Assembly: GCA_027483445.1 (NCBI GenBank)
Contig: JAIXUS010000008.1
Span: 60,487-124,486 of the forward strand
DNA: 64,000 bases
Direction of reading: 5' to 3'
DNA from: Bacteroidota bacterium
GTDB lineage: Bacteria; Bacteroidota; Bacteroidia; M30B66
The position numbers and the translations under genes are program-made. The notes under the pieces were generated by a model, which had not been told where the DNA came from, ran no database searches, and saw nothing but the letters and a program-made list of their open reading frames with translations. Positions 1 through 64,000 of the stretch are shown here, piece by piece; positions within the stretch are counted from its first letter, which is position 1; the number at the start of each line of letters is the position of its first letter.

Positions 1-1
1 G

Positions 2-1045
2 TTCCGGCCCATCTTAAATTACCTGCAGCCCGACGTAGTCACACTCAACGAAATAACGGCCATTCAAGCCCTCGATTCGCTCGACAAATACGCCTTCGAC
101 ACCTCCAGGTTTGTGCACGCACCATGGATTACCGACGGTGAGCTGGTGAGCGTGATGTACTACCGAAAAGACCGCTTAGTCCTCCACAGCCAGGGCTTCT
201 TGAATACAGATCCACGTCGAACCAATTACTACAAACTCTATTCGCGGTTTCAGGATTTTTCAGCGTTTCCCGACACCCTCTTTTTCACCGTTTTTGTGGC
301 CCACTTTAAATCGAGCCAGGGTAGCGACAATGAAGCGATTCGTGCCCAGCAAGCTTCTACCGTTCGAACATTTATGGATGGCCTTTCGCCCGGTGCCAAC
401 GTTTTGTTCGCCGGAGATTTTAACGTGTACCGTTCAACCGAACCGGCGTGGATCAACCTAAAAGCCGAGGGGCGACACGCCCTTAACGACCCGATTAACC
501 GCGAAGGCAGCTGGAGCAACAACAGTAGTTTTGCCGATGTACACACCCAAAGTCCTCGAACAGCCTCCTTCGACCTTGGCGTAACCGGCGGCCTTGATGA
601 TCGCTTCGATTTTATTTTGGCTTCCGATGCGGTAATGGATGGCCGTTTTGGAGCCCAAATATTACCCGAAACCTATAAGGCCATCGGCAATGATGGCGAA
701 CATTTTAACCGCGCAATTATCGCCAGTCCAACAAACACAAGCGTACCCGATTCAGTACTTCAGGCTTTACATGATTTTTCAGACCATTTACCGGTTTTTT
801 GTAAGATGACTTTAAATCCCGAATTGGCCTACAATTCCACCATGTCGAGCAATTATTGGGGCATCAATTGCGACTTTAATCTCGATCAATTGCAGGAAGG
901 AAAATTGTTGGATTATACCGGAAGAATTATTGCTATTAATCCAAATAAAGAAGTTTGGAGTTCCCTAAAATCGGGAATGTACATTTTCGAGGGCAACCTG
1001 AAAAATGGTGAAAACTGCACTCAGAAAGTATTTAAAATGGAGTAA
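2..1045 (+). CDS. Endonuclease/exonuclease/phosphatase (EEP) family protein, 5' partial. The reading frame is open from nt 2, so the gene continues upstream of the window.
   Basis: Frame 2 is open from position 2 with no stop before the listed GTG at 113. An N-terminal 'DVVTLNEI' and an internal 'FAGDFNVY' match EEP catalytic motifs. There is about 100 aa of extra C-terminal sequence. Confidence 0.7.
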   Translation, partial: FRPILNYLQPDVVTLNEITAIQALDSLDKYAFDTSRFVHAPWITDGELVSVMYYRKDRLVLHSQGFLNTDPRRTNYYKLYSRFQDFSAFPDTLFFTVFVAHFKSSQGSDNEAIRAQQASTVRTFMDGLSPGANVLFAGDFNVYRSTEPAWINLKAEGRHALNDPINREGSWSNNSSFADVHTQSPRTASFDLGVTGGLDDRFDFILASDAVMDGRFGAQILPETYKAIGNDGEHFNRAIIASPTNTSVPDSVLQALHDFSDHLPVFCKMTLNPELAYNSTMSSNYWGINCDFNLDQLQEGKLLDYTGRIIAINPNKEVWSSLKSGMYIFEGNLKNGENCTQKVFKME

Positions 1046-1069
1046 TTTCTTGGTTATAAACCTAGCGCA

Positions 1070-1489
1070 CTATTTCAACTTCAACTGCGCAAAATAGGGA
1101 TGTTCCGGGTTCACAATGAGCTCATTTCGGAGTGGATGAATGAGTACATCCATTTCTTCCAGTGGAATCGCCCCTAACAATGGCTCTGCATCGCCCGGAA
1201 GCACCATGGCTCTGCCCGACCATTGCCTGTTTTTAAACCGAAGCTGCACCTGATCAACCACCGGACAATCGATAATTCGGTTATCGGCTGTTTGGGCCTT
1301 CTTTGAATCTACAATTGGCAATTGAAGCTGTTCCTGAATAGATTCGTTAATACACAGCATATAGGAACCTGTATCGACGAGTACATTTAAATGAATTCTT
1401 CGCACGTCTTCTTCAGCCATGAAATTTCTACGAGCTAAGACTAGATCTTCACCGTTAATTAGTTCAACTTCCGCGTAAACGAGTCCCAT
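1070..1489 (-). CDS. Retropepsin-like (clan AA) aspartic protease, stand-alone 139 aa
   Basis: A 'LVDTGSY' D-T-G-S active-site motif is followed by a hydrophobic flap region, with a size typical of single-domain bacterial retropepsin-like proteins. Confidence 0.65.
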   Translation of the reverse strand: MGLVYAEVELINGEDLVLARRNFMAEEDVRRIHLNVLVDTGSYMLCINESIQEQLQLPIVDSKKAQTADNRIIDCPVVDQVQLRFKNRQWSGRAMVLPGDAEPLLGAIPLEEMDVLIHPLRNELIVNPEHPYFAQLKLK

Positions 1490-1553
1490 ACAATTTGTTT
1501 TTTCAAAAATACAGAAATAGGATGATTTTGCTTTTGGAGACGTGGTTCTTTTT

Positions 1554-1702
1554 GCGCCAGCGGTTGGAGCGGATACCCCGCAAAACAGAGCGGGAGCGGG
1601 AAAGCGCGAGAGCGGGCACTGTTTGAGGAGTATTAGCGAAAAACGCGGTGCCCTGCCAATACTGTTGAGGTGAAAACCGGAAGCTTACCAGGGCAGGCGC
1701 CC
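1554..1702. repeat. Conserved inverted-repeat-bounded element, copy A; candidate structured ncRNA or miniature repeat. The second copy is at 57812-57989.
   Basis: The conserved blocks 'gcgccagcgg.tg.agcggataccccg.aaaacagag' and 'ctgtttgaggagtat.agcgaaa.acgcggtgccc...gggcaggcgccc' are shared with copy B, while two internal segments differ. Compatible pairings are gcgcc/ggcgc, aaacag/ctgttt, atacccc/ggagtat and gtgccc/gggca. Confidence 0.8.
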
Positions 1703-1794
1703 AAAATCAATCGTTAAACGGCAAAATGTGTAATGTCTATTGAAATGGGCGATGCCATGCAGTATTGTTGGGCTTTACAAAGAAACCCACAATA

Positions 1795-1822
1795 AAAAAG
1801 CCGGAACACATGCCCCGGCTTC
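1795..1822 (-). terminator. Rho-independent terminator of ndk
   Basis: On the minus strand the sequence gccgg-ggcatgtgtt-ccggc is followed by UUUUUUAUU, about 25 nt past the ndk stop. Confidence 0.6.
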
Positions 1823-1844
1823 GATGTTTAATGTCTGTTTGGAG

Positions 1845-2264
1845 TTAGAAGCGCTCCAGACCTGAGAAGAAGAAATTGCCTTCGATTTGGGCGTTTTCGT
1901 CAGAATCAGAACCGTGAATGGCGTTGGCCTCGATCGACTTGGCAAACAGCGCACGGATGGTTCCCGGTGCAGCCTTGGTGGGGTCGGTGGCGCCAATAAG
2001 CTCGCGGAAATCTGCAACGGCGTTGTCTTTTTCCAAAATCGCGGCTACGATTGGTCCTGATGACATGTAGCTTACCAAGTCGTTGTAGAACGGACGAGCG
2101 CTGTGTACGGCGTAAAACTGTCCGGCAGCTTCAGCACTCAGTTTGGTGTATTTCATCGCCTTGATGCGGAATCCGGCTTCGTTGATTTTCTGAAGAATTG
2201 CACCAATGTGGTTGTTGCCAACAGCATCGGGTTTAATCATTGTAAAAGTTACTGAACCAGCCAT
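1845..2264 (-). CDS. ndk: Nucleoside diphosphate kinase
   Basis: A 139-aa product carries a strongly conserved 'NAIHGSDS' active-site histidine region and 'ERTFxMIKPD'-type N-terminal motifs. Confidence 0.95.
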
Positions 2265-2316
2265 ATTGTATTTTGTGTTTGCGTTTCGGGGCGCAAAAGT
2301 AGTATTTCCAAATGGA

Positions 2317-3135
2317 TTATAAATGCTCCGCGATGAGGTGTTTAAAAATGGCGGTCATTTTAACCTCCGCTTTCGACGCCGCAGCAATCACATCTTCGTG
2401 CGTTACCTCCATGATTTTACCTTCCACTCCGAGGTCGGTGATTACGCTTACCGCAAAACACGGGATCGACATGTGGCGGGCTGCAATCACCTCCGGAACG
2501 GTCGACATACCCACGGCGTCGCCACCAATAATACGCATGTATTTGTACTCCGCCGGCGTTTCGAAACATGGGCCACTTACCGAAACATACACCCCTTCGT
2601 GAAGGGTAAAGCCTTCGTTTTGCGCAAATTCTCTGGCATGGGCCAGCATTTTGCGGTCGTATGGCTCGCTCATATCAGGGAAACGAGGTCCGAATTCTTT
2701 CTCGTTCTTTCCAATCAACGGGTTTGAAGGCAGCAGATTGATATGGTCGTTCAGGGCCATCACATCGCCAATTTCGTAGTTCGGGTTTACACCGCCACTG
2801 GCATTGCTTACAAACAGAAACTGGATGCCCAGGTATTTCATCACCCGAACGGGGAAAACCACTTGCTGCATCGAATACCCTTCGTAGAAATGAAAGCGAC
2901 CCTGCATTACCACAACGGGTTTGCCACCAATCTTTCCAAATATCAGTTTGCCGGAATGGCCTTCTACTGTTGATACCGGGAAATTGGGGATTTCCTCATA
3001 GGGTAAAACATAGGCGGTTTCGATTTCTCTAACCAATCCGCCGAGGCCGGTTCCGAGAATGATTCCAGCCGCAGGTTCAAATCCTTCTGTTTTTGAGCGG
3101 ATGTACTCAACGGTTTGTTGTATCTCCTTCAACAT
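2317..3135 (-). CDS. Purine nucleoside phosphorylase, trimeric PNP/MTAP family
   Basis: The '[12 protein letters not shown]' and '[11 protein letters not shown]' motifs are present. The start is taken at the internal Met '[15 protein letters not shown]' and verified at nt 3135. It overlaps the 3' end of lpxK by 29 nt. Confidence 0.85.
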
Positions 3136-4150
3136 AAGCGTAAATGCGTTTTTTAAGGTCTTCTTCCCGGTCGAACCGGTATTGTATGGGTATTTCGAAC
3201 CAGAATGATTGTAGCTCCGGCGCAACCAGCGAATGAAGCTTCACATGGTCTTTTGCCGTACACAACACGCGGGCGTCGTGGGCAAACATACAACGTTTTG
3301 CCTCGATTTGAGCCACATCATCGGCCGTGTAAGCATGGTGGTCTTCAAAACGAAAATGCTGCTTCGGCCCCTTTCCCTCCTTAAAAAGCTCCTGCAAACC
3401 GCCATCACCGGCCAAACCGGTTACCAAAACAAAGGGCTCGGAAAGCGCCTGCTGCACCCCGATTTTTGCACTGCCATCAAACGAAATCAACGACTCATAC
3501 TCAATCGTCGAAAAGTAAATGTTGTGGGGTGGAAATGGGTGGATGGCCTTGTAGATGGCCTCTTTCTCCCATTGCTGAATGGTGTGCGGACATTTGCTGA
3601 TGACTACCACGTCGGCTTTCAGCCTCCGTTTCCACAAGTCGCGTTCATTTCCCGCCGGGAGCAACAAACGTGGCTTGAAAAAGTCGGCGAAAGGCATCAT
3701 CAATACTGAAAATCCAGCCTGAATCCGACGGTGTTGATACGCGTCATCGAGCAATATCACCTGCACGCCTGCACGCTCTTTGAGTATCCTACTGATGCCG
3801 TTTTTTCGATTTCCATCTACCGCCACCGGAGCCTCCGGAAATGCCTGTTTGAACAGCATGGGCTCATCGCCGGTTTCGGTGGTATTCATTTCCTGCTCTA
3901 CCCATCGAAAGCCCTTGCTTTTTCGTCCGTAGCCCCGACTCAGAAAGGCCGGTTTATGCTTGGTAATGAGCCAATTACCGAGTTGTAGAATCATTGGTGT
4001 TTTGCCACTTCCACCTACCCTTAAATTGCCCACAACAATGGTTCGTACCGGAGCCTTCCACGACGCCAACACACCTTGGTCGTACAGCCAATGCCTGATG
4101 AATAAAACCAAACCGAACAGCCATGAAAAGGGGAGAAGTAAACTTCGCAT
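3107..4150 (-). CDS. lpxK: Tetraacyldisaccharide 4'-kinase
   Basis: It has a 'VGNLRVGGSGKTP' P-loop and an N-terminal membrane anchor 'MRSLLLPFSWLFGLV'. The start is moved to an internal Met, with the ATG verified at 4150-4148. Confidence 0.85.
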   Translation of the reverse strand: MRSLLLPFSWLFGLVLFIRHWLYDQGVLASWKAPVRTIVVGNLRVGGSGKTPMILQLGNWLITKHKPAFLSRGYGRKSKGFRWVEQEMNTTETGDEPMLFKQAFPEAPVAVDGNRKNGISRILKERAGVQVILLDDAYQHRRIQAGFSVLMMPFADFFKPRLLLPAGNERDLWKRRLKADVVVISKCPHTIQQWEKEAIYKAIHPFPPHNIYFSTIEYESLISFDGSAKIGVQQALSEPFVLVTGLAGDGGLQELFKEGKGPKQHFRFEDHHAYTADDVAQIEAKRCMFAHDARVLCTAKDHVKLHSLVAPELQSFWFEIPIQYRFDREEDLKKRIYAYVEGDTTNR

Positions 4151-4190
4151 CGCTACAAAGAAAAGGATGTTTTGCGATTGAGTACCTTCG

Positions 4191-5297
4191 TTGCCCGATA
4201 TGCAAATCACGATTTCAACCATTATTGCGGTGCTCGAACGCTGGGCGCCGCCTTCGCTGCAAGAGAGTTACGACAATTCCGGCTTGCTTACCGGCTCACC
4301 GGATATGGCATTCACGGGAGCCGTTGTTTGTTTGGATGCCACCGAGGAGGTCATATTCGAGGCTGCTGCAAAAGGCTTTAATCTGGTGGTTGCGCACCAT
4401 CCCATCGTGTTCAGCGGATTGAAAAAGCTGAACGGAAAGAATTATGTGGAGCGGGCAATTATGGCCGCGATTCGGAACGATGTGGCCATCTACGCGCTGC
4501 ATACCAATCTCGATGCGGTGCATACGGGTGTGAATCAACGAATTGGAGAGATGCTAGGCATGGCTGATATGGCCATTTTACGTCCTGCTAAAAACCAATT
4601 GCTGCAATTGAGTACCTACATTCCGCTTGCATCGGTTGAAGCGGTGAAGAATGCCCTGTTTGAAGCCGGAGCCGGAACAATCGGTAAATACAGCAACTGT
4701 AGTTTTTCGGTGGATGGCAGAGGCACTTTTCGCGCTGAGGATGGTGCCAATCCATACATTGGAAATATTGGAGAAACCCATACCGAGTCGGAGGTGCGTA
4801 TTGAGCTGACCGTTCCCCGCTGGCTGAAGGGAAGCGTTGAAGCGGCGTTGAAAAAAGCACACCCTTACGAGGTTGTAGCATTTAACTGGATTGCCTTGGA
4901 AAATGTGCACCAGGAAATAGGCTCCGGCATGGTTGGTCAGTTGCCGGAGTCGGTGCAGGTGATGGACTTTTTGCAGAAATTGAAGCGCACCTTCGGTGGG
5001 ATGGTAAGGCATACTCGTTTGCTTTCCGATTCTATTCAACGGGTTGCCTGGTGTGGCGGATCAGGTAGTTTTTTACTCGATGATGCCATCCGGCAGAAGG
5101 CCGATATCTTCCTTACTTCAGATTTTAAATACCATCAGTTTTTTGATGCAGAGGACAAAATTGTGATTGTAGATATCGGACACTTTGAAAATGAGCAGTT
5201 TACAATGAAGTTAATTTATGAGGTGCTGAATAAGAATTTTCCTAATTTTGCGGGCTGCATTACTCAGGTGCACACCAATCCGATTCATTATCTCTGA
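4191..5297 (+). CDS. Nif3-family dinuclear metal centre protein, a YqfO/GTP cyclohydrolase 1 type 2 homolog
   Basis: The architecture is typical of Nif3 (COG0327), with an inserted PII-like domain. The alternative start 'MQITIS' at 4200 is equally plausible. Confidence 0.8.
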   Translation: MPDMQITISTIIAVLERWAPPSLQESYDNSGLLTGSPDMAFTGAVVCLDATEEVIFEAAAKGFNLVVAHHPIVFSGLKKLNGKNYVERAIMAAIRNDVAIYALHTNLDAVHTGVNQRIGEMLGMADMAILRPAKNQLLQLSTYIPLASVEAVKNALFEAGAGTIGKYSNCSFSVDGRGTFRAEDGANPYIGNIGETHTESEVRIELTVPRWLKGSVEAALKKAHPYEVVAFNWIALENVHQEIGSGMVGQLPESVQVMDFLQKLKRTFGGMVRHTRLLSDSIQRVAWCGGSGSFLLDDAIRQKADIFLTSDFKYHQFFDAEDKIVIVDIGHFENEQFTMKLIYEVLNKNFPNFAGCITQVHTNPIHYL

Positions 5298-5300
5298 ACC

Positions 5301-6068
5301 ATGAGCGTAAACCTCGCAGAAACCAAGTCAGACATTACCGTTGAAGAAAAACTCCGTTCCTTATTCCGCCTCCAGCAGGTAGATACGCAGATCGATAAGA
5401 TTCGTATCGTGCGTGGTGAACTTCCTCTTGAAGTTCAGGATTTGGAAGATGAACTGGCTGGACTTCAAACCCGGGTATCCAATCTTCAGGAAGAAATTGC
5501 CCAGCTTGAAAATTCAATCAACGACAAGAAAAATGCGATTAAGGACTCTTTGGCCTTAATTAAAAAATACGAAGCGCAGCAAGGCAACGTGCGCAATAAC
5601 CGTGAGTTTGACTCCATCAATAAAGAAATCGAGTACCAAACGCTCGACATTCAACTGTCAGAGAAGCGCATCAAGGAGTTCAAAGCGGCTATTGAAGCGA
5701 AGAACGAATTGATTGCCCAAGCGCAAAACACGCTTAATGAGCGGGCTTCTGATCTTGAGCATAAGAAATCGGAATTGGCCGATATCGTTGCTGAAACGGA
5801 GAAGGATGAACAAAAGCTGGTAGACGAATCTCAAAAAGCGGCTACAAAAATCGAAGAGCGCCTTATTTCTGCATATAAGCGTATTCGTTCGAATGCAGCA
5901 AATGGTCTGGCGGTTGTTTCAATTCAACGTGATGCCTGCGGCGGGTGCTTCAATAAGATTCCACCTCAGCGCCAGATGGATATTCGTTTACGCAAGAAAA
6001 TCATTGTATGTGAGTACTGCGGGCGTATCCTTGTTGACCCTGAAATTGCCGGTGAAATTGGTTCATAA
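5301..6068 (+). CDS. Coiled-coil C4 zinc-ribbon protein (COG1579), the conserved partner of Nif3
   Basis: A long coiled-coil is followed by CGGC...CEYCGR zinc-ribbon cysteine pairs. It is encoded immediately after Nif3, as in many bacteria. Confidence 0.75.
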   Translation: MSVNLAETKSDITVEEKLRSLFRLQQVDTQIDKIRIVRGELPLEVQDLEDELAGLQTRVSNLQEEIAQLENSINDKKNAIKDSLALIKKYEAQQGNVRNNREFDSINKEIEYQTLDIQLSEKRIKEFKAAIEAKNELIAQAQNTLNERASDLEHKKSELADIVAETEKDEQKLVDESQKAATKIEERLISAYKRIRSNAANGLAVVSIQRDACGGCFNKIPPQRQMDIRLRKKIIVCEYCGRILVDPEIAGEIGS

Positions 6069-6091
6069 TTCATAAAATCTTCTCAATATTG

Positions 6092-6120
6092 AAGGGAATT
6101 CGAGAGGGTTCCCTTTTTTT
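6092..6120 (+). terminator. Hairpin plus T7 tract after the zinc-ribbon gene
   Basis: The stem agggaa...ttccct is followed by ttttttt, and the next ATG at 6121 is directly adjacent. Confidence 0.45.
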
Positions 6121-7566
6121 ATGCGCCACCTCTGCTGTTTGCTAACCTGCTTTTTTTTGCTTTCTTCGCTCAAAGCAGGTCAGTATGTGCTTTCTTCTGA
6201 GGTCAAACACATTTGGGAAGCCCAGTTGCGTTTCGATTGGGAGAGTGTTCAACAGTCGCTGAAAAAGGCAAAAGCTCAGGAGCCCGACAATCTCTTCTAC
6301 CCATTTCTTGAGGCCCGAACGCTGTTTCTGAAGGTTATTCTCTTCGACGACCCGGCCGATCTGTTGCAATTCCGGCTGCGGTATCAAGATCAACTAGAGC
6401 AGTTGGAAAGTGCGTCCGAAGAATCTGCATTTTCGTTGTTCTGCCTTTCTGAGTTTTACTTGCAATCTTCTTTCATCCACGCCCGTGAGTCGGAGCCGAT
6501 TAGTGCAGCCCGCGCCTTGAAGAAAGCATTCCATTACAACAACAGAAACCGCGCACAGCATCCCGATTTTGCACTACAGCTCAAAACACAGGTTGTTTTA
6601 CAGGCGCTCGCCTCGGCAATACCTAACTCATATCGATGGATGGCCGATTTAGCCGGAATCTCCGCAAGTTCCCGTGAGGCACTGCAGGCTTTGAAGGTGT
6701 TCAGGAACACATTAATAACCCAACAAACACACGTCTTCCTCCAGCCGGAACTGTACTTTATTGATGTATTTATCAGCACTCAATTGAATGATCATGCGCG
6801 CTCTGTTGCTGTGCCTGATGGCTTTACCAATCATCCTTTGGTTTCTTTGAGCCAGATGCTGCACCACCAAAAGCAACGAAATGCAAAGGCGGTACTTCAA
6901 GCCTATCAACAATATAAAGCTTCACGGGCCGCCACCTTTCCGTACTTGTTTTATCTGCAAGCTGAGGCTTTGCAAAACTCCGGTCATTCAGCGGCTTCAT
7001 TTAGCTACTTCTTGCTAAACAGCCGCGGAAACTGGTTTCGGGCCTCTGCCTTGCGAAAGTTAGCCTGGGAAGCCTTACTGCTTGGTAACCCGAACGAATA
7101 TTCCAAGCGCATGCAGCAGATCCTCGAGCTAAAGCAATTTCCATCGGAAGAAGACCGGCAGGCGAGGCGAGAGGCTCAACTAAAGCGAAGGCCCCTGTCT
7201 GGTTTGCTGAAGTCGAGACTACTCGCCGATGGTGGTTTATACAACGAAGCCCTAATGGCCTTGCAAAACAACGAATATCAGCTTCGTGACCGTTACGATT
7301 CTACTGAGTGGCACTACCGCCGGGGCAGGGCCTTTCAGGGACTAAACCGCATCACTGAGGCCATCGCCTGTTTTGAGCAGACCATTGTTTTGGGGCTAAA
7401 GCTCAGTGAGTATTTTGCAGCTTCTGCGGCACTCCAGGCAGGTATTCTATTAAAGGAGACAAACCCAAGTCTTGCCCGGAACTATTGGCGCAAAGTGAGT
7501 CGCTTTCCCAACCACCCCTACAAAAAAAGCCTCGACGCAAAGGCCGAGGCTTTCTTGAGTTTATAG
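6121..7566 (+). CDS. Hypothetical secreted protein with helical (TPR-like) repeats
   Basis: It has an N-terminal signal peptide 'LLTCFFLLSSLKAG' and an alpha-helical, Leu/Ala/Gln-rich composition. No catalytic motif was recognised. Confidence 0.5.
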   Translation: MRHLCCLLTCFFLLSSLKAGQYVLSSEVKHIWEAQLRFDWESVQQSLKKAKAQEPDNLFYPFLEARTLFLKVILFDDPADLLQFRLRYQDQLEQLESASEESAFSLFCLSEFYLQSSFIHARESEPISAARALKKAFHYNNRNRAQHPDFALQLKTQVVLQALASAIPNSYRWMADLAGISASSREALQALKVFRNTLITQQTHVFLQPELYFIDVFISTQLNDHARSVAVPDGFTNHPLVSLSQMLHHQKQRNAKAVLQAYQQYKASRAATFPYLFYLQAEALQNSGHSAASFSYFLLNSRGNWFRASALRKLAWEALLLGNPNEYSKRMQQILELKQFPSEEDRQARREAQLKRRPLSGLLKSRLLADGGLYNEALMALQNNEYQLRDRYDSTEWHYRRGRAFQGLNRITEAIACFEQTIVLGLKLSEYFAASAALQAGILLKETNPSLARNYWRKVSRFPNHPYKKSLDAKAEAFLSL

Positions 7567-7582
7567 TGGTTATGTTAGAGAA

Positions 7583-9052
7583 TCAGAATCGGGTACCAAT
7601 CGAAAAAACGATGTTGTTGTTGCGAATTCGGGCGTTGGCCGGTTGAATATTTAATCCCGGTGCTGAGTAAGGGAAAAACATGAGGTCTTGACCTGAGAAT
7701 GCATACGAAATATCCATAAAAAAGTCGCCATTCCGATAGCCTCCACCCAAAGAATACACCTGATAGGCTTTTCCAAAAGCGGTGTTTTCGTAAGGCGTAC
7801 CAATTACTTGAACGCCGCCGCGGGCGTATAAATCGTTGAAACGTCCTTCCAGACCAATCCTTAGATTTCCGCTATTCCGAAAGCCATCTCTGATTTGGTC
7901 GTTAAATGCTGCATAAGAATCGGCGTCATCCATTAACCGAAGGCGCGAGTAATTGACCATTTCATAGTCGATGGAGAGCAAGCCCAGCTTCTTGTAAACA
8001 AAAGCGCCGCTAAAGGTGAAGCGCGCCGGATTTCTCAATTTATACCGATACTCTCCATCGGGAGAGGCATAATAAAATTCGCCGGTGGCCAGGCTGCTGC
8101 TCATTTCGGCGAAATACTCGGTACGTACTGTATAATCTAGCGGTAACAGAGCCGAAGCGCCGAGTCTGAAAAAGTCGTTAACCCGATAAATGGCACCTGC
8201 TCGTAGTGCTACTGATGTAGCCCGATCACTGAGTGTTTGTCGGTATTCGAGATTGTTAAATCCAGGCACTGAGTCGGTTTCGTTCCTCTCGGAGTACGTG
8301 TATTCACGCTCGTAAACAATGCGGCGAATGGCCAGGCTACCACCAACATACAAACGATTGCTGTAATTGCCGGCAAAGGCGATATTCGTTTCTCCGGCTC
8401 TCCCGCGGGTTTCAATCAATCCACGTTGGGTCATCCCCCCGTTAAGGGGACCATAAATACTGGTGTAACCACTGCCTGTAGTTTGATCAGGGTCGATGAG
8501 AAAGGTTTGGTAAGCCAGCGCAGACCCAAATGGGTTAAGGTTGCCCGGACTGGCATTTCCGGCATCGAGGATGAACTGATTAACCAGAGAGTTGTCTGGA
8601 TTGACACCTTTGAAACTCCAGCGTTCGCTAAGATTGCTTTGTTTGTTGTAACCGATAGCGAATGTGGTACTCAGCCAACCCTTGGTTTTCAGGCGGTTGA
8701 AGGAAGGTGAGTGGATGACCAAATGTAAATTCGGAATATTGAAGTTGAACTTTCGGTCGTCGGAGCTGCTTCCATAAAAGGTACTGCTTCCCGATGCATT
8801 GAAAATACTGGCGCTACCGGCGAATTCGCTCATTCTATACAATCCGATACCGGCCGGGTTTACGCTTACGCTTGAAAAATCGGCTCCAACTGCTCCGATT
8901 GCCCCTCCCATACCTTGCGAAAGTGCGGTGCCACCGGTTTGAGTTCGGCTATACCGCACCGCATCGTCGGTGTTTTGTGCCGGCAACTCCGAAATCAGAG
9001 CTGCCAGCACGATCATCAAAACACTATTTTTATTCATCATCCTGAATTTCAA
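7583..9052 (-). CDS. FadL/TodX-family outer-membrane beta-barrel protein (PorV-like fold)
   Basis: It has a signal peptide, a glycine-rich N-terminal hatch with an 'NPAGIG' (NPA) motif and a C-terminal aromatic residue (…GTRF). It lies 3 nt downstream of the lipoprotein gene on the same strand. Confidence 0.65.
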   Translation of the reverse strand: MKFRMMNKNSVLMIVLAALISELPAQNTDDAVRYSRTQTGGTALSQGMGGAIGAVGADFSSVSVNPAGIGLYRMSEFAGSASIFNASGSSTFYGSSSDDRKFNFNIPNLHLVIHSPSFNRLKTKGWLSTTFAIGYNKQSNLSERWSFKGVNPDNSLVNQFILDAGNASPGNLNPFGSALAYQTFLIDPDQTTGSGYTSIYGPLNGGMTQRGLIETRGRAGETNIAFAGNYSNRLYVGGSLAIRRIVYEREYTYSERNETDSVPGFNNLEYRQTLSDRATSVALRAGAIYRVNDFFRLGASALLPLDYTVRTEYFAEMSSSLATGEFYYASPDGEYRYKLRNPARFTFSGAFVYKKLGLLSIDYEMVNYSRLRLMDDADSYAAFNDQIRDGFRNSGNLRIGLEGRFNDLYARGGVQVIGTPYENTAFGKAYQVYSLGGGYRNGDFFMDISYAFSGQDLMFFPYSAPGLNIQPANARIRNNNIVFSIGTRF

Positions 9053-9055
9053 GGA

Positions 9056-11260
9056 TTAACGACGAGGTGAACTCATTCTGTTTCCGCCCGAAGGAGCACT
9101 TGGACGAGGGCTGCTACCCGGACTGCTCATGCGAGGGCTACTCTCCATGCGTGGTGAGCTCATTCTTGGACTACTCTCCATGCGCGGCGAGCTTATTCTT
9201 GGACTACTTTCCATGCGTGGGCTGGATTGCATGCGCTGTTCGCGTTGAGGTGTTTGATAGTTTTGATTCATGTTGCGCTGTTCGCGCTGAGGGCTTTGGT
9301 ACTGCTGAAAGTTATTTTGACGTTCAGGCTGACGTTGGTATTCCTGATAGTTGTTTCTTGGAACCGACTGTGGTTGGCGATACTGCTGTTGTTGCTGCGG
9401 CATCTGCTGGAAATTGTTCCTTGGTTGGCTTTCAGGTTGACGCATCTGCGGCTGCACCGGATTGCGTTGATCCATTTGAGGTTGACGGAAATCCTGCTGA
9501 CGGGGTTGTTGCTGAACAGGTTGATCGGGGCGAACCGATGGATTCATGGGCTGTCGTACATCGTTTGGACGAGTAATGGGCTGTGGTGAATACTGTTCGG
9601 GCCTTGTTGTAGGTTGCTGAGGACGCACAGTGGAAGGCTGCTGAGGGCGGACCACTTCGGGCGTATTATTCCGTATGGCGTTGTTGTAGTTGTAGTTAGG
9701 ATTGTACAACTCTTTCTGTGGAGTGCCCGTTACCGGCTGCCCGGGGCGCGATTGAAGTCCACCATTTGCAGGACTCACACCATTGCCGGGGTTTCGCAAA
9801 TCGTTGGATGGGCGTGTACCGAATGGTGAGCTTGGAGCATTGTCGGAAACTACCTGTGGTTGGTTAGAATTTACCGGAGCGCTGGTATAGTTGTCGGCTT
9901 TAGGGCGAACTACACCTTGCTGAATGAGCTGGTCTTTTCCGCTTCCACCTGAAGTAGCCGGGCTATACTGGTTTACTTTACCGGGCTGCTGAGCCTGAAT
10001 AGGCTGTGTGCCGGTTCCGGTTTGTTTTCCGGGCTGTTGAGCCTGTACAGGCTGAACTCCATTGGAAGTTTGTTTTCCGGGTTGCACAGGAGTGTTTATC
10101 TCCTGTTTTCCGGGACTTGATGGGTTTTGTACTCCACTCACGCCCGGTTTAGCACTGTTGTTCTGAACGTTGCCTGGAAGTTTTCCGCTACCAGAGTTAG
10201 CATTGTTTTGATTTACCGGGGTTGAGCCACCTTTTACATCTTGAGCTGTACCAAGGTTGTTCACCGGTTTTACAACATTACCTCCAGTTGAGTTTACCAC
10301 AGGCATTCCATCTTTTCCACTATGCGCTACAGAAGGCGTCATGCCGAGCTGCTTAGAAAAATTAGAAGTTAAGTTTGGAGCGGTCGTGAAGCCTGAACCT
10401 CCGCCAATACCTCCGGTGTTAGGACCAAATGATACGGGGGCGTTGAAGTTAAAGGTGTTATAATCAAAACTGTTGTAATACACAGGGTTATTGAACATGT
10501 TGTTCATCATCATGCCGTAGGCAAAACCATTGTTAAACCCTTGCTGATAGCCTAAACCGTAGTTGAACGGTGAATGGAAGAAGGGGTTGTAAGCGAATGG
10601 CGACATAAATGGATCGTAGCCCCAGTTATTCCAACGCCAAGGGTTGTTGAAATTCCAAGGATTGTTCCAAGGGTTGTTCCAGGAGTTGAATCCAATATTG
10701 AAGTGCCAGCCTGTGAAAGAGTTCCACCCAAAGTTGACCCCTGGAGTCCAGCTATTCCAACCCCAAGGTACAAATGGATTGAAGAAGGAGTAAGTGGAGT
10801 AGATTGAATTACCAAACATGAATGGATCATAATTGTACCAGTACATGTTTGTGAAGAAAGGGTCGTAATATCCAAAACCCGGCATTGGACGGTGGAAACG
10901 ACGTATGCGGGAAGCGAACATGTAATCGTAATAATCGTCCATGTCGTAATCCACGTCGTAGTAATTGTTTACGATAGGAGCGTCGCCGTTATTGTCGGGC
11001 ATTGAGGTATAGTCGTTTGCGCGCGCTCCGGATTGGTTATCGGGAGCATCAAAGCCGTCCATGTTTTCTACTGATTCGCGTGGGGCGGATTCAGCAGGTT
11101 GACTTTGATTGAGTTTTTTAAGTTGTCGGGCTTCCCTTCGAGCGTCAGCCAACGAATAATATCGGTCGTCGGCCTCAAAGCGAGCGGTGTTCCGGTTGGT
11201 GCTGCAGGAAGTGCTGAGGATCATCAACACAACTCCTGAAAGAATCGGTAGGAGTTTCAT
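9056..11260 (-). CDS. Low-complexity lipoprotein with three compositional zones: N/W/F/Y/P-rich, then Q/P/G-rich, then tandem [12 protein letters not shown]-terminal repeats
   Basis: The start is moved to the internal '[20 protein letters not shown]' (ATG verified at 11260-11258), giving a signal peptide and a Cys lipobox-like site. The rest of the protein has extreme compositional bias. Confidence 0.6.
9097..9228. repeat. Tandem 33-bp coding repeats encoding [11 protein letters not shown]
   Basis: Two near-identical 33-bp units, ctctccatgcg(t/c)gg(t/c)gagct(c/t)attcttggacta, are flanked by degenerate copies. Confidence 0.8.
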
Positions 11261-11372
11261 GGTACCGGGATTATGTAAAGTAAAAAGGGACATTCGGCGA
11301 AGGCAGCGGTTTTGTGTTAATTTTGCCGCTGACGACGCGATTTTTACAAATACCATACCACACAAAAAATAC

Positions 11373-12845
11373 ATGAGTAAAGTATTGGCAAGCCGTGAGG
11401 AAAATTACGCTCAATGGTACAACGATCTGGTAATCAAGGCCGATTTGGCCGATAACTCCGCTGTTCGCGGATGCATGGTCATTAAACCTTATGGTTACGC
11501 CATTTGGGAAAAAATGCAGCAGGCACTCGACCAGATGTTCAAAGACACCGGACATGTGAATGCCTATTTTCCTTTGTTCATTCCGAAATCGTTTTTAAGC
11601 AAAGAAGCGGCACATATTGAAGGTTTTGCCAAAGAGTGCGCTGTGGTAACACACTATCGTTTGAAGAATGATGAAAACGGAAAAGGCGTAATTGTAGATC
11701 CGGAAGCCAAACTTGAAGAGGAGCTCATTGTTCGACCAACATCTGAAACCATTATTTGGAACACCTACCGCGATTGGATTCAGTCGTACCGCGATTTACC
11801 ATTGTTGATTAACCAGTGGGCCAATGTTGTTCGCTGGGAGATGCGTACGCGGCTCTTTTTGCGTACGGCAGAGTTCCTTTGGCAGGAAGGGCATACCGCG
11901 CATGCCACAGCTGAAGAAGCGGTGGAGGAAACCCGTCGAATGCTGGACGTTTATGCCGATTTTGCGGAGAATTTCATGGCCATACCGGTGATTAAAGGTG
12001 TGAAAACGGCCAATGAACGTTTTGCCGGTGCAGTTGACACTTATTGCATCGAGGCGATGATGCAAGACGGTAAAGCCTTACAGGCCGGTACCTCGCACTT
12101 TTTGGGGCAGAACTTCGCCAAAGCATTTGAGGTGAAGTTTACCGGAAAAGATGGAAAACAAGACTACGTTTGGGCTACCTCATGGGGCGTTTCAACACGC
12201 TTGATGGGAGCGTTAATTATGACTCACAGCGACGATAAGGGCTTGGTTTTGCCTCCAAAATTGGCTCCTTTTCAGGTGGTTATCGTTCCAATTTATCGTT
12301 CCGACGAAGAATACCAGACGGTGTGCGATGCCGGGAGATCCATCAAAAAGGAGCTGGAGCGATTCGGCGTGCGGGTAAAACTCGACGACCGCGACACCCA
12401 CAAGCCCGGATTTAAATTTAATGAGTATGAGTTGCGTGGTGTTCCGCTCCGCATTGCCATTGGTCCGCGCGACGTGGCCAACGGAACAGTTGAGGTAGCC
12501 CGCCGCGATACCTTGGAAAAAGAAGTGCTGCAGTTGGCAGACCTGAGTAATAAGGTAGTACACTTGCTTGAGCAAATTCAGCAAAACTTGTATACAAAGG
12601 CTCTGTCGCACCGCGAACAAAACACCCACAGGGCAGACCATTGGGACGAGTTCATTCAAAAACTCGATATTGGAGGATTCGTTTATGCCCATTGGGATGG
12701 AACTGCCGAAACGGAAGAGAAAATTAAAACACTCACCAAGGCAACCATTCGTTGCATACCTTTAGGCAATCCTTCGGAGGAAGGAGCCTGTATCTTAACC
12801 GGAAAACCATCTACCCAACGGGTTATTTTTGCCCGTGCATATTGA
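11373..12845 (+). CDS. proS: Proline--tRNA ligase (archaeal/eukaryotic-type class II ProRS)
   Basis: The '[19 protein letters not shown]' N-terminus and class II aaRS motifs are present. The ATG is verified at 11373. It is transcribed divergently from the lipoprotein gene. Confidence 0.9.
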
Positions 12846-12852
12846 TTGAACT

Positions 12853-13539
12853 ATGGCGAATGCAGAGGAACTTATCCTTCAAACCCTCAAAGAGAAAGCC
12901 TGCTTAAAACAGGATATCTTCAAGCTGACCATCGATATTTTTGATGAGTTTAAGCAGGAACTCAGAAAAATTGCCGTTTCGCTCAATGAGCAGATTCAGC
13001 AGGTCGATAAGCGGGTGGTAATTGAGTACCACGAACGTTCGCCTTTTTCAATTTACATCAGAACTGCCGGCGATTTGCTCGTATTTGAAATGCACACCAA
13101 TGTGTTTCTTTTCGACAGCCAGCATAAGATATGGAATTTGAGCTACCTCGATGAGGACAGTACCCGTGGCTATTGCGGTTTAATCTCGATGTACAACTTC
13201 CTGTCAGATTCGATGAAGTACAAGCGAGTGAATGACGTTGGATATCTCATTGGTCGCTTGTTTGTGAACAAAGACAGACATTTTATCGTGGAAGGCAAGC
13301 GACAGATGGGGTTTTTGTACAACAATTTCTCTGCTGATGTTCTGAATTCAGAGCGTATTCGCGAGGTGATTCATTCAGCGATACTCTTCGTTTTGAATTT
13401 CGATTTGCTCACACCTCCGTATGAGGCGGTTCAGGAGGCTTCGATAAATCAGCTGAATGAAAATGCACAAATGATGAATTCGATAACCGGTAAGCGCCTC
13501 GGTTTTCGTTTTCACAATGATGAGGACCAGATTGTATGA
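12853..13539 (+). CDS. Hypothetical protein
   Basis: This is a 228-aa ORF in an operon position after proS, with no recognisable motif. Confidence 0.45.
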   Translation: MANAEELILQTLKEKACLKQDIFKLTIDIFDEFKQELRKIAVSLNEQIQQVDKRVVIEYHERSPFSIYIRTAGDLLVFEMHTNVFLFDSQHKIWNLSYLDEDSTRGYCGLISMYNFLSDSMKYKRVNDVGYLIGRLFVNKDRHFIVEGKRQMGFLYNNFSADVLNSERIREVIHSAILFVLNFDLLTPPYEAVQEASINQLNENAQMMNSITGKRLGFRFHNDEDQIV

Positions 13540-13934
13540 AATACCTGCTTTACACACTTGCATTTGCTGTAGTGTGGCAAGTAGGGAAAACACAGGTTTT
13601 AGATTATCATCAAATCAGAATCGATACTTCTTTAGCCGTTCAGGTAAGTCGTTTGGCCGGTGATGACAACGTGAGCAGCTTTGTTATTGTTGTAAACGAT
13701 TCGGTTCAGGCGCATTTTCATCAAAACCATGCAGAGCATGTGTATGTTCTTGAAGGAAGCGGTTCGATGCGACTTGGAGATCAGCGATTTGAAGTAAAGG
13801 CCGGAGATTTTGTTTTCATCCCGCAGGGAGTCATCCACGCAGTGAGACCCCGCAAAGGCCAAGCCTTAAAAGTGCTTTCCATTCAGGCGCCTGCGTTCGA
13901 TGGAAGCGACCGAGTGCTTGTTCCCCAAAAATAA
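13536..13934 (+). CDS. Cupin-domain protein with a signal peptide
   Basis: It has the cupin two-His motif region 'HFHQNHAEHVYVLEGSG...GDFVFIPQGVIHA'. Its start overlaps the upstream stop by 4 nt. Confidence 0.7.
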   Translation: MKYLLYTLAFAVVWQVGKTQVLDYHQIRIDTSLAVQVSRLAGDDNVSSFVIVVNDSVQAHFHQNHAEHVYVLEGSGSMRLGDQRFEVKAGDFVFIPQGVIHAVRPRKGQALKVLSIQAPAFDGSDRVLVPQK

Positions 13935-13935
13935 A

Positions 13936-13962
13936 CCCCTGCAAGCATAAAGCTCACAGGGG
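13936..13962 (-). terminator. Hairpin between convergent genes; likely a rho-independent terminator for the giant gene
   Basis: The stem cccctg...cagggg is followed on the minus strand by uuuauuuuuggg. Confidence 0.5.
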
Positions 13963-13981
13963 CAAACGGTTAAGGTTAGGT

Positions 13982-16900
13982 TTACCGTTTAATTATGGAT
14001 CTGCTGCCTTCGAATTCGATACGTTTGTCGTTGCTGATGTTTAAGTGATACACACCTGCCGGTAAGTCGTTAATGTCGAGGCGAATGCTGGAGCGGCCCT
14101 CTGAAATTTCGATGGGTGCCGACAAGAGTAACTGCCCGGCCGTGCTGAATATCGAAATGTTGGCCTTGGTTGCCTGATCGGCATTTAACTGTAGATCAAC
14201 AAATGCGCTTGCCGGATTTGGCGATAGTTGCAAGGTGTTGGTGGTGAATTGTTTACAGCTTACAAAAACAGGGTCGAAAATTTCGAAGTTTCCGTTAAAG
14301 TCGGTTTGACGCAAGCGCAGGTAACTTCCTTTTGAACCGCCAGGCTTAAGCGTAGCTTCATAACTTCTGGTGGTGTTTGAATTCCCTGCACCCTCGATAG
14401 CATATACCTTTTTCCAGCTGAGTGCATCTTCACTTTCTTCCAATTCGAACAAGCGATTATTAGCCTCTGATGCGGTGCTCCATCGAACCAAATACTGTTC
14501 TCCCAAGCATTCGGCTTCAAATGTTGCTAGTTTAATCGGTAAGGCATTGTTCTCTCTTGAACCACCTGTCCAAGTTGAAAATTCGGCAATATTACTCTTA
14601 ACAAGTTGGTTGTTGGTTGCATCGAGTGTTGCCCATTGAACATTCCAATACGCTCCATCGAAACGCCACAAGTCAAGCTCATTTTCGGCAATTGTTCCAA
14701 GTGGTGTGATAAGCTCATTGTCGAAGTAATTGAACTTTAGTGTTGCGTTGAGATTGCTGTTATTGGTTGGATGGATTTCATAGTACCTGTTAATCCCAAA
14801 ACCAGCATTGTAGGTTTGCTGTTGATGCCCTCTCACTACAGTAGTAAGCCCCATGTTGTTTGCACAGGTTAAGGTTGCCCCGAGCCCTGCCACATTCATA
14901 TCGCTAATGTTATTGAGGACACGCTGAGCGGTTATTGTGCCACTTGAACCCTGAATGCGGTTTTCGCTGTTTTCGTTAATTACCGTTCCTGTTGTACTCA
15001 GTTGGATGCTATTCCCATTTAGTTCAACATCGCCCGAAAGTAGATTGAGGTTCCCGAGTACGGTGATTGGAGTAGCCAAAAACAAGGCAAGGTCGCTCGC
15101 TGCTTTGTTAATGGTAAGGTTTGTAAATGTTGATGGCTGTCCCATTAACCGCGAAACTTGAGTTCCACTGAGTGTAACCGGACGACCATTCAAGCTTAGC
15201 TGTCCACCTACGTTTAAATCGCGCTGAATTTCAAGTGAGGCATCATTGTTTAGCGAAAGGCCAGAACCGGTGAGTATATTCAGGTTCGTTCCTGAAATAA
15301 AGTCGCCACTGAGTGTAGAGCTGCTATTGTTGATAATCATAGCCCCATTGCCTTGGGTAGCCCCACCTTGCGACTGAATGTTTCCAAAGACACTTAAGTT
15401 GTGGGTTGCAGGAATATTGATTATAACTCCCGAAGCCATTGACAAATCGCGACAAATGCCATTTGATCCGCTATGAATCGATGGCTGATTGGCCACCAAT
15501 CCTATAGTTACGTCATCGTTCATGTCTGGAACTTCGTTCGGCTGCCAATTGCCGGCAAGATTCCAGTTTGTATTCACATTTCCGGTCCAAATAAGTCCTT
15601 CAACAGCCTCTCCGGCCTGAAATAATCCAAATGCCGTTAATCCTGTGGTTTCGGTGAACAAAGGTTGGCCGGTGTTACTGCCATTCATGGTCCATAAGCC
15701 TCCTAGAAGTCGCGATGTTCTGAACGACAGTGGGTTGGCAGATGGGTCAAGGTCATTCGCGTTGAAGTTAAAACGTGCAGTGTAAGACGAGAAGCCAAGC
15801 AGCGACTGTGCACTCAGCGTCCATGTGCGGTTTACCGATTTTTGACTGTTAATGCCACTGAGGTACATGTCGGGATGATCGCCGGCGCTAGTGCTGGCCA
15901 TGAGACTGCCGCCATTGCCAATGGTACCGCTGAAACTAATTGCTACAGGGGCATACAGATTTTCATCGCCAACTTCAAAGTTTACAGCGGAAGTGGCTGA
16001 TTGAAGGCGTTTACGAAGATTGCCATGCACATAACTACTTGAGGATCCGCCCACCACAGTTCCCGACAATCCGATAATCAGTTCGTTGGCGTTGGTTTGT
16101 ACTAAACCTTGCATCAGGTTTAGGTGTAGAACATTCATTGAGGCTGTTAGCTCTTTTACACCGCCATTCACTATGCGAAGAGTGGTAAAATTGGTAGCTC
16201 CGCTGAGTGTTTGATTGGTTCCGTTCAATTCTACAATCCCCAGGCCTCCCGGAATAAAGCCACCCAAACCAACAAGGTTTGTCCAGTTTCCTTTTATCTG
16301 CATTTGGCGGTTAAATGTATTCGATACTTGGCCCGCCGAAATGAGCACATTGCCATTGATGATCAGATCGGCAGCCGGTAAGGTTTTAACACCTGAGCCG
16401 CTGAATGTTAAATGGTTGTAAACTGTTTGTACGGGAAGTGTAGCCGAAGAATTGGAACTATACTCAAAAGTTCCACCTACCGACGACACAAAGGCATTGT
16501 AGTTACCGCCCGGGAAAATAAAGGTGTTAGAGGGCGTTGGTGTAATTCTTACCAAACCGGTTCCGCTTACTACTCCAAAGTTGTGTCCGAACGTATTGCC
16601 GAGCACCAGATTGCCGTGGAGTACTGATGTTGGCGCGTTCTTATTGTTATCGGTAACGGTAATGGTGTGTCCGCTGGCGATGACAATATTTTTTCCGCTA
16701 GGCGCAACGGTTGCCGGCGGTCCATCATGTTGCAAGGTAATGTCGGTAGACCATGCGTTAAGGTCGTTCCAATTGCCTCCACTGGTAGCATTGCGGCTAA
16801 AGTAGGTTTGGATGATTCCAAACTCCGTGCTTTCGCCGGCCGTAAAGTCGCCGTTTAGATAGTTTACTGCACTCAGCGTTATTCTATCTGTGGCAGCATT

Positions 16901-19900
16901 TACAGTCGATGGAATTCCGCCCACAGGCACCCAAACGTTGTTGAAGTAACGACCAGCGCGGTAGTTCGCTTCTGTACCGTTGAGAGCATCACCGGGGAAG
17001 TAGGAGTATTGGTGGTTATAGGTTGCTCCAGGTGAGAAGCCGCTGCTAATCACACTCCAATAGAATTCGAGCTCAAGATTCGCAGCATCGGTTGTGGCAG
17101 GGTGTTTAATGTTTACCGGCTTCGCCGTGATGACACCTGCAGTTGAATTACCTGAAATACTGTATTCGGCTGGAGTGTACTTTAAGGTTGTTCCGAAAGG
17201 GAAATTGAAACTCATTTCTCCTGCCGCAAATTGTTTTCTCACTCCGGCATCCGACACTACACCATTCAACCGAATCATCATGTTTGGATTGATGGCTCCT
17301 GTTGCATTGGCATTCGCTGCAAAATTCAGCAGGAAGTTATTGATGTATAAAATGCCCTGGCTGAAATTGAGGTTCTCGTTGATGGTGAGTGCGGCGGTAA
17401 GCTCGGCACCCACCGAATTGGAAAGACGGAGCTTATCGATTGTAGCCTGTCCATTGCCCTGTATCAATTGATTGGTTGTTCCTCCAAGAACGAGGTAACC
17501 ACTTTCAGAGAAAACGTCATGCTGGCTTTGCACGTTGCCCAACACAGTCATGTTGTTGTTGCCTAAACTCAGGTCGCCTGCCGTTAGCGTTAAACTCCCG
17601 TTTACCCTTACCTGAGTATTGTTTTGCAATTGGATCGTAGCGGTAGGGTTGGTATTATGGATAACTAGGTTGGCAAAATTGGTCAGGTTGTTCAATACAC
17701 CAGTAATGAGCTGGCTTGAAGTAGAACCATTCATTGTTGTAATTTGCCCACTTGTTCCGGGTTTAAATCCTCCCGCATTAAGACCAATGGCACTGCTGGT
17801 ATGGGTGTTGGTGAAGTTTCCTCCAATATTGACATCAAAACCATTTGCTCTAAATTCGGAATTACCCTCAATAAAAAAATTGTTTAACACGTTGAGGGCC
17901 GCATTGGTGTTATTCACGAATTTATTGGTTGTTTGGCCATCGATACGGATATTGTAAAAAGGACTCAGAGAATACAGGTTAAATGAAGAGTTGGAAGGAG
18001 TATTGGCTGTTCCAATTACGACTTCACCTCCGGTCATTGAGAAGCTTGAAGGCGTTAAATAAATATCACCGAAAAAGTTGGATGGCAATCCTGAGCGATC
18101 GAGAATGAGCAAAGCGTTTTCCGTCATAGAAAACGAAGAGCCCTGGTTGAGAATTTCGAATTTTGCCCTGTCGAGATTGAAAGAACTCGCTGTTTCAGGG
18201 TTTTTTCCGCGTACAAGCACAGTGCTGTTTCCCGACTGCGAGTACTGCACGCTTCCTTGAACAGAGAATGTGCTTCTTCTGAACTGTCCATTGATGTTGA
18301 GCACACCATTGTTGCGCACATCTACCGATGGAGTTCCTGCAGCGCTGTATTCAAGGTCGTTGTGAGCTGTATTGCTTGCGGCACCGATGTTTACTGTACC
18401 ATCGAGAATTTCCAGTTGCCCGGCTAAAACTACATCTGAACCATTTGAGTTGTGTTGGGTGAGGTTTAGAATTGCTGATGGGTGGTTTACCGAAAGCTTT
18501 GTGCGCGCAGGAATTGAAAAGCTAAGATTGCTTTCATTGTTGATAAGCAACGAAACTGCCTTCGAAACACGGAATGTTCCGTTCATCAGGTTTAACCAGC
18601 TGCTGTTTGGCACCTGAATGTTACCGGCCATGGTTAGGTTGGTAAGCAGGGAGGCATCATCGCCTTTGTTGATGTGCAGCTGGAAGAAACTGGCAACAGC
18701 AGAAGCGTTGCTGCCATCAATAACAGCGGCCGAGTTTCCGGTCATCTCAATAATCCACTTTGAACTCTCGTTGCAACGCAGGTTACCGTTGATGCTCAAA
18801 TTTCCGTGCAGTTGGATGCGGTGCGATACGCCTGAAGCATGTGTGGCATTAACTGTAGCATCTGGACCTACAGTCATATTGCCAGCAATGTTCAGGATTT
18901 GTGCAAATTCACTTCTCGCGCTAAGTCGTCCTCCACTAACATTAAGGTTTCCACGAATTGTTATGGCATGCGAGGTATTTTCGGCCAGTGAGGCTTCTGC
19001 AGAAGGGGAATTACTGGTGATAGTAAGATCTTCGAAAATGGTAAGGTCGCGACCGGGCATGATGATTCGGTTGTTACTGCCAGGATTAATAATCAGGTTC
19101 CGATAGCTTGGAATTTCCATCAATGTGGGCGAAGCTGTTTGTGCAGGAATTGTGAAATTGCTGCCAACAGTGTAATATTCAGCAGTTCCACCATCGGGCT
19201 GGAAAAAGAGTCCAAAGTCGCCAGCAGGGAATTGTGCCGTTGCAGTGCTAGACGAAATGCGGATTTTACCGGCTCCTCCTGCGGTAGAGTAGGGTAGAGC
19301 CCCAAAGTTATTGCCTTGTGTGGTGCCTAAATCGAGCGTTGAGCCGGCATTAATGAGCAATGAGCCGGCAAGGGTGTTGTTTTGTGTAACAGTAACTGTG
19401 TGGTTAAACATAGAGCCATCACCAATAAAAACAGGAACATTCGCATTGGGAATGCTGCTTGATGCCGTTCCATTATGTCCAATGTTTGACCATGTTGCCG
19501 AGCTGTTCCAGTTTCCGTTTGCGCGGCTGTAAAATGGCACAACTGTTCCAAACGCTGCAGGTATACCGGCTGTATAATCGCCTTCAAATTTGTTAAACGG
19601 GCTAAACTGGATATCGTTTGTGCTCTCATTCACCGCGTTAACGTTGTTTACTGTTGTGTAAGCTATTTCGGCGTAGTTGTAGTACCCTGGAATGTAAGCT
19701 GTATTATCGGGTAGGTTCCCATAATTGAAGGTGAGGTTTATGGAGTTTGCTGCAATGCCACTAAACCCGTTTTGGTTGAGTTTCCAATAGTATGAGAATG
19801 CATTGGGGTTGGTAACATACAATTGCTGCGCGTTAACAGGTCGAAGGTCAATAGTTCCTATTGTTGCAGGAGCAGTTGTAAATGCTACTGTAGCCGGAGT

Positions 19901-22900
19901 GTAGTTGGTGCCGGTACCGAATGGAAAGATGAAACTAAGAGCAGCCGGAGCATAGGTTTTTGCAATACCTCCATCGGAGAGGAATCCACGGGTTTTGATA
20001 AATCGGGTTGATGAAAATCCGCCAGCTCCGGCAGTAATGGTAGCGGTTGCATCGACCGTTAATCGGAAGTTTTGAATGTCGAAAACCCTTTCTGTGTTGA
20101 GGTTTAGGTTGGCGTTTACCCTAAATCCTGCCGTGGCAGCGGTTTGTACAGATCCAGTACTTCCACCTGAATTCGAGAGGGTTAGGTTCCGTATTTCACC
20201 GTCACCGTCACCGAAGATAGTTTGTAAGTTACTACCGCTCAAGTTAATGGCTGCGGTGCCTGTTCCATAAATTCGGGTGTTGTTTGTAACGTTCGCATCC
20301 ACATTCAGATTTTTATTGGCATGGTTGAGTTCACCCATATTCACCAATAAATTTCCTCGAATATTCAGCTGAGTTGCCGCTCCAGTAATCTGAAGTGTAC
20401 TATTTCCAGGCTTATCTAATACAAGTGAGTTTATCCCAGTATTTGTATTTGGCTGATAAGGGCTTGCAGTACTTCCGCTTTCAACTTTCATTCCCCACAC
20501 GTAAATACCCATTGCTGTGTTACCTACATATGAAGTTTGGCAGCTTCCATTACCTAGGGCGAGGCGCGCTTGGTATTGATTGCTACCATTTGATGTTGCG
20601 CTAATCCGATACCAACCATCGGCGAGGGCTGTAATTGAAGTACCCTGAATTCCGCCGGATGTTGAGGTTACACTGCCGCCGCCGGTAAGATTAAAGTTAG
20701 CAACGGCCACCGAAGCGCCTGGGCCAACCTGTAAAGAAACACAGTTCCTTCCGGCCGGTTTAACATGAATAGATACTGTTACCTGACCGCCAGCACTTGG
20801 TATTGTTGGTGTACTAAAGCGGTGAAGGCCGTTTTCGGTTGTTTCATTCAGGAGTTCGGCACTTTGTACTCCATTGGGTGAAATCCCCGAATTTTGAGTT
20901 GAAGTGAGACGTTCGAAGGAATAATTGGTTCCCGGTATAATTGCTTCAGGTCCATTAATCAAGCTAGATCCACCAGAACTCTCAAAAAGGGTAACACCAT
21001 TCAATGCGAAATTCTGTGTTGAATTACTGATAAATCGAATAGAGTTGTTCCCGGAAATGAGGGTAGAATTGGAATTGATATTCAAATTTCCGGCAATTAT
21101 CAGGTCCTGATCCATCGCATTCAAAGCAGGAGAATTGCTGCTTAAAATGGTTAGATCGTTTAAAATTGTTAAGTCCGACGCAGGTACGTTGGTGCGGGTT
21201 GCTTCAGAGCCTGTTATCGACCAGTCGACAGAATTCAATCGAACCTGTGCAGTTCCGGCAGTAGCTCTGCCAATGTTGACCGTATGCAAAGGCACAGTGG
21301 AGGTAACATCGAGGTGTATGTTTCCAGTTGTATTGAAGTTAACGGTACCACCACTCACCTCATAGTTTGCAGAAGTTGAGGCTACCATGAATCCCCCGTT
21401 TGGCGTAATACCGCCTGTTGAGGTTCGGGTGATTGTAATAGTGCCTCCCGACATTTTGAACACATTTTCGGGATATGGAAGCGAGAAAATTGAATAAAAG
21501 CTTTGCTCGGTACCCCCATTTCCAAGAAGATTAAGCGTTCCGGAAGTCATTTCGAAAGAACCCCTGTGGGTTGTTGCGGTTACCGAAGTTCTGATGATTC
21601 CGGCAACAACGGTACCACCAAAAATTTCAATTGCACCGGATTCACGGATCACAATAGCCTTTTGCCCGTTCTGACACGTAAATGTACCCGAAGTAATTCG
21701 AATTGTTCCGTAAGGAACTACTGCACCACCTAAACCACCATCGGTAATGTTTGCGCCATCAATCCATAAACGTGGAACCGCAGTGGGGCTTCCCAAATCG
21801 AAGTTTCCACCTCCACCTCCAATAAGCACGGGTATATTGATGTTTTCGCCAAAACGTAAAGTGCCATTTCCGTTGACCTGGAAAGTGTTTCCTCGATTTA
21901 CAAAAGAGACATTTGCCCCGGAAGCGGCAGCTACAAGAAGCTGAAAGCCGGTTGATTTCGTTGAGCTGAATCCATAAAATGTGGTGTTACTTCCTGCATT
22001 TAGCTGGATGCTTGTATTGGCATTACTACCCTGTATATTCAGGTTTGCAGCGCCATTTGTGGCATTGGCGTAATCGGCACTATTGGTAAAGTCAATGGTT
22101 CCGCTGCTGGTAAGGTTGCCATGAATATTAATCGTATGAACAGCATTGAAATTACCGGTTAGCCATGTGCATCCGCCACCTAAAGCAACATTGCGCATAA
22201 TGGTAATTGTTCGTGGGGTGGTTGAGTTGCCTACAACAAAAGTATTAGTGCCTGAACCGGTGCGGTCAAGGCTTAAGTTACCATTAATGGTGAGGTTATG
22301 ATTCAGAATCAGGCTCGTAGCTGTTGAAGTACTGTTCGTGTACTCGAGGTTGTTGTAAGTGTTTAGTGTACTATTCAACTCCAGTGGCGTTGCTCCAATG
22401 TTGTAGTATTCAATTGTTCCTCCTGTGGAACTCACGAATTGGGTGTAATTGCCGTTAGGCAGTGATGTGGATGACAACCGGAGTTTCCCTTCACCGCTGA
22501 TGGGACCAAATTGATGGCCTGAAGAGCTGCCTAAGTCGAGCACTCCGCCTTGTTGAATGGTAACTGAGCCAACTGTTGTTGCCGCAGCCATATTGTTTAC
22601 AGTACGGCCATTGAGGATTATTATTTGATCTCCGGCTTGAGGTACCATCGGGCTTACCAAGGTGTTGCCTGAAGGGTCGGTTGTCCAGGTGTTGGCTGAG
22701 TTCCAATCGCCCGATTGATATGAATACAAGGCTGAACGCATGGTTGGGTCGATGGCTGTCCACGAACCACTTAAGATGGTGGTACCGTTTGAGGTAAACG
22801 GATTAGAGCCCGGGGCGGAAGGAGAGTTTGGTATGATTAGATTATTGCCATCCCACAAGCGTGGAGAATACAGCGAAACCGAGCCAATTACTTCTTCAGG

Positions 22901-24598
22901 ATTGAAGTTGAAGCGAACGTTCGCGCTTATTCCTGACATGTTAACTGTTTCGATTAACCAGTGCTTTGTGAGCGCATTGTTGAAGTAGGGAATGTTTGGT
23001 TGGCGTGTAGGTGTGGCTTTAACGTAAAGATTGGCGGTTCCAACAAGTGTAGCAGTTAAAGATTGAAGGGTCATCGGCGAATAAAATCCACCGGATCCAA
23101 CGGGGTATAAGCCTGCACTCACCATGTCGGTAGTAAAGTCGGCGGTGCTTAGACCTTCTTTAATTAAAAAGCCTTCGCCATCGGTAATAAAATATCGTGT
23201 TGCGCTGAATGTACCCGAGAGAGAGCCTTGGGGTGCGATTTTCATGGAGTTATCGCCCAATGAAACGTAATAGCTTCCGGCGGCAGTTAGATTTACATTT
23301 CCGGCCGCTCTAATGGCTCCTCCTAAACTTTTTACTCCACTACCCGCGAAAAAAAGTGACTGGTAATTGGTGCTTGGAAAAACCTCCTGATCGCCCATTC
23401 TATTGTATTGCACCCGTGCCGAAACGTTGTCAGATTCAAGGCTTCCAATACTGTTGTGTTCTCCTCCCAGATTTAAGATGTGTGCCGCTCCATTCATGCG
23501 GATGGTTCCATTTCCCGAAAGGTCATCGTTAACGGTAACAGTTCTTGCCGCAGTGCCAAAGTTGAACACACCACCCGAAACTGTTAGTTTTCCTGTTGTG
23601 ATGTTATTGTTGAGAAGGCTTAAGCTTGAGCCGGCTTTGCTGATGATGATTTCTTCAAATGTTAATGCCGTATTCGTGGTGAGACTTGCTGCAAATGAGC
23701 CTGTAAATGTTTGAATTCCGGTTAGCACCAACGTTCCATTGGTTCTGATGAAATCGCCGGCTACTTCAATGGACGGAATCGTTTTTGTTCCTGCAGCGGT
23801 AAAGCTGATGTGGAAATAGCTTCCCGCTCGAATTTCCTGCGTCGAGCCTGCATATTCAACTGTATTTCCGGTGGCAGTTACATTAAATGTACCGGCCGAT
23901 TGCATGGGCTGGTTAGCTCCAAGGTACCGCAGTCGGACATTGGAAGCATTCAAAAAGGTAGAATTCACCGCAGTGCCATCCAACGAAACAGGAATTACCA
24001 ATCCACTCGAGTGCAAGCAGTTGTTAATGAGTGTTATATTTCCTTGGATAATGACATTGTCGATGGAAATTGAGCCGCTTCCGCTAAGTGTTTGAGAAGT
24101 GGTCGAGAAGCGAGCCGTGCTTGAAGCCGTTAACGCGATAATGCCACCATTTGAAATGCCATTGCGAAATTCCAGTTGAGCTTCAACGCCTGTGTTATTG
24201 TCTAATCGGCCTGATGATGAGATACTGACCGGTCCGCGGAAGACTTTTGGCTGGCCCACAGCAATCACTCTGAAAGTTCCGTTGATTGAGGTGGTGCTAT
24301 TTATTTGCACAGCTGATGCGCCAACCGATAAAGTTCTACTGGCGTTTATAGTAAGGTTGTTTATTTCGACGGCGGCATCAATTGTCATGTTGTGGTTAAT
24401 CACCACATTGTCGTTGGGGCCGGGTGTTCCTGCTGGAGTCCAGACCTGAGCTGACCACGCATTTGTTGAGGTGCTGGTATACGTTACCTGTGCTCCTGCC
24501 TTAAATGTCATACCTAGAATTAGAATAGGCAGAAGGAAAGTAATGGCCAGGGAAGGCGACTTTTTAAAGACGTTTATTAGAGTAGAATTTTGGATCAT
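13982..24598 (-). CDS. Giant (3538 aa) secreted surface protein with a T9SS C-terminal sorting domain, probably an adhesin
   Basis: It has a signal peptide. The body is extremely Asn/Thr/Ser/Gly-rich and beta-solenoid-like, with internally duplicated modules. The last roughly 80 aa contain the 'SPNPA...VDL...AGVYHLNI' T9SS CTD signature. Confidence 0.85.
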   Translation of the reverse strand: MIQNSTLINVFKKSPSLAITFLLPILILGMTFKAGAQVTYTSTSTNAWSAQVWTPAGTPGPNDNVVINHNMTIDAAVEINNLTINASRTLSVGASAVQINSTTSINGTFRVIAVGQPKVFRGPVSISSSGRLDNNTGVEAQLEFRNGISNGGIIALTASSTARFSTTSQTLSGSGSISIDNVIIQGNITLINNCLHSSGLVIPVSLDGTAVNSTFLNASNVRLRYLGANQPMQSAGTFNVTATGNTVEYAGSTQEIRAGSYFHISFTAAGTKTIPSIEVAGDFIRTNGTLVLTGIQTFTGSFAASLTTNTALTFEEIIISKAGSSLSLLNNNITTGKLTVSGGVFNFGTAARTVTVNDDLSGNGTIRMNGAAHILNLGGEHNSIGSLESDNVSARVQYNRMGDQEVFPSTNYQSLFFAGSGVKSLGGAIRAAGNVNLTAAGSYYVSLGDNSMKIAPQGSLSGTFSATRYFITDGEGFLIKEGLSTADFTTDMVSAGLYPVGSGGFYSPMTLQSLTATLVGTANLYVKATPTRQPNIPYFNNALTKHWLIETVNMSGISANVRFNFNPEEVIGSVSLYSPRLWDGNNLIIPNSPSAPGSNPFTSNGTTILSGSWTAIDPTMRSALYSYQSGDWNSANTWTTDPSGNTLVSPMVPQAGDQIIILNGRTVNNMAAATTVGSVTIQQGGVLDLGSSSGHQFGPISGEGKLRLSSTSLPNGNYTQFVSSTGGTIEYYNIGATPLELNSTLNTYNNLEYTNSTSTATSLILNHNLTINGNLSLDRTGSGTNTFVVGNSTTPRTITIMRNVALGGGCTWLTGNFNAVHTINIHGNLTSSGTIDFTNSADYANATNGAANLNIQGSNANTSIQLNAGSNTTFYGFSSTKSTGFQLLVAAASGANVSFVNRGNTFQVNGNGTLRFGENINIPVLIGGGGGNFDLGSPTAVPRLWIDGANITDGGLGGAVVPYGTIRITSGTFTCQNGQKAIVIRESGAIEIFGGTVVAGIIRTSVTATTHRGSFEMTSGTLNLLGNGGTEQSFYSIFSLPYPENVFKMSGGTITITRTSTGGITPNGGFMVASTSANYEVSGGTVNFNTTGNIHLDVTSTVPLHTVNIGRATAGTAQVRLNSVDWSITGSEATRTNVPASDLTILNDLTILSSNSPALNAMDQDLIIAGNLNINSNSTLISGNNSIRFISNSTQNFALNGVTLFESSGGSSLINGPEAIIPGTNYSFERLTSTQNSGISPNGVQSAELLNETTENGLHRFSTPTIPSAGGQVTVSIHVKPAGRNCVSLQVGPGASVAVANFNLTGGGSVTSTSGGIQGTSITALADGWYRISATSNGSNQYQARLALGNGSCQTSYVGNTAMGIYVWGMKVESGSTASPYQPNTNTGINSLVLDKPGNSTLQITGAATQLNIRGNLLVNMGELNHANKNLNVDANVTNNTRIYGTGTAAINLSGSNLQTIFGDGDGEIRNLTLSNSGGSTGSVQTAATAGFRVNANLNLNTERVFDIQNFRLTVDATATITAGAGGFSSTRFIKTRGFLSDGGIAKTYAPAALSFIFPFGTGTNYTPATVAFTTAPATIGTIDLRPVNAQQLYVTNPNAFSYYWKLNQNGFSGIAANSINLTFNYGNLPDNTAYIPGYYNYAEIAYTTVNNVNAVNESTNDIQFSPFNKFEGDYTAGIPAAFGTVVPFYSRANGNWNSSATWSNIGHNGTASSSIPNANVPVFIGDGSMFNHTVTVTQNNTLAGSLLINAGSTLDLGTTQGNNFGALPYSTAGGAGKIRISSSTATAQFPAGDFGLFFQPDGGTAEYYTVGSNFTIPAQTASPTLMEIPSYRNLIINPGSNNRIIMPGRDLTIFEDLTITSNSPSAEASLAENTSHAITIRGNLNVSGGRLSARSEFAQILNIAGNMTVGPDATVNATHASGVSHRIQLHGNLSINGNLRCNESSKWIIEMTGNSAAVIDGSNASAVASFFQLHINKGDDASLLTNLTMAGNIQVPNSSWLNLMNGTFRVSKAVSLLINNESNLSFSIPARTKLSVNHPSAILNLTQHNSNGSDVVLAGQLEILDGTVNIGAASNTAHNDLEYSAAGTPSVDVRNNGVLNINGQFRRSTFSVQGSVQYSQSGNSTVLVRGKNPETASSFNLDRAKFEILNQGSSFSMTENALLILDRSGLPSNFFGDIYLTPSSFSMTGGEVVIGTANTPSNSSFNLYSLSPFYNIRIDGQTTNKFVNNTNAALNVLNNFFIEGNSEFRANGFDVNIGGNFTNTHTSSAIGLNAGGFKPGTSGQITTMNGSTSSQLITGVLNNLTNFANLVIHNTNPTATIQLQNNTQVRVNGSLTLTAGDLSLGNNNMTVLGNVQSQHDVFSESGYLVLGGTTNQLIQGNGQATIDKLRLSNSVGAELTAALTINENLNFSQGILYINNFLLNFAANANATGAINPNMMIRLNGVVSDAGVRKQFAAGEMSFNFPFGTTLKYTPAEYSISGNSTAGVITAKPVNIKHPATTDAANLELEFYWSVISSGFSPGATYNHQYSYFPGDALNGTEANYRAGRYFNNVWVPVGGIPSTVNAATDRITLSAVNYLNGDFTAGESTEFGIIQTYFSRNATSGGNWNDLNAWSTDITLQHDGPPATVAPSGKNIVIASGHTITVTDNNKNAPTSVLHGNLVLGNTFGHNFGVVSGTGLVRITPTPSNTFIFPGGNYNAFVSSVGGTFEYSSNSSATLPVQTVYNHLTFSGSGVKTLPAADLIINGNVLISAGQVSNTFNRQMQIKGNWTNLVGLGGFIPGGLGIVELNGTNQTLSGATNFTTLRIVNGGVKELTASMNVLHLNLMQGLVQTNANELIIGLSGTVVGGSSSSYVHGNLRKRLQSATSAVNFEVGDENLYAPVAISFSGTIGNGGSLMASTSAGDHPDMYLSGINSQKSVNRTWTLSAQSLLGFSSYTARFNFNANDLDPSANPLSFRTSRLLGGLWTMNGSNTGQPLFTETTGLTAFGLFQAGEAVEGLIWTGNVNTNWNLAGNWQPNEVPDMNDDVTIGLVANQPSIHSGSNGICRDLSMASGVIINIPATHNLSVFGNIQSQGGATQGNGAMIINNSSSTLSGDFISGTNLNILTGSGLSLNNDASLEIQRDLNVGGQLSLNGRPVTLSGTQVSRLMGQPSTFTNLTINKAASDLALFLATPITVLGNLNLLSGDVELNGNSIQLSTTGTVINENSENRIQGSSGTITAQRVLNNISDMNVAGLGATLTCANNMGLTTVVRGHQQQTYNAGFGINRYYEIHPTNNSNLNATLKFNYFDNELITPLGTIAENELDLWRFDGAYWNVQWATLDATNNQLVKSNIAEFSTWTGGSRENNALPIKLATFEAECLGEQYLVRWSTASEANNRLFELEESEDALSWKKVYAIEGAGNSNTTRSYEATLKPGGSKGSYLRLRQTDFNGNFEIFDPVFVSCKQFTTNTLQLSPNPASAFVDLQLNADQATKANISIFSTAGQLLLSAPIEISEGRSSIRLDINDLPAGVYHLNISNDKRIEFEGSRSIIKR

Positions 24599-24936
24599 CA
24601 GGCTGGTGATTAAATGAGCGGGACAATGAAAGTTGTCGGCACCGGCACTGACTCATTCTCAAATGAAAAACAAGCCCAATAATCATTAGAGCGAGTAGCA
24701 GAACTGTTTTTCAGGTAAGAATGCTTCATGCTTCCGGTTTTCCAGACGCATGATTTTACTCATTCAAATAGGGAATGTTACCCAAAGATTTAGTGTTTAA
24801 TCACGCTTAATGTCTACTTGCGTTCTGCTTGATGTTTTTTGATATTATCTTAATAATAAGGTTGTTATGAAAAATTGTAGTTGGAGAATGGATTCAAATT
24901 GAATGAATCTTACACAAGAAAATCAATGAAGCTGAT

Positions 24937-25536
24937 TTATTGATTTTGAACTAAAAGTCGTGTGTTGAAGGTATCTTCTCCTCGCTGAACGCAAAGCAAA
25001 TATATTCCGTCTGTTAATGAGGAGACGTCTAATACAGGCTCGCTTTGGTTGTCAATTTTTGGTGAAAAACGACGTCCATCCGGAGCATACAAATAGTAAA
25101 GGACTTCTTTTGGGTTCCAGTTGTTGGGAAGGAGGATTTTAGATAATCGTTGGGTTGGATTAGGAAAAACTTGTAATTGTTGAGTTTGATTAAATACTGT
25201 AACGGCTAATGTATCGCTGTAAATAGTTCCGTTTTCAACAATTCTAAAATACCACTGTCCTGGGTCAGCGTTTGTTTGGGACCAACTGTAGCTTAATTCC
25301 TCATCTGTGCTACCGCAGATTCCTGCATACCTGAAAATCTCGTAAAATTGGATTAAATCGTTGGAGGCCTGAATTGTTAAATCCGAGCAGGTGCTCCCTT
25401 TTGCGGTAACCCAAGAGTGCAGAATAACAGGTTGGTTGTAGGAAGCTTCGTATCTGATGACCGTTGCTTGCGCATGAATTTTTGCCTGAAATTGAAGGCA
25501 GCAAACAAGCAAAGTGAATCCCAGCGATTTTATCAT
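24937..25536 (-). CDS. Small secreted protein with a T9SS C-terminal domain
   Basis: It has a signal peptide and a C-terminal 'VFPNPTQ...DGIYLLCVQ' Por-secretion CTD motif. Its start overlaps the upstream stop by 1 nt (TAATG). Confidence 0.65.
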   Translation of the reverse strand: MIKSLGFTLLVCCLQFQAKIHAQATVIRYEASYNQPVILHSWVTAKGSTCSDLTIQASNDLIQFYEIFRYAGICGSTDEELSYSWSQTNADPGQWYFRIVENGTIYSDTLAVTVFNQTQQLQVFPNPTQRLSKILLPNNWNPKEVLYYLYAPDGRRFSPKIDNQSEPVLDVSSLTDGIYLLCVQRGEDTFNTRLLVQNQ

Positions 25537-26414
25537 TAACTTAAATTGCTCAGTCGACCAAACACACCTAAGGGGAGATTTTGACCACTCGCTGAAGGCA
25601 AAAACAGTTCTCCAATCTCTAATGTTGTGTTGGGGAGATTATTTTTATTCAACAAGTTAGGTAAAATGAGAGAAGAAAATCCTAATGAGTAGGTGTTGAG
25701 AATGAGAAAGTGTTCTTCTGGATCAAGTAATTGAAGAACGTCCTTTACCAATTCGTTAAGTTGCTTTTCGAGCTTCCAGCTTTCACCATTAGCTCCATGC
25801 CCATAGGCAGGCGGATCCATAATGATGCCTTGGTAAACACTCCCTCTTCTGAGTTCTCTTTTCACAAATTTCATGGCATCTTCAACCACCCAACGAATGT
25901 CGGAAAGTCCTGAGTGCTGCTGATTTTCATTGGCCCAAGTAACCACTTGTTTGATAGAATCAACGTGTGTGGTATCGGCACCTGCCGCTTTAGCTGCCAG
26001 TGAAGCGGCCCCTGTGTAAGCAAAAAGGTTCAGGAATCGAGGGTTGCTTTTCTTAACTTTCTTTATGGAGGATGAGATGAAGTCCCAATTTACGGCTTGT
26101 TCAGGAAATACTCCCACATGTTTGAATGAGGTTAATGCGAGCCGAAGTTTCAGTCGAATGTGTTTATTCTCGTAACCAATCATCCATCGGTCGGGCATTT
26201 CACGAAGTTTTTGCCATGTTCCCGACGAGCTGCTCTTGGCAACAAATCGAACATGAGCTCGCTTCTCCCATTCTTTTTGGCTGAGTTGTTTGTCCCACAA
26301 AGCCTGTGGTTCAGGACGTATGGTGATGTATTGACCAAATCGCTCTAATTTTTCGAAGTGGCCGGAGTCGATCAGTTCGTAATCTTTGAAACCTTGAGGA
26401 GAGAGTAGCAGCAC
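25536..26414 (-). CDS. Class I SAM-dependent methyltransferase (RlmI/YccW-like)
   Basis: 'FAYTGAASLAAKAAGA' (motif I) and 'IIMDPPAYGHG' (motif IV, DPPxY) indicate an rRNA/nucleic-acid methyltransferase. Confidence 0.7.
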   Translation of the reverse strand: MLLLSPQGFKDYELIDSGHFEKLERFGQYITIRPEPQALWDKQLSQKEWEKRAHVRFVAKSSSSGTWQKLREMPDRWMIGYENKHIRLKLRLALTSFKHVGVFPEQAVNWDFISSSIKKVKKSNPRFLNLFAYTGAASLAAKAAGADTTHVDSIKQVVTWANENQQHSGLSDIRWVVEDAMKFVKRELRRGSVYQGIIMDPPAYGHGANGESWKLEKQLNELVKDVLQLLDPEEHFLILNTYSLGFSSLILPNLLNKNNLPNTTLEIGELFLPSASGQNLPLGVFGRLSNLS

Positions 26415-26640
26415 CTTGCAAAGGTATAAACCCCATTTGATTATGCCGCTATGCCATCCTCCGATAGGAGATTATCGCCTAAATGCGAGCCATGAAAAGT
26501 AGTTCTGCCTTGTATTCAGGAGTGCCATTTTCATCGAATTAAGTTGTTCCTGTATGGATTGGCTGAACTTTTAGTTGCTTGGTAACGGTGGCTGCGTTTC
26601 AGCAAGGGCTTGAGCTCTGTTTAAGAAGGGGGCTCGCATT

Positions 26641-26669
26641 AAACAAAAAAGCCAGTCGGTTTTGACTGG
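26641..26669 (-). terminator. Rho-independent terminator of gyrB
   Basis: On the minus strand the stem gccagtc-aaaac-gactggc is followed by uuuuuuguu, right after the gyrB stop. Confidence 0.65.
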
Positions 26670-26677
26670 CTTCGAGA

Positions 26678-28693
<2,016 letters not shown>

Positions 28694-28861
28694 TTAGGTG
28701 CCTGTTTTTTAAGCCGTGCAAAGTTAGTGAATATCGCCCGTTGACAATGGAGAGAGCCTTAGGAAAGGCTCCTATTTTTTAACATCGAATTAACATTTGA
28801 GGCTGATAAGTTTGTGGTCTGTTTGTTTCGGAACAAAACTATGCTGCGTTATCTTTAACTC

Positions 28862-30250
28862 ATGGAAAACAGAAGAGTCCATCTGAAAAAGCTCATGCTA
28901 GGGGCTCCCCTGGCAGTTTCATCGCTGGGTTGGCTGAGTAACTGTAAAAAAGAAGATTTGCTGGACGGAGCGAATTTTTCAGGTAAAGTATTGATAGTTG
29001 GTGCAGGTGCTTCTGGGGTGTATGCGGCTGAATTGCTCATCCGCAAGGGCATAGATGTACAAATTCTTGAAGCTTCTTCAAAGGCTGGAGGGCGCATTCA
29101 GTCGGCCGATATTCCCGGCGTTGGTAGCGTAGAGTTAGGGGCAGAATTTATTCATGGTAGCCGCTCAGTTTTTTACGATATGGCTCTCAGTCAAGGTGCA
29201 GATTCACTCATTCTTGATGAAGGCGATGACCTGTTTTGGCTTGAAAACCAGATTCGAAACGAACAGTATATGAGAGAGAGTCCGACCCTAAACGGTGGAG
29301 GGCAAACACTTTTTCAAATTATCGAAAGTTTAGGCAGCTTTCCGGGTGGAGATCAAAGTTTGTTGCAGTATTTAACTGATTTTCCTTTGGAACCACCGCT
29401 TCTTCCTATTGCCAATGCGCTTATAGCTAATGATTATGGCTCTGACCTTGCCAGTATTGGAATGTTTGCACTGCGCGATGCTGAAGCAGGATTTAGTTCA
29501 GGTTCAGAGAATTATCGTCTTAAGCAAAGTATTTGGTCGTTGTTCGAAAAGAGATGCCCTAAAGCATTAAGTAAGATTAGCAATAATCAAGAAGTGCGCA
29601 AGATAAGCTATGGGGCGGCCGGAGTTACAGTTGAAACTTCGAATGGGGAAGTTTACAGTGCCGACCGTGTTCTTGTAACTGTGCCCTTGACCATGCTTAA
29701 GGCCAATCGAATAGAATTTACACCACCATTACCGATTGAAAAGCAGAATGCCATCAACACTATTGAAATGGACGGAGGAAGCAAGTATTTCATGCGTTTT
29801 ACCGGGCCATTCTGGCCTGATGGCACATCGTCAATCATTGGTGGTCAAGTAATCCCCGAATATTGGGTGATACCAGACAAGGATTTGAACGAGGCTGCCG
29901 GTTTAACTGCTTTTGTCACAGGGCCTTTACAGGCACAACTTAGAGTACTTTCTGAAGCCGAGCAGCGAAGCTTAATTTTGGGAGAGTTATCTGCTATGTT
30001 TCCAGGCGAAAGTGTATCTTCATCTCTTACGTCATTTTATGTAAAAGACTGGTCTAGCGAGCCATTTATTGAAGGTGCATATTCATACCCTTCGCTGTTA
30101 TCTGCTGGTCAGCGAGTGCCTCTATCTCTACCTGTAGATAATCTTGTGTTTTTTGCCGGTGAGGCTACGAATTTTAATGGACATCAAGGCACGGTGCATG
30201 GCGCAATGGAGTCAAGTTATAGAGCAGTACTTGAAATATTGAAGTCATGA
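28862..30250 (+). CDS. Flavin-containing amine oxidase family oxidoreductase, exported
   Basis: It has a 'VLIVGAGASGVYAA' Rossmann dinucleotide fold and 'EAS..AGGRI' typical of the amine oxidase family. The N-terminal signal/lipobox-like 'LSNCKK' is also present. Confidence 0.7.
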   Translation: MENRRVHLKKLMLGAPLAVSSLGWLSNCKKEDLLDGANFSGKVLIVGAGASGVYAAELLIRKGIDVQILEASSKAGGRIQSADIPGVGSVELGAEFIHGSRSVFYDMALSQGADSLILDEGDDLFWLENQIRNEQYMRESPTLNGGGQTLFQIIESLGSFPGGDQSLLQYLTDFPLEPPLLPIANALIANDYGSDLASIGMFALRDAEAGFSSGSENYRLKQSIWSLFEKRCPKALSKISNNQEVRKISYGAAGVTVETSNGEVYSADRVLVTVPLTMLKANRIEFTPPLPIEKQNAINTIEMDGGSKYFMRFTGPFWPDGTSSIIGGQVIPEYWVIPDKDLNEAAGLTAFVTGPLQAQLRVLSEAEQRSLILGELSAMFPGESVSSSLTSFYVKDWSSEPFIEGAYSYPSLLSAGQRVPLSLPVDNLVFFAGEATNFNGHQGTVHGAMESSYRAVLEILKS

Positions 30251-31005
30251 AAATTCGATTCATTGTTTCCATTCTACTATTTGGAGCTTCCATTTTGAAT
30301 GGTCAGAACCACTGGGATTTCATGGGCGGCCTTCAAAGCATGAATCCTAAGGCCTGGAACAGAACAATTCAAGCATACAATTTTAGTAGGGTTTGGCAAA
30401 ATGAACCTATGCCTGAGCTTCGTTCGGCAATGATTGCCGGCCTCGGATTTAATGGAGTATTGCTTAAAGGAGTCTATATAAGTCCACAGCTTCAATATGG
30501 CTCCTTTCGGTCTCTTGTGGAGCAAGAATCCATAAACACTTTGCTTAGGTTAAGATGGGCAAGTGGCATCATAGCGTTCGATTTGTTTCCATTGGAGTTT
30601 GGTCTTGATACTGTTCGATATCGTTTTAGACCTTTTGTTCGCCTTGGTGCTGGGGCTTCTTTGGTTATGCCTCGCTTTTTACAAAACGACAGTTTGGTAT
30701 CTGTAAATGGAACCATTTGGCAACCTATGGTTTGGCCGTTTTTTTCCTATGCTGCTGTTGGGATTCGTGTTAGTCTAAATCATTCACTAGGAATAGTTTT
30801 ATTGGCATCCCATCATTTTTTTCCCGAAGTTCGATTGCCCGATTACACAACAGCAGTGCATGGAACTGCGTTGCCTTCTTTAAAAGACAAGGATAAAATC
30901 CATCAATGGAATGTTCAGTTTGGATTTTCTCTACGTTTGCATCCCACCGAAGAGGATGACGACAAGAAGGAAGAAGATAAAAAGCTAAAAAGACGGCGGT
31001 TTTGA
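30247..31005 (+). CDS. Hypothetical secreted or outer-membrane protein
   Basis: It has a signal peptide, an aromatic-rich beta-strand-like body and a charged KE-rich tail. Its start overlaps the upstream stop by 4 nt. Confidence 0.45.
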   Translation: MKIRFIVSILLFGASILNGQNHWDFMGGLQSMNPKAWNRTIQAYNFSRVWQNEPMPELRSAMIAGLGFNGVLLKGVYISPQLQYGSFRSLVEQESINTLLRLRWASGIIAFDLFPLEFGLDTVRYRFRPFVRLGAGASLVMPRFLQNDSLVSVNGTIWQPMVWPFFSYAAVGIRVSLNHSLGIVLLASHHFFPEVRLPDYTTAVHGTALPSLKDKDKIHQWNVQFGFSLRLHPTEEDDDKKEEDKKLKRRRF

Positions 31006-31015
31006 ACACATAATA

Positions 31016-31378
31016 TTGACCAACATGTTTAACTTAAAGATGAAATCCGTGAAAACCCTCATTTTATCGTTACTTGGAGTAGCTGTTTTCCAGACAGTTG
31101 TGGTTGCTCAATCCAGCGGAACTGTAAAACAACAACCAGCCCCCGCGGCTAAGGTTTCCAGCGGATCGGCCAAACAAAATTTGCCTTCCGTTAAGCCCTC
31201 TAATCCAACACCGGTAAAAAGTAACCAGCCCAAAGGCAAGGCTACTCAAACTAAACCGGCCTTTAAGCCAGTGAGTTCCTCCAAGCCAAATTCTGGATCA
31301 GGCAATAAGGTTAAAAAGGACGGAACTTCCGATATGCGTTACAAAGACAACAAGCAATCGGCCCCAAAAGCAAAGTAA
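31016..31378 (+). CDS. Lys/Pro/Ser-rich low-complexity secreted protein
   Basis: A signal peptide is followed by 'KPSNPTPVKSNQPKGK'-type repeats. Confidence 0.45.
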   Translation: MTNMFNLKMKSVKTLILSLLGVAVFQTVVVAQSSGTVKQQPAPAAKVSSGSAKQNLPSVKPSNPTPVKSNQPKGKATQTKPAFKPVSSSKPNSGSGNKVKKDGTSDMRYKDNKQSAPKAK

Positions 31379-31525
31379 TCCAAGCAAGGCGATTCTTGGA
31401 GTTCTAATCTACCCAAAATCATCATTACGAAGTAAAGCGTTCGTCTGAACTGACTAAGATATTCTTAATGATTGGTTCGCCTTAATTCATTACACGAGTA
31501 GTGAATAACAATTTGTACAAACCTA

Positions 31526-31578
31526 AATGTGTGTTGCCTAATGTATTGGCCAAACTTAGGCAACACATTAGGCGTTTT
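31526..31578 (+). terminator. Strong 16-bp hairpin with a downstream T-run (candidate terminator or regulatory stem-loop)
   Basis: aatgtgtgttgcctaa-[14 nt loop]-ttaggcaacacatt is followed by aggcgtttt. Confidence 0.4.
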
Positions 31579-31974
31579 GAATTTGGCAGGCATCAAAGCT
31601 GTTTGAATGCGGTTGCATACTGATTAAAAGTTATAGGAATCGAAGCAATACGACCATTGCATCATTATCAAATTCGCCATTTCGCAGTTTTTGTGCTGAA
31701 TTGGGGCTGATTGTCCTCGCTTTTTGTTGGTATTCAGGCTATTAATCCCAGGTTTAATACGAGTCTGAACAAATGCTTATTCAAACGATTTCATGAAGCC
31801 TGTGCCTGCCTGTTTTGCTTCTTTCTGCTAGGAAAATTCCAAAATACAGAATTCGCACAGCTGAATTGTATGCGCTGTATTTCAGGCTTTTCAGCACGCT
31901 TACAATTTAGTCGATGGGTGTTAACCTATCTGAATTCGAATCTTTAAGCATGATGACCGAATTTGCTAAATCAG

Positions 31975-32116
31975 TTCAGCGTATTGACTGAATTAGATTA
32001 AAAATCGTCAGTTAACTGACTGAATTTAATTAAAACCAGTCAGTGTAATGACGATATTTGATTAAAAAACGTCAGTTAACTGACTGAATTTTATTGAATA
32101 TCGTCAGTTGCTGGAG
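31975..32116. promoter_or_regulatory. Array of four phased GTCAG...TGAC palindromic sites (two tandem 64-bp units) immediately upstream of the DUF4143 ATPase gene
   Basis: The 14-bp perfect palindrome GTCAGTTAACTGAC occurs at 32007 and 32071. Variant sites lie at 32039 (GTCAGTGTAATGAC) and 32103 (half-site GTCAGTTG), giving an exact 32-bp spacing within conserved 'gattaaaaa.c' contexts. Confidence 0.7.
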
Positions 32117-32137
32117 ATTTATGTGTAATTTTGGGTT

Positions 32138-33277
32138 GTGGAAATTACAAGAGCTATCGAAGATAGATTTCGTAAAGTACTTAGGCCCAATAAGGTAGTA
32201 TTGTTGTTGGGGGCTAGACGGACTGGAAAGACCTGGTTTCTCAAGACGGTGATACCAGGATTAGGGATGCCCTATCTTTTTTTAAACGGCGATGATGCAG
32301 CCGTTAGGAAGGTATTTGAAGAGCAAACGCTTTCCGGCTTTAGAAGTTTGGTTGGCAAAAACACACTTTTAGTTATTGATGAGGCACATCGGATTCCAGA
32401 AGTAGGTTGGGGGCTTAAGTTGATGGTAGATGAAATACCAGGTTTACACATTGTAGCTACTGGATCTTCAGTTTTTGATCTAAAAAACATTACCGGAGAG
32501 CCTTTAACAGGCCGAAAATCAGAGCTCTATCTTTACCCATTCGCACAAATGGAGCTCTCGACGCGCGAGAACTTTGCCGAGACCCGATCTGAATTAGCAG
32601 AGAGGCTCGTTTTTGGAACCTACCCTGAATTACTTCATCTAAAAAGCTTAAACGATAAGGCTGATTATTTGCGTGATATGGTTTCATCTTACCTGTTTAA
32701 GGACATCCTTGAATTTGATGGGGTAAGAAATTCAGGAAAGATTCAGGATTTGCTGCGCTTAATTGCCTTTCAGCCCGGTAAGGAAGTTTCAATGGATGAG
32801 CTAAGTAAGCATCTTGGGCTAAGCAAAAACACTGTTGACCGCTACCTTATGCTTCTTCAGAAGGTATTCATACTCCAAAAGTTACCCGGATTTAGCAGGA
32901 ATTTACGCAAGGAAGTTACTCGTCATTCCCGCTATTATTTTATCGATAATGGCGTTCGTAATGCCTTGATTAACAACTTTAATCCCATTCCCTTACGAAA
33001 TGATGTTGGTGAGTTGTGGGAAAGCTACCTGATTATGGAGCGGGTAAAGTATCAATCATATACGAACCTTTACTCGTTAAACTACTTTTGGAGGACCTAT
33101 CAGCAGCAGGAAATCGATTTTATTGAAGACCGTGAGGGGAAACTATATGCTTACGAATTCAAATGGAATATGGATAAAAAGTCCAAGATTCCATCTGCCT
33201 GGAAAGAGGCATATCCAGATTCGGAATTCAATACGATTGATCCAAGCAACTACTTGTTTTGGATTGATAAAGTATGA
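32138..33277 (+). CDS. AAA+ ATPase with a C-terminal DUF4143 domain (AAA_14 family)
   Basis: Walker A 'LLGARRTGKTW' and Walker B 'LLVIDEAH' are present. The C-terminal region is conserved in the archaeal/bacterial DUF4143 ATPases. A GTG start is inferred. Confidence 0.75.
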   Translation: MEITRAIEDRFRKVLRPNKVVLLLGARRTGKTWFLKTVIPGLGMPYLFLNGDDAAVRKVFEEQTLSGFRSLVGKNTLLVIDEAHRIPEVGWGLKLMVDEIPGLHIVATGSSVFDLKNITGEPLTGRKSELYLYPFAQMELSTRENFAETRSELAERLVFGTYPELLHLKSLNDKADYLRDMVSSYLFKDILEFDGVRNSGKIQDLLRLIAFQPGKEVSMDELSKHLGLSKNTVDRYLMLLQKVFILQKLPGFSRNLRKEVTRHSRYYFIDNGVRNALINNFNPIPLRNDVGELWESYLIMERVKYQSYTNLYSLNYFWRTYQQQEIDFIEDREGKLYAYEFKWNMDKKSKIPSAWKEAYPDSEFNTIDPSNYLFWIDKV

Positions 33278-33394
33278 GTTACTTCCTGTGTTATAGCGAG
33301 TTGAGCAACACTTGAAATAGGAGGTTTATCGTTTTTTGAGGAGGAGTCGGTAATGCGTTTTTCGGGAATGGTAATTTTCGGTGAATCTTTAAAT

Positions 33395-34621
33395 CTACCA
33401 CTGGGTTGCAGCGATCAGTAGGTCAAGGTCTTTATATGGAATATTGTATGTTTCCCCGATGTACTTATGGGTGAGCATTCCATTATATAAGTAAACTCCA
33501 TTTCTAACGCCGGGACTTTGGCGTAGGTAGTTTTCAAGTCCACCTTTTCCTCCCATTTCTAATAAAATAGGGGTGAATATGTTGCTTAAAGCAATAGATG
33601 CCGTTTGTGCTACTCTTGATGCTACATTTGGCACACAATAATGAACCACACCATACTTTCTAAAAACGGGATTCTCATGATTCGTCACTTGTGATGTTTC
33701 AAAACAACCGCCTTGATCAATCGATATATCTACGATTACAGATCCAAATTTCATGTTACTTACCATGTCTTCTGTAACCACAACAGGGGTTCTCCCTTCT
33801 TTTGCTCGAAGCGCTCCAATCACAACATCGGCGGTGGATAGTGCCTTTTCCAGCTCAACAGGTTCAATAATTGAGGTGAACAATCTCATTCCAAGATCAT
33901 TTTGAAGTCGACGGAGGCGATAAAGGCTGTTGTCGAAAATCTTTACGGTTGCTCCCAGACCCACAGCCGCTCTTGCAGAAAATTCACCAACAGTTCCTGC
34001 TCCAATAATAACCACCTCAGTTGGAGGTACGCCGGAAATTCCTCCAAGCATCATCCCTCTCCCTCCATTGGTTGTGCTCATATATTCAGAGGCTACCAGT
34101 ATGGCTGTATTTCCAGCAATTTCGCTCATTGCACGAACAATCGGGTAAATGCCAGAGCGATCTTTGATGAAGTCGAATGCTAAACCAGTGATTTTCTTTG
34201 AAATGAGATGATTGAAAAAGTTTTTTTGTTGAACGGTGAGTTGTAATGCAGAAATAAGACATTGCTTATAACTCATCATTTCAATTTCTTCGAAGGTTGG
34301 AGGGGCTACCTTCAATACAATATCGGCCTTGTAAACCTGTTCCGTATTGTAGGCTATTTGTGCCCCGGCTTCACTGTAGTCTTTGTCCTGGAAATTTGAA
34401 TGCAGCCCTGCTCCAGTTTCAACCATAACATTATGGCCATTGTTCACAAGAACTGCAACTGCAGCAGGCACCAGAGAAACCCTTCTTTCTTGAAACGAGG
34501 TTTCTTTCGGGATACCAATATGCAAACGTGCAGTGCCTCTGGCAACTTCGAGCATCTCTTCCTGCGGAAGCAATCCACCCTGTGTTGCCATGCGAATCAG
34601 GGGATTAGGGTCGTTAGTCAT
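33395..34621 (-). CDS. ald: Alanine dehydrogenase / PNT-family NAD(H)-dependent dehydrogenase
   Basis: It has 'IGIPKE' and the 'VVIIGAGTVG' NAD-binding fold. There are about 20-30 extra N-terminal residues, so the true start may be an internal Met at 34591 or 34555. Confidence 0.7.
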   Translation of the reverse strand: MTNDPNPLIRMATQGGLLPQEEMLEVARGTARLHIGIPKETSFQERRVSLVPAAVAVLVNNGHNVMVETGAGLHSNFQDKDYSEAGAQIAYNTEQVYKADIVLKVAPPTFEEIEMMSYKQCLISALQLTVQQKNFFNHLISKKITGLAFDFIKDRSGIYPIVRAMSEIAGNTAILVASEYMSTTNGGRGMMLGGISGVPPTEVVIIGAGTVGEFSARAAVGLGATVKIFDNSLYRLRRLQNDLGMRLFTSIIEPVELEKALSTADVVIGALRAKEGRTPVVVTEDMVSNMKFGSVIVDISIDQGGCFETSQVTNHENPVFRKYGVVHYCVPNVASRVAQTASIALSNIFTPILLEMGGKGGLENYLRQSPGVRNGVYLYNGMLTHKYIGETYNIPYKDLDLLIAATQW

Positions 34622-34656
34622 TCGTTGTTTTGAACAAGGGACGATAAAGATAGGGC

Positions 34657-35085
34657 TTAGTCGATAACTTCGGCGCTTACTTTACGACCGTCTTCCAACA
34701 GTTGAATGTGAATTTTTACATACCGATCTGGTAATAAGCCGGGTGCAACAGATGGCCACTCAATAAAACAGTAATTTCCGCTGTAGATTAGCTCGTCTAG
34801 TCCAGCTTCGAAACCTTCCTCTTCATGCTTTAAGCGGTAAAAATCAAAATGATACACGGTTTGCAACTGCTGGGTTGTATACTGATTTACCAAGGCATAC
34901 GTTGGGGATTGAACGACATCCCTGCTCCCAAGAGCTTTTACCAATGCTGCAATGGTGGTCGTTTTTCCAGAACCCATCTCTCCTTCTAGGGCGAACACTT
35001 TTTGTTTAGAAAAGTATTTCCAGAATTCTTTGGCAAATGAATCTATTGCTTTTAAATCAGGAATTATATACTCAAATACAGCCAT
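34657..35085 (-). CDS. tsaE: tRNA threonylcarbamoyladenosine biosynthesis protein TsaE
   Basis: The size of 142 aa and the P-loop 'GEMGSGKTT' are typical of YjeE/TsaE. Confidence 0.85.
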   Translation of the reverse strand: MAVFEYIIPDLKAIDSFAKEFWKYFSKQKVFALEGEMGSGKTTTIAALVKALGSRDVVQSPTYALVNQYTTQQLQTVYHFDFYRLKHEEEGFEAGLDELIYSGNYCFIEWPSVAPGLLPDRYVKIHIQLLEDGRKVSAEVID

Positions 35086-35130
35086 TTAAGTCCATCAAAA
35101 GCCAGAAAAAAAGTTTCATTGATTCAATAT

Positions 35131-36684
35131 TTACCGAACGCTCAGGGTGATGTATGGAATGAGCATTTCTTCTAATGATATACCTCCATGCTGAAATGTG
35201 TTTCGGTAGTAATTTACGTAGTAATTGTAGTTATTGGGGTAGGCGAAAAATTTATCCTCTTTGGCAAACACAAAACCTGAACTAACATGCTGTCGTGGAA
35301 GGTAAATATCGGCTGGGTTTTTTACCTCAAAAACGTCTCTTTTCTCGTAGTTCAGATTTTTACCTTGTTTATAACGGAGGTTTGTATTGGTATTTCGATC
35401 GCCAATAATTTTACTAGGTTCCGTTACTCGAATGGTACCATGGTCGGTAGTGATGATTAAACGAGCTTTGCGTTCGGCAATTTGACGGAAAATATCCAGT
35501 AAAGGTGAATGCTCAAGCCAGCTTTGTGTAATTGAGCGATAGGCTTTTTCATCGTCAGCAAGCTCACGGATTACCTCCATTTCTGTTCGAGCGTGAGAGA
35601 GCATATCTACAAAATTGTAAACAATTACATTGAATTTGTTAACCATTAAATTCGGAATGTTATCCGACAACTTTTTTCCAGCCTGGAGATTGGTGATTTT
35701 CGTGTAAGAAGTTTTGATGTCTTTACCCAATCGTTTGAGCTGCTCCTGCATGAAAAACTCTTCATGTAGGTTTTTCCCTCCTTCATCTTCATCGTTAAGC
35801 CAATATTTTGGATAACGCTTTTCAATTTCTGAAGGCATCAACCCTGCAAAAAAGGCGTTACGCGCATACTGAGTTGCAGTAGGCAAAATGGAGCAGTACA
35901 AATCCTCTTGGTCAACTTTAAAATAATCATTCAATAGAGGTTGAATAACCTTCCATTGGTCGTATCTGAGGTTATCAATCAAGACCAAGAATGTAGTTTC
36001 TGCCTTGTCAATTTCAGGGATTACCCTGTTTTTGAAAATTGTATGAGAGAGTAGGGGAGCATTGGCATCCTTACCATTTAGCCAATCCTGATAATTATGA
36101 ATGATGTATTTATTAAACTGAGTATTGGCTTCGGATTTCTGCATGCGTAAGATTTCTTCCATGCCTTCTTCCTTAGAACGGGTTAATTCTAACTCCCAAA
36201 AAACCAACTTCTGATACACTTCTTTCCACTCATTAAAATTAAGCCGGTCGCTGAGTGTCATCCCAATTTGCCTAAACTCCTGCTGGTAAGCCGATGATGT
36301 TTTCTCACGAATCAACCGCTTATTTTCAAGGTTCTTTTTCAGTGAAAGCAAAATTTGGTTGGGATTAACAGGTTTGATTAGATAATCGGAGATTTGTGAG
36401 CCAATGGCATCTTCCATAATGTGCTCTTCTTCCGATTTGGTGATCATCACAACAGGTATATCGTTTCGGATTTGCTTTATCTTCACCAGAGTTTCCAAGC
36501 CGGATATTCCAGGCATGTTTTCATCCAGAAAAATAATATCAAAGGGTTGTTCCTTCACAAGGTCTAACGCATCGTCGCCTGAGTTGGCCGTTGCTACTTC
36601 ATAGCCTTTTTCTTTCAAAAAAAGGATATGTGGCTTGAGCAATTCGATTTCGTCATCGGCCCAGAGTATATTGATCTTATCCAT
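35131..36684 (-). CDS. porX: PorX-type response regulator: CheY receiver fused to a PglZ/alkaline-phosphatase-like domain (T9SS regulator)
   Basis: The N-terminal receiver has the acceptor Asp 'IIFLDENMPG' and a 'K' in 'LIKP'. A roughly 380-aa C-terminal PglZ-like domain gives a total of 517 aa, as in PorX. Confidence 0.75.
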   Translation of the reverse strand: MDKINILWADDEIELLKPHILFLKEKGYEVATANSGDDALDLVKEQPFDIIFLDENMPGISGLETLVKIKQIRNDIPVVMITKSEEEHIMEDAIGSQISDYLIKPVNPNQILLSLKKNLENKRLIREKTSSAYQQEFRQIGMTLSDRLNFNEWKEVYQKLVFWELELTRSKEEGMEEILRMQKSEANTQFNKYIIHNYQDWLNGKDANAPLLSHTIFKNRVIPEIDKAETTFLVLIDNLRYDQWKVIQPLLNDYFKVDQEDLYCSILPTATQYARNAFFAGLMPSEIEKRYPKYWLNDEDEGGKNLHEEFFMQEQLKRLGKDIKTSYTKITNLQAGKKLSDNIPNLMVNKFNVIVYNFVDMLSHARTEMEVIRELADDEKAYRSITQSWLEHSPLLDIFRQIAERKARLIITTDHGTIRVTEPSKIIGDRNTNTNLRYKQGKNLNYEKRDVFEVKNPADIYLPRQHVSSGFVFAKEDKFFAYPNNYNYYVNYYRNTFQHGGISLEEMLIPYITLSVR

Positions 36685-36749
36685 AGCAGGAAATTGTCTA
36701 TTTTGGTGGCTGCCAAATTACCTGTACAAACAGGATAATCCAGTTAATA

Positions 36750-38003
36750 TTGTCGGTGAACCTTACGCAAAACAAAAAAAAGCTAATTAACGATCCGGTG
36801 TACGGTTTTATAACCATTCCCGATGAGTTGTTGTATGATATTATTGAGCATCCTTGGTTTCAACGGTTGCGTCGCATTCAGCAATTGGGATTAACCGATT
36901 ATGTTTATCCGGGTGCAAAGCATAGTCGTTTCCACCATGCCATCGGTGCGATGCACCTGATGACCCTTGCATTAGAAGCATTAAAAAGCAAGGGCCACAT
37001 GATTACCGACGATGAATCGAGAGGCGTGCTTGCTGCCATTTTATTGCATGATATCGGGCATGGTCCTTTTTCTCACGCACTTGAGCATTCCATTATTCCC
37101 GACCTCCATCATGAAAGTCTTTCCGTTATGTTTATGGAGGAGCTCAATATTGATATGGGAGGCCGCCTCGACACCTGTATTGCCATTTTTACCAACAGAT
37201 ACCCCAAAAAGTTCTTGCATCAACTGGTGAGCAGTCAACTTGATATGGATCGGCTTGATTATCTGAATCGTGACAGCTTTTTCACCGGCGTTGCCGAAGG
37301 AACAGTCGGAAGTGACCGAATAATAAAGATGTTGGATATTGTTGATGATCAAATTGTTGTGCAGGAAAAGGGCATCTACAGCATCGAAAAGTTTCTCTTG
37401 GCCAGACGCTTAATGTACTGGCAGGTATATTTACACAAAACCGTGCTTGCTGCCGAAAATCTACTGGTGAATATGCTGCGAAAAGCCAGAACTTTAGCCA
37501 TGTCGGGTGTTGATTTACCCATGCCTTCCAACCTCCGAGATTTTCTAAATGGTCGCTACAGCGCATCCGCTTCAACAGAACGCCGTTCGCTGTGTGAGGC
37601 TTTCGCAGGCTTGGATGATTATGATATATTTGCAGCCGCAAAGGAATGGATGAATTATCCCGACCCTATTCTCAAAGATTTGAGTTCACGATTGCTTAAC
37701 CGGGAGCTGTTTCGCATTCAGCTCGATTTTCAGCCTTTTGACGAGGCTCGAATTCACCGTTTAAGGCAGGCTTGGATGAGTTTGGGCTATTCACCTTCAG
37801 ACCTCGAATACTACGTGTTTACCGGTGAAATCACCAATAGTGCCTATAAAGTTGGAGATGAGAATATCAACGTTATACTGAAGTCGGGTCAGGTAATGGA
37901 TATTCGAAGAGCCTCTGATCAGCTTGGGCTATCGGTATTAACGCAGTCGACCCGGAAGTTTTTCCTTTGCTATCCTAAAGAACTCGATACTCTATCTGCA
38001 TAA
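36750..38003 (+). CDS. HD-domain phosphohydrolase (dGTPase-like)
   Basis: 'HSRFHHAIGAMHL' and 'LLHDIGHGPFSH' form the HD motif. It sits immediately upstream of lpxD. Confidence 0.8.
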   Translation: MSVNLTQNKKKLINDPVYGFITIPDELLYDIIEHPWFQRLRRIQQLGLTDYVYPGAKHSRFHHAIGAMHLMTLALEALKSKGHMITDDESRGVLAAILLHDIGHGPFSHALEHSIIPDLHHESLSVMFMEELNIDMGGRLDTCIAIFTNRYPKKFLHQLVSSQLDMDRLDYLNRDSFFTGVAEGTVGSDRIIKMLDIVDDQIVVQEKGIYSIEKFLLARRLMYWQVYLHKTVLAAENLLVNMLRKARTLAMSGVDLPMPSNLRDFLNGRYSASASTERRSLCEAFAGLDDYDIFAAAKEWMNYPDPILKDLSSRLLNRELFRIQLDFQPFDEARIHRLRQAWMSLGYSPSDLEYYVFTGEITNSAYKVGDENINVILKSGQVMDIRRASDQLGLSVLTQSTRKFFLCYPKELDTLSA

Positions 38004-38006
38004 CGA

Positions 38007-39053
38007 ATGGAATTCACAGCCCAACAAATCGCCGACCTTCTCCAAGGTGTAATCGAAGGCAACGCGCAAGTGAAAGTGAGCAGGCTTGCCAAAATTGAAG
38101 AGGGCGAACCTGGAACACTCACTTTTTTGGCGAACCCTAAATACGAAGAATTTATCTACACTACCGGGGCAAGCCTTGTAGTTGTGAATGAATCTTTTGC
38201 ACCCGAAAAGCCAATCTCTGCTACACTGGTTAGGGTTAAGGACGCCTACAAAAGCTTTGCGGTGCTGCTCGATACATACAATAAAATCCAACAGAAAAAA
38301 CCAAGTCGAGAAGAACCTCATTACCTGGCATCTTCAGCTAAGATTGGCGGAAATCCTTACATCGGTGCTTTCGTATACGTAGGCGAAAATTCTGAGATTG
38401 GAGACAATGTGCGATTGTATCCAGGAGTGTATATTGGAGATAATGTTAAAATTGGTTCAAACACCACGCTATTCCCGGGCGTAAAGGTTTATGGCGATTG
38501 TATCATTGGCAACCACTGTACATTGCATGCCGGAGTAGTTGTAGGTGGTGATGGCTTTGGGTTTGCTCCTCAAGATGACACCAACTATTTGAAAGTAGCT
38601 CAGATTGGAAACGTGATCATTGAAGATCATGTTGAAATTGGTTCTAACACCACAATTGATCGGGCTACACTTGGCTCTACCATCATTCGTAAAGGTGTAA
38701 AGCTGGATAACCTTATTCAAGTTGCGCATAACGTAGAGATTGGCGAGCACACTGTAATTGCTGCCCAAACCGGCATTGCAGGCTCAACCAAAATTGGTCG
38801 GTTCTGCATGATTGGAGGTCAGGTTGGAATTGTTGGTCATCTTGTAATTGCTGACAAAGTGAAGATTGCAGCCCAGTCGGGAATTGGGTCACCCATAACA
38901 AAAGAGGGCGAAATTGTTCAGGGTTCGCCGGCTTTCGGCATTGGTGATTACAAAAAATCATATGTAGGGTTTCGCCGTCTTCCAGAAATCCTTGCGCGCT
39001 TAGAAGAACTTGAAAAACTGGTGAAAGAATCCCAATTCCCTCAAAATGGCTGA
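38007..39053 (+). CDS. lpxD: UDP-3-O-acylglucosamine N-acyltransferase
   Basis: It contains left-handed beta-helix hexapeptide repeats, and its N-terminal domain is typical of LpxD. Confidence 0.9.
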   Translation: MEFTAQQIADLLQGVIEGNAQVKVSRLAKIEEGEPGTLTFLANPKYEEFIYTTGASLVVVNESFAPEKPISATLVRVKDAYKSFAVLLDTYNKIQQKKPSREEPHYLASSAKIGGNPYIGAFVYVGENSEIGDNVRLYPGVYIGDNVKIGSNTTLFPGVKVYGDCIIGNHCTLHAGVVVGGDGFGFAPQDDTNYLKVAQIGNVIIEDHVEIGSNTTIDRATLGSTIIRKGVKLDNLIQVAHNVEIGEHTVIAAQTGIAGSTKIGRFCMIGGQVGIVGHLVIADKVKIAAQSGIGSPITKEGEIVQGSPAFGIGDYKKSYVGFRRLPEILARLEELEKLVKESQFPQNG

Positions 39054-40455
39054 TTTACAGAAAACGATTAAGCAAAATGCTTCCTTAAGTGGAGTAGGAT
39101 TGCACACCGGAGCAAACGTTAATATGTTATTCTTACCCGCTCAGGCAGGAAAAGGTATTGTTTTTCGTCGAACCGATCTTCCCGGAGAGCCGGATGTGCC
39201 AGCTGATGTTGATTATGTGGTTGAAACAGCAAGAGGCACAACCCTAGAAAAAGATGGTGTACGCGTAGCCACTGTTGAGCATGCATTGGCGGCCGCAAGT
39301 GGATTGGGTATCGACAATTTAGTGATTGCTATTGATGGTCCTGAAATTCCTATTCTAGATGGTTCTTCAAAACCATTTACAGAGGCGTTAATTGAAGCAG
39401 GAATCACTGAATTGGAGGCTGAACGAGATTACTATGAGCTAAAAACCAATGTGTTTTATACAGACCCGGCTCGGGGAGTAGAAATCATGGCTGTTCCTTC
39501 CGATTCCTATAAAGTAAAGGTGATGATCGATTTCAACTCCAGGGTGCTTGGGTTTCAGCATGCGCAGTTAAATGACATCAGTGAGTTCGATCATGAAATT
39601 GCTTCTTGCCGAACTTTTGTATTTCTTCACGAACTGAAGACTCTATTGGATAACAATCTGATTAAAGGTGGTGATTTAAGTAATGCAATTGTTTACGTAG
39701 ATCGCGAACTTTCTGACGATGAGCAAGATAGTCTCAGTAAAGTGTTCGGAAGAAGCGATATGAAGGTTACCACGGATGGCACTTTAAATAATGTAGAACT
39801 CACTCATCAGAATGAGGCAGCCCGTCATAAACTGCTTGATGTTATTGGCGATTTGAGTCTGGTTGGGCGCCCAATTAAAGCCCAAGTTTTTGCAACTCGT
39901 CCGGGACACGCCGCCAATGTTGAGTTTGCCCGAAAGATAAAGCAACTCATTAAGGCAGAAAAGGGTAAAAAATCAGATGCCTGGGAGTACGATTTGTCGC
40001 AACCACCGATGTATAACATCAACGACATAGCCCGTATTCTTCCTCACCGACCCCCATTTTTATTGATCGATAAGATTATGGAAATGAGCGACAGCCACGT
40101 GATCGGATTGAAGAATGTGACCATGAATGAGGATTTTTTCAAAGGTCATTTTCCCGGGAATCCCGTTATGCCCGGGGTTTTGATTATCGAGGCTATGGCA
40201 CAGGTTGGCGGCATTCTAGTATTGAATACCGTACCTGATCCGGAAAATTATCTCACATACTTCATGAAGATCGACAATGTTCGATTCAAGCAAAAAGTTA
40301 TACCAGGCGATACTTTGGTGTTTAAACTTGAGCTTCTTTCGCCCATTCGTCGAGGCATCTGCCACATGAAAGGCATTGCCTATGTGAATGGAAAGCCGGT
40401 AACTGAGGCAGAAATGATGGCTCAAATTGTGAAAGAAAAAGGATTGAGTGACTAA
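39046..40455 (+). CDS. lpxC/fabZ: Bifunctional UDP-3-O-acyl-GlcNAc deacetylase / 3-hydroxyacyl-ACP dehydratase (LpxC-FabZ fusion)
   Basis: The N-terminal roughly 300 aa match LpxC and the C-terminal 'HFPGNPVMPGVLIIEAMAQ' is a FabZ hot-dog motif. The fusion is characteristic of Bacteroidota. Confidence 0.9.
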   Translation: MADLQKTIKQNASLSGVGLHTGANVNMLFLPAQAGKGIVFRRTDLPGEPDVPADVDYVVETARGTTLEKDGVRVATVEHALAAASGLGIDNLVIAIDGPEIPILDGSSKPFTEALIEAGITELEAERDYYELKTNVFYTDPARGVEIMAVPSDSYKVKVMIDFNSRVLGFQHAQLNDISEFDHEIASCRTFVFLHELKTLLDNNLIKGGDLSNAIVYVDRELSDDEQDSLSKVFGRSDMKVTTDGTLNNVELTHQNEAARHKLLDVIGDLSLVGRPIKAQVFATRPGHAANVEFARKIKQLIKAEKGKKSDAWEYDLSQPPMYNINDIARILPHRPPFLLIDKIMEMSDSHVIGLKNVTMNEDFFKGHFPGNPVMPGVLIIEAMAQVGGILVLNTVPDPENYLTYFMKIDNVRFKQKVIPGDTLVFKLELLSPIRRGICHMKGIAYVNGKPVTEAEMMAQIVKEKGLSD

Positions 40456-40481
40456 TCCTTCCTTTTTCTACTTTTGCCGGA

Positions 40482-41267
40482 ATGATTCAGCCCTTAGCCT
40501 ACATCCATCCCAACGCAAAGATTGCCCCGGGAGTTACCATTGACCCTTTTGCTGTTATCCATGGTGACGTTGAAATTGGTGAGGGCTCATGGATTGGCTC
40601 AAACGTAACCATTATGGATGGTGCTCGGATTGGCAAAAATTGTCGCATTTTTCCGGGTGCCGTTATTTCAGCCATACCTCAAGACCTTAAGTTTGGTGGC
40701 GAAAAAACCACCGTTGAGATTGGCGATCACGTGACCATTCGAGAGTGCGTTACAGTTAATCGTGGAACCGTAGATAAAATGACTACGAGAGTTGGAAGTC
40801 ACACTTTGGTTATGGCTTACTCTCACATTGCTCACGATTGTTTGGTAGGCGAACACTGTATTATTGCCAATGCTGTAAATATGGCAGGCCACGTTGGTGT
40901 TGGCGATTATGCTGTTATTGGAGGAATGTCGGCCATACATCAGTTTGTTCAAATTGGCCAACATGTGATGGTTTCGGGAGGTTCTTTGGTTCGAAAAGAT
41001 ATACCCCCGTTTGTTAAAGCAGGTCGTGAGCCCTTGGCCTACGTAGGCATCAATTCTATTGGTTTGCGACGTCGTGGGTTTGGAAATGAGCAAATTAGCG
41101 GTATTCAAGACTTCTATCGCATATTATATGTAAGTGGCTTGAATACAACTGCCGCCTTACAGAAAATTGAAGCAGAACTTCCGGCAACCCCCGAACGAGA
41201 CGAGATGATTCTGTTCATAAGTAACTCACGACGAGGCATCATGCGTGGATATGGAAAAGATGAGTAA
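40482..41267 (+). CDS. lpxA: Acyl-ACP--UDP-GlcNAc O-acyltransferase
   Basis: The hexapeptide-repeat N-terminal region and the length of 261 aa fit LpxA. Confidence 0.9.
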   Translation: MIQPLAYIHPNAKIAPGVTIDPFAVIHGDVEIGEGSWIGSNVTIMDGARIGKNCRIFPGAVISAIPQDLKFGGEKTTVEIGDHVTIRECVTVNRGTVDKMTTRVGSHTLVMAYSHIAHDCLVGEHCIIANAVNMAGHVGVGDYAVIGGMSAIHQFVQIGQHVMVSGGSLVRKDIPPFVKAGREPLAYVGINSIGLRRRGFGNEQISGIQDFYRILYVSGLNTTAALQKIEAELPATPERDEMILFISNSRRGIMRGYGKDE

Positions 41268-41278
41268 ACAGCAAGCGT

Positions 41279-41896
41279 ATGGAAATTAGCCTGAATAATG
41301 CAGGTAAACGCTTCAATTTTAATTGGATATTCCGTCACGTAAACCTTCAAATCCAAACAGGCTCTTCTTGGGTTTTGTTAGGAGCCAATGGTAGTGGAAA
41401 GTCCACTTTACTTCAAATATTGGCCGGCAATACAAGTATTTCAGAGGGCGAAATCAACTGGAAGATTAACGGACTGCACGAAGAACGCGATACTGTATTT
41501 CAATCGGTAACCATTGCCGCGCCTTACCTTGAACTCATCGAGGAATTTACTTTGGCTGAACATCTTAATTTTCATTTTTCGATAAAACCTCCAATCGGGA
41601 AGTTAAGTATCAATGAACTACTAGCACTTTCGGGTCTCAAGGCGAAATCGGATCTTCGAATTAGCTACTTTTCATCAGGCATGAAACAGCGGGTAAAACT
41701 CTTACTGGCTATCCTTTCAGACACCCCTTTATTGTTGCTTGATGAGCCGCTTTCAAACCTTGACCGATCGGCTGCACGTTGGTATCAGTCGTTAATCGAA
41801 GAGTACGGAAAAGGAAGAACCATTGTGGTTTGCTCAAATTCTGTGGAAGAGGAGTATCGGTTCTGCCATCACCAATTTCAAATATCGTTGTCATGA
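41279..41896 (+). CDS. Small ABC transporter ATP-binding protein with no adjacent permease
   Basis: Walker A 'GANGSGKST', a signature-like 'FSSGMKQR' and Walker B 'LLLDEP' are present. Confidence 0.75.
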   Translation: MEISLNNAGKRFNFNWIFRHVNLQIQTGSSWVLLGANGSGKSTLLQILAGNTSISEGEINWKINGLHEERDTVFQSVTIAAPYLELIEEFTLAEHLNFHFSIKPPIGKLSINELLALSGLKAKSDLRISYFSSGMKQRVKLLLAILSDTPLLLLDEPLSNLDRSAARWYQSLIEEYGKGRTIVVCSNSVEEEYRFCHHQFQISLS

Positions 41897-42402
41897 AAAC
41901 TATTGGGTTGATGTCTGATACTCACGGACATATTGATCCTCTAGTATTCAAGTATTTTGAGCCCTGTGATGAGATATGGCATGCGGGCGATATAGGTTTG
42001 GCCGCCACGGCGGATGAATTGAGCGCATTCAAGCCTTTGCGCGCGGTATATGGAAACATTGATGGCGCCGAGTTAAGGCGAATGTTTTCAGAAGAGTTGG
42101 TATGGGATTGTGAAGGACTGAAGGTTTATATGACGCACATAGGAGGTTACCCCGGACGTTATCCTGCAAGGATTAAGCAGCGTATAATGCAGGAGCGCCC
42201 TGGTTTGTTTCTGTGTGGTCACTCCCACATTTTGAAAGTTATGTTCGACAAGGAACATCAGTTAGTACACATGAATCCAGGTGCAGCGGGTATTCATGGT
42301 TTTCACGTAAAAAAGACCCTAATCAGGTTTCGGGTTTCAGCAGGTAAAATAATTGAACCTCAAGCCATTGAAATAGGTGATCGGGTTAGTCGTAAGGCTT
42401 AA
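41893..42402 (+). CDS. Metallophosphoesterase (YfcE/MJ0936 family)
   Basis: 'MSDTHGH', 'HAGDIG' and 'GHSH' are metal-binding motifs. The ATG at 41893 overlaps the ABC gene stop as ATGA. Confidence 0.8.
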   Translation: MKTIGLMSDTHGHIDPLVFKYFEPCDEIWHAGDIGLAATADELSAFKPLRAVYGNIDGAELRRMFSEELVWDCEGLKVYMTHIGGYPGRYPARIKQRIMQERPGLFLCGHSHILKVMFDKEHQLVHMNPGAAGIHGFHVKKTLIRFRVSAGKIIEPQAIEIGDRVSRKA

Positions 42403-43478
42403 CCCGGGAAATTTAGTCCTAACTCCTCGCTAAGCTGTTTGAGGTCGTCGACCACCTTTGGTACCAGTGGAATTCCATGTTCGAGACGTTCGTTTTTGGC
42501 AAATCTTTCTGCATCTCCCGGAATTTGCACTGGTTGATTGGGGTGTATGGGACTGGCATTTCGGAATGTTTGAATCCAATTATCCATATGTTGAAGAAAT
42601 TCCTCTTTTGGCCTGAAGGCATCCACGCGCATAGCGCCGAAAAAATGACCGATGCCTTCGCCCACGGGATTGTTTGGAGGATCTAGAAACGCTACGAATG
42701 GAGGCACCCAGGGGCCATAGTTGGCTCCGGAAAGTACGGCGGAAAAAATATCGACAACAGCACCCAAACAGTAGCCTTTATGACTACCATGCTCTCTATC
42801 GCTACCTAATGGCAAGAGTGCCCCTCCGGAAGCCAGTTCATTGGGGTTATTGGAGTTGGCTCCTTGGGCATCCTGAATCCATCCCGAAGGGGCCAATTGA
42901 TTTTTCCGCTGGAGGATTTCCAATTTTCCGTTAGCCGCAGTGGTTGTGGCAAAATCGGCAATAAATGGAGGTTCGGATGCTGCCGGAATTGCGAAGGCCA
43001 TGGGATTGGTTCCAAGCATGCGGCTGAGGGAAAACGTTGGGGCTACAAGTGGCGAGGCATTGGTCATTGCTATTCCAATCATATCATGAGGTAGTGCCAT
43101 TGCGGCATGGTAACCGGCTATACCAAAGTGGTTAGAGTGTTTTACGGCCACCCATCCGGTTCCGGCCGTATTGGCTTTATGGATGGCAATTTCCATGGCC
43201 TTTGGTGCAGAAACTAGCCCCAGGGCCCCATCCGCATCGACAGTTGCAGTAGAGGGGCTTTCATGGATAATCCGAATGTGAGGGGTGGTGTTAATGCGAT
43301 TTTTTTTGAATAGCCGAACATACCCACTGAGTCGGGCAAGACCATGTGAATCGACCCCGCTAAGGTCTGCTGCAAGCAGAACATTTGCAGCAGTTTGCGC
43401 ATCGGTATCGTTACATCCAATAGCTTGAAAAGCGGTTTTGGCAAAAATTAACAGATCGTGGTATGGGAATGTATTCAT
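42399..43478 (-). CDS. Ldh_2 family (malate/L-lactate/ureidoglycolate dehydrogenase type 2) oxidoreductase
   Basis: It has the conserved 'DSHG' and 'HFGIAG' motifs of the Ldh_2 family. The start is chosen at the internal 'MNTFPYHDL' and not verified at nucleotide level; the listed ORF begins at 43505. Confidence 0.75.
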   Translation of the reverse strand: MNTFPYHDLLIFAKTAFQAIGCNDTDAQTAANVLLAADLSGVDSHGLARLSGYVRLFKKNRINTTPHIRIIHESPSTATVDADGALGLVSAPKAMEIAIHKANTAGTGWVAVKHSNHFGIAGYHAAMALPHDMIGIAMTNASPLVAPTFSLSRMLGTNPMAFAIPAASEPPFIADFATTTAANGKLEILQRKNQLAPSGWIQDAQGANSNNPNELASGGALLPLGSDREHGSHKGYCLGAVVDIFSAVLSGANYGPWVPPFVAFLDPPNNPVGEGIGHFFGAMRVDAFRPKEEFLQHMDNWIQTFRNASPIHPNQPVQIPGDAERFAKNERLEHGIPLVPKVVDDLKQLSEELGLNFPG

Positions 43479-43614
43479 GGATTTGGAATAAAGCCTTATT
43501 AACAAAACACTCTTATTAAATTAAATTTCGGCTTTGTGGACGCAAATATATATTTTAGCGTTCTTGGCTGTTGCTGCTTCGGTGCAGCTATTCTATGAAC
43601 CAAAACAAGACACT

Positions 43615-43914
43615 ATGAAAATTAACATTCAGTCGGTACATTTTGATGCCGACAAAAAGTTGCTCGATTTCATTGAAAACAAGCTCGGTAAATTGTCGAG
43701 CCATTACGATAGCATTATTGAATCGGAGGTGACCTTGCGGCTGGATAAGGCTACGAACAACGAGAATAAAATTGCGGAAGTGAGGCTTAATGTTCGCGGG
43801 AATGATCTTTTTGCAAAGAAGCAATGTAAGACATTCGAAGAGGCGACTGATTTGTGTGCTGAGGCGTTGAAGACCCAATTGGAGAAGCACAAGGAGAAGA
43901 CTCGTCAGCTCTAA
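43615..43914 (+). CDS. hpf: Ribosome hibernation promoting factor (short HPF/RaiA)
   Basis: 'MKINIQSVHFDADKKLLDFIENKL...' is a sigma-54-modulation-protein/S30EA fold signature. The ATG is verified at 43615. Confidence 0.85.
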   Translation: MKINIQSVHFDADKKLLDFIENKLGKLSSHYDSIIESEVTLRLDKATNNENKIAEVRLNVRGNDLFAKKQCKTFEEATDLCAEALKTQLEKHKEKTRQL

Positions 43915-43978
43915 TAATCTGAAAAAGAAAGCATTGTTGGAACTTTACAAAATTTCTTTGATGTTTTTCTCAAAATAA

Positions 43979-44009
43979 TTTGGTGTGAATGTTTTCTTGT
44001 CTACATTTG
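43979..44009 (+). promoter_or_regulatory. Candidate Bacteroidota sigma-A promoter (TTTG ... 19 nt ... TAcaTTTG) for the tRNA-tuf operon
   Basis: The -7-like box TACATTTG at 44002-44009 and the -33-like TTTG at 43979-43982 lie about 60 nt upstream of the first tRNA. Confidence 0.35.
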
Positions 44010-44071
44010 CACACCTTTTTTGAAGGGTAGTGGTTTGTGCAAGCGAGCCAATATCAGAAAGAGAGGTAAAA

Positions 44072-44144
44072 GCCGAAGTAGCTCAGCTGGTAGAGCAGCT
44101 GATTTGTAATCAGCTGGTCGGGGGTTCGAGTCCCTTCTTCGGCT
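44072..44144 (+). tRNA. tRNA-Thr (anticodon TGT)
   Basis: A manual cloverleaf was drawn with acceptor gccgaag/cttcggc, anticodon loop ttTGTaa and T-loop ttcgagt. No CCA is encoded. Confidence 0.85.
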
Positions 44145-44176
44145 CTGTTCTTTGTAGTACTTAGTACAAGGAGGTT

Positions 44177-44262
44177 GGGGAGATAGCCAAGTGGCCAACG
44201 GCAACAGACTGTAAATCTGTCCTCTTCGGAGTTCGCAGGTTCGAATCCTGCTCTCCCCACCA
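44177..44262 (+). tRNA. tRNA-Tyr (anticodon GTA), long variable arm, CCA encoded
   Basis: Acceptor ggggaga/tctcccc, anticodon loop ctGTAaa, a long variable arm and a 3' CCA were identified. Confidence 0.85.
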
Positions 44263-44310
44263 CGAAAAAAACGGTTGGAGCTGCACTTGCCGTTGCAGCG
44301 ACAACTAAAA

Positions 44311-44386
44311 GCGGAAGTAGCTCATTTGGTAGAGCATCAGCCTTCCAAGCTGAGGGTGGCCGGTTCGAGCCCGGTCTTCCGCTCCA
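44311..44386 (+). tRNA. tRNA-Gly (anticodon TCC), CCA encoded
   Basis: Acceptor gcggaag/cttccgc, anticodon loop ctTCCaa and T-loop ttcgagc were identified. Confidence 0.85.
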
Positions 44387-44408
44387 ATTTGGTTCTTTTG
44401 AACCAGAA

Positions 44409-44480
<72 letters not shown>

Positions 44481-44539
44481 CAACCACAGCAACATCAATT
44501 AACACACACACTCAAACAAATCAAAAACAAACACTAGCC

Positions 44540-45727
44540 ATGGCTAAAGAAAAATTCGACCGTTCCAAACCGCACGTGAACATCGGTACCATTGGTCACG
44601 TTGACCACGGAAAAACTACCCTTACTGCAGCAATCACCACCGTGTTGGCTAATGCTGGTCTTTCTGAAGCCCGTTCATTCGATTCTATCGATAACGCGCC
44701 TGAAGAGAAAGAGCGTGGTATCACCATCAATACTTCACACGTTGAGTATTCTACAGCAAACCGTCACTACGCACACGTTGACTGTCCAGGTCACGCCGAC
44801 TATGTAAAGAACATGGTTACCGGTGCTGCTCAGATGGATGGTGCTATCCTCGTAGTTGCCGCTACAGATGGACCAATGCCACAAACACGTGAGCACATCC
44901 TCCTTGCTCGTCAGGTAGGTGTACCTAAAATCGTTGTGTTCATGAACAAAGTGGACATGGTTGATGACCCTGAGCTTCTTGACCTCGTGGAAATGGAAAT
45001 TCGCGAATTGTTGAGCTTCTACGAATTCGACGGTGACAATACACCTATCGTTCGTGGTTCTGCGCTCGGCGGTTTGAACAACGATGCCAACTGGGTTCCA
45101 AAGATTCTTGAATTGATGGAGCAAGTGGATACTTTCATTCCGATTCCTCCTCGTCAGGTTGACAAGCCTTTCTTGATGCCGGTTGAAGACGTTTTCTCGA
45201 TCACAGGTCGTGGTACTGTAGCCACAGGTCGTATTGAAACTGGTGTGATCAACTCCGGCGACGAAGTTGAAATCATGGGTATGCAAGATGAGAAGCTTAA
45301 GTCAACAGTTACCGGTGTTGAGATGTTCCGTAAGATTCTTGACCGTGGTGAGGCTGGCGACAACGTAGGTTTGCTCCTCCGTGGTATTGACAAGAAAGAG
45401 ATTCGCCGTGGTATGGTTATCGCCAAGCCAGGTTCAATCACACCTCACACGAAGTTCAAGGCCGAGGTTTACATCTTGAAAAAAGAAGAAGGCGGACGTC
45501 ACACTCCATTCCATAATAAGTACCGTCCACAATTTTACCTCCGTACAACGGATGTGACTGGTGAGATTACGCTTCCAGAAGGACGTGAAATGGTTGTTCC
45601 TGGTGATAACCTTACAATTGAAGTAAGCCTTATCGTTCCTGTAGCTATGGACAAAGGTCTTCGTTTCGCAATCCGCGAAGGTGGACGTACAGTAGGTGCC
45701 GGTCAGGTAACTGAGATCATCGCATAA
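44540..45727 (+). CDS. tuf: Elongation factor Tu
   Basis: The '[15 protein letters not shown]', 'DCPGHADY' and 'NKVD' G-motifs are present in a 395-aa product. Confidence 0.98.
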
Positions 45728-45831
45728 TCTGCTTAAACTCATCATTAAAAGGTGCATCGACCCTTATACGGTCGTGCACCTTTTCAAAGTGTATAGCCCT
45801 CCCTTCTTTCTGAAGGCTTGAAAACAAACAC

Positions 45832-45904
45832 ACGGGTGTAGCTCAATTGGTAGAGTGGCGGTCTCCAAAACCGTAGGTTGTAGGTTCGAGCCCTGCCATC
45901 CGTG
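45832..45904 (+). tRNA. tRNA-Trp (anticodon CCA)
   Basis: Acceptor acgggtg/catccgt has one G·U pair, with anticodon loop ctCCAaa. It has the canonical position between tuf and secE. Confidence 0.8.
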
Positions 45905-45918
45905 CAAATCTGACGACC

Positions 45919-46113
45919 ATGTCAAAGATCATAACATACATCGAAGAATCGTACAACGAGCTTATTCACAAGGTAACCTGGCCAACCTGGTCAGAGTTGC
46001 AGTCATCTGCTCTGTTGGTGATGGTATCTTCTATTATAATCGCCCTGTTAATCTTCGCGATGGATTTCTCTTTCAGCAATGTGATGGAGATTTTTTACGG
46101 ACTTTTTAAATAA
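45919..46113 (+). CDS. secE: Preprotein translocase subunit SecE
   Basis: This is a 64-aa single-TM protein, 'KVTWPTWSELQSSALLVMVSSIII', in the conserved position before nusG. Confidence 0.9.
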   Translation: MSKIITYIEESYNELIHKVTWPTWSELQSSALLVMVSSIIIALLIFAMDFSFSNVMEIFYGLFK

Positions 46114-46121
46114 TATCGGGT

Positions 46122-46676
46122 GTGATGACGGAAGAAACAGCGACCTCCAAAAAATGGTATGTAGTCCGTGCCGTGAGCGGCAAGGAAAAGAAAGTCAAGG
46201 AGTATATAGACTCTGAGATTATTCGAAATAGCATTCAGGAGTATATCTCACAGGTATTGATTCCAACCGAGAAGGTTTACCAAATCCGGAATGGAAAAAA
46301 GGTGAGTAAGGAACGCAGTTATTTCCCTGGTTACATCATGATAGAGGCTCACATGGTGGGAGAAGTTCCGCATATTTTGAAGAATATTCCTGGAGTAATT
46401 GGCTTTTTGGGTGACAAAGGTCAACCCATTCCCCTTCGTCCGGCTGAAGTTAAACGTATTTTGGGAACTGTAGATGAGTTGAGCGAAAGTGATGCTGAAA
46501 TCAACATTCCGTTTATTGTGGGTGAGTCGGTAAAGGTAATCGATGGGCCATTCAATAGTTTCACCGGGACTATTGAAGAAATCAATGAAGAGAAGAAAAA
46601 ACTGGTTGTAATGGTGAAGATTTTCGGAAGAAAAACACCATTAGAGCTGAATTACATGCAGGTAGAAAAAGAATAA
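46122..46676 (+). CDS. nusG: Transcription termination/antitermination factor NusG
   Basis: The NGN domain 'KWYVVRAVSGKEKKV' and the KOW motif 'GESVKVIDGPFNSFTGTIEEI' are present. Confidence 0.95.
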   Translation: MMTEETATSKKWYVVRAVSGKEKKVKEYIDSEIIRNSIQEYISQVLIPTEKVYQIRNGKKVSKERSYFPGYIMIEAHMVGEVPHILKNIPGVIGFLGDKGQPIPLRPAEVKRILGTVDELSESDAEINIPFIVGESVKVIDGPFNSFTGTIEEINEEKKKLVVMVKIFGRKTPLELNYMQVEKE

Positions 46677-46771
46677 AGACAGTGGGTAATTGAAAGAGTC
46701 GGGTTGTCTTCTCCACGTAAAATGCTTCCCCTCCCGGCAAAATCAGTTTCCGCGATTCAATAACAAACACA

Positions 46772-47209
46772 ATGGCTAAAGAAGTAAGTGCGCTCATAAA
46801 GCTACAGGTGAAAGGCGGAGCAGCGAATCCTTCACCACCAATCGGACCGGCTCTCGGTGCGAAGGGTGTGAACATTATGGATTTCTGTAAGCAGTTCAAT
46901 GCCCGTACTCAGGATCAGCCAGGTAAGGTGTTACCGGTTCTTATTACGGTGTATGTCGACAAGTCGTTCGACTTCATCATTAAGACTCCACCGGTTGCCG
47001 TACAGTTGAAAGAAGCAGCCAAATTACAGAGCGGTTCTGCGGAACCAAACCGTAAGAAAGTTGCTACTATTTCCTGGGATGTTGTGCGTACCATTGCAGA
47101 GAGCAAAATGCCAGACTTAAATTGTTTTACGATTGAGTCTGCCATGAGCATGGTTGCAGGTACAGCACGCAGCATGGGTATTAACGTCGACGGTCAGCGC
47201 CCATTTTAA
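46772..47209 (+). CDS. rplK: 50S ribosomal protein L11
   Basis: '[28 protein letters not shown]' is the L11 signature. Confidence 0.97.
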
Positions 47210-47227
47210 TCTAACAAGAACGAAGAG

Positions 47228-47923
47228 ATGGCAACACTGACAAAAAAACGTAAGGCTGTAATTGGTAAAATAGAGGAGGAAAAAGCGTATGCTCTCCTTG
47301 ACGCCGCCAAGCTTGTAAAGGAAATCACCACTACCAAATTCGATGCATCAGTTGATATCGCTGTTCGTTTGGGAGTAGATCCACGTAAAGCAAACCAAAT
47401 GGTTCGCGGTACGGTATCTCTTCCACATGGAACCGGTAAAACTGTACGCGTGCTTGTGCTTTGTACTCCCGATAAGGAAGACGAGGCAAAAGCTGCGGGT
47501 GCTGACTTTGTGGGATTGGATGAATACATTGACAAAATCAAAGGAGGTTGGACGGATGTAGACGTAATCATCACCATGCCTAGCATTATGGCTAAGGTTG
47601 GTGCATTAGGACGTGTACTTGGTCCTCGCGGCTTGATGCCGAACCCCAAAACAGGTACAGTAACTGTTGAAGTTGGAAAAGCGGTAACCGAGGTAAAAGC
47701 CGGTAAAATCGATTTCAAAGTTGACAAGACTGGTATCGTGCATGCTGCAATCGGCAAAGTGTCTTTTTCACCTGACAAACTGCATGACAATGCGAAGGAG
47801 CTTCTTCAGACAATTCTGAAGCTGAAGCCTACCAGTGCAAAAGGTCAGTATGTAAGAAGCATTTACATGTCGAGTACTATGAGTCCTTCGGTTTCGGTTG
47901 ACCTTAAGTCAATCGGTGCCTGA
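47228..47923 (+). CDS. rplA: 50S ribosomal protein L1
   Basis: The 231-aa product has the L1 family sequence and operon position. Confidence 0.97.
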
Positions 47924-47952
47924 TTTCACTAACCTTTTATTCTTGACCAAAC

Positions 47953-48474
47953 ATGAAGAAAGAAGAAAAAGACCAGGTGATTGAAGCACTGGTTGCAAAA
48001 TTGTCAGAAACCAAGAACTTCTACCTCACCGATACATCTGCAATGACGGTTGAAAAGACCAATAATCTGCGCAGAACGTGCTTCAAGCGTAATATCGAGT
48101 TGAAGGTAGTTAAGAACACTTTGCTAAGAAAGGCATTCGATCGCCTCGAAACAGACTACAGTGCTTTGTATCCTATTTTAAAGGGTTCTACCGCTGTTAT
48201 GTTTACTGATTCGGTGAACGAGCCAGCCAAACTTATCAAAGAAGTTCGCAGAACAGATGATAAGCCCGTGCTTAAAGGTGCTTATGTAGAGGAGTCATTC
48301 TACATTGGCGACAATATGCTCGATGCACTCATCGCCATCAAAACCAAAAACGAGGTTATCGGAGAAATCGTTGGATTGCTTCAGTCTCCTGCACGCAATG
48401 TTGTTTCGGCTCTTCAGTCGGGCGGCGGAAAGTTGGCAGGTATCGTGAAGACCCTCAGCGAAAGAAACGCTTAA
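47953..48474 (+). CDS. rplJ: 50S ribosomal protein L10
   Basis: The 173-aa product has L10 family features and position. Confidence 0.95.
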   Translation: MKKEEKDQVIEALVAKLSETKNFYLTDTSAMTVEKTNNLRRTCFKRNIELKVVKNTLLRKAFDRLETDYSALYPILKGSTAVMFTDSVNEPAKLIKEVRRTDDKPVLKGAYVEESFYIGDNMLDALIAIKTKNEVIGEIVGLLQSPARNVVSALQSGGGKLAGIVKTLSERNA

Positions 48475-48529
48475 GCTCAACCCCTTTTTTTTAATCCTTT
48501 TTTTGTACAATCTCTAAAACACAATAACA

Positions 48530-48907
48530 ATGGCAGATCTGAAAGCTTTCGCAGAACAGTTGGTTAACCTGACCGTGAAAGAAGTCAACGAACTGGCTCA
48601 AATCCTTAAAGACGAATACGGTATCGAACCGGCTGCTGCTGCAGTTGCCGTTGCTGCCCCTGCTGCAGGTGGTGGTGGTGCCGCTGTGGAAGAAAAAACA
48701 TCTTTTGATGTTATTCTTAAATCAGCTGGTGCAAACAAGCTCGCCGTAGTTAAACTGGTGAAAGAACTCACTGGTCTTGGTCTGAAAGAAGCCAAGGACC
48801 TCGTTGACGGTGCACCTAAGCCCCTCAAGGAAGGCGTAGCCAAGGACGAAGCAGAAGCGTTGAAATCGCAACTGACTGAAGCCGGAGCTGAAGTTGAAGT
48901 TAAGTAA
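48530..48907 (+). CDS. rplL: 50S ribosomal protein L7/L12
   Basis: It has an Ala-rich hinge '[18 protein letters not shown]' and a C-terminal '[18 protein letters not shown]'. Confidence 0.97.
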
Positions 48908-48925
48908 TACTTCGCTCCTTCAAAG

Positions 48926-48962
48926 CAGCTTAAGACTTCAATTTTATTGAGGTCTTAAGCTG
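48926..48962 (+). terminator. Hairpin between rplL and rpoB (partial terminator/attenuator)
   Basis: The stem cagcttaagac...gtcttaagctg is followed by tttata. Confidence 0.55.
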
Positions 48963-49013
48963 TTTATACCCTTTCATCCTCAGCATTCTTTCTCAATTAA
49001 AAATCCGAGTCCC

Positions 49014-52000
49014 TTGACATACTCTAAAAAACGTCAGCAAAGGTTTACCTTCGCTAGCAACAAGTTACCAGTGGATTATCCAGATTTTCTGGATGTTCAG
49101 GTTCAATCGTTCAAGGATTTCTTTCAGCTGGAAACCACCCCTGAGAACCGCTACAATGAAGGTCTCTTTAAGGTTTTCGCTGAGAATTTCCCGATTTCGG
49201 ATGCACGAAACAATTTCGTGCTCGAATTCCTGGATTACTTCATTGACCCACCGCGATATTCCATTGAGGAATGCCTAGAGCGTGGGTTAACCTACAGCGT
49301 ACCGCTGAAGGCCAAATTGAAACTCTACTGCACCGATCCGGAGCATGAAGATTTCGAAACCATCGTTCAGGATGTGTACCTCGGTACTATTCCATACATG
49401 ACACCCAAGGGCACCTTTGTTATCAATGGTGCTGAACGTGTTGTGGTTTCTCAGCTTCATCGCTCACCGGGTGTATTCTTCGGTCAAAGCCGTCACGCTA
49501 ACGGTACTAAACTCTACTCTGCCAGGGTAATCCCATTCAAAGGTTCGTGGATTGAGTTCGCTACCGACATCAATAACGTGATGTATGCTTACATCGATCG
49601 TAAAAAGAAATTACCTGTAACCACTTTGCTTCGTGCAATCGGTTACGAAAGCGATAAGGATATTCTCGAGATTTTTGGTTTGGCCGACGAATTCAAAGTC
49701 AGCAAAACCTCCATCAAGAATGCCGTTGGACGCAAACTCGCCGCCAGGGTCCTCAAGACCTGGATTGAAGACTTCGTTGACGAAGATACTGGTGAAGTAG
49801 TATCCATCGAAAGAAATGAGGTGATTATCGATCGCGAAATCGTGATTGAAAAGGAACATCTCGATCAGATTCTGGAGTCTGGCGTAAAATCAATCATCCT
49901 TCACAAGGAAGATATTAATGCCGCAGACTACAGCATTATCTACAATACTTTACAAAAAGATACCTCTAACTCCGAAAAGGAGGCTGTTGAGCACATCTAC
50001 CGCCAGCTTCGTAATGCTGAGCCGCCTGATGAAGAAACCGCAAGGGGCATCATTGATAAGCTCTTTTTCTCCGACAAGCGCTATGATCTTGGTGATGTTG
50101 GACGTTATCGAATTAACAAGAAGCTTAATCTAACCACGCCTGAAGATGTGCGGGTTTTGACCAAGGAGGACATCATTTGCATAATTCGTTATCTAATCGA
50201 GTTGATTAACTCGAAGGCCGATGTGGATGATATCGACCACTTGTCGAACCGCCGCGTGAGAACAGTGGGTGAACAGCTCTACGGTCAATTTGGTGTTGGG
50301 CTTTCCCGTATGGCTCGTACAATTCGCGAACGGATGAATGTACGTGACAATGAGGTTTTCACGCCAACAGACTTGATTAATGCGAAAACACTCTCGAGCG
50401 TAATTAATTCCTTCTTTGGTACCAACCAGCTGAGCCAGTTTATGGATCAGACCAATCCATTGTCGGAAATTACGCACAAGCGACGTTTGTCGGCACTTGG
50501 ACCTGGAGGTCTTTCCCGAGAGCGAGCCGGCTTCGAAGTTCGAGACGTTCATTATACGCATTACGGTCGTTTGTGTACCATCGAAACCCCTGAAGGTCCA
50601 AACATCGGTCTGATTTCTTCACTCTGCGTTTTTGCAAAAATCAATAAGCTTGGATTTATCGAAACGCCTTACTATACCGTTACTGACGGGAAGGTAGATA
50701 TCGATAAACCTATGATTTATCTCTCCGCGGAGGAAGAGGAAACCTCAATCATCGCTCAATCAAAGACCGATCTCGATGAGAAGGGGAATTTTGTTGATCA
50801 TCGCGTGAAGGCGCGTTTTGCTGGCGACTTCCCCGTGGTTGAGCCTAAAGAGATCAAGTTGATGGACGTAGCTCCAAACCAGATTGCTTCGATTGCGGCT
50901 TCTCTCATTCCTTTCCTTGAGCATGACGATGCGAACAGAGCGCTGATGGGGTCGAATATGATGCGTCAGGCGGTTCCGTTACTTCGTCCGGAAGCTCCAA
51001 TTGTGGGTACTGGTTTGGAAGGTGCAGTTGCTCGCGACTCTCGGGTATTGATTAATGCTGAGGGTGAGGGAGTTGTTGAATGGGTAGATGCCAACGAAAT
51101 CGTAATTCGATACAACCGCACTGAAGACGAGCGTCATGTGAGTTTTGAAGATGACATTCGTACTTACCGACTCACAAAATTCCGCAAGACTAACCAGAAT
51201 ACAACCATTAACCTCAAGCCGATTGTTGCAAAAGGTGATAAAGTTGTTGAAGGTCAGGTGCTTTGCGAAGGTTATGCCACTCAAGGTGGTGAGCTTGCTT
51301 TAGGAAGAAATCTTAAAGTGGCCTTCATGCCTTGGAAAGGGTATAACTTCGAGGATGCAATTGTTCTTTCTGAGCGCATTGTTCGCGAAGATGTATTTAC
51401 CTCTCTGCATATCGAGGAATTTATTCTTGAAGTTAGGGATACCAAGCGCGGATTGGAGGAATTAACTTCCGATATCCCGAATGTGAGCGAGGAAGCGACA
51501 AAAGATTTGGATGAACATGGGTTGATTCGCATCGGTGCGGAAGTAAAACCAGGAGATATCCTTATCGGTAAAATCACCCCTAAAGGTGAAAGCGATCCTT
51601 CCCCAGAAGAAAAGCTCCTTAGAGCAATCTTCGGCGACAAAGCCGGTGATGTGAAAGATGCTTCATTGAAGGCACCACCATCTTTGAATGGTGTGGTAAT
51701 CGACAAGAAGTTGTTCTCTCGCGTCATTAAAGATCGTAAGGCAAAGACAGAAGAAAAGCCAACCTTAGCTAAGATTGATGCTGAGCGAGACAAGGATTTG
51801 GCTGAACTTAAAAATAAGTTGATTGAAAAGCTTTTCCAGATAGTGAATGGGAAGACTTCTCAAGGCGTTTACAATAACTTCAAAGAGGAGATTGTACCGA
51901 AAGGAGCCAAGTTTACTGTGAAAATGCTTCAAGGCATCGATTACAGTACGGTTAATCCGAGCAAGTGGACAACAGACAAGGACAAGAACAACCTTATCAA

Positions 52001-52826
52001 GCAGTTGCTCAATAACTTCCTGATTCGCTACAACGATATCAATGGTATCGCGAAGCGAAAGAAGTTCGCTGCAACTGTTGGTGATGAACTTCCTGCCGGC
52101 ATTGTTCAATTAGCCAAGGTTTACATTGCCAAGAAGCGAAAGCTTAAAGTGGGCGATAAGATGGCCGGTCGTCACGGTAATAAGGGTATTGTAGCCCGTA
52201 TAGTTCGTGATGAGGAAATGCCATTCCTTGAAGATGGAACGCCTGTCGACATCGTGTTAAATCCTCTTGGTGTACCTTCCCGAATGAACCTTGGTCAGAT
52301 TTATGAGACCGTTTTAGGTTGGGCAGGTAAAGAATTGGGGATGACCTTTGCGACGCCAATTTTCGATGGTGCAACGATTGATGAAATCAACGGATACACT
52401 GAAAAGGCGAATGTTCCTAAATTCGGACGTACCTTCCTTCGTGATGGAGGTACGGGCGATAAGTTCGATCAACCGGCCACCGTGGGTATCATTTACATGA
52501 TGAAACTCGGCCACATGGTAGATGACAAGATGCACGCTCGTTCAATTGGTCCTTACTCGCTCATTACGCAGCAACCACTTGGTGGTAAGGCTCAGTTTGG
52601 GGGCCAGCGTTTCGGTGAGATGGAGGTTTGGGCACTCGAAGCCTTCGGTGCAGCCAACATCTTACAGGAAATCCTTACCGTGAAATCGGACGATGTAATT
52701 GGACGCGCCAAGGCTTATGAAGCCATCGTTAAAGGCGACAATATGCCAACGCCGGGAATACCGGAATCATTCAACGTATTGTTGCATGAGCTCCGTGGCC
52801 TCGGATTGAAAATCACTCTCGACTAA
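49014..52826 (+). CDS. rpoB: DNA-directed RNA polymerase subunit beta
   Basis: All conserved beta regions are present over 1270 aa. The apparent TTG start at 49014 has no upstream in-frame ATG. Confidence 0.97.
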
Positions 52827-52834
52827 ATTAAGTG

Positions 52835-52859
52835 CCTCCCGGTTCAAAAAGCCGGGAGG
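52835..52859 (+). promoter_or_regulatory. rpoB-rpoC intergenic hairpin (attenuator-like)
   Basis: cctcccgg-ttcaaaaag-ccgggagg is followed by attttcac. Confidence 0.45.
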
Positions 52860-52885
52860 ATTTTCACTTCAAGCACCTTTCAAAT

Positions 52886-55800
52886 ATGGCTTTGCGCAAA
52901 GACGTAAAACTGAAAAGCAACTTCAAGAAAATCATCGTATCGCTGGCTTCTCCGGAAGATATTCTGGACCAGAGTCATGGTGAAGTATTGAAACCGGAAA
53001 CCATAAACTACCGAACCTACAAGCCTGAAATGGGCGGTTTGTTCTGCGAGCGGATTTTCGGTCCAGTTAAAGATTATGAATGCCACTGCGGCAAATACAA
53101 ACGAATCCGTTACAAGGGAATTATCTGCGACCGATGTGGTGTGGAGGTTACCGAGAAAAAGGTTCGTCGTGAGCGCATGGGCCACATTCAACTTGTGGTT
53201 CCGGTTGCCCACATTTGGTTTTTCCGTTCACTTCCCAATAAAATCGGTTACTTACTTGGCTTGCCTACCAAAAAACTCGATGCGATCATTTACTATGAGC
53301 GCTACGTGGTAATCCAGTCCGGTCAGGCCGGAGAGAATGGAGTGAGCGATATGGACTTCCTCACTGAAGAGGAGTACCTTCAAACACTGGAAAACCTGCC
53401 AAAGGAAAACCAGTATCTCGACGACAGCGATCCAAACAAATTTATCGCGCGCATGGGGGCGGATGCTCTTTACATGTTGCTCTCTCGTTTGAATCTTGAG
53501 GAGTTGTCGTACGACCTTCGTCACAAAGCAAACAATGAAACTTCTCAGCAACGGAAAAACGAGGCTTTGAAGCGTTTGCAGGTGGTTGAAGCCTTCCGCA
53601 TGGCCAATGAGAACAACTTTATTAATCGTCCGGAATGGATGATTTTAAAGGTGATTCCGGTTATTCCACCAGAATTGCGTCCGCTTGTTCCTCTGGATGG
53701 TGGTCGTTTCGCCACCTCCGACTTGAACGATTTATACCGTCGTGTGATCATTCGGAACAACCGTCTTAAGCGATTGATCGAAATTAAAGCTCCCGAAGTG
53801 ATTTTGCGCAACGAAAAGCGTATGCTTCAGGAAGCGGTAGACTCGTTGCTCGATAACAGCCGTAAGTCTAACGCGGTGAAAACAGAATCGAACCGTGCGC
53901 TGAAATCACTCTCTGATTCACTCAAAGGTAAGCAAGGTCGTTTCCGTCAAAACCTCCTTGGTAAGCGTGTCGATTACTCCGCTCGTTCGGTAATTGTTGT
54001 TGGTCCTGAACTCAAACTTCACGAGTGTGGTTTGCCAAAGGATATGGCAGCTGAGCTCTTCAAGCCGTTTATCATCCGTAAGATGATTGAGCGTGGAGTT
54101 GTGAAAACTGTAAAGTCGGCCAAGAAAATCGTCGACAAGAAAGAGCCAATTGTTTGGGATATCCTTGAAAACATCCTTAAAGGGCACCCTGTACTACTGA
54201 ACCGTGCCCCAACGCTCCACCGTTTGGGTATTCAGTCGTTCCAACCTAAACTTATCGAAGGTAAAGCTATCCAGCTCCACCCACTCGTATGTACCGCATT
54301 CAACGCCGACTTCGACGGTGACCAGATGGCTGTTCACGTTCCTCTTGGAAACGCGGCTATTCTTGAAGCTCAGTTATTGATGCTGGCCTCACACAATATC
54401 CTGAACCCGGCCAACGGTGCGCCAATTACCGTTCCTTCACAGGACATGGTTTTGGGACTTTATTACATGACCAAAGGGCGTAGAACGGATGAAACCCGCG
54501 TGGTGAAGGGCGAAGGCATGAGCTTCTATTCTCCGGAAGAAGTCATCATTGCCTACAATGAAAAGCGCGTAGACCTGCATGCCTGGATTAAGGTGAAAAC
54601 CAATGTGAAGGAAGGCGATCTGCTGCAATACAAAATGATCGAGACTACTGTTGGTCGCGTGTTGTTCAACCAGGTTGTTCCTGCGAAAGTGGGGTACATC
54701 AATGAGTTGCTCACCAAGAAATCACTGCGCGACATCATCGGTAACATCGTGAAAGAAACCGGAATGGCAACTACTGCCAAGTTCCTCGATGACATCAAGG
54801 AGCTCGGATTTATGATGGCCTTCCGTGGTGGTCTATCCTTCAACCTGGGCGACGTAATCGTTCCGGCCGACAAGGAGAAGATGATCGAAGATGCCAACCG
54901 TCAGGTGGAAGAGGTTTTGGCCAACTACAGCATGGGATTCATCACCAACAACGAGCGTTACAACCAGATTATCGATATCTGGACGCACACTAACTCTCGC
55001 TTGACTCAGCGTTTGATGAACCAACTGGTAAATGACAACCAAGGCTTCAACCCAATTTACATGATGCTCGATTCAGGGGCACGTGGATCGAAAGAGCAGA
55101 TTCGTCAGCTTTCCGGTATGCGTGGTCTGATGGCCAAGCCGCAAAAATCCGGAGCTTCGGGTGGGGAAATTATCGAGAACCCGATTCTTTCAAACTTCAA
55201 GGAAGGCCTTTCGATTCTTGAGTACTTCATTTCTACGCACGGTGCCCGTAAGGGTCTTGCCGATACGGCTCTTAAAACGGCTGATGCCGGTTACCTGACC
55301 CGTCGTTTGGTGGATGTGTCGCAAGACGTGATTATCAGCGAGGAAGACTGCGGAACCCTGCGTGGTTTAACTGCTACAGCGCTTAAGAATAATGAAGAAA
55401 TTGTGGAAAGCCTCTACGACCGCATTCTGGGTCGTACCTCTCTCCACGATGTGATTTCACCAACTACAGGCGAGTTGCTTGCTCAGAGTGGTGAACAAAT
55501 TAACGAAGACATCGCCCGTAAAATTGAAGCTGCCGGTATCGAAAGCGTCGAAATCCGCTCGGTACTCACGTGCGAATCTGAGCAAGGCGTTTGTACCAAG
55601 TGTTATGGACGTAACCTCGCTTCGGGACGAATGGTTCAAAAAGGTGAAGCTGTGGGTGTTATTGCTGCACAGTCGATCGGAGAACCGGGTACTCAGCTTA
55701 CGCTGCGTACATTCCACGTAGGTGGTACGGCTTCTAACATTGCTGCTTCTTCGAAGATTGAGGCTAAGTATGATGGTCTTCTCGAAATTGATGAGTTGCG

Positions 55801-57187
55801 TACTGTAACCAAGCAAGACGATAATGGTAAAGACGTTGAAATCGTAATTGGCCGCTCGGCTGAGATGCGTATCATCGACCGCAATACCATGATGGTGCTT
55901 ACTACCGGTAACATTCCTTATGGTGCAACGATGTATATCGCCAATGGCAGCGACGTGAAAAAGGGCGACCTGATTTGCGACTGGGATCCATACAACGCGG
56001 TAATCATTTCGGAAACTGCAGGTCGTATTGCTTTTGAAGATCTCGAAGATGGTATTACTTACCGTGAAGAGAGCGACGAACAGACCGGATTTGCTGAGAA
56101 AGTGATTATCGAACGACGCGATAAAACCCGTAACCCGGTAATTAAGATCATGGATCCTTCTAACGAAGTGATGCGTTCTTATTCATTACCGGTTGGCGCA
56201 CATATCGTGGTAAATGATGGTCAGGATGTGAGTACAGGTGAGATTTTGGTGAAGATTCCACGTCAGACAGGAAAGCTTGGTGACATCACCGGCGGTCTTC
56301 CTCGTGTTACAGAACTCTTTGAAGCGCGTAACCCATCGAATCCAGCCGTTGTTTCGGAAATTGATGGTATCGTAAGCTTTGGTAAAGTGAAGCGCGGTAA
56401 CCGTGAGATTATCATTGAAAGCAAAACCGGAGAACAAAAGAAATATCTTGTTTCATTGAGCAAGCACATTCTTGTTCAAGAGAACGACTTCGTGAAGGCT
56501 GGACAACCGCTTTCAGATGGTGCTACAACTCCAAGTGATATTCTATCCATCAAAGGACCAACGAAAGTTCAGGAATACCTTGTGAATGAGATTCAGGAAG
56601 TTTACCGTCTCCAGGGCGTGAAGATCAACGACAAGCACTTTGAGGTGATTGTTCGTCAGATGATGCGCAAGGTGGAGATTGAAGATCCGGGTGATACTAA
56701 ATTCCTCGAGGGTCAAACGGTTAACCGACTGGAATTCAAGGAAGAGAATGACTTTATCTTCGACAAGAAGGTTGTTATTGAGCCAGGTGATTCAACCACG
56801 TTGAAGGCTGGTCAAATCATTACTGCCCGTAAGCTTCGTGATGAGAACTCGATGTTGAAGCGCAAGGACATGAAACTTGTTGAGGCCCGCGATGCTGTAC
56901 CCGCGACAGGTACTCAGGTGCTTCAAGGGATTACCCGCGCCTCTCTGCAAACCAAGTCGTTTATCTCAGCAGCATCGTTCCAAGAGACTACCAAGGTACT
57001 CAACGAGGCTGCAATCTCAGCGAAGGCCGACGAGCTTCTTGGTTTGAAGGAAAACGTAATTGTGGGTCACTTGATTCCAGCAGGTACAGGTTTGAGAGAG
57101 TACGAAAACATTATCGTAGGTTCTCAAGACGAATTTGCTGCGCTGATGGCATCCAAGAAGAAAATGAAAGAAGAAAGTCTCTCCTAA
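52886..57187 (+). CDS. rpoC: DNA-directed RNA polymerase subunit beta'
   Basis: The zinc-finger '[20 protein letters not shown]' and the 'NADFDGDQM' catalytic triad are present. The ATG is verified at 52886. Confidence 0.97.
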
Positions 57188-57199
57188 GCAACGCACTAT

Positions 57200-57517
57200 A
57201 TGAACGAAGAACAACAGCCCGAAGGGCAACTGAATATTGAGCTCAGCGAGGAGATTGCTGAGGGGATTTATTCCAACTTAGCCATCATCACACACTCTAA
57301 TTCGGAGTTTGTGCTCGACTTTATCAAAGTGATGCCAGGAGTTCCAAAAGCGAAGGTAAAGTCACGGGTGTTGCTAACTCCTCAGCATGCCAAGCGTTTG
57401 CTAGCAGCCTTGAAAGACAACGTTGCCAAATTTGAGGCATCACATGGTCCGATTAAGGTTGATGGACAAACAGCAGCCTTTCCGATGAATTTCGGCGGAC
57501 CTGCAGCTCAGGCTTAG
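57200..57517 (+). CDS. DUF3467-family small protein, conserved downstream of rpoC in Bacteroidota
   Basis: The 105-aa product, 'LNIELSEEIAEGIYSNLAIITHSNSEFVLDF', matches the DUF3467 family. It starts 12 nt after the rpoC stop. Confidence 0.7.
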   Translation: MNEEQQPEGQLNIELSEEIAEGIYSNLAIITHSNSEFVLDFIKVMPGVPKAKVKSRVLLTPQHAKRLLAALKDNVAKFEASHGPIKVDGQTAAFPMNFGGPAAQA

Positions 57518-57535
57518 TTATTTCCATTTACTTTC

Positions 57536-57578
57536 AAAGCGGCTGTATCGATAAACGGTACAGCCGCTTTTGTTTTGT
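57536..57578 (+). terminator. Rho-independent terminator of the rpoBC-DUF3467 operon
   Basis: The stem agcggctgta-[11 nt]-tacagccgct is followed by ttttgttttg. Confidence 0.75.
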
Positions 57579-57811
57579 GTGGGATAAGTGCTGGAATTGG
57601 AGGGTTCTCGAAGTCAAAATATTCCTCATGCGATTCCAGCTCCGATTGGATGGTAAGCTAATTTCATTGAATGATAGATTTAACCGCGTTTTTCGTTTCC
57701 TTCCTGCGGGACCTCTGCTCTTTTCCGGTGGATTAGGATTGTTTTACTGTTTTCCAGTACACAGTTACGAGCAGTAAACCCTCAGAAACGTTCGGCATTC
57801 AGCGAATTTTT

Positions 57812-57989
57812 GCGCCAGCGGGTGAAGCGGATACCCCGGAAAACAGAGTGAGTGTGGGAGTGAGAGAGAAGAGCGTGTGTAAGTGAGCGTGAGGCGGGGG
57901 AGAGCTCTGTTTGAGGAGTATGAGCGAAACACGCGGTGCCCGCCGATGAAGCTGAGGCTTAGAGTAAAACTAAAATAGGGCAGGCGCCC
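57812..57989. repeat. Conserved inverted-repeat-bounded element, copy B (candidate structured ncRNA or miniature repeat)
   Basis: It shares the conserved core with copy A at 1554-1702. It has a longer purine-rich insert 1 and a different insert 2. It is flanked by the same ttttt / cccaaaa context. Confidence 0.8.
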
Positions 57990-58032
57990 AAAAAAGAAAA
58001 AATACCCTGAATAAATGGGGCTTTATAATCGA

Positions 58033-60978
58033 CTATAATAGGTCGTAAATGGCTTCCTGAATTTCGACGCGGGTTGCCAATGTATTTATTTTTTTATTTT
58101 CTGCGTCGGGATAAACACGGTTACTGAGGAATACATATATAAGTTTTTTATCAGGATCGGCCCAGGCGATGGTGCCTGTAAAGCCCGTGTGGCCGAAACT
58201 TAAGGAAGAAACGCACTTGCAGGTTGGTCCTGTTTTTCCGTAATTCATTTCGGGTTTATCAAAGCCTAAACCACGCCGATTATCGTTTTCACAAAATTGA
58301 CAACGGGTAAATTCTTTAATTACATTTTCACTTAAATAACGGTCGCCACCGTAGGTGCCATAATTTAAAATCATCTGCATTAATGCGGCTAAATCTGTGG
58401 CATTAGAGAATAATCCTGCATGACCAGCAACTCCGCCCATCATTGCAGCACCTTGATCGTGCACATAGCCATGCACCAATTGTTTCCGGAATAATTTATC
58501 ATTTTCGGTTGGAACAATTTCTTCTTGATTGAAGCGACGAAGCGGATTGTAGGTAATTCTTGATAATCCCATTTTTCGATAAAATGTTTGAGCTGTATAT
58601 TCATCAAGTCCCATATTTTCGCGCTTTTCAATAATATGCTTGAAGAAATAATACCCTAAATCGGAATATTTATATTCAGGATTTTTACGATTACTAAGCT
58701 CACAAGCCGCAATACGCATCAAAATGGTGTCGGGGTAATCGAATCGCATAAACATTTTATCGGCCACCTGATGAGGAAAACTGTCAGAAGCCGCATTTCG
58801 ATAATATTTATTTCTGCGTTCTGCGGTATTGATTGTGCTATTGTAAAATGGAATCCATGCGGGTAATCCGGCCTGATGAGCAAGCACATCGCGCAACCTT
58901 AATTGCCCTTTGTTAGTGACTTTCAGCGCTGGAATATATTCTCCAATGGTTTTATCTACGTCAATAAATCCTTCATCAACCTGACGCATAATTGATATGG
59001 TTGAAGCAGCCACTTTAGTTATAGACGCAATGTCGTACAAGTCTGTAATTTCCACAGGTCGAACCGGTGCGTATGTATGGAATCCAAAAGCCTTGTTGTA
59101 AAAGACTTTTCCATCTTTTGCAATGAGCAATTGGCAGCCGGGCGTTGCTTTTGCATTGATGGCTACTTTGGCCAACGAATCAACCTTCGAGAGCGAACGA
59201 CTCGCAATGCCTAATTCTTCGGGCTGGGTGAATTTCAGCCGAATCACTTCGCTGAGCTCAAGCCCTTGTCCGGCCTTGTATTTACCTACAGAAACCGGCA
59301 TCATTCCATTGGCTTTTATACCGCCAAAAATAAGCTGGGCCGACAAATCCTGACTGTTTTTATTGTCTTCAAAAGCTTCAATTAATCCATGAGGTTTATG
59401 CGTCAGTTTTTCGAGCGAATAGGGATTGGCCAACACATTTACAATCACTTTCGATTGTTTTAGAACCCCACCAATAAAGGTATTCACGGCTGCATTTACG
59501 CCGGCCGATTTATTCATGGTGTTTTTGGGATTATGCACACTAATAATCACCAAATTATAAGGTTTAAGCTTTTGCAGCAATTCAGCCTGGCGTGCAGAAA
59601 GTTCATCTTTATCGACCGCAAAACCTTTCACCTGCGTGTAAAGGTTCAAGGTTTTTAGAAATACATTTCCTTCTTTTCCGTCGATCGCCACCGAAGCAAT
59701 ACGCAGCGTGTCGAGTCGCTTGAGCGGCATAAGATTTCGGTCGTTTTCCAGCACGCAAAGTGAGGCTTCTGTGAGCTTTCTCCTGAGCATTTCACTTTCG
59801 GCCGTGTTCAGATCTTCATGCAAATTCTTTATTTCTACTTTCCTCGATTTATGGGCTCCTAACCAATGTTTTGCATGCAGAATTTTCCGGCAACGGCGGT
59901 CTATTTCTTCCTGTGTAATTTCTCCGGACTGTATTGCTTTTTTAATTTCTGCCATTCCAGCCGTTACACTTTGAGTGAACAGCAATACATCGTTTCCGGC
60001 CAGCAAAGCGCGTACATCAGCCTTTCCGGGCCCATTAGAAGAGGCTACACCTTGCATATTCAGCGCATCGGTAAAAATGAGACCTTTGAAACCCATTTCC
60101 TTTTGTAAAAGCTCTGTAATGATGGCTTTTGAAAGAGTTGATGGCTTTGCAGCACTGCTGTCGAGGGCCGGAACAAAAAGGTGTGCAACCATCATTGAGC
60201 CCAAGCCACGTTCAATGAGATTACGGAAAGGCCATAGCTCAACAGAATCGAGTCGGGCGCGATTGTGGGCAATCACAGGTAAGGCTTTATGAGAGTCGGT
60301 ATCTGTGTCGCCGTGTCCAGGAAAATGTTTCGCATTGGCCAGCACATTGCCATCTTGCAAGCCCTGCATGTATGCCAGCGCCTTATTGAGTACGTTCTGC
60401 TTAAGTTCGCCAAATGAACGCATGTTAATAACAGGGTTGGCAGCATTGTTATTCACATCGGCTACCGGGGCAAAGTTCACGTGAATGCCCAATCGACGGC
60501 ATTGGCGCGCAATTTCTCGTCCCATTTCGTACACCAGCTTTTCGTCGCGGATTGCACCAAGGGTCATCTGTTTAGGAAACGACTGGGTTGAATCAAGTCG
60601 CATGGAAAGGCCCCATTCACCATCGATGGAAATCATTAGCGGTACCTTGGCCAATTTCTGGTATTTGTTGGTGAGGATGGCTTCACGAACAGGTCCGCCC
60701 TGCATAAAAATTAATCCACCGATTCCCTTTTTCTCAACCAGATTGCTGATTTCCTGCTCATGAGCTTTGTCTTTGTTGGAGTACGCAGCGACCATGAAAA
60801 GTTGGGCAATTCGCTCATCGGGACTTAGGTTTTTCATCACCGAATCAACCCATGCCTGTCCGCTGTTGAGATATGGAGGATCGGTTTGGTTTGCCGATTT
60901 TTGCGGCAAATTGAGGTTCGACATGAGCCAAAGTCCTGATCCAGCAAGCATTACGGTAAGAAAGAGGGTTTTCTTCAT
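58033..60978 (-). CDS. Glycoside hydrolase family 3 (NagZ-like beta-N-acetylglucosaminidase) fused to a serine beta-lactamase/PBP-like domain
   Basis: The N-terminal 'KHFPGHGDTDTDSH' and 'FTDALNM' are GH3 motifs. The C-terminal 'ASITKV' SxxK and 'HTGFTG' (KTG-like) motifs mark a beta-lactamase-class domain. The ATG is verified at 60978-60976. Confidence 0.8.
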   Translation of the reverse strand: MKKTLFLTVMLAGSGLWLMSNLNLPQKSANQTDPPYLNSGQAWVDSVMKNLSPDERIAQLFMVAAYSNKDKAHEQEISNLVEKKGIGGLIFMQGGPVREAILTNKYQKLAKVPLMISIDGEWGLSMRLDSTQSFPKQMTLGAIRDEKLVYEMGREIARQCRRLGIHVNFAPVADVNNNAANPVINMRSFGELKQNVLNKALAYMQGLQDGNVLANAKHFPGHGDTDTDSHKALPVIAHNRARLDSVELWPFRNLIERGLGSMMVAHLFVPALDSSAAKPSTLSKAIITELLQKEMGFKGLIFTDALNMQGVASSNGPGKADVRALLAGNDVLLFTQSVTAGMAEIKKAIQSGEITQEEIDRRCRKILHAKHWLGAHKSRKVEIKNLHEDLNTAESEMLRRKLTEASLCVLENDRNLMPLKRLDTLRIASVAIDGKEGNVFLKTLNLYTQVKGFAVDKDELSARQAELLQKLKPYNLVIISVHNPKNTMNKSAGVNAAVNTFIGGVLKQSKVIVNVLANPYSLEKLTHKPHGLIEAFEDNKNSQDLSAQLIFGGIKANGMMPVSVGKYKAGQGLELSEVIRLKFTQPEELGIASRSLSKVDSLAKVAINAKATPGCQLLIAKDGKVFYNKAFGFHTYAPVRPVEITDLYDIASITKVAASTISIMRQVDEGFIDVDKTIGEYIPALKVTNKGQLRLRDVLAHQAGLPAWIPFYNSTINTAERRNKYYRNAASDSFPHQVADKMFMRFDYPDTILMRIAACELSNRKNPEYKYSDLGYYFFKHIIEKRENMGLDEYTAQTFYRKMGLSRITYNPLRRFNQEEIVPTENDKLFRKQLVHGYVHDQGAAMMGGVAGHAGLFSNATDLAALMQMILNYGTYGGDRYLSENVIKEFTRCQFCENDNRRGLGFDKPEMNYGKTGPTCKCVSSLSFGHTGFTGTIAWADPDKKLIYVFLSNRVYPDAENKKINTLATRVEIQEAIYDLL

Positions 60979-61032
60979 AGCACGGTTCAAATTCTTTACA
61001 AAATAACGCTGCAAACAAGGAGGGCATTTCCG

Positions 61033-61470
61033 ATGTTTGAAGGAGTAATCAACAATAACAGGTTAACGAAAATGGAGGCGAATCGGATATCCGAATCCAG
61101 TCAGGACAACTGGGTGTTTTTCGATGGTGGATGTGCCATGTGTAGCGGTTCTGTTCGTTTCGTGAAAAAGCATTTGGCCAGCCCTGTTTTTCGTTTTGAG
61201 GCCTTGGATTCCAACTTTACGCGGGAGTTTTTAGATGCTCATCCTTTTCCGGGAACCGTCCCGGATGCGATTTTAGTCTATTCCAACGGATCTTGGTCTG
61301 AAGGTCCGGAGGCCTTATTTGTTATTGTACGCAAGATGCGTTGGTATTTTCGATGGCTTGGCGTGTTTCGATTCACTCCTCGGTTTATGCAAACGGGCCT
61401 TTATCGATTTATTGCACGCAACCGCATTCGTTGGTTTGGAAAATCGAATATAAGTTGTGCTCATGAGTAA
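61033..61470 (+). CDS. Thiol-disulfide oxidoreductase, DCC family (DUF393)
   Basis: It has the 'FFDGGCAMCSG' DCC motif. Confidence 0.75.
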   Translation: MFEGVINNNRLTKMEANRISESSQDNWVFFDGGCAMCSGSVRFVKKHLASPVFRFEALDSNFTREFLDAHPFPGTVPDAILVYSNGSWSEGPEALFVIVRKMRWYFRWLGVFRFTPRFMQTGLYRFIARNRIRWFGKSNISCAHE

Positions 61471-62044
61471 GGATGCGCTTTTTGCTTTGCGCCATTATTT
61501 AGGTTTTTTTGGTCGGCTTGAAGAAGAAGAGTGGAATGCGCTCGTAGAGCAGCTTCAACCGTTTTCATACCCGGCAAATACGCATTTGGTTCGCCAGGGC
61601 GACGAAACGGTGCGGCTTTATTTTTTGCTTCAGGGTTATGCCCGGCATTATTTTTTAGATGCAGAGGGCGAGGAAATCAGCAATTGGTTTAATATTCCGG
61701 GCAGCATGGCCACCGACTATGAGGCCTACACTACCGGAAATGTGTGCACGTACTCGATTGTATCGCTCACTGAGGTACAGGGCTTTTGGATCGACCGCCA
61801 AACGCTGCTTTCGTTGTATGATCGGTATAAAAACTGGGAGCATATTGGTCGGATGATGAATCAGATGTATCTCATCTCGCTGATGCGTCGAAACCAGCGG
61901 CTTTACAGCCAAACAGCGGCCGAGCGCTATGCTCATTTTTTAAAAACGCAGCCCGGAATCTTTCAGGTAGCCAAGCTGAAACATATTGCCTCCTATCTTG
62001 GAATTACCCTTGAAACGCTGAGTCGATTGCGGGCAAAACGTTGA
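61457..62044 (+). CDS. Crp/Fnr-family transcriptional regulator (cNMP-binding domain plus C-terminal HTH)
   Basis: It has a beta-roll region and a C-terminal 'IASYLGITLETLSRLR' HTH. Confidence 0.8.
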   Translation: MLMSKDALFALRHYLGFFGRLEEEEWNALVEQLQPFSYPANTHLVRQGDETVRLYFLLQGYARHYFLDAEGEEISNWFNIPGSMATDYEAYTTGNVCTYSIVSLTEVQGFWIDRQTLLSLYDRYKNWEHIGRMMNQMYLISLMRRNQRLYSQTAAERYAHFLKTQPGIFQVAKLKHIASYLGITLETLSRLRAKR

Positions 62045-62111
62045 TTTTTTGATGTACATCAAATTAGTATGTGGGGATGACCTCACACTTTTGCAGAAAA
62101 CTCTCCGGTAA

Positions 62112-64000
62112 ATGCAAAAGATTGGTTTTCTATTCTCCACGTTGACGTTATTATTGAGTTCAGCCTGTTTGCCTCCTTCCAATCCTTATCCGGTGGAGCC
62201 TCCCGATACCATCGTGCAAAGAGCCGAAGCCTGGTCGGATTCGCTGGAAGATTACATCGAAGCCTGGACCCAAGGGCACGTTTCCGACAGTATTCCCGAT
62301 GAACTCATCCCGCAGGGCATAGAAGACAGCCGTAATTTTTATTTGAAAGACCCCGATCTGGTTACGCCCGGAGAAACCTGGGCCATCCGCAAGGCAAAAC
62401 CCATTAATAAAGATTCGCTGTATGCCGGCATTCCCGACCCGCGTGTAACCTATCTCTTTCTCGGAACGGCCCTCGCTCCATTTGGCAGCAAGCTGGTGAT
62501 TGAAGGGGAATTTCCGCATTGCCGCTTTTTTTCGATTCAGGCTTCGCCGCCTCTCAATGGCAAGGAGTATTACTCGCAGCGTCAATTTGGTCCGGCCGAA
62601 GTCTCGATTGTAGATGCCGACATTGAGCCCTTGCCGGGGCATACCAATCCGTTCAGGCCCGGGGCCGACCGAACTGCGCAGAACCGCTCGTATCGGGTCA
62701 CTTTTGATCTCACAACGGGCGATCCGGTAGCACTAAACGACACGGCATTTCAACATCCATATCGGTATCACACCAACAACCGAAAGGCGGCCATGCTGGT
62801 TTACCAAGGGCCTTTGGGGTATCAGACCATCGCCGGAACACCGCTGCCCGTGCAGGGCGACTGGAATTTGGGCTGTATATGGATTCGTTATTACGCCCCC
62901 GATGATCAGGTGGATGCCTTTGGTGGCGTGCCTTTACCGAAGGTGTATTATGAGTTGCCCAATGGCGAGAAGTATTTCATCGGTTCTAATTTTAGTAAGC
63001 TCCAACAGCGGGCTGATGCCACCATTGCCAATCGGGTTACGGCTCCCACACCCGGTGGAAGCGAAGGGCCTTCGGTGGGTTGGTTCAAAAGCTGGAGCAT
63101 AACGCGTTCTATTCTCAACGGTGTTTGTCAGAGTAACAACTGGAGTCGAATCGACAGCGGTGCACGGGTTCGCGATATTGATTTAGGATGGACGGGTAGG
63201 GGTGAGTTTCAGCCGCCGCCGGCCAACATCGAGCCACATGCTACCACCAACAACTACGCAACCTATTTAGGGAGAAACCTCACTGTGCCTGAGGGCAAGG
63301 TGGCCGTGCTTACCGGACGGTTACCGACATTTCCATCCACCCGAAACGGGGAACCGGAAATGGGTACCGGGCAAGTCAGGTATTGGAGCATTTGCGGCAT
63401 TGACCAGGATCCGCTTTCGCCGATGCCGGCCACTACGATTCATGCCATTAGCGACGATGAAGTGGTTACCGATGCGTTGAACAATTACGTAATTGTGTAT
63501 TCCCGCCCCGACGACCGTCCTTCAAATGCCCTGGCTTCTCGAGGCGTTAGCTGGGTGGATTGGGGAACGCAATCGACCATGGGCATTTTGATGCGATGGG
63601 TGAATATTGCCCCCGATTGGACCTTCCCGTTTGCGCCTCAGGAGCACAATTTAAGCTTTAGCATTAGTGATTGGGCGGCAACCTTGTACGATAGCACGCT
63701 GATAGGGGTGAACTGGAGACGTGGGTTTATGCAATGCTACCTGCCCAGGGTGCACCTGATGGACAAGGAAGAGTTCGAAGCCCTCACGATGGAACCAATC
63801 ACGGCTGAAGATGTTCCGGTTTGGGTGGACCCGGTTTACACGGCTGTTGGTCCCGCCGAGTCGCATTTGGCATCGGTCGTAGCCAGTTCGGTAGCCGATA
63901 CCGCAGCAGCTTCACAGCCTGAAAACGTGATTGACCGAAACATTACCACCTTTTGGGCGAGTGCCTTTGGCCAACAGGATGTGACCTTTACGGTAGATTT
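62112..64000 (+). CDS. Hypothetical lipoprotein, 3' partial (open to the window end); absent from the supplied ORF track
   Basis: Manual translation from the ATG at 62112 gives an uninterrupted frame of at least 629 codons. The N-terminal 'MQKIGFLFSTLTLLLSSAC' is a signal peptide with a lipobox-like Cys. Confidence 0.6.
   Translation, partial: MQKIGFLFSTLTLLLSSACLPPSNPYPVEPPDTIVQRAEAWSDSLEDYIEAWTQGHVSDSIPDELIPQGIEDSRNFYLKDPDLVTPGETWAIRKAKPINKDSLYAGIPDPRVTYLFLGTALAPFGSKLVIEGEFPHCRFFSIQASPPLNGKEYYSQRQFGPAEVSIVDADIEPLPGHTNPFRPGADRTAQNRSYRVTFDLTTGDPVALNDTAFQHPYRYHTNNRKAAMLVYQGPLGYQTIAGTPLPVQGDWNLGCIWIRYYAPDDQVDAFGGVPLPKVYYELPNGEKYFIGSNFSKLQQRADATIANRVTAPTPGGSEGPSVGWFKSWSITRSILNGVCQSNNWSRIDSGARVRDIDLGWTGRGEFQPPPANIEPHATTNNYATYLGRNLTVPEGKVAVLTGRLPTFPSTRNGEPEMGTGQVRYWSICGIDQDPLSPMPATTIHAISDDEVVTDALNNYVIVYSRPDDRPSNALASRGVSWVDWGTQSTMGILMRWVNIAPDWTFPFAPQEHNLSFSISDWAATLYDSTLIGVNWRRGFMQCYLPRVHLMDKEEFEALTMEPITAEDVPVWVDPVYTAVGPAESHLASVVASSVADTAAASQPENVIDRNITTFWASAFGQQDVTFTVD

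Follow-up and report, generated by a model that had tools for sequence, protein, structure and literature searches.

The window analyzed here, a 64,000-nt stretch of the genome of a Bacteroidota bacterium, contains two intergenic loci that resemble each other, and the question is what kind of element they represent. The first-pass annotation had described them as the two copies of a conserved, structured element at positions 1554–1702 (copy A) and 57812–57989 (copy B), with blocks that match one another throughout. Alignment of the loci, both of which were read directly, bears out this match. Copies A and B share blocks of ~35 nt, for which the chance expectation is 0, and the blocks TTTTTGCGCCAGCGGnTGnAGCGGATACCCCGnAAAACAGAG, CTGTTTGAGGAGTATnAGCGAAAnACGCGGTGCCC, and GGGCAGGCGCCCAAAA are common to both in identical order and orientation. 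Each long block pattern, with three or fewer mismatches permitted, matches exactly twice in the window and never in 100 dinucleotide shuffles, and a repeat search of the window returns the same two A/B block pairs. As paralogues, A and B are nearly identical in the blocks (94%), with unrelated loops, and their four single-base differences within the blocks are all located at unpaired positions or in one covarying pair. The loci had been placed correctly, but their true extent is slightly wider, as judged from full-length matches to a covariance model (model R1) whose orientation corresponds to the minus strand of the window (Table 1). The element has TTTTGGGCGCC...GGCGCAAAA ends; copies A and B are 160–190 bases long, and the size ranges over ~130–230 nt across the family.

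The element is not confined to two copies. Model R1 finds 11 copies in total, nine of them outside the window and all within one freshwater Bacteroidota genus, and thus defines a dispersed, multi-copy family with a patchy presence among congeners. The 11 copies are A and B in the window, the orthologues of A in L036 and L037, the divergent L036C, and those in L001, L002, L003 (L003a and L003b), L058, and L025; the nine additional ones include orthologues of both A and B and two divergent copies. L001, L002, L003a, L003b, and L058 are loci in metagenome-assembled genomes (MAGs) of sister species, the nucleotide identity between sister species of the element-bearing genus being ~83–85%, and the L058 copy (L058B) is the orthologue of B. 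A scan of 185,579 species genomes with the exact pattern gave matches in one MAG only, at three loci. A metagenome scan with the block-1 pattern gave 31 loci, about the chance level, of which L025 is the sole real one. A separate motif, GTAGGGCCTAC, is found near two of the MAG copies. Short-read contigs that enter the element end inside it (four of four), which speaks for its multi-copy nature.

Comparison of orthologous sites indicates that copies persist across species. Between B and L058B, the blocks differ by ~8%, the P2 loop by 22%, and the adjacent spacer by ~50%, with a compensatory change in P1, and the surrounding genes are only 83.6% identical. The distribution is patchy: ~370 kb of loci from relatives (partly redundant) contain no element. 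In the congener loci L065 and L067, the gene order is the same and copy A is absent, but the entire spacer is different, so that these loci provide no empty site with matching flanks. In the relatives with a GH3 identity of 74%, just 7–56 nt lie at the position of copy B. The location of copy A upstream of the retropepsin gene, to which attention had been drawn, is incidental, since 87–97% identical aspartic-protease genes occur in relatives that lack the element. The idea that the element travels with this gene was rejected likewise: proteins of 87–93% identity are found in unrelated neighborhoods without the element, and one of 97% identity in the same gene order, also without it.

As a single strand, the element adopts a three-way junction composed of the closing helix P1 (5 bp), the P2 stem (5 bp), and a long third arm (P3–P6). 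The long arm bears a conserved 3 × 3 internal loop and a single mismatch, and carries a hexanucleotide array at its tip. The helices proposed earlier (gcgcc/ggcgc, aaacag/ctgttt, atacccc/ggagtat, and tgccc/gggca) were all found and are supported by covariation. Over 10 distinct sequences, 92.6% of the cells are paired, and nine pairs show compensatory double changes; none of 500 shuffles matched the real alignment on any of five pairing measures, and slid controls are only 35–45% paired. P1, P2, and P3 are 100% paired across the copies. In P1, the compensatory variants GCGCA/TGCGC and GCGGC/GCCGC occur among other copies, and in P3 a G-C pair is swapped to C-G in two copies. The pair 1564/1642 is observed as U-A, G-C, and C-G. 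The P2 stem consists of four invariant pairs and a fifth pair that is C-G, U-A, or U·G. P6 is replaced by GTAG..GGCGGC/GCCGCC..CTAC in L001. Outside the helices, the internal-loop nucleotides of the long arm are invariant except for the middle one, and UUGG/CCAA adjoining P1 is kept in 11 of 11 copies. These patterns indicate that both the fold and the unpaired nucleotides of the blocks are under purifying constraint. RNAalifold also recovers the three-way junction de novo. Single-sequence folding is not better than shuffles on either strand (z-scores of −0.7 to −1.6), and the case for structure thus rests on covariation and not on energy. In the P2 loop, RNAalifold gave no consensus structure beyond the 5-bp stem, and pairings of 5–6 bp between this loop and the downstream flank were judged to be at the chance level.

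Table 1. Positions of the element copies, their structural parts, and neighboring signals in the window.
Feature	Start	End	Strand	Basis or remark
Copy A, whole element	1548	1709	−	full-length cmsearch match (model R1), 169.7 bits
Copy B, whole element	57806	57996	−	full-length cmsearch match (model R1), 197.7 bits
Copy A, P1 first half (GCGCC on plus strand; partner 1696–1700)	1554	1558	.	paired in all copies
Copy A, P1 second half (GGCGC on plus strand)	1696	1700	.	covariation and RNAalifold
Copy A, unpaired conserved tail (CCAAAA on plus strand; UUUUGG before P1 on minus strand)	1701	1706	.	alignments
Copy A, long arm strand 1 (P3 1560–1562, covarying pair 1564, 3 × 3 loop 1566–1568, P4 1569–1570, P5 1573–1579)	1560	1579	.	
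Copy A, long arm strand 2 (P5 1627–1633, P4 1636–1637, loop GAA 1638–1640, covarying pair 1642, P3 1644–1646)	1627	1646	.	
Copy A, P6 (AAACAG 1583–1588/CTGTTT 1619–1624) around insert 1 (1589–1618)	1583	1624	.	
Copy A, P2 hairpin (TGCCC 1649–1653/GGGCA 1691–1695, loop 1654–1690)	1649	1695	.	
Copy B, P1 first half (partner 57983–57987)	57812	57816	.	compensatory GCGCA/TGCGC in L058 orthologue
Copy B, P1 second half (57983–57987) and CCAAAA tail (57988–57993)	57983	57993	.	
Copy B, long arm strand 1 (P3 57818–57820, P4 57827–57828, P5 57831–57837)	57818	57837	.	
Copy B, long arm strand 2 (P5 57915–57921, P4 57924–57925, P3 57932–57934)	57915	57934	.	
Copy B, P6 (57841–57846/57907–57912) around insert 1 (57847–57906)	57841	57912	.	
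Copy B, P2 hairpin (stem 57937–57941/57978–57982, loop between)	57937	57982	.	
TATTTTTG, Bacteroidetes-type −7 box of the aspartic-protease gene, between copy A and ATG	1504	1511	−	sequence reading
Nucleoside-diphosphate kinase gene, intrinsic terminator (upstream of copy A by ~90 nt)	1797	1822	−	terminator scan
rpoBC-DUF3467 operon, strong intrinsic terminator (ahead of copy B by ~240 nt)	57536	57570	+	
Spacer from GH3/beta-lactamase stop codon (58033–58035) to copy B, with weak hairpin and U-run into the element	57997	58035	−	

The two inserts had been said to differ completely in sequence and length. This holds for their sequences but not for the length of insert 2, which is the P2 loop and measures 36–39 nt in 11 of 11 copies. 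Insert 1 is a decayed hexanucleotide tandem array, (CTCCCA)n on the minus strand. In copy A, it is hexamer-periodic, with 43% C and 19% G on the minus strand, and in the orthologues of A in L036 and L037 the array is expanded to 11.5 and 12.5 CTCCCA units, respectively (Tandem Repeats Finder: period 6, 12.5 copies, unit CTCCCA). Over 20.4 kb, L036 and L037 show 99.34% identity and a sole indel, which is one 6-nt unit of the array. The array ranges from ~5 to 12.5 units between orthologues and differs by one unit between strains; it is slippage-prone and fast-mutating. In copy B, the region between the P5 strands contains 47% C and 8% G on the minus strand, and the last 20 nt of insert 1 (CTCTCACTCCCACACTCACT, minus strand) are identical in the L058 orthologue. 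The stretch between the P5 strands is 43–111 nt long; it contains 39–53% C and 8–19% G on the minus strand in the main subfamily (8 of 11 copies), and the C-rich loop is missing from L001, L036C, and L003b.

The copies lie just beyond the 3′ ends of genes, in unrelated housekeeping neighborhoods. In B, L058B, L001, and L003a, the element begins 37–49 nt past the stop codon of a co-directional gene; A, L036C, L003b, and L025 also have a co-directional upstream gene, but farther away. Overall, the element is co-directional with the upstream gene at six of seven loci, while the nearest gene end in L001 is the opposite one. The hairpin and U-run between GH3 and copy B are kept in three species despite sequence divergence, and the element-bearing species have only this weak signal after GH3. 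In L062, a relative without the element, a strong GC-rich bidirectional terminator follows GH3. The consensus of the Bacteroidetes −7 promoter box is TAnnTTTG, and no such box was found upstream of nine copies on either strand. Sigma-70 and terminator scans returned only terminators of neighboring genes and none directly after the element. A discrete sRNA of 150–180 nt, as expected from the ncRNA gene suggested earlier, is therefore not indicated. Because the copies lie after terminators, only read-through transcripts would contain the element.

The strand of action should be considered in connection with the pairs that are not Watson–Crick. The minus strand had been preferred on the basis of a pair that is U·G on that strand and C·A on the plus strand. 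The U·G pairs, which occur in P5 and at pair five of P2, and the co-directionality at six of seven loci lend some support to this preference; on the plus strand, the former read as a conserved C·A mismatch in P5 and, in three copies, as C·A at the fifth pair of P2. Contrarily, the conserved loop reads 5′-GNA-3′/5′-GRA-3′ on the plus strand, a tandem sheared-GA pattern typical of RNA, and RNAalifold gives the complete fold only on the plus strand, with a slightly better energy. A further single G·A on the plus strand is swapped to A·G in L003b, and a P4 change in L036 gives G·U on the plus strand and A·C on the minus strand.

No Rfam family accounts for the element, in agreement with the first-pass annotation. 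Searches against Rfam 15 gave no match at the gathering threshold over the whole window or either copy, and nothing over the conserved core at E ≤ 10 (copies A and B) or E ≤ 5 (four other copies); all that overlapped were lncRNA sequence matches below the threshold, of 9.8 and 14.8 bits. ARAGORN found no tRNA or tmRNA at the element, and the window has only five canonical tRNAs, at 44072–45905. A tRNA or tmRNA identity was also rejected from the fold, in which P1 has 5 bp instead of the 7 bp of an acceptor stem, and the P2 loop has 36–39 nt and no T-loop. Integron attC sites were dismissed, as the ends lack the R″/L″ and L′/R′ core motifs (RYYYAAC ... GTTRRRY) and the element is bordered by housekeeping genes instead of gene cassettes. 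An intrinsic terminator does not fit, as an A-run comes after the closing helix on both strands and, on the minus strand, the U-run lies ahead of the element. As for ribozymes, UGNAG...GAAA, compared with the hammerhead core CUGANGA...GAAA in a three-way junction, sits in a two-strand internal loop and not at the junction, and AAACAG/CUGUUUU resembles helix 1 of the hairpin ribozyme by the hexamer only; the Rfam ribozyme models gave no match. Resemblances to a K-turn, dif, a retron, and a group IIC intron were rejected by eye.

That the two loci resemble each other by chance, as a coding repeat, or through an artifact of assembly is so improbable as to be negligible. Mechanical ORFs do overlap some copies (57765–57932 on the minus strand of the window, 55 amino acids; 33–299 in L002), but neither the frame nor the start codon is conserved between copies, the differences in insert length are not multiples of 3, and the covariation described above fits a nucleic-acid fold. 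The conserved peptides of the spurious ORFs spanning the element are only 11–14 amino acids long. The shuffles leave no matches to chance, and the element is present in independent assemblies from NCBI, ENA, JGI, and Logan.

Among known systems, the architecture of the element is BOX-like, in that conserved blocks flank a period-6 array of variable unit number. The pneumococcal BOX element (boxA-boxB(n)-boxC) is small, dispersed, and intergenic, with pairing conserved end modules, variable internal tandem units, and extensive structure; it has a narrow host range (the species and its closest relatives), is co-transcribed with its neighbors, and is judged to be mostly parasitic with a slow turnover (PMC3049150). 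The present element shares the pairing conserved ends, the variable-number internal tandem units, and the narrow host range, but the likeness is architectural, without sequence homology. The internal unit of BOX is a 45-nt module instead of a 6-nt microsatellite, and BOX occurs in more than 100 copies per genome, compared with the at least 3–5 seen here. The element further differs from BOX in its three-way junction, its strongly conserved unpaired bases, and the retention of orthologous copies across species. BrickBuilt, a MITE of Porphyromonas gingivalis, is also from Bacteroidota, always intergenic and species-limited, and has a tandem array between a leader and a tail with small inverted-repeat ends (PMC4596501). 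Its repeats are of 23 nt (1–23 units), however, its leaders and tails reach ~300 nt, and it has internal promoters; neither a three-way junction nor covariation is reported for BrickBuilt, and it has no sequence relationship to the element.

REP, BIME, and ERIC elements are palindromic repeats with secondary structure that occur at the 3′ ends of genes and between convergent genes. REPs protect the upstream mRNA from 3′ exonucleases and can promote Rho-dependent termination. The element is likewise a structured repeat at gene 3′ ends. However, a REP is a simple GC-rich hairpin of 20–40 nt that bears a conserved 5′ GTAG and has a RAYT gene as its partner, and identification as REP or REPIN was rejected for the branched 130–230-nt fold that lacks the conserved GTAG; no RAYT gene was seen in the window or the fetched loci. 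ERIC is a single imperfect palindrome of ~127 nt, unlike the branched fold with its microsatellite tip. A rut site is a stretch of RNA downstream of a gene, at least ~60–80 nt long, that is rich in C, poor in G, and unstructured. The minus strand of the element resembles such sites in composition and location, and the composition fits 8 of 11 copies. A conserved structured scaffold is, however, not the usual setting of rut sites; the loops of A and L025, at ~30 nt, are shorter than typical rut sites, the stretch between the P5 strands measures 43–111 nt, and three copies have no C-rich loop. On the plus strand, the element resembles the tRNA-like domain of tmRNA, in that its ends pair, a hairpin stacks via a continuous 3′ strand, CCA follows the terminal helix, and the long arm has a large variable insertion; the short terminal helix, the missing T-loop, and the lack of G3·U70 and of a tag reading frame distinguish it. 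In L003, two inverted copies lie 130 nt apart, each behind its own gene, reminiscent of REPINs, which are inverted doublets (PMC3116915). Compensatory substitutions in such repeats are discussed in a review (PMC3184786). Taken together, the element is best read as a previously undescribed, genus-restricted family of dispersed structured intergenic repeats of the REP/BOX/ERIC kind.

We tentatively propose, with somewhat less than even confidence, that copies A and B belong to a structured repeat family acting in cis on read-through RNA. The element would act as RNA of the window minus strand, transcribed as the tail of the upstream gene by read-through of the weak terminator of that gene. By analogy with REP and BOX elements, the GC-rich junction may then serve as a stable 3′ structure and an exonuclease barrier. 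The main subfamily would in addition display 30–90 nt of C-rich, G-poor, unstructured RNA as a putative landing site for Rho or another RNA-binding protein, whose binding may limit read-through into the convergent or downstream gene, and changes in the unit number of the array may tune this function. Since three copies lack the C-rich loop, the landing site cannot be the function of the whole family.

The main rival is a purely selfish, non-autonomous mobile element, either MITE-like or mobilized as a folded single strand as in REP/REPIN or derivatives of IS200/IS605, which we consider somewhat unlikely though by no means far-fetched. The fold and the unpaired bases would then be the recognition structure for an enzyme supplied in trans, the conservation would come from selection for mobility and gene conversion, and gene 3′ ends would be safe insertion sites. 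Dispersal over unrelated housekeeping neighborhoods, breakage of assemblies inside the element, the patchy presence among congeners of ~85% identity, and the empty site in the GH3-74% relatives suit such an element, as do the internal tandem arrays known in BOX and BrickBuilt (PMC3049150, PMC4596501) and the doublet-like pair in L003. Subfamilies are common to several genomes (the B type, with a shared insert start and end, and the A type, shared with L025), and some copies carry shared extra 5′ or 3′ modules. In addition, the paralogues L002 and L058B, which belong to one genome, have derived states in common that are absent from the true orthologue B, which points to gene conversion or recent copying, processes that could mimic site-wise selection. 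The ends, TTTT(GG)GCGCC and GGCGC(CC)AAAA, form an imperfect inverted repeat of 9–11 bp, but the GCGCC ends covary, which indicates the behavior of a helix, unlike that of a protein-binding site. Against this rival, no direct repeat corresponding to a target-site duplication flanks any of nine copies inspected, which together with the covariation departs from the pattern of a MITE, and neither the 64-kb window nor the immediate neighborhood of any copy contains a transposase, reverse transcriptase, or HUH-type gene. Plasmid and phage collections yielded no BLASTN match, and two viral-contig scans (IMG/VR included) followed by model R1 gave chance matches only. A clean empty site with matching flanks was not found either, the whole spacer being different. 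Moreover, the orthologous blocks remain ~92% identical while the neutral spacer has diverged by ~50%, though an immobile parasite should decay, and since the loops of A and B are randomized while their blocks are 94% identical, the similarity of the two copies does not come from recent copying.

Trans-acting small RNA genes on the plus strand with a tRNA/tmRNA-like topology are an unlikely explanation. P1, with CCA after it, would play the part of an acceptor-like stem, and P2, stacked on P1, that of a T arm; the tandem G·A pairs would sit in the long arm, and the G-rich GGGAG/GGAGG array (Shine–Dalgarno-like and G-quadruplex-prone) would act as a sponge or platform whose site number varies by slippage. 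The invariant loop, together with the single G·A and its exchange to A·G, is the pattern expected of sheared G·A, and the full de novo junction and the G·U in L036 are likewise found on this strand. The 3′ strand of P1 is followed by CCA or CCCA in 11 of 11 copies, and the G-tracts of L036, (GGGAGT)4, and L025, GGGAGGG...GGGAGGG, fit the G3N1–9 quadruplex pattern. However, no copy has TAnnTTTG upstream or a terminator after it on the plus strand, which is antisense to the nearest upstream gene at six of seven loci. The C·A pairs in P5 and P2, the 5-bp P1, the long P2 loop without a T-loop, and the negative ARAGORN and Rfam results for tRNA and tmRNA also disagree with such genes, and the G-rich array is missing from three copies.

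A rather unlikely reading is that the family is a new class of structured RNA and not a parasite: a conserved three-way-junction scaffold with a tandem-GA loop and an invariant UUGG/CCA tail that displays a hypermutable microsatellite, forming phase-variable modules. On the minus strand, such modules may attract Rho or a different RNA-binding protein; on the plus strand, they may be tRNA/tmRNA-like sponges that mimic Shine–Dalgarno sequences. Either would take place in a phylum that largely dispenses with Shine–Dalgarno pairing.

If the reading as a REP/BOX/ERIC-like family is correct, an uncultured genus of freshwater Bacteroidota would contribute a well-supported structured repeat family; should the family be purely parasitic, it would take an ordinary place among the REP-, BOX-, and ERIC-type repeats. 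Three of its features are unusual among small bacterial repeats: the branched, strongly covarying fold, the unpaired nucleotides better conserved than the neighboring protein-coding DNA, and the hexanucleotide variable-number tandem repeat exactly at the tip of a conserved arm. In practical terms, short-read assemblies are broken by the element, whose array could be used as a strain marker. With orthologous copies, lineage-specific absences, and strain-level length variants at hand, the family provides a natural test of parasites versus co-opted 3′-end modules.

Three blocks are common to two loci of the window, copies A and B, in identical order and orientation on the plus strand, and two segments of unrelated sequence lie between them. 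With ≤3 mismatches allowed, either long-block pattern has just two matches in the 64-kb window and none in 100 dinucleotide-preserving shuffles, and a repeat search of the window returns the same A/B pairs. The blocks of A and B differ at four single bases, every one at an unpaired or covarying position. Reading, alignment, and pattern matches against shuffles thus confirm the first-pass annotation in its observation of a repeat shared block for block; its interpretation is supported in part.

Scanning one genome per species for the exact pattern gave three loci (L001–L003), all in a single MAG ("Bacteroidetes bacterium RE-18aug17-170", CANHCM01). Metagenomes scanned with an independent pattern from block 1 gave about as many matches as expected by chance, L025 being the sole real one. 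The covariance model R1, built in the window minus-strand orientation and run over every fetched locus, found 11 copies: A and B of the window (minus strand); the A orthologues of L036 and L037, together with a divergent copy C from these two loci (L036C, 68 bits); L001, L002, L003a, and L025; the divergent L003b, inverted relative to L003a and 130 nt apart; and L058B, the orthologue of B in the MAG of L001–L003, which begins 39 nt past the GH3/β-lactamase stop codon on the same strand. The start of the B orthologue is also present on three more contigs (L059, L060, L061). These and L039 all terminate inside the element, which is the expected behavior of short-read assembly at repeated or length-variable sequence. 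Since flanking genes are ~83–85% identical by BLASTN (nucleotides), the window, L036/L037, L065, and the MAG represent different species of one genus, and protein names among homologues (Flavipsychrobacter, Filimonas) put the lineage near Chitinophagaceae. No copy at E ≤ 1 was found in ~370 kb (partly redundant) of relatives' loci, fetched via homologues of the aspartic protease (87–97% identity), DUF3467, and GH3 (74–75% identity), and plasmid records, phage records, and IMG/VR gave no match. The element is absent from Rfam, and the annotated collections searched hold no similar sequence.

On the minus strand, the element is laid out as a three-way junction, 5′-UUUUGG-P1-P2-CC-P3/P4/P5/P6-U-P1-3′. 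P1 (GCGCC/GGCGC) is directly followed by P2 (UGCCC, loop, GGGCA), and a two-nucleotide linker leads into the long arm. This arm is composed of P3 (GCG/CGC), a single mismatch, a copy-variable Watson–Crick pair, a U-A pair, a 3 × 3 internal loop, P4 (GC/GC), P5 (AUACUCC/GGGGUAU), and P6 (AAACAG/CUGUUU); an apical insert caps it, and a single U returns to P1. Among ten distinct sequences, 92.6% of the cells are paired, P1, P2, and P3 completely (100%), and nine pairs carry double-sided changes. None of 500 column shuffles matches the observed value on any of five measures, and sliding the partners by 1–3 columns leaves pairing at only 35–45%. The covariation test was also run as a seven-sequence version. 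At P1 the compensatory forms are GCGCC/GGCGC, GCGCA/TGCGC, and GCGGC/GCCGC; pair five of P2 is C-G, U-A, or U·G; both divergent copies have C-G in place of G-C at the first P3 pair; and the variable pair beyond P3 is U-A, G-C, or C-G. In L001, an entirely different helix substitutes for P6. RNAalifold, given plus-strand sequences and no structure, recovers this junction, in which seven pairs are doubly changed. The doubly changed pairs, the shuffles, and this recovery bear out the earlier claim of a structured element. The evidence for structure is covariation and not stability, since single-sequence folding energies are no better than those of shuffles.

Both inserts had been described as different in sequence and length. 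The sequences do differ, but insert 2 (the P2 loop) keeps a length of 36–39 nt in all 11 copies; no consensus internal structure was found in it. Insert 1, the apical insert, is a hexanucleotide array. In the A orthologues of L036 and L037 it has 11.5 and 12.5 units, respectively, of CTCCCA/CTTCCA/CTCTCA (minus strand), and this one 6-nt unit is the sole indel between the two over 20.4 kb (99.34% identity, 129 substitutions). In eight copies, the region between the P5 strands is 39–53% C and 8–19% G on the minus strand; its plus-strand sequence is rich in G and contains GGGAG/GGAGG motifs and, in some copies, a G3N1–9 pattern. In L001, L036C, and L003b, short ordinary hairpins replace the C-rich apical region.

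Across all copies, the divergent ones among them, hardly any variation is seen at the unpaired junction and internal-loop nucleotides. The paralogues A and B share 94% identity in the blocks but have unrelated P2 loops and apical inserts, so recent copying cannot account for their likeness. B and L058B differ by ~8% in the blocks (one difference being a compensatory P1 pair), 22% in the P2 loop, and ~50% in the 45-nt spacer between stop codon and element; for the genes around them the identity is 83.6%. Between A and L036A the difference is ~5.5% in the blocks, where two of four changes weaken pairs, and ~13% in the loop and flanks. Orthologous copies are conserved above adjoining coding DNA.

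All neighborhoods of the element consist of housekeeping genes; no transposase, integrase, or reverse transcriptase was found in them, and no target-site duplication was seen at the copies. Copy A is flanked on one side by the nucleoside-diphosphate kinase terminator and on the other by a promoter-like TATTTTTG box belonging to the aspartic-protease gene. Copy B occupies a convergent gap, beginning 37 nt past the GH3/β-lactamase stop codon and ~240 nt beyond the strong rpoBC-DUF3467 terminator. In minus-strand orientation, a co-directional gene lies upstream of A, B/L058B, L003a, L003b, L036C, and L025; at L001 the co-directional stop codon is 49 nt off and that of the opposite gene is nearer (18 nt). 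This bias (6/7 loci) is suggestive only. The spacer of B and its orthologues retains a weak hairpin and a U-run into UUUUGG despite sequence divergence. In three element-bearing species the GH3/β-lactamase gene is followed by just a weak hairpin and a long U-run; at that place an element-free relative (L062) carries a bidirectional terminator that is GC-rich and strong. In the congeners L065 and L067 the gene order is kept but copy A is absent; the entire spacer is different and contains another pyrimidine microsatellite, (TTTCCCC)3.

Features in the window and related loci
Feature	Location	Strand	Remark
Copy A	window 1548–1709	minus	covariance-model boundaries
Copy B	window 57806–57996	minus	covariance-model boundaries; far end of highly expressed tRNA/tuf/rpoBC block
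Nucleoside-diphosphate kinase terminator	window 1797–1822	minus	
Clan AA (retropepsin-like) aspartic-protease gene	window 1070–1489	minus	
Terminator after GH3/β-lactamase gene	L062 12940–12995		compared with window 57997–58035
(TTTCCCC)3 pyrimidine microsatellite	L065 9850–9900; L067; L038 3620–3660	same strand	kinase–protease spacer of congeners without copy A
Motif TAGGGCCTACTGAAAAA	L002 36–52; L003 4449–4465	minus; plus	includes near-palindrome GTAGGGCCTAC
Extension past B-type copies	L002 270–310; L003 4161–4190; L058 9993–10030; window 57770–57805		loosely conserved, AGTCG...(G)TCTTTAGAGAG-like
tRNA-Thr/Tyr/Gly/Thr - tuf - tRNA-Trp - nusG - rplKAJL - rpoBC	window 44072–45905		usual arrangement
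About four tandem 32-nt units	window 31968–32109		palindrome CGTCAGTTAACTGACTG in each
AAA_14/DUF4143 ATPase gene	window 32138–33277		directly downstream of the 32-nt array
33-nt and 42-nt tandem repeats	window 9138–9220 and 9232–9315		within 772-aa ORF
772-aa ORF	window 9056–11374	minus	
3538-aa ORF	window 13982–24598	minus	

Several other features should be noted. A second repeated motif, TAGGGCCTACTGAAAAA, precedes two copies of the element by 18–30 nt, oriented alike relative to both; it could represent a 5′ module or a REP-like family of its own. The extension common to B-type copies means that the repeat unit of this subfamily may be ~30–40 nt longer. The 32-nt palindrome array looks like an operator or iteron array, and the 33-nt and 42-nt repeats are probably coding repeats. 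Homologues of the aspartic-protease gene in relatives (L040–L050, 87–93% identical) have wholly different neighborhoods, after a P-type ATPase or beside PIN/DUF433 and ParE/DUF4160 toxin-antitoxin genes, which implies mobility of the gene or extensive genome rearrangement. The block of L062 corresponding to the 3538-aa ORF encodes a giant 3583-aa protein but adjoins the GH3 gene, indicating a rearrangement of ~27 kb.

The minus strand, taken as probable in the first-pass annotation, is backed by a conserved P5 U·G pair and the U·G form of the fifth P2 pair (three copies), both of which read C·A on the plus strand, and by the orientation relative to upstream genes. Other features favor the plus strand. 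There, the 3 × 3 loop reads 5′-GNA-3′/5′-GRA-3′ with invariant G and A positions and a free middle, and the single mismatch is G·A, reversed to A·G in L003b; judged from sequence, this is the pattern of sheared G·A pairs. One P4 change is G·U on that strand alone, RNAalifold gives the full fold on that strand only, and CCA follows P1 in every copy. On balance we lean toward the minus strand as the functional one. A trans-acting RNA made from the plus strand seems improbable; no TAnnTTTG box, the Bacteroidetes-type promoter, was found upstream of the element on either strand searched, and no terminator was found 3′ of it.

These observations are consistent with dispersed structured repeats that form a family restricted to one lineage. 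Because orthologues are conserved above adjoining coding DNA and paralogues keep the blocks with randomized loops, we tentatively favor a host-level cis function on read-through RNA, in which the element would provide a 3′-end structure and, in the main subfamily, the C-rich stretch would serve as a landing site. A specific Rho or exonuclease mechanism may be envisaged, but acting via the C-rich loop it cannot be a family-wide function, since three copies lack that loop. The argument for selection is tempered by L002 and L058B, paralogues within the MAG that have the derived states GCGCA/TGCGC and GUGGUAU in common, while the orthologue B lacks them; this suggests that the MAG genome underwent gene conversion or internal copying. 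The cis function has a serious though less probable alternative, a purely selfish element that would use its fold for mobilization and be maintained partly by gene conversion.

In architecture the family is similar to the BOX elements of pneumococci (PMC3049150) and to BrickBuilt of P. gingivalis (PMC4596501), and in location to REP/REPIN elements (PMC3116915, PMC3184786), but its sequence is related to none of these. Small structured intergenic repeats are a known kind of element, whereas this family itself is new, and it is unusual in its branched fold, its conserved unpaired bases, and the VNTR tipping one arm.

Follow-up and report, generated by a model that had tools for sequence, protein, structure and literature searches.

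We describe a two-gene outer-membrane module of Bacteroidota, in which a FadL-fold barrel is encoded together with a protein of a new family, no member of which has been studied; the pair is a new sort of barrel-plus-lipoprotein module. It lies in a 64,000-nt stretch of DNA, hereafter the window, from a Bacteroidota bacterium (M30B66; assembly GCA_027483445.1, contig JAIXUS010000008.1, positions 60,487–124,486 of the forward strand). Our preferred reading, to which we give a probability of roughly 40%, is a two-protein operon module in which the barrel would anchor a disordered brush or gel beneath the outer membrane, formed by the product of the upstream gene (hereafter the partner). The locus is laid out as follows, with positions given in the window:

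7583..9052, minus strand: gene for a FadL-family outer-membrane barrel, 489 aa from TTG (ORF)
9056..11260, minus strand: gene for a 734-aa disordered protein, a probable lipoprotein (ORF, dN/dS, homologs); stop codon at 9056–9058
11261..11372, no strand: divergent intergenic region of 112 bp between the partner gene and proS; no promoter signal above shuffles
11373..12845, plus strand: proS (prolyl-tRNA synthetase), a conserved divergent neighbour given as context only (tblastn)

Conservation of the gene pair

The partner ORF is a real gene under purifying selection. On the minus strand its frame stays open over 772 aa (11374 to 9056), within which the ATG at 11260 yields a signal peptide with the conserved Cys19; the same start is used by the public gene calls of a 93%-identical ortholog (P0001). 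Comparison with a 94%-identical ortholog (L001) gave a dN/dS of 0.043 (dS 0.85, dN 0.037), values of 0.00–0.07 zone by zone, zero internal stops and a sole indel of 3 codons, which is in-frame. Low-complexity DNA does generate long spurious ORFs here, e.g., 9067–9576 (+), 9227–9589 (+) and 10552–10875 (−), and the partner matches nothing in family databases, as might a pseudogene in decay, or a frame left open by chance in repeat-rich DNA, placed beside the barrel by accident. This explanation is vanishingly improbable: it is refuted by the dN/dS, by the size of a family whose conserved motifs are common to hundreds of orthologous clusters, and by the kept adjacency to the barrel. A frameshifted pseudogene, which the preliminary description had named as one of two findings that would undo its proposal, is thus discarded. 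The opposite-strand ORFs within the partner gene were dismissed as by-products of low-complexity DNA.

In 22 of 23 informative loci, the partner profile matched the reading frame that lies immediately upstream of the barrel gene; these loci were drawn from assemblies labelled as Flavobacteriales, Bacteroidales, Sphingobacteriaceae and Saprospiraceae and covering several orders. The pairing persists down to barrels of only 27–31% identity. Intergenic gaps were −4 to +39 nt in the loci examined closely; three Saprospiraceae-type loci have a gap of about 100 nt, one of them with a small intervening ORF. A scan for terminators and promoters, with a tool that does not model Bacteroidota promoters, found no terminator between the two genes, and its counts were equal to those of shuffled sequence. 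The best reading is that the two genes form one operon and a strongly conserved outer-membrane module, and the two-gene outer-membrane system suggested in the preliminary description is borne out by the conservation of the pairing. Its spacing of 3 nt between the partner stop and the barrel holds for a TTG start. The ATG at 9040 or 9037 (the ATGs of MMNKN) is the more likely barrel start and would place it 15–18 nt past the partner stop, with the mature N-terminus probably at the Gln after ...LPA.

A divergent proS was found in 21 of 22 loci (14 by tblastn together with L019–L025), again across several orders, and the other neighbours are Zn-ribbon, NIF3 and lpxK genes. The conserved order of proS, Zn-ribbon and NIF3 reveals a locus that is stable as a whole in these lineages, which makes the adjacency of the barrel and its partner weaker as functional evidence.

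Block architecture of the partner, predicted to be disordered

The following features were assigned to the partner:

11204..11260, minus strand: signal peptide with a lipobox-like LSTSC, Cys19 being the predicted lipid anchor (Cys in 68 of 93 members, the other 25 having a type-I signal ending AQ/DD)
11156..11170, minus strand: DDRYY motif, family pattern DD[IVLR]Y[YF] (family alignment)
11105..11152, minus strand: charged helix, residues 37–52 (AlphaFold, block pLDDT about 90)
10952..11200, minus strand: acidic D/A/N N-terminal zone, residues 21–103 (composition)
10787..10951, minus strand: conserved 55-aa core containing GYYDPFYTNxYWYN (family alignment)
10376..10951, minus strand: uncharged aromatic/Asn/Gly/Pro zone, residues 104–295, core included (composition)
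10436..10480, minus strand: motif closing the aromatic zone, family pattern YYNSFDxNxYxYGPR (consensus, present in distant members)
9671..10375, minus strand: G/Q/N/P/V/S/K-rich linker, residues 296–530 (composition; length varies in the family)
9059..9670, minus strand: Q/P/R-rich basic tail ending SSPRR, residues 531–734 (composition)
9116..9229, minus strand: SSPRM(E)SSPRM tandem repeats (Tandem Repeats Finder)

Across the family, the DDxYY motif lies 7–13 residues past the lipid Cys or right at the mature N-terminus; Y34 does not vary, and at least 90% of members have D31/D32. The net charge between the DD motif and the core is −11, and 100% of members are net negative over this stretch (a median of −10). 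The core, with invariant R118, R121, F122, Y131, P146 and G150, is 100% identical to that of L001 despite a dS of 1.7 there. In the query, the aromatic zone (192 aa) contains F 28, Y 19, W 12, N 31, G 21, P 18 and neither K nor E (0 each), so that 31% of it is F/W/Y. The aromatic density greatly exceeds chance, peaking at 38 F/W/Y per 100 aa against 8.3 ± 3.6 (a maximum of 20) for the remaining long ORFs found in the window. Family-wide, the zone comprises Y 16.7%, G 15.0%, N 14.5%, W 8.8%, F 7.8%, K 0.2% and E 0.2%. The region past it varies from 132 to 515 aa and is positive in 100% of the family (a median of +21), with 20 R against 1 K in the last 150 aa; the C-terminal residue is R or K in 78 of 96 members. 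The linker and tail of the query carry a net charge of +25, with 23 R but 0 K among the final 150 aa, and the tail repeats were resolved as a 33-nt unit in 2.5 copies with 90% matches (9138–9220).

The block order is thus the same family-wide: an acidic zone, an uncharged Y/W/F/N/G zone with evenly spaced aromatics, and a basic tail with R far in excess of K that ends in RR. The compositional zones of the three-zone layout first reported are real, although the acidic zone at residues 21–103 had been overlooked and the aromatic tract, at about 190 aa, is shorter than the 250 aa first given and does not come first. Likewise, the composition is biased, as the label of extreme low complexity implied, but conserved motifs and a charge-block architecture are also present.

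The AlphaFold model of the partner has a mean pLDDT of 45.9, conserved core included, compared with 91.8 for the barrel modelled likewise, and besides the signal peptide, the helix at residues 37–52 is its sole confidently predicted element. The partner is therefore predicted to be almost wholly disordered, with the reservation that low AlphaFold confidence does not prove disorder and that an aromatic/Asn/Gly sequence could adopt an amyloid-like or barrel-bound beta structure. Motifs conserved inside predicted disorder are the usual signature of partner-binding segments, which suggests such a role for those found here. The same model shows a weak hairpin at residues 174–190 (pLDDT 63–67).

The spacing of the aromatic residues is more regular than in shuffled sequences: z is −2.6 for the query, the median over the family is −1.78, and 82% of members score below 0. 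Separations of 3–4 are enriched, unlike the separation of 2 that marks beta-strand alternation. The partner thus combines predicted disorder, an uncharged polar/aromatic block, even aromatics and an Arg-rich region, the features of a sticker-and-spacer protein. The prion-like, "sticky" disorder proposed from the sequence accords with these data; the accompanying comparison with FG repeats does not, as 734 aa contain only 5 FG, 0 GLFG and 1 FxFG. FG-nucleoporin-like repeats were rejected on the lack of GLFG/FxFG arrays and on the family-wide excess of Tyr plus Trp over Phe.

FUS-type proteins are eukaryotic condensate scaffolds. The partner resembles FUS/prion-like domains with RGG tails in its uncharged Tyr/Gly/Asn/Ser block, its evenly spaced aromatics and a separate Arg-rich, Lys-poor Gly/Ser tail. 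It differs in being bacterial, envelope-exported, lipid-anchored, barrel-tied and Trp/Pro-rich, with an extra acidic block and no RNA-binding domain. By this analogy and from its composition, the partner may self-associate or form a gel. Curli (CsgA/CsgG) and Fap (FapC/FapF) likewise include an exported protein rich in Asn/Gln/Gly/aromatic residues that is encoded beside an outer-membrane barrel; the imperfect strand-loop-strand repeats of CsgA/FapC and a CsgG/FapF exporter were not found here, and a curli- or Fap-like amyloid system was rejected on the repeat analysis and the structural matches of the barrel.

The homolog search recovered 96 partner homologs, and 637 clusters (50% identity) matched at E ≤ 1e-30, which puts the family at about 640 clusters or more; a search with the alignment of the 55-aa core alone returned 5 short fragments. 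Pfam, searched with 62 aligned members, gave nothing beyond one stray weak PepSY_TM match, NCBIfam gave nothing for the window protein, the only version of the partner submitted to it, and the partner profile retrieved only chance-level matches to low-complexity ribosomal proteins among PDB sequences. This agrees with the initial impression that no characterised family has this layout. A literature search found no paper on this pair of a barrel and a disordered protein.

The FadL-fold barrel

The predicted structure of the barrel gene product is a monomeric, roughly 14-stranded barrel with an N-terminal hatch plug, as in FadL/TodX/TbuX. Its best-conserved part is the N-tail together with the hatch, which carries the following motif:

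8852..8860, minus strand: NPA motif of the hatch domain, SVNPAGIG (alignment of 74 barrels)

Among these 74 barrels, N61, P62 and G64 are invariant and A63 occurs in at least 90%. Against PF03349, the query scores 15.6 bits, below the threshold of 29.7 bits. The single barrel sequence found only chance-level matches to low-complexity ribosomal proteins in PDB sequences; the profile of the 74-member family matched TbuX (5.8e-7) and a P. aeruginosa FadL homologue (5e-4). Because many homologs carry PF03349 and the profile matches TbuX, the sub-threshold score marks the barrel as a divergent FadL subfamily. Among structural matches, the top sequence identity is to TodX (18%), and BamG is also among the best; with FadL and TodX reaching scores as high as those of BamG, the fold cannot tell them apart. 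NPA lies at mature position 40, compared with 33 (33–35, from the mutants N33A and P34A) in E. coli FadL, i.e., 7 residues further from the mature N-terminus, and the tail so extended is highly conserved.

The retained hatch and NPA suggest that the barrel may still transport small molecules, a point against our preferred reading. One explanation built on this is hydrophobic-substrate uptake, in which a FadL/TodX-type channel would admit fatty acids, aromatics or similar compounds and the partner would receive or concentrate the substrate and aid its crossing of the periplasm. The kept FadL fold and invariant NPA, the matches to TodX, TbuX and PF03349, and an uncharged, aromatic-rich segment that could solvate hydrophobic or aromatic ligands all point in this direction. 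Channels of the FadL/TodX/TbuX family let hydrophobic substrates through a lateral opening at the kink of strand S3. Unlike these PF03349 channels, however, the barrel accompanies a disordered partner in its operon (22 of 23 informative loci) and is linked to catabolic, fadD-like or transport genes in 0 of 25 loci, its neighbours being those described above; known FadL-family transporters work without a partner, and a basic tail of 300–500 residues has no obvious role in a hand-off. We therefore regard uptake as quite unlikely to be the function of the pair.

FadL-fold barrels of Bacteroidota are known to hold protein partners, as in BamG-BamH and the products of the adjacent Bt1785/Bt1786 genes (PMC12611786, PMC12578637). 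Both cases resemble the present pair in joining a FadL-fold barrel with a conserved, here possibly comparably extended, N-tail to a lipoprotein (there with its N-terminal tail held by the barrel), and the paralogous Bt1785/Bt1786 genes are adjacent, as here. BamH, a surface lipoprotein, carries an export signal and adopts a carbohydrate-binding-like fold, whereas the partner is predicted to be disordered and lacks such a signal. In addition, the barrel does not match BamG at the sequence level: run against PDB sequences at E ≤ 10, the 74-member profile retrieved no BamG chain (9hiv, 9n2d, 9hjm). The barrel is also about 85–100 aa longer than solved BamGs (489 vs 390–406 aa).

These points bear on a possible accessory role in outer-membrane protein (OMP) biogenesis, with a BamG-like barrel and a partner that serves BAM as a periplasmic holdase, regulator or pseudo-substrate in a BamP-like position. 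BamP is confined to Flavobacteriaceae, and analogues may be unrecognised (PMC12611786). The Y/G/N composition of the partner, rich in Ar-X-Ar (18 such motifs in the aromatic zone), would mimic unfolded outer-membrane proteins; the highly conserved tail of the barrel, longer by 7 residues than in FadL, recalls the one described for BamG; and the locus, which adjoins lpxK, is a housekeeping, vertically inherited one. In BamG, which associates stably with BamA and BamH, a conserved N-terminal extension of about 10–12 residues runs through the lateral opening. Extracellular loop 3 (EL3) of Bacteroidota BamA is also a flexible, unresolved Tyr/Gly/Asn-rich segment with a composition like that of the aromatic zone (PMC12578637), a compositional likeness between 38 extracellular residues inside a folded protein and a block of 150–190 residues in a separate protein. 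The length of the barrel, the matches of its profile to TbuX and the P. aeruginosa FadL homologue rather than to BamG, and the equal structural scores of FadL and TodX argue against such a role, as does the absence of bamA and bamD nearby; BamG is reported to be universal in the phylum, so that a separate true BamG is probably encoded elsewhere in the genome. An accessory role in biogenesis is accordingly, in our estimate, as improbable as uptake.

The type IX shuttle PorV (LptO) gave a structural score below those of FadL and BamG, the barrel matches no NCBIfam family, and no porU is adjacent; the disordered partner lacks a type IX C-terminal domain in Pfam. A PorV with type IX cargo was rejected on the missing PorV model match and the missing domain.

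Membrane side and proposed role

A lipobox Cys is present in 68 of 93 members, many with a canonical L-S-A-C or F-S-G-C. The query has S-T-S-C, which deviates from the canonical box at position −3, and its lipidation is probable rather than certain. The remaining 25 members are non-lipidated and have a type-I signal with the mature end Q-DD-x-YY, which indicates from the alignment that the lipid anchor is dispensable in the family. Because these 25 lack it, another holder, most simply the barrel, must keep the partner at the membrane.

The lipoprotein export signal of Bacteroidota consists of at least two acidic residues among the six that follow the lipid Cys (PMC12578637). None of the 68 lipidated members carries it: one acidic residue occurs in only 2, and a basic residue is present in 43; in the query, the six residues are STNRNT. 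For this reason the periplasmic side appears more likely than the surface, with the qualification that the signal is a statistical rule and that a partner threaded through or passed by the barrel might still reach the surface.

This result weighs against the cell-surface matrix or adhesion component suggested in the preliminary description, in which the barrel would deliver the partner or hold it outside, as PorV and BamG do, as a sticky coat for particles or cell-cell cohesion. In its favour, BamG-BamH and PorV show that FadL-fold barrels bind surface proteins in this phylum, the non-lipidated members require some membrane holder, and a type IX secretion adhesin of 3538 aa is encoded in the neighbourhood. 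The source is apparently a free-living aquatic Bacteroidota, as judged from assembly and sample names only. Mussel foot protein 3 is a marine adhesive protein, and the Y/G/N/W/R composition of the partner is like that of such adhesives. Apart from the missing export signal and type IX domain, however, the conserved hatch and NPA indicate a plugged barrel, through which a chain of 700 residues is unlikely to pass. We consider a surface matrix unlikely.

Returning to the barrel-anchored brush or gel, we infer physical binding, membrane side, self-association and physiological role, and propose the following. The downstream product is a plugged FadL-family barrel, most conserved in its N-tail and its hatch with NPA. 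The upstream product is predicted to be Sec-exported, usually lipid-anchored and without a folded domain. Near its N-terminus, DDxYY at a fixed 7–13 residues from the lipid Cys, the charged helix and the 55-residue Tyr/Arg core may dock it on the periplasmic face of the barrel, a side suggested by the lack of the Bacteroidota surface-export signal in the family. The later blocks (acidic, uncharged aromatic, and a variable P/Q/S/G linker with an Arg-rich S/G/R tail) are conserved by composition rather than by sequence. Numerous weak contacts, based on Tyr/Trp-Arg pairs and on charge, could link the aromatic, acidic and Arg-rich blocks of one molecule to each other and to those of its neighbours, and the outcome would be a brush or gel just below the outer membrane, which the barrel would anchor or with which it would exchange hydrophobic molecules.

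A bolder version is an envelope condensate or hydrogel present in many Bacteroidota. A dedicated FadL-fold barrel would nucleate it in the periplasm (or at the surface), where a fully disordered protein with FUS-like Tyr/Trp-Arg stickers would form a phase that organises the space below the outer membrane or solvates hydrophobic cargo. We hold this to be rather unlikely; if true, no earlier example of a condensate system that resides in the envelope and is nucleated by a barrel would be known, and this one would be core and vertically inherited. Elsewhere in Bacteroidota, the BAM complex and type IX secretion both use FadL-fold barrels as structural partners of other proteins, and the present pair would add a third lineage, with a partner that has no fold and is nonetheless under strong purifying selection over its full length, its block architecture kept across orders. 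Should the two proteins bind, they would offer a tractable bacterial case of function encoded by composition and patterning instead of by structure, in the periplasm or outer membrane, where, to our knowledge, such proteins are almost without precedent.

The cluster entries looked up all carry the label "hypothetical protein" and derive from metagenome assemblies, with no cultured carrier identified; a family definition would annotate thousands of such proteins in environmental Bacteroidota. With regard to RNA or regulatory elements at the locus, Rfam detected only tRNAs in the window, and the divergent region between the partner gene and proS contains a 13-nt imperfect inverted repeat (11297–11309 and 11326–11338).

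A conserved two-gene module

Translation of the window upheld the zones and the two-gene arrangement reported in the preliminary description: a probable lipoprotein (the partner) is encoded directly upstream of a FadL-family outer-membrane protein (the barrel).

9056-11260 (-): partner, 734 aa, predicted to be disordered
7583-9052 (same strand): barrel, starting 3 nt (TTG) or 15-18 nt (ATGs) after the partner stop
9067-9576 (+), 9227-9589 (+), 10552-10875 (-): long spurious ORFs in other frames, overlapping the partner gene

The minus-strand partner frame stays open between 11374 and 9056. Translation from the ATG at 11260 begins with a signal peptide that ends with a conserved Cys, and public gene calls of a 93%-identical ortholog chose the same Met. 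Relative to the close ortholog at locus L001, the sole length difference is one in-frame three-codon indel, there are no internal stops, and dN/dS is 0.043 (dS 0.85, dN 0.037), with zone-by-zone values of 0.00-0.07 that include the junk-looking tails. A conserved 55-residue core shows 100% identity to L001 at a local dS of 1.7. The partner ORF is a real gene, and these values contradict the frameshifted pseudogene that had been considered. The three overlapping ORFs are low-complexity by-products that should not be annotated.

Homologous loci (25) were gathered from both directions, by barrel-based scans of species-representative genomes and by look-ups of distant barrels and distant partners, the latter taking in a non-lipidated partner type. 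The barrel profile matched all 25 loci. In 22 of them the partner profile matched the ORF that immediately precedes the barrel on its strand; of the rest, two lack upstream DNA, and L007 has upstream a lipoprotein of matching composition but with no core. The gap measures -4 to +39 nt in closely examined loci, while three Saprospiraceae-type loci have ~100 nt or a small intervening ORF; no terminator-like site separates the two genes in the window. Conservation of the pair across Bacteroidota, raised earlier as a check, is thus strong, and the pair is a stable core feature. The loci include Flavobacteriales, Bacteroidales, Sphingobacteriaceae and Saprospiraceae according to assembly labels, some of which are clearly unreliable ("Chitinophaga pinensis" metagenome assemblies).

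Divergent proS lies upstream of the partner in 21 of 22 informative loci, and Zn-ribbon and NIF3 genes recur downstream, often with lpxK and a TPR protein. ProS identity is 70-98% across loci while barrel identity drops to 27-31%, indicating an old, vertically inherited block; since the whole neighbourhood is stable, adjacency alone is weaker functional evidence than in a shuffled genome. The 112-bp region between proS and the partner contains an imperfect 13-nt inverted repeat, GCGAAGGCAGCGG / CCGCTGACGACGC, with 16 nt between the arms (11297-11338), which might act as an operator or form a hairpin in the leader. Two further genes flank the block:

6121-7566 (+): 481-aa signal-peptide protein with weak TPR matches, convergent with the barrel
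12853-13539 (+): 228-aa protein without a Pfam match, directly after proS

TPR-like genes occupy the position of the former in four loci (L019, L020, L022, L025); L021 has none there, and this gene is thus only semi-conserved with the module. In L017, L019 and L025, too, proS is followed by a protein of comparable length (231, 228 and 229 aa, respectively) that Pfam does not match, and the 228-aa product may be an uncharacterised, conserved partner of proS.

A word-indexed search recovered 96 partner homologs, all unnamed proteins from uncultured Bacteroidota. When 1.84 billion cluster representatives were searched exhaustively with a profile, 3124 matched at E ≤ 1e-3, of which 1608 reached E ≤ 1e-10 and 637 reached E ≤ 1e-30. 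Except for a single stray weak match, Pfam gave no family for the query or its 61 aligned relatives, NCBIfam none for the query as the one sequence scanned, and PDB no sequence match to the family profile; the partner lies outside every described family. No cultured carrier of the pair was identified, and literature searches returned no description of it. With 637 clusters at the strictest threshold, a dN/dS of 0.043 and the partner upstream of the barrel in 22 loci, the chance that the ORF or its adjacency is accidental is negligible. The module is widespread, strongly constrained and odd.

A divergent FadL-type barrel

The AlphaFold model of the barrel (pLDDT 91.8, pTM 0.85) comprises short N-terminal helices at residues 21-67 followed by a large barrel. 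Structural scores were 28.6 for FadL, 28.2 for TodX, 27.7 for a P. aeruginosa FadL homologue, 27.4-28.4 for three solved BamG chains, 24.9 for PorV and at most 18 for all else; Foldseek agreed with the FadL-type matches, among which TodX had the top sequence identity (18%). Because FadL, TodX and BamG score alike, the fold is FadL-type but does not decide the functional branch. The query falls below the Pfam Toluene_X threshold (15.6 vs 29.7 bits) and matches no NCBIfam model, while many homologs carry PF03349. A 74-sequence profile matches TbuX (5.8e-7) and a FadL homologue (5e-4); chains of BamG and PorV are not among its hits. Two features are invariant in the family, the FadL-hatch NPA motif and the Phe that ends the beta-signal. 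Sharing fold and NPA with FadL but missing the Pfam threshold, the barrel represents a divergent FadL subfamily. On sequence the barrel did not pass as BamG, the profile finding no BamG chain, and it failed both the model and the cargo tests for PorV.

The mature N-tail and hatch are the best-conserved part of the barrel (mean top-residue frequency 0.66-0.76 vs ~0.5 elsewhere), and NPA lies at mature position 40 vs 33-35 in E. coli FadL, a 7-residue extension. BamG has a conserved N-terminal extension of 10-12 residues that leaves through the lateral opening (PMC12578637). A BAM-linked accessory would fit this extended, conserved N-tail, the presence of BamG among the structural matches, the 18 Ar-X-Ar motifs in the aromatic zone of the partner, and the striking compositional match of the partner to EL3, a flexible loop of Bacteroidota BamA that is rich in Tyr/Gly/Asn (PMC12578637); however, sequence does not connect the barrel with BamG, bam genes are absent nearby, and we regard this role as improbable. 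An equally doubtful alternative is a hydrophobic-substrate uptake pair, to which the retained NPA hatch and the affinity to TodX/TbuX point, whereas a linked catabolic gene occurs in 0 of 25 loci. BamG-BamH and the adjacent Bt1785/Bt1786 genes are the closest precedents: a module of outer-membrane barrel and lipoprotein is known as such, but a partner predicted to be fully disordered is unprecedented.

The barrel N-tail, Q-N-x-x-D-A-x-R-Y-S (8990-9020), resembles the D-D-R/I/V-Y-Y-S motif of the partner (DDRYYS, 11156-11176), in the window pair and in the distant pairs of L009, L013 and L017. This likeness could be chance, or the partner motif could mimic, or compete with, the N-tail for one putative binding site.

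Block architecture of the partner

The translated partner divides into four zones, the first absent from the preliminary description:

Residues 21-103: acidic zone
Residues 104-295: uncharged aromatic/Asn/Gly/Pro zone (28 F, 19 Y, 12 W, 31 N, 21 G, 18 P, 0 K, 0 E)
Residues 296-530: G/Q/N/P/V/S zone
Residues 531-734: Q/P/R-rich tail, terminating in SSPRM(E)SSPRM repeats (DNA 9138-9220, 33-nt unit, 2.5 copies)

At its densest the partner has 38 aromatics per 100 residues, vs 8.3 ± 3.6 (maximum 20) in the other long ORFs of the window. The AlphaFold2 model from a 62-sequence alignment has a mean pLDDT of 45.9 (pTM 0.28), compared with 91.8 for the barrel modelled the same way; confidence is high only in the helix of the signal peptide and in a charged one at 37-52, and a weak hairpin appears at 174-190 (pLDDT 63-67). 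The partner is predicted to be disordered, yet it is not featureless. Relatives down to 25-30% identity keep a DD[IVLR]Y[YF] motif near the mature N-terminus, the core (invariant R118, R121, F122, Y131, P146 and G150) and a YYNSFDxNxYxYGPR motif closing the aromatic zone; the DD motif and core occur together in 93 of 97 members. A Ser/Gly/Pro/Arg tail is kept across the family, with R or K as the last residue in 78/96, typically as ...SPRR, ...GRRR or ...RPR.

Every member (100%) has a net negative charge from DD motif to core (median -10) and a net positive charge beyond the aromatic block (median +21), where the last 150 residues contain 20 Arg vs 1 Lys; F/W/Y make up 31% of the aromatic block itself. 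Pooled aromatic zones contain 16.7% Y, 15.0% G, 14.5% N, 8.8% W, 7.8% F, 7.6% P and 7.5% S, with K and E at 0.2% each and I+L+V summing to 4.5%. Aromatics are spaced more evenly than in shuffles of the same zones (query z -2.6, family median -1.78, 82% of members below 0): gaps of 3-4 are enriched and adjacent aromatics depleted, and the gap-2 enrichment expected of an amphipathic beta strand was not found. FUS-family condensate scaffolds combine an uncharged polar block in which aromatics are evenly spaced, a separate Arg-rich, Lys-poor tail and block-wise charge; the partner has the same three features, a likeness of composition and pattern alone. By composition it is a sticker-and-spacer low-complexity protein. 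The definitions of an FG-repeat protein (compositional) and of a curli/Fap amyloid subunit did not fit.

Side of the membrane and genomic setting

A lipobox Cys is present in 68 family members, and a type-I signal with the mature end Q-DD-x-YY in 25; the Cys-to-DD spacing is always 7-13 residues. According to PMC12578637, citing Lauber 2016, the Bacteroidota surface-lipoprotein export signal is at least two acidic residues among the six after the lipid Cys. This signal occurs in 0/68 lipidated members: the six positions contain a single acidic residue in only 2 of them and a basic residue in 43, and read STNRNT in the window partner. By that rule the partner lies on the periplasmic side, and, as non-lipidated members exist, lipid does not determine its location. 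The cell-surface matrix or adhesion role first suggested for the partner is therefore disfavoured, the barrel being plugged and the partner having no type IX C-terminal domain; we consider it unlikely, although a barrel-mediated route to the surface is possible. That DDxYY stays at a fixed distance from the anchor points to docking at a defined height relative to the membrane, with the barrel as the obvious candidate. Our preferred reading, tentatively held at a probability of about 0.4, is that the partner would dock on the barrel at the periplasmic face of the outer membrane, where its disordered chains would self-associate into a barrel-anchored layer. The analysis established the pairing, the predicted disorder, the selection and the block architecture; binding, topology, self-association and role are inferred.

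The module sits among core envelope and housekeeping genes rather than in a mobile or catabolic island, with lipid A genes (lpx) flanking the region. Landmarks along the window are:

3107-4222 (-): lpxK, adjoining the conserved block, likewise in L019 and L020
13982-24598 (-): giant type IX sorting-domain protein, 3538 aa (Por_Secre_tail, E 1.6e-9)
35131-36684 (-): response regulator, receiver-PglZ fusion, 516 aa
38007-41267 (+): lpxD, lpxC-fabZ fusion and lpxA, 27 kb away
44072-44480 and 45832-45904 (+): five tRNA genes flanking tuf
58033-61014 (-): fusion of glycoside hydrolase family 3 and beta-lactamase-family domains, 992 aa

The window also holds gyrB, tuf, rplA and two ORFs of 1270 and 1451 aa at the usual rpoB/rpoC position. 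We take the receiver-PglZ fusion to have the architecture of PorX, a regulator of type IX secretion. The 3538-aa protein, with a similar giant gene at the equal position in L019, is probably a cell-surface adhesin.

What the first reader, a model, noticed from the sequence alone, without database searches (positions are those of the whole stretch)
13982..24598. 3538-aa T9SS-secreted giant surface protein with internally duplicated modules
This single 10.6-kb ORF has a signal peptide, a canonical C-terminal T9SS sorting domain (SPNPA...AGVYHLNI) and a body of N/T/S/G-rich beta-solenoid-like repeats. Two long modules are clearly paralogous: about aa 1530-1830 and about aa 2440-2740. Both contain '...SDGG/AG(I/V)(A/R)K...(L/M)SF(I/N)FPFGT...YTPA...' followed about 130 aa later by 'G(N/G)NWN..(A/N).WS(N/T)'. 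A third partial copy of the WN...W segment lies near aa 630 ('GDWNSANTW'). A region around aa 1250-1370 ('GWYRISATSNG...GIYVWGMKVESG') looks like an inserted lectin/fibre-like domain. The architecture is that of SprB/RemA-like gliding or adhesion proteins, but the modules do not obviously match the SprB-repeat consensus known to me.
Basis: partly seen in the sequence, partly recalled or inferred. Interest (0 to 1): 0.6.

Follow-up and report, generated by a model that had tools for sequence, protein, structure and literature searches.

The report
Giant T9SS-secreted beta-helix surface fibre protein
This is one real 3538-residue gene for a very long surface fibre of a freshwater Bacteroidota bacterium, built from five beta-helix rods joined by an undescribed connector domain and carrying a sugar-binding head borrowed from phage-like particles; it is an ordinary kind of protein (a secreted adhesin) from a large family that no database has named.

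Summary
Window 13982-24598 (-) is one intact ORF of 3538 aa. It has a Sec-type leader and a type A T9SS sorting domain (aa 3459-3526), and 43% of its residues are N, G, S or T.

The 'lectin-like' region is aa 1202-1387. It is homologous to the capsule-binding head-spike fibre of the Rhodobacter gene transfer agent and to phage tail proteins. It is a true insertion, absent at exactly that point from most orthologues.

The sandwich-plus-cap unit occurs in about 3200 protein clusters, nearly all of the best 150 being giants with 2-8 copies. No Pfam or NCBIfam model covers it.

The protein is not SprB-like: it has no SprB repeats, no type B sorting domain and no PorP/SprF neighbour. The most likely function is a statically anchored or released polysaccharide-binding adhesin. 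I rate it a new variant of a known kind, of moderate interest.

The parts
24491..24598 (-). Sec signal peptide, aa 1-36 (…KAGA|QVTY)
   Evidence: Read directly from the translation: a basic n-region, a hydrophobic core and an AxA site followed by Gln. No predictor was run.
23234..24490 (-). Beta-helix segment 1, aa 37-455, opening with the cap motif W48-x5-W54
   Evidence: The cap part of the junction HMM matches aa 35-77 (iE 5e-5). aa 359-566 is paralogous to 1395-1625.
22568..23233 (-). Junction unit 1, aa 456-677: ZU5-like beta-sandwich plus cap motif W632-x5-W638 of the next helix
   Evidence: HMM iE 1.6e-57; alignment A2.
20996..22567 (-). Beta-helix segment 2, first part, aa 678-1201
   Evidence: Co-linear with orthologues P0001 and P0002 up to aa 1201. 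In the AF2 model, aa 1100-1205 form short-strand coils with pLDDT mostly 77-92 apart from one low-confidence loop.
20438..20995 (-). Inserted GTA head-spike-fibre / phage tail-protein-like domain, aa 1202-1387 (putative glycan-binding jelly-roll)
   Evidence: NF048003 E 2.8e-21; PDB sequence 6tb9_F3 (Rcc01080) residues 82-264, E 1e-14; PHROG 5939 tail protein, 9.5e-24; phage tblastn hits. Absent from P0001, P0002, L002, L004, L006, L007 and L008, with the break exactly at 1201|1388. Present in L001, L003, P0018 and P0022.
20045..20437 (-). Beta-helix segment 2, second part, aa 1388-1518
19364..20044 (-). Junction unit 2, aa 1519-1745 (FPFGT…YTPA…YYW…GDYTAG, then GNWNSSATW)
17318..19363 (-). 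Beta-helix segment 3, aa 1746-2427
   Evidence: Paralogous to aa 624-1081; conserved in orthologues P0003-P0006.
16631..17317 (-). Junction unit 3, aa 2428-2656
   Evidence: HMM iE 2.8e-72; 32-38% identical to unit 2.
16070..16630 (-). Beta-helix segment 4, aa 2657-2843
   Evidence: Position between junction units 3 and 4; matches P0007 and P0015.
15467..16069 (-). Junction unit 4, aa 2844-3044 (cap W3012-x5-W3018)
   Evidence: HMM iE 5e-30.
14861..15466 (-). Beta-helix segment 5, aa 3045-3246
   Evidence: Follows cap motif 5. Inferred from composition and position only.
14549..14860 (-). Degenerate fifth sandwich, aa 3247-3350
   Evidence: Partial HMM match to positions 66-167, iE 2.7e-6; aligned in A1.
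14225..14548 (-). Pre-CTD spacer domain, aa 3351-3458
   Evidence: Together with the CTD, 31% identical to the C-terminal region of P0007. Resembles the N-terminal part of the neighbouring 199-aa CTD protein. No family match.
13985..14224 (-). Type A T9SS C-terminal sorting domain, aa 3459-3538
   Evidence: PF18962 at 34.5 bits (cut-off 27) and TIGR04183 at 28.7 bits (cut-off 23).
13935..13963 (-). Terminator-like hairpin with T-tract just after the stop codon
   Evidence: 12-pair stem with 7 GC pairs, followed by TTATTTTT.

Best explanation
The gene encodes a Sec-exported, T9SS-translocated giant surface protein.

Export and anchoring (inferred). After leader cleavage at AGA|Q, the type A C-terminal domain is recognised by the T9SS and its PorV shuttle. 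The domain is then removed, and the protein is either statically anchored on the outer membrane or released.

Shape of the mature protein (from structure prediction). It is a segmented rod of five right-handed parallel beta-helix segments. Each segment is nucleated by a 'W-x(4-5)-W…P…V-I' cap. The segments are separated by ~170-residue ZU5-like beta-sandwich junctions. These lack a conserved nucleophile and therefore most likely act as rigid or hinge connectors, or as interaction surfaces, rather than as self-cleaving modules.

Ligand binding (inferred). In the second helix a loop carries an inserted jelly-roll domain. It is homologous to the capsule-polysaccharide-binding head-spike fibre of RcGTA and to phage tail or baseplate receptor-binding proteins. 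This is the probable ligand-binding head, displayed sideways from the stalk.

Function (inferred). The protein probably mediates adhesion of this freshwater Bacteroidota cell to polysaccharide-coated surfaces, such as particles, algal or cyanobacterial sheaths, or other bacteria.

What is shown and what is inferred. Shown: ORF integrity, the sorting domain, the module plan, homology of the insert, its status as an insertion, the family's size, and the predicted folds. Inferred: the secretion route, the anchoring, the connector role of the junctions, and glycan binding.
For: Secretion system:
- ORF and type A sorting domain.
- PorX, the T9SS response regulator, is encoded 10 kb away (E 1.5e-257).
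- Type A sorting domains use PorV and give static anchoring or release (PMC12618676; abstract of PMC9143113).

Folds:
- Only 76% conservation of the one candidate Thr across 501 near-full-length junction copies (of 578 detected) argues against catalysis.

Insert:
- NF048003, E 2.8e-21.
- Rcc01080, E 1e-14.
- PHROG tail protein, 9.5e-24.
- Tail and tail-fibre genes of Azospirillum, Rhodobacter and Rhizobium phages.
- Rcc01080 binds capsule polysaccharide experimentally (PMC10218006).
- The insertion point is exact in orthologues.

Conservation:
- Orthologues keep four junctions plus the sorting domain.
- A 60%-identical orthologue differs by only 3 gap positions in 3526 residues.
- Family size: 3231 clusters.
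Against: - There is no experimental evidence for expression, secretion or binding.
- The insert part of the structural model has low confidence (pLDDT 25-64), so its fold assignment rests mainly on sequence homology.
- The homologous part of Rcc01080 is not resolved experimentally; only residues 2-10 are (PMC7296036). The binding site and specificity are therefore unknown.
- Beta-helices are also the scaffold of many glycan-degrading enzymes, so a catalytic role is not excluded.
- Most orthologues lack the insert, so the family's general function cannot depend on it.
- The signal peptide was judged by eye only.
Confidence: 0.65

Rival explanations
1. It is a SprB-type motile gliding adhesin, loaded on the gliding track and propelled along the cell.
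For: Giant size, repetitive body, T9SS dependence and Bacteroidota origin. PorX lies nearby.
Against: No SprB-repeat match at E<=1. The sorting domain is type A, not type B. No PorP/SprF-type gene is found among the neighbours scanned, roughly 6100-31000. In F. johnsoniae, swapping SprB's type B domain for a type A domain gave static or released protein (PMC12618676).
Confidence: 0.06
2. It is primarily an enzyme: one or more beta-helix segments act as a polysaccharide lyase or hydrolase (depolymerase), as in phage tailspikes, and the insert serves as its carbohydrate-binding module.
Confidence: 0.15
3. The junction domains are active ZU5/GAIN-like autoproteolytic modules. They cut the polypeptide into non-covalently held fragments, allowing shedding or force-dependent release.
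For: Fold similarity to ZU5, GAIN and FIIND domains in two models. ZU5-superfamily autopeptidases have been proposed in large bacterial surface proteins (PMC3482391). An aromatic-Thr dipeptide (GD[YF]TAG) lies in the last sandwich strand, which is topologically reminiscent of HF|S and HL|T sites.
Against: That Thr is only 76% conserved, with Val or Ile as alternatives, in 501 near-full-length copies. There is no CxH, HFS or HL[ST] motif, and Cys is almost absent (10 of 3538 residues). No sequence-level match to ZU5 or GPS models was found. Ankyrin ZU5, the best structural match, is itself non-proteolytic.
Confidence: 0.07
4. The repeats or the ORF are an assembly or annotation artefact, such as collapsed or chimeric repeats or a pseudogene.
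For: None found.
Against: There are no DNA-level repeats inside the gene. The copies are only 25-38% identical at protein level. The reading frame is intact over 10.6 kb. Co-linear orthologues exist in many independent assemblies.
Confidence: 0.01

Closest known systems
RemA of Flavobacterium johnsoniae (type A CTD, lectin-bearing T9SS adhesin)
   Same: Large T9SS cargo with a type A (TIGR04183) sorting domain and a carbohydrate-binding type domain. Handled by PorV (PMC12618676).
   Different: No SUEL-type lectin or other RemA sequence feature was detected. The body here is beta-helix plus ZU5-like junctions, and the lectin-type domain is of the GTA/phage fibre family. A direct RemA comparison was not run.
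SprB gliding adhesin
   Same: Multi-thousand-residue repetitive T9SS surface protein of Bacteroidota.
   Different: No SprB repeats, no type B sorting domain and no adjacent SprF/PorP gene.
Beta-helical passenger domains of type V secreted adhesins (UpaB, Ag43, TibA, HMW1, EtpA) and phage tailspikes
   Different: Different secretion system. The helix is broken into five segments by beta-sandwich junctions. There is no sequence homology.
RcGTA head spike fibre Rcc01080 and related phage tail or baseplate proteins (PHROG 5939; Pa193 gp46, E217)
   Same: aa 1202-1387 aligns with Rcc01080 residues 82-264 (E 1e-14), including the GWYR…G(I/L)Y(V/L)WG.(K/Q).E.G motif. Rcc01080 binds capsule polysaccharide (PMC10218006).
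   Different: Here the domain is an internal insertion in a cellular surface protein. The N-terminal (I/L)-G repeat peptide that anchors the fibre on the capsid spike base is not part of the match. Identity is only about 30-36%.
ZU5 / GAIN subdomain B / FIIND beta-sandwiches
   Different: Identity of 4-9%; no autoproteolytic motif; no Pfam match. Used here as a repeated connector between beta-helices.
RTX adhesins with ligand-binding domains emerging from 'split' stalk domains (Aeromonas hydrophila, PMC12077191)
   Same: Same design principle: a ligand-binding domain inserted into, and projecting from, a repetitive stalk (abstract seen).
   Different: Different stalk fold (Ig-like versus beta-helix), different secretion system (T1SS) and different binding domains.

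Membership tests
T9SS type A CTD cargo | C-terminal domain matching TIGR04183 / PF18962 above the curated cut-offs, at the extreme C-terminus | tested here: met
   28.7 bits (cut-off 23) and 34.5 bits (cut-off 27), at aa 3459-3526 of 3538.
T9SS type A CTD cargo | N-terminal Sec signal peptide | tested here: met
   By inspection only: KK n-region, 16-residue hydrophobic core, AGA|Q site. No predictor is available.
T9SS type A CTD cargo | Host genome encodes a T9SS | tested here: met
   PorX equivalog, E 1.5e-257, at 35131-36684. A second type A CTD protein lies at 24937-25536. Core translocon genes are not in the window.
T9SS type A CTD cargo | Secretion and CTD removal shown experimentally | not testable with these tools
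   Needs proteomics or genetics.
SprB family | SprB repeats (Pfam SprB repeat model) | tested here: not met
   A whole-protein Pfam scan at E<=1 lists only Por_Secre_tail.
SprB family | Type B CTD (TIGR04131) | tested here: not met
   An NCBIfam scan at E<=1 lists only TIGR04183 and NF048003.
SprB family | Adjacent PorP/SprF-type shuttle gene | tested here: not met
   The neighbours are a cupin, an unknown 228-aa ORF, ProRS, a 199-aa CTD protein, a methyltransferase and GyrB. ORF 7583-9052 gives only a sub-threshold FadL-like hit.
Right-handed parallel beta-helix (pectin-lyase-like fold) | Three-stranded coils stacked into a right-handed solenoid | tested here: met
Right-handed parallel beta-helix (pectin-lyase-like fold) | Sequence match to Beta_helix / PbH1 / G8 models | tested here: not met
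   Only a sub-threshold G8 hit (E 0.029, 14.7 bits against a cut-off of 22.9) at aa 652-689.
ZU5/GAIN/FIIND superfamily | ZU5-type beta-sandwich fold | tested here: met
ZU5/GAIN/FIIND superfamily | Autoproteolytic site (HFS / HL|T / CxH) | tested here: not met
   No such motif in alignment A2. The candidate Thr is 76% conserved among 501 near-full-length copies.
ZU5/GAIN/FIIND superfamily | Sequence-profile match | tested here: not met
   No Pfam hit. A profile search of PDB sequences gives only weak GspD hits, E 0.01-0.02.
GTA head-spike fibre domain (NF048003) | HMM match above the curated cut-off | tested here: met
   76.9 bits against a cut-off of 36; model positions 22-176 of 182.
GTA head-spike fibre domain (NF048003) | N-terminal (I/L)-G repeat peptide that docks on the capsid spike base | tested here: not met
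   The alignment starts at Rcc01080 residue 82. The anchor is residues 2-10 (PMC7296036).
GTA head-spike fibre domain (NF048003) | Binding of capsular polysaccharide | not testable with these tools
   Shown for Rcc01080 only (PMC10218006).

The most novel reading that the evidence does not exclude
The repeated junction is a prokaryotic, T9SS-associated branch of the ZU5/GAIN fold. It would act as a mechanical or processing module (force-sensitive unlatching or slow self-cleavage) that segments a beta-helical fibre. The phage/GTA receptor-binding head would have been captured by the cell to bind the capsule of other microbes. Together these would make the protein a cell-cell attachment device, for an epibiont or predator, rather than a generic adhesin.
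Probability: 0.08. Interest if true: 0.75.

Novelty: new variant of a known kind. Interest (0 to 1): 0.38.

Why it matters
Giant T9SS adhesins are a known kind, so the gene as such is not surprising. Three points give it some value:

1. The beta-helix plus ZU5-like junction supermodule defines a very large family: about 3200 clusters at 50% identity, nearly all of the best 150 being 2000-5500-aa proteins, found in Bacteroidota and Ignavibacteria/Kapaibacteria. No Pfam or NCBIfam model covers it, and word-indexed searches almost miss it. A curated domain model would annotate thousands of the largest genes in FCB-group genomes.

2. A ZU5/GAIN-like fold used as a repeated connector in bacterial surface fibres is, as far as my searches show, undescribed. 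It bears on the bacterial origin of that fold.

3. The lineage-specific insertion of a GTA/phage receptor-binding domain into a cellular adhesin is a clean case of domain exchange between virus-like particles and host surface proteins. It also gives a testable handle on ligand specificity.

Tried and rejected
- Whole-protein homologue search: timed out.
- Word-indexed homologue searches with the module and with the junction profile: only 8 hits each, which wrongly suggested a rare family. The exhaustive HMM search corrected this.
- Homologue search with the insert: nothing. Viral-contig scan with the insert: nothing. No deep alignment was therefore available for the insert, and its AF2 model is poor.
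- Plain self-BLAST of the whole protein: only the identity hit. A windowed, masked BLAST was needed.
- Hydrophobicity autocorrelation to find a fixed coil period in the beta-helix segments: nothing above the shuffled controls. The coils are irregular.
It worked with the closer set A3.
- The upstream 199-aa CTD protein as a conserved partner: rejected. It is absent between the methyltransferase and the giant gene in the syntenic locus L002.
- Autoproteolysis at GD[YF]|TAG: considered and downgraded after the family-wide conservation count.
- Foreign origin of the insert judged from composition: only marginal. GC3 is 0.344 against a gene mean of 0.443 (sd 0.043), and overall GC is the same.
- G8 and amnionless relationship of the cap motif: sub-threshold only.
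Full report
**1. Observation**

The window holds a single uninterrupted ORF at 13982..24598 on the minus strand, with an ATG start, encoding 3538 aa. N, G, S and T together make up 43% of its residues, and Cys is nearly absent at 10 residues.

Pfam finds only the T9SS sorting domain, PF18962, at aa 3460-3526 (34.5 bits, cut-off 27). NCBIfam finds the type A sorting domain TIGR04183 (28.7 bits, cut-off 23) and, unexpectedly, NF048003 'phage head spike fiber domain' at aa 1227-1387 (E 2.8e-21).

The N-terminus, MIQNSTLINVFKKSPSLAITFLLPILILGMTFKAGA|QV, has the three regions of a Sec leader and an AxA site followed by Gln. This was read by eye; no predictor is available. A terminator-like hairpin with a T-tract follows the stop codon at 13935-13963.

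**2. Internal duplication**

- aa 1409-1698 vs 2328-2611: 32% identity, E 7.5e-31.
- aa 1733-1822 vs 2644-2726: 38% identity.

It also shows further copies:
- aa 609-771 vs 2581-2753: 35% identity, E 1.8e-17.
- aa 624-860 vs 1689-1965.
- aa 359-566 vs 1395-1625.
- aa 821-1081 vs 1926-2217.

An iterated HMM places the ~225-aa repeated unit at aa 456-677, 1519-1745, 2428-2656 and 2844-3044. There is a degenerate partial copy at aa 3247-3350, and the cap portion alone occurs at aa 35-77.

Each unit consists of a beta-sandwich (FP.G…Y[TS]P…YYW…GD[YF]TAG) followed by the motif G.W….W…P…V.I. The W-x5-W motif occurs at aa 48, 632, 1697, 2610 and 3012.

The gene has no DNA-level repeats and the copies are only 25-38% identical, so an assembly artefact is excluded.

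**3. Structure of the body**

**4. Are the junctions self-cleaving?**

ZU5, GAIN and FIIND domains are known for autoproteolysis. ZU5-superfamily autopeptidases have been proposed in large bacterial surface proteins, defined by a C-terminal CxH motif (PMC3482391).

I aligned 578 junction copies from 151 proteins. Over the 501 near-full-length copies, the highly conserved positions are:
- G1561: 97%.
- Y1566: 92%.
- P1568: 95%.
- W1605: 97%.
- S1691: 90%.
- W1697: 91%.
- W1703: 98%.
- P1717: 92%.

The only Thr in a suggestive place, in GD[YF]TAG on the last sandwich strand, is 76% conserved and is replaced by Val or Ile. There is no CxH, HFS or HL[ST] motif. I therefore read the junction as a non-catalytic ZU5-like connector. 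Self-cleavage remains a low-probability alternative.

**5. The insert**

Residues 1202-1387 align with several phage and GTA proteins:
- Residues 82-264 of Rcc01080, the RcGTA head spike fibre (PDB sequence 6tb9_F3), at E 1e-14, including the GWYR…SY.G….G.Y.WG…E.G motif.
- PHROG 5939 'tail protein', E 9.5e-24.
- Tail or tail-fibre genes of Azospirillum phage Cd, Rhodobacter phages RcapMu and RcWaterboi, Rhizobium phages and cyanophages, at 28-37% identity.

Rcc01080 is the flexible fibre that binds the Rhodobacter capsule. Only its residues 2-10 are resolved (PMC7296036). Fluorescent fusions bind better to capsulated cells (PMC10218006).

Orthologues show that this is a true insertion. P0001, P0002, L002, L004, L006, L007 and L008 align up to aa 1201 and resume at aa 1388, with only a few residues between. 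The domain is present at the same place in L001 (88% identity) and L003 (52%), and in 2 of the 150 best family representatives (P0018 and P0022). Its GC3 is at the low edge of the gene's range, which is only marginal evidence.

**6. Family and distribution**

Word-indexed searches found only 8 relatives. The exhaustive HMM search of 1.84 billion representatives found 3231 proteins at E<=1e-3 and 607 at E<=1e-30. The best 150 are 1917-5493 aa long (median 3530) and carry 2-8 junction copies each.

Source names, where any exist, are 'hypothetical', 'beta strand repeat-containing' or 'PKD domain-containing'. Members scanned in Pfam show only a sorting domain, with or without a PKD domain. At least 62 of the 150 have a recognisable type A sorting domain by a home-made HMM.

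Genome loci place the family in:
- freshwater Bacteroidota MAGs (L001-L008);
- Pseudochryseolinea flava (L010);
- Bacteroidales MAGs;
- Ignavibacteria and Kapaibacteria, with up to 7 junctions.

L001 is the nearest relative: 90% identity over aa 599-3538, with neighbouring proteins 80-98% identical. L002 shares the gene order methyltransferase - giant gene - 228-aa ORF - ProRS. A 60%-identical orthologue cluster has nine members, eight of them 3539 aa long, from JGI, ENA and Logan assemblies. It differs from this protein by only 3 gap positions over 3526 residues, which indicates strong constraint on length.

**7. Context**

The neighbourhood is housekeeping: ProRS, a cupin, a SAM methyltransferase and GyrB. 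PorX, the T9SS response regulator, lies at 35131-36684 (E 1.5e-257).

A 199-aa protein with its own type A sorting domain lies just upstream at 24937-25536. It is not conserved there in L002. No PorP/SprF-type gene was seen.

**8. Interpretation**

Type A sorting domains are collected by PorV and lead to static anchoring or release. SprB's type B domain, with its cognate SprF, is what targets cargo to the gliding track (PMC12618676; abstract of PMC9143113). With no SprB repeats and a type A domain, this protein fails the SprB membership tests.

It works more like RemA or like beta-helical autotransporter adhesins: a long stalk that displays a binding domain. The design is a ligand-binding domain projecting from an interrupted stalk repeat. 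This parallels RTX adhesins (PMC12077191, abstract).

My best explanation (confidence about 0.65) is a T9SS-secreted, surface-anchored or released segmented beta-helix fibre with a phage/GTA-type glycan-binding head. The rivals are:
- an enzyme (depolymerase) role for the helices: 0.15;
- self-cleaving junctions: 0.07;
- a SprB-type motile adhesin: 0.06;
- an artefact: 0.01.

**9. Novelty and score**

The kind of protein, a giant T9SS adhesin, is known. The module set is not curated anywhere, and the ZU5-like connector plus the GTA-fibre insertion are new variations. I rate it a new variant of a known kind, with interest 0.38.

Noticed in passing
window 24937-25536 (-): A 199-aa ORF directly upstream of the giant gene has its own signal-like N-terminus and a type A T9SS sorting domain (PF18962 28.5 bits; TIGR04183 30.4 bits). 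Its N-terminal part resembles the pre-CTD spacer of the giant protein family (24% identity to the C-terminus of the L002 orthologue). It is not present at this position in syntenic locus L002.
   Followed up: partly
window 35131-36684 (-): PorX, the T9SS response regulator (NF052313, E 1.5e-257), is encoded about 10 kb from the giant gene.
   Followed up: partly
window 9056-11374 (-): A 772-aa ORF with no Pfam or NCBIfam match ends in a low-complexity tail of SSPRM(E/S) repeats (…[32 protein letters not shown]…). It is conserved at 93% identity in L001. Its 5' end overlaps the annotated ProRS ORF start (11187).
   Followed up: no
window 7583-9052 (-): A 489-aa ORF with a signal-like N-terminus and a C-terminal aromatic residue (…IGTRF), as in outer-membrane beta-barrels. 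It gives only a sub-threshold FadL/TodX hit (E 0.006). It is not a PorP/SprF match.
   Followed up: partly
window 11187-12845 (+): The mechanical ProRS ORF starts at a GTG that overlaps the upstream gene. The L002 orthologue aligns only from residue 57, so the true start is probably further downstream.
   Followed up: no
window 58033-61014 (-): A 993-aa fusion-like protein: an N-terminal GH3 beta-N-acetylhexosaminidase-like part (aa 90-390) and a C-terminal PBP4B / class C beta-lactamase-like part (aa 593-972).
   Followed up: no
P0018 cluster (nine members, eight of 3539 aa) versus the window protein: A 60%-identical orthologue aligns over 3526 residues with only 3 gap positions. This is unusually strict length conservation for a repetitive giant protein.
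   Followed up: partly
L017, L018 and L019 (Kapaibacteria/Ignavibacteria-type MAGs; L018 is labelled 'uncultured Hyphomicrobiales'): Family members of 4139 aa carry seven junction units. The L018 record is labelled Hyphomicrobiales but carries the same junction layout as the Kapaibacterium locus L017, and its matches mirror those of the Ignavibacteria locus L015, which suggests a mis-binned or mislabelled MAG.
   Followed up: no
method note (versus 38): The word-indexed protein search returned 8 relatives, while the exhaustive HMM search returned 3231. The low-complexity N/G/S/T-rich composition seems to defeat the 5-mer index, so 'rare family' calls from that tool are unreliable for proteins like this.
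   Followed up: yes

What the first reader, a model, noticed from the sequence alone, without database searches (positions are those of the whole stretch)
31380..32137. 760-bp non-coding AT-rich region ending in phased palindromic iteron-like repeats upstream of a DUF4143 AAA ATPase
No credible ORF occupies 31380-32137. Its 3' 140 bp consist of two tandem 64-bp units carrying four GTCAG..TGAC sites at exactly 32-bp centre-to-centre spacing (32007, 32039, 32071, 32103), i.e. on one face of the helix. Two of these are the perfect 14-bp palindrome GTCAGTTAACTGAC. This looks like an operator or iteron array for a dimeric DNA-binding protein, possibly the DUF4143 ATPase itself, whose C-terminal domain is thought to be nuclease/DNA-binding-like. 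Alternatively it is an origin-like or integrative-element remnant. The 16-bp hairpin at 31526-31569 may terminate the upstream Lys-rich protein gene.
Basis: seen in the sequence. Interest (0 to 1): 0.65.

Follow-up and report, generated by a model that had tools for sequence, protein, structure and literature searches.

The report
Self-operator array of a DUF4143 ATPase-nuclease
The phased palindromes are real and are almost certainly the DNA sites bound by the helix-turn-helix of the gene just downstream, an AAA+ ATPase-nuclease from a very abundant but uncharacterised "phage-defence candidate" family (PDC-S01), and this gene-plus-site design recurs across that family.

Summary
Window 31954-32122 is an array of ten 10-nt arms (consensus wAATTcnGTCA) in strictly alternating orientation, separated by 6-nt spacers. 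That gives a 16-bp pitch and a 32-bp period. The array ends 3 nt before a Bacteroidota-type -7 box (TAATTTTG), which lies 4 nt before the GTG start of a 379-aa AAA_14/DUF4143 protein (PADLOC PDC-S01).

The same design sits upstream of homologues (49-93% identical) in unrelated genomic contexts. Lag 32 is the best repeat period in 49 of 74 upstream regions, against 0 of 74 in-gene controls. No neighbouring gene is conserved.

The first residue of the protein's predicted recognition helix (K230) co-varies with the half-site. It is K in 39 of 39 GTCA loci and R or T in 10 of 10 TTCA loci. It is the only perfectly splitting alignment column, the NJ tree requires at least 9 independent switches, and the rule was cleanly right in 4 of 5 newly fetched loci (the fifth was a hybrid site).

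In loci with sigma70-type promoters, a single inverted pair lies between the -10 box and the ATG. The best reading is cooperative, one-face binding and negative autoregulation by the protein itself.

It is not an origin, an iteron set, a Crp site or an RNA. The 570 bp upstream is unconserved filler. No experiment exists for any of this.

The parts
31954..32122 (.). Operator array. Ten 10-nt arms (consensus wAATTcnGTCA) alternate in orientation at a 16-bp pitch (32-bp period), plus one degenerate arm at 32113-32122. Reverse arms: 31954, 31985, 32017, 32049, 32081. Forward arms: 31969, 32001, 32033, 32065, 32097.
   Evidence: The array stays in register with the start codon, without indels, in four lineages of the genus. 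Arm positions 1-2 and 7-10 are the most conserved (0.85-1.0 pairwise identity), against 0.45-0.67 for positions 3-6 and the spacers.
32007..32020 (.). Head-to-head site GTCA-GTTAAC-TGAC, a perfect 14-bp palindrome.
32039..32052 (.). Head-to-head site GTCA-GTGTAA-TGAC.
32071..32084 (.). Head-to-head site GTCA-GTTAAC-TGAC, a perfect 14-bp palindrome. The 22-mer CGTCAGTTAACTGACTGAATTT is identical to the one at 32005-32026, which suggests a recent 64-bp duplication or conversion.
31975..31988 (.). Weaker hybrid head-to-head site TTCA-GCGTAT-TGAC.
32097..32106 (+). Last, promoter-proximal forward arm AATATCGTCA (-41 to -32 from the start codon). It has no conserved partner arm. The 6 nt that follow contain a TTG where a -33 element would be expected.
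   Evidence: The promoter reading is an inference from the Bacteroidota consensus, recalled from my own knowledge.
32126..32133 (+). Bacteroidota-type -7 promoter box TAATTTTG (TAnnTTTG), 4 nt before the start codon. This implies a leaderless or nearly leaderless mRNA.
   Evidence: The box and the 4-nt distance are conserved in L161 (TAGTTTTG), L164 (TAAATTTG), L165 (TAGATTTG), L027 (TATATTTG) and L081 (TATTTTTG). Function is inferred.
32138..33277 (+). Gene for a 379-aa AAA_14 + wHTH + DUF4143 (PD-(D/E)xK) protein of the PADLOC family PDC-S01. Walker A is GARRTGKT, Walker B is VIDEA, and the nuclease motif D327...E340-x-K342 is invariant.
32732..32941 (+). Region coding for the winged helix-turn-helix (residues 199-268). 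The recognition helix is 230-242. The K230 codon is at 32825-32827.
   Evidence: AlphaFold2 model with pLDDT 85.9, weak Pfam HTH_11/HTH_IclR hits at 204-243, translation check, and covariation.
31379..31953 (.). Lineage-specific, non-coding, unconserved stretch between the Lys-rich protein gene and the array.
   Evidence: It cannot be aligned even with the closest relative. It has no similarity to any fetched locus and no ORF longer than 78 codons. The equivalent stretch (stop of the upstream gene to the DUF4143 start) is ~350 bp in L165 and ~565 bp in L161. In L164 a 502-aa T9SS-cargo gene lies there, with 310 bp between it and DUF4143.
31529..31568 (+). Stem-loop, a possible intrinsic terminator of the upstream gene 31016-31378.
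   Evidence: The U tract is weak, the consensus scan did not list it, and it is not conserved in relatives.

Best explanation
The array is the cognate DNA-binding site (self-operator) of the DUF4143 AAA+ ATPase-nuclease encoded immediately downstream.

**Proposed binding geometry (inferred).**
- Each 10-nt arm is bound by one winged helix-turn-helix. The recognition helix (S229-K230-N231-T232...) reads the GTCA end in the major groove. The AATT end lies half a turn away, in the adjacent minor groove, where a wing would sit.
- Two arms facing each other across 6 nt put the two GTCA/TGAC tetramers 10 bp apart, so a dimer binds on one face of the helix.
- The 32-bp period (about 3 turns) places successive dimers on the same face, so that four to five dimers can contact each other, probably through the AAA+ domains and probably dependent on nucleotide state.

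**Proposed function (inferred).** The array abuts and overlaps the -33 region of the gene's own promoter. In relatives with sigma70-type promoters a single pair covers the -10, transcription start and 5'UTR. Occupancy would therefore most likely repress transcription of the gene. This negative autoregulation would keep a potentially toxic nuclease low. The leaderless GTG start would further limit expression.

**Shown by comparative evidence:** the architecture, its family-wide association with the gene, and the protein-DNA covariation.

**Inferred:** physical binding, the helix/wing assignment, the sign of regulation, cooperativity and ATP dependence.
For: 1. **Conservation in close relatives.** The array is conserved in register in four lineages of the genus, while the rest of the intergenic region is unalignable.
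2. **Same design in unrelated contexts.** It lies upstream of homologues that are 49-75% identical. Lag 32 is the best autocorrelation lag in 49/74 upstream regions, against 0/74 in-gene and 3/74 shuffled controls. An arm10-N6-arm10 palindrome is present in 41/74 loci against 4/74 shuffled. 31 of 35 spacings between successive sites are exactly 32 bp.
3. **Specificity.** In 1.84 Mb of fetched DNA, 38 of 39 pairs of sites spaced 32 bp apart lie within 400 bp upstream of a DUF4143 gene. The 39th is a second copy of such an array directly after one.
4. **No other partner.** No other gene is conserved next to it: among 354 neighbouring ORFs, the largest recurrent family occurs in 3 loci.
5. **Covariation at residue 230.** It is K in 39/39 GTCA loci and R (9) or T (1) in 10/10 TTCA loci. 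It is the only perfectly discriminating column among ~380; the next best scores 0.72. Other recognition-helix variants go with other half-sites: SKET with GGAGA, DIKT with GTGGA, HKNT with GGGCA, SGNT with GGCTCA, NQ[KR]T with GT[TC]GTA. An NJ tree built without the HTH columns needs at least 9 R/non-R switches.
6. **Prospective test.** On five loci fetched afterwards, the rule was right in four and mixed in one.
7. **Structure.** The model puts K230 at the N-terminus of helix 3 of a winged HTH.
8. **Operator position in sigma70-type loci.** One inverted pair starts at exactly -23 from the ATG in 11 loci and sits after a TATAAT-like box, a repressor position.
9. **Distant homologues.** They keep the design with different sequences: Treponema (41%) and B. 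uniformis (40%) have two 32-bp units, and Agrobacterium (29%) has a 10-N6-10 palindrome abutting the ATG.
Against: - There is no experimental binding or expression data for any family member in the searched literature.
- In this window the arms lie upstream of the -7 box, with only the last arm over the -33 region. That position would also suit an activator.
- Gene and promoter are inherited together, so some covariation is expected from linkage alone. The NJ tree is rough, so the count of independent switches may be inflated.
- About a quarter of the loci show no clear site (13 of 71), and a Thermus homologue (26% identical) shows none.
- One R-type protein (P0074/L084) has a hybrid TTCA/TGAC site.
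- Only 64 kb of this genome could be searched for further sites.
Confidence: 0.72

Rival explanations
1. The protein does bind the array, but the main role is not transcriptional control. The array could be an assembly or storage platform for the ATPase-nuclease (a chromosomal 'holster' or nucleation site for a filament). Alternatively it could be the cis site at which the PD-(D/E)xK domain cuts or recombines DNA, which would make gene plus array a self-contained mobile cassette.
For: - The gene plus array is a solitary module found in many unrelated contexts.
- 11 of 64 family genes are bracketed by direct repeats of 26-83 bp, against 5 of 113 control genes (Fisher p = 0.006).
- In L136, L082 and L084/L174 the repeat is a second copy of the operator array itself, 8-23 nt after the stop codon.
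- Four of the five control positives were scanned. One is another DUF4143 paralogue and two are other solitary 'defence-like' genes (SoFic, YhcG nuclease).
- The nuclease motif is invariant.
- The four to five sites here are more than simple repression needs.
Against: - The window and its relatives have no significant flanking repeat.
- The fixed position of the arms relative to the -10/-7 boxes and the start codon in both promoter types points to a promoter function.
- Some flanking repeats are generic genome repeats or repeat-protein segments (L086 Rhs/YD, L116, L121).
- No empty site was found for comparison.
Confidence: 0.17
2. The palindromes are operators for a host transcription factor encoded elsewhere, for example a Crp/Fnr-type dimer, since the 5-N6-5 layout is that of CRP sites. 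The DUF4143 gene would simply be one of its targets.
For: - The layout nGTCA-N6-TGACn has the same geometry as a CRP site (from my own knowledge).
- A cNMP-binding protein exists at 61457-62044.
Against: - The motif occurs nowhere else in 64 kb.
- The half-site changes from locus to locus together with the adjacent protein's recognition helix. A shared host regulator would not produce that pattern.
- The array follows the gene across phyla and onto plasmids.
Confidence: 0.03
3. The region is a replication-origin-like element (iterons) or the remnant or boundary of an integrated element.
For: - It is a phased repeat array next to an AAA+ plus winged-helix protein whose fold resembles ORC/Cdc6 and RuvB.
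- gyrB lies 3.5 kb away.
- The sequence upstream is variable between close relatives.
Against: - The arms alternate in orientation and are not direct iterons.
- No DnaA box lies in the region and there is no enrichment (20 found, 15.3 expected).
- There is no GC-skew switch across the window.
- No rep, integrase or transposase gene and no tRNA lies within 12 kb.
- In many relatives the 'array' is a single pair between the -10 box and the ATG.
Confidence: 0.02
4. The repeats act as RNA: a structured leader, a small RNA or a CRISPR-like transcript.
For: Alternating inverted arms could fold into long hairpins. There are weak below-threshold Rfam hits to hairpin (miRNA precursor) models.
Against: - No Rfam family reaches its threshold.
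- The array lies upstream of the conserved -7 box, which is 4 nt from the start codon, so it is probably not part of the mRNA.
- Conservation is concentrated on arm positions 1-2 and 7-10 and tracks a protein residue, not base-pairing.
- There are no unique spacers and no cas genes.
Confidence: 0.02

Closest known systems
NrdR repressor and its tandem NrdR boxes
   Same: Partially palindromic 16-bp boxes are separated by a 15-16 bp linker, so the centres are 31-32 bp (about 3 turns) apart in the promoter of the regulated gene. The linker is constrained in length, not in sequence. Binding depends on a nucleotide-controlled oligomeric state (PMC13584703).
   Different: NrdR has a zinc ribbon plus an ATP-cone, not an AAA+/wHTH/nuclease architecture. 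It regulates ribonucleotide reductase genes, not itself. It uses two boxes, not up to five. Its box consensus is conserved across bacteria, whereas here the half-site changes with each paralogue.
DnaA (and archaeal Orc1/Cdc6) binding arrays of boxes, including in or near their own promoter
   Same: An AAA+ ATPase is fused to a helix-turn-helix or winged-helix domain. It binds multiple phased sites next to its own gene, and nucleotide state controls oligomerisation on DNA (my own knowledge). The fold search returns ORC/Cdc6 and RuvB as the best matches.
   Different: There is no origin function here. The sites are alternating inverted arms, not asymmetric 9-mers or ORB elements. The protein has an extra C-terminal PD-(D/E)xK domain. 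Fold similarity is weak (TM about 0.3).
Plasmid Rep initiators: inverted-repeat operators versus iterons
   Same: A winged-helix protein binds as a dimer to inverted repeats overlapping its own promoter for autorepression, with rapidly diverging, plasmid-specific site sequences (my own knowledge).
   Different: There is no replicon here, and no direct iterons or origin. The protein family is unrelated and carries ATPase and nuclease domains.
Dedicated regulators of defence systems (BrxR/CapW-type wHTH-WYL proteins)
   Same: A winged-helix repressor binds inverted repeats in the promoter of a defence locus and keeps it low until a trigger arrives (my own knowledge).
   Different: Those are separate regulator genes. 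Here the DNA-binding domain is built into the presumed effector, and the operator is a multi-dimer phased array.
CRP/FNR-type operator (5-N6-5 palindrome)
   Same: The half-site geometry is identical, with two 4-5 bp half-sites 10 bp apart.
   Different: The half-site sequence differs. The site is private to one gene, is repeated at a 32-bp period, and co-varies with the adjacent protein.

Membership tests
AAA_14 + DUF4143 proteins (COG1373; PADLOC 'PDC-S01') | Pfam AAA_14 and DUF4143 domains score above their gathering thresholds. | tested here: met
   AAA_14 scores 82.8 bits (cut-off 27) and DUF4143 scores 131.9 bits (cut-off 28.1).
AAA_14 + DUF4143 proteins (COG1373; PADLOC 'PDC-S01') | Full-length match to a PDC-S01 profile. 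| tested here: met
   PDLC04789 matches with E = 2.3e-148, covering residues 1-376 against profile positions 1-373 of 375.
AAA_14 + DUF4143 proteins (COG1373; PADLOC 'PDC-S01') | Intact catalytic motifs: Walker A, Walker B and PD-(D/E)xK. | tested here: met
   G25-x4-G30-K31-T32, D81-E82, and D327/E340/K342 are invariant in 36 sequences. DUF4143 is listed in the PD-(D/E)XK superfamily (PMC3424549).
Anti-phage defence system | Demonstrated protection against phage. | not testable with these tools
   PDCs are untested candidates chosen by 'guilt by embedding'. Here the gene sits among housekeeping genes.
Autoregulatory operator | The site is bound by the product of the adjacent gene. | tested here: inconclusive
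   There is strong indirect support from covariation and exclusive association. There is no binding assay.
Autoregulatory operator | The site overlaps core promoter elements. | tested here: met
   In sigma70-type relatives one pair lies between a TATAAT-like box and the ATG. Here the last arm is at -41 to -32 and the -7 box at -12 to -5. Promoters were predicted from consensus only.
Plasmid/phage iterons or replication origin | Direct repeats in one orientation next to a rep gene, an AT-rich unwinding element and DnaA boxes. | tested here: not met
   The arms alternate in orientation. There is no rep gene, no DnaA box in the region and no skew switch.
NrdR boxes | Two 16-bp boxes with a 15-16 bp linker upstream of ribonucleotide reductase genes, matching the NrdR consensus. 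| tested here: not met
   The spacing is the same, but the downstream gene is not an RNR gene. The sequence differs from the boxes printed in PMC13584703.
CRISPR array | Identical repeats separated by unique spacers of similar length, usually near cas genes. | tested here: not met
   The 32-bp units abut each other with no unique spacers. No cas genes lie nearby.
Transposon end with multiple transposase-binding sites | A second, inverted end, a transposase gene and a target-site duplication. | tested here: not met
   There is no other copy of the motif in 64 kb, no transposase gene, and no significant flanking repeat.
Intrinsic terminator (hairpin 31529-31568) | A GC-rich stem followed directly by a U tract, close to the stop codon. 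| tested here: inconclusive
   The stem is stable (-22.4 kcal/mol, z = -2.1). However, the tail is GCGUUUUGAAUUUGG, the hairpin is 150 nt from the stop, the scan did not list it, and it is not conserved.

The most novel reading that the evidence does not exclude
DUF4143/PDC-S01 genes are autonomous single-gene cassettes. Each encodes an ATPase-nuclease with its own rapidly evolving, 'programmable' DNA specificity, in which recognition-helix residue 230 reads arm position 7. The arm array would be more than an operator. It would be the cis site on which the protein assembles an ATP-dependent filament, and at which the PD-(D/E)xK domain cuts or recombines DNA. That would explain why some copies are bracketed by two arrays or by long direct repeats, and why the family has spread so widely. 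Its abundance would then reflect selfish spread, or a new form of sequence-addressed immunity, rather than conventional defence.
Probability: 0.15. Interest if true: 0.85.

Novelty: new variant of a known kind. Interest (0 to 1): 0.68.

Why it matters
PADLOC-based surveys report PDC-S01 as the fourth most common 'defence system' in prokaryotes and the most frequent single locus in rumen genomes (PMC12988326, PMC13356809). Yet no member has a known activity, ligand or target. Only three papers in the searched library mention DUF4143 at all.

This finding gives the family its first concrete, testable molecular property:
- a defined DNA site (wAATTcn[G/T]TCA arms, 10-N6-10, 32-bp period);
- a predicted reading head (the wHTH);
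- a one-residue specificity rule (K230 with G, R230 with T) that was cleanly right in four of five unseen loci (the fifth was a hybrid site).

It also suggests why paralogues can coexist, because their operators would be private to each copy. It offers a simple handle for de-repressing these genes in functional screens. More generally, a phased array of up to five dimers for an AAA+ protein is an attractive system for studying nucleotide-controlled assembly on DNA.

Tried and rejected
- **Rfam.** At gathering thresholds only the five tRNAs at 44-46 kb were found. A permissive scan of 31300-32250 gave only sub-threshold hairpin-model hits.
- **tRNA or att sites.** None near the region.
- **Sigma70 promoter and terminator scan.** Nothing informative, which is expected for a Bacteroidota genome. 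The palindromes themselves were flagged as 'terminator-like'.
- **Pseudogene test.** The 502-aa T9SS-cargo protein that occupies the equivalent space in L164 leaves no tblastn trace in the window's intergenic region.
- **Similarity of the upstream stretch.** The 574 bp at 31379-31952 has no similarity to any of 173 fetched loci or to the rest of the window, beyond its own hairpin.
- **Flanking repeats in the window and three relatives.** The only match is a 10-bp one, GAATCTTTAA at 31938 and 33383, with E = 0.27, which is chance level.
- **Empty-site search.** A look-up with the exact Ald protein found only contigs that also carry the gene. Genus-level relatives (Ald 81-88% identical) have a different gene after ald in each lineage, so no insertion boundary can be drawn.
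- **Solved structures.** By sequence there is only a marginal hit to an archaeal ATPase, 2fna. By fold there are only generic AAA+ plus WH proteins with TM about 0.3.
- **NCBIfam.** No model matches.
- **Second paralogue in L116 (23% identical).** It showed no recognisable 10-N6-10 site.
- **Literature search on AAA_14/PF13173/COG1373.** It returned only noise.
Full report
**What is in the sequence**

The window is a chromosomal segment of a freshwater Bacteroidota MAG. The exact protein is recorded in GCA_041447055.1, and the closest species-level relative is CANHCM010000022, a 'Bacteroidetes bacterium' MAG (L001).

Gene order around the finding:
- gyrB (-)
- amine oxidase (+)
- a 252-aa protein (+)
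- a Lys/Pro-rich 120-aa protein (+, ends at 31378)
- 758 bp without a gene
- a 379-aa AAA_14 + DUF4143 protein (+, 32138-33277)
- alanine dehydrogenase (-), tsaE (-), a PorX-like response regulator (-), then lpxD, lpxC/fabZ and lpxA

- Tandem Repeats Finder reports period 32 (3.9 copies) and period 64 (2.0 copies).
- The repeat finder gives in-register copies spaced 32, 32, 32.
- GTCAGTTAACTGAC is perfect at 32007 and 32071, and 0 of 100 shuffles reach the observed count.
- GTCA-N6-TGAC occurs three times in 64 kb, all within the array.

**The real unit**

Comparison with relatives shows the unit is a 10-nt arm, consensus wAATTcnGTCA. Arms alternate in orientation and are separated by 6 nt on both sides: arm, N6, reverse arm, N6, arm, and so on. 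The pitch is 16 bp and the period 32 bp.

In the window:
- Reverse arms start at 31954, 31985, 32017, 32049 and 32081.
- Forward arms start at 31969, 32001, 32033, 32065 and 32097.
- A degenerate arm lies at 32113-32122.
- The array is followed by TAATTTTG (32126-32133). This matches the Bacteroidota -7 box TAnnTTTG (my own knowledge of that consensus). It lies 4 nt before the GTG start.
- The start codon is supported by the aligned N-termini of homologues. It is also supported by an ATG at the same position in L164 and L165.

**Conservation in close relatives**

Four lineages of the genus keep the same synteny. Their DUF4143 proteins are 89-94% identical to the window's (window, L001/L161-163, L164, L165/166).

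- The array has 5 to 6 pairs in all four lineages. It stays in perfect register with the start codon, with no indel across about 170 bp.
- Everything upstream of the array cannot be aligned.
- Pairwise identity is 1.0 and 0.85 at arm positions 1 and 2, and 0.85-0.95 at positions 7-10. It is 0.45-0.67 at positions 3-6 and in the spacers.
- The stretch between the upstream gene and the DUF4143 start is about 350 bp in L165, about 565 bp in L161 and 758 bp here.
- In L164 that space holds a 502-aa protein with a T9SS sorting domain. No trace of that gene remains in the window.
- The 574 bp at 31379-31952 matches nothing else I fetched and has no ORF above 78 codons.

The array is therefore the conserved element, and the rest of the '760-bp region' is variable filler.

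**The array belongs to the gene, not to the place**

- L027, a different Bacteroidota MAG, has a 50%-identical homologue in another context. It has three GTCA-N6-TGAC sites 32 bp apart, then TATATTTG, 4 nt, GTG.
- A metagenome scan with an alignment of ten homologues returned 80 loci with 49-75% identity.
- Lag 32 is the best autocorrelation lag in 49 of 74 non-redundant upstream regions. The controls gave 0 of 74 for windows inside the gene and 3 of 74 for shuffles.
- 41 of 74 loci carry an arm10-N6-arm10 palindrome at 9/10 matches or better, against 4 of 74 shuffles.
- 31 of 35 distances between successive sites are exactly 32 bp.
- Among 354 ORFs within 3 kb of these genes, no family recurs in more than 3 loci.
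- On plasmids the pattern persists at lower identity but with other sequences. Trichlorobacter (53%) has one pair before the ATG. Treponema (41%) and B. uniformis (40%) have two 32-bp units. Agrobacterium (29%) has a 10-N6-10 palindrome abutting the ATG. Thermus (26%) shows nothing clear.

**Who binds it**

The half-site differs between loci, but all arms within a locus agree.

- I sorted loci by half-site and scanned every alignment column. Exactly one column separates the classes perfectly: window residue 230.
- It is K in 39 of 39 GTCA loci, and R (9) or T (1) in 10 of 10 TTCA loci. The next best column scores 0.72.
- Counting all sites, K-type loci hold 70 GTCA and 14 TTCA sites. R-type loci hold 23 TTCA and 2 GTCA sites.
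- Rarer helix variants go with other half-sites: SKET with GGAGA, DIKT with GTGGA, HKNT with GGGCA, SGNT with GGCTCA, and NQ[KR]T with GT[TC]GTA.
- An NJ tree built without the HTH columns needs at least 9 R/non-R changes, so this is not one clade marker.
- As a prospective test I fetched five further loci chosen only by residue 230. P0113 (R) has four TTCA sites at 32 bp. P0053 (R) has two TTCA sites. P0103 (K) has two GTCA sites. P0013 (K) has GTCA. P0074 (R) has a hybrid TTCA/TGAC site.
- The AlphaFold2 model is confident (pLDDT 85.9, pTM 0.87). It shows an AAA+ module, then a winged HTH, then an alpha/beta C-terminal domain. The winged HTH comprises helices 199-210, 219-226 and 230-242, plus a wing at 246-249/265-268. 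K230 is the first residue of the recognition helix.
- Pfam gives weak HTH_11 and HTH_IclR hits at 204-243.

Taken together, the adjacent protein's own HTH is by far the most likely reader of the arms.

**How it most likely works (inference)**

- Within a head-to-head pair, the GTCA and TGAC tetramers are 10 bp apart. This is the classical layout for an HTH dimer on one face.
- Within an arm, AATT is 6 bp from GTCA. That is the adjacent minor groove on the same face, which suits a wing.
- 32 bp is about three turns, so all dimers line up on one face and can touch.
- AAA+ domains are the obvious mediators of such contacts, which would make assembly sensitive to nucleotide state.
- In loci with sigma70-type promoters, a single pair starts at exactly -23 from the ATG in 11 loci. 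Its left arm overlaps a TATAAT-like box, and an extra arm often lies in the -35/-10 spacer. That is a repressor position.
- In the window the last arm is at -41 to -32 and the -7 box at -12 to -5, so the -33 region is covered.
- I therefore favour cooperative negative autoregulation of a potentially toxic ATPase-nuclease. A leaderless GTG start would further limit expression. Activation cannot be excluded for the Bacteroidota layout.

**What the protein is**

- The Walker A, Walker B and D327...E340-x-K342 nuclease motifs are invariant.
- DUF4143 is classed in the PD-(D/E)XK superfamily (PMC3424549).
- PADLOC's PDC-S01 profile matches end to end (E = 2e-148).
- PDCs are untested candidates picked because some members are embedded in known defence loci.
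- PDC-S01 is nevertheless reported as the fourth most common 'defence' in prokaryotes (PMC12988326) and the most frequent single locus in rumen genomes (PMC13356809).
- No solved structure is close.
- I found no paper that describes a DNA site or regulation for this family.

**Comparison with known systems**

- The nearest architectural analogue is NrdR. It has two partially palindromic 16-bp boxes with a 15-16 bp linker constrained in length only, bound by a nucleotide-controlled tetramer (PMC13584703).
- DnaA, Orc1/Cdc6 and plasmid Rep operators share the theme of an ATPase or winged-helix protein binding phased sites next to its own gene.
- This element is not a member of any of those families; the membership table gives the tests.
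- It is not an origin. No DnaA box lies between 30141 and 33169, there is no enrichment (20 against 15.3 expected), and there is no skew switch.
- It is not a Crp site. The only cNMP-binding protein is 29 kb away, and the site co-varies with the adjacent gene.

**A side lead**

- 11 of 64 family genes are bracketed by direct repeats of 26-83 bp, against 5 of 113 control genes (p = 0.006).
- Four of the five control positives were scanned against Pfam. One is another DUF4143 paralogue. Two are other solitary 'defence-like' genes, SoFic and a YhcG nuclease. The fourth is a short-chain dehydrogenase with only a 17-bp repeat.
- In L136, L082 and L084/L174 the downstream repeat is a second copy of the operator array, placed 8-23 nt after the stop codon.
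- This hints at cassette-like behaviour, but the window itself shows no such repeat.

**Verdict**

The element turns out to be a family-wide, previously undescribed self-operator design with a readable specificity rule. All functional statements remain inferences until a binding or reporter experiment is done.

Noticed in passing
L136:1523-1605 and 2779-2857; L082:309-368 and 1561-1620; L084/L174 (L174:~2165-2200): In some homologous loci a second copy of the operator array (88-96% identical in L136 and L082) sits 8-23 nt after the stop codon, so the gene is bracketed by two arrays. In L136 and L082 the copy also includes the promoter. In L136 no same-strand gene follows the second copy.
   Followed up: partly
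L082, L084, L086, L088, L094, L096, L116, L121, L136, L143, L146 (also L102, L111, L154, L178): Direct repeats of 26-83 bp flank 11 of 64 DUF4143 genes, against 5 of 113 control genes (p = 0.006). Of the four control positives scanned, one is another DUF4143 paralogue (L116:6629-7780), one is SoFic (L092:6733-7833) and one is a YhcG/DUF1016 nuclease (L157:2060-3097). Solitary 'defence-like' genes may share a cassette-type insertion signature. Some of the repeats look like duplicated ends of neighbouring genes (L146, L096) or generic REP-like hairpins (L121, L111).
   Followed up: partly
window 28862-35085 versus L001: Divergence from the closest relative is mosaic. Ald is 99.8%, GyrB 98.9% and PorX 98.3% identical. 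In contrast, amine oxidase is 84.6%, the 252-aa protein 82%, the Lys-rich protein 55%, DUF4143 93% and TsaE 81%. This points to a recombination-prone or fast-evolving segment inside an otherwise near-identical chromosome region.
   Followed up: no
L164:2182-3690 (equivalent of window ~31400-31950): A relative carries a 502-aa protein with a Por_Secre_tail (T9SS) domain where the window has unconserved non-coding DNA. The space between the Lys-rich gene and the array is an indel hotspot.
   Followed up: yes
window 31938-31947 and 33383-33392: A 10-bp direct repeat, GAATCTTTAA, lies 6 nt before the first arm of the array and again 2 nt before the ald stop codon, bracketing array plus gene. With E = 0.27 it is compatible with chance.
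   Followed up: partly
window 32005-32026 and 32069-32090: Two identical 22-mers, CGTCAGTTAACTGACTGAATTT, lie 64 bp apart. TRF scores period 64 higher (86% matches) than period 32 (78%). This suggests a recent 64-bp duplication or conversion inside the array in this lineage. Relatives do not show the 64-bp pattern.
   Followed up: partly
L086:3778-3844 and 5319-5373: One DUF4143 cassette is embedded between segments whose translation looks like Rhs/YD-repeat protein sequence (by eye; no domain search was run). The flanking 'direct repeat' there is repeat-protein coding sequence.
   Followed up: no
window 13982-24598 (-): There is a single 3538-aa ORF. It is followed by a 199-aa ORF (24937-25536) whose product has a weak Por_Secre_tail hit on record. 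It is probably a giant T9SS-secreted surface protein.
   Followed up: no
window 44072-45905: A tRNA cluster (Thr-Tyr-Gly-Thr, then Trp) flanks a 395-aa ORF at 44540-45727. This is the common tRNA-tuf arrangement (my own knowledge) and is unrelated to the finding.
   Followed up: no
window 61457-62044 (+): This 195-aa protein with a cNMP-binding domain is the only Crp-like protein found among the ORFs scanned. It is 29 kb from the array.
   Followed up: yes
L002-L011, downstream of ald: In genus- and family-level relatives (Ald 74-88% identical), the gene that follows ald is different in every lineage and none is DUF4143. The ald 3' side is a synteny breakpoint.
   Followed up: partly
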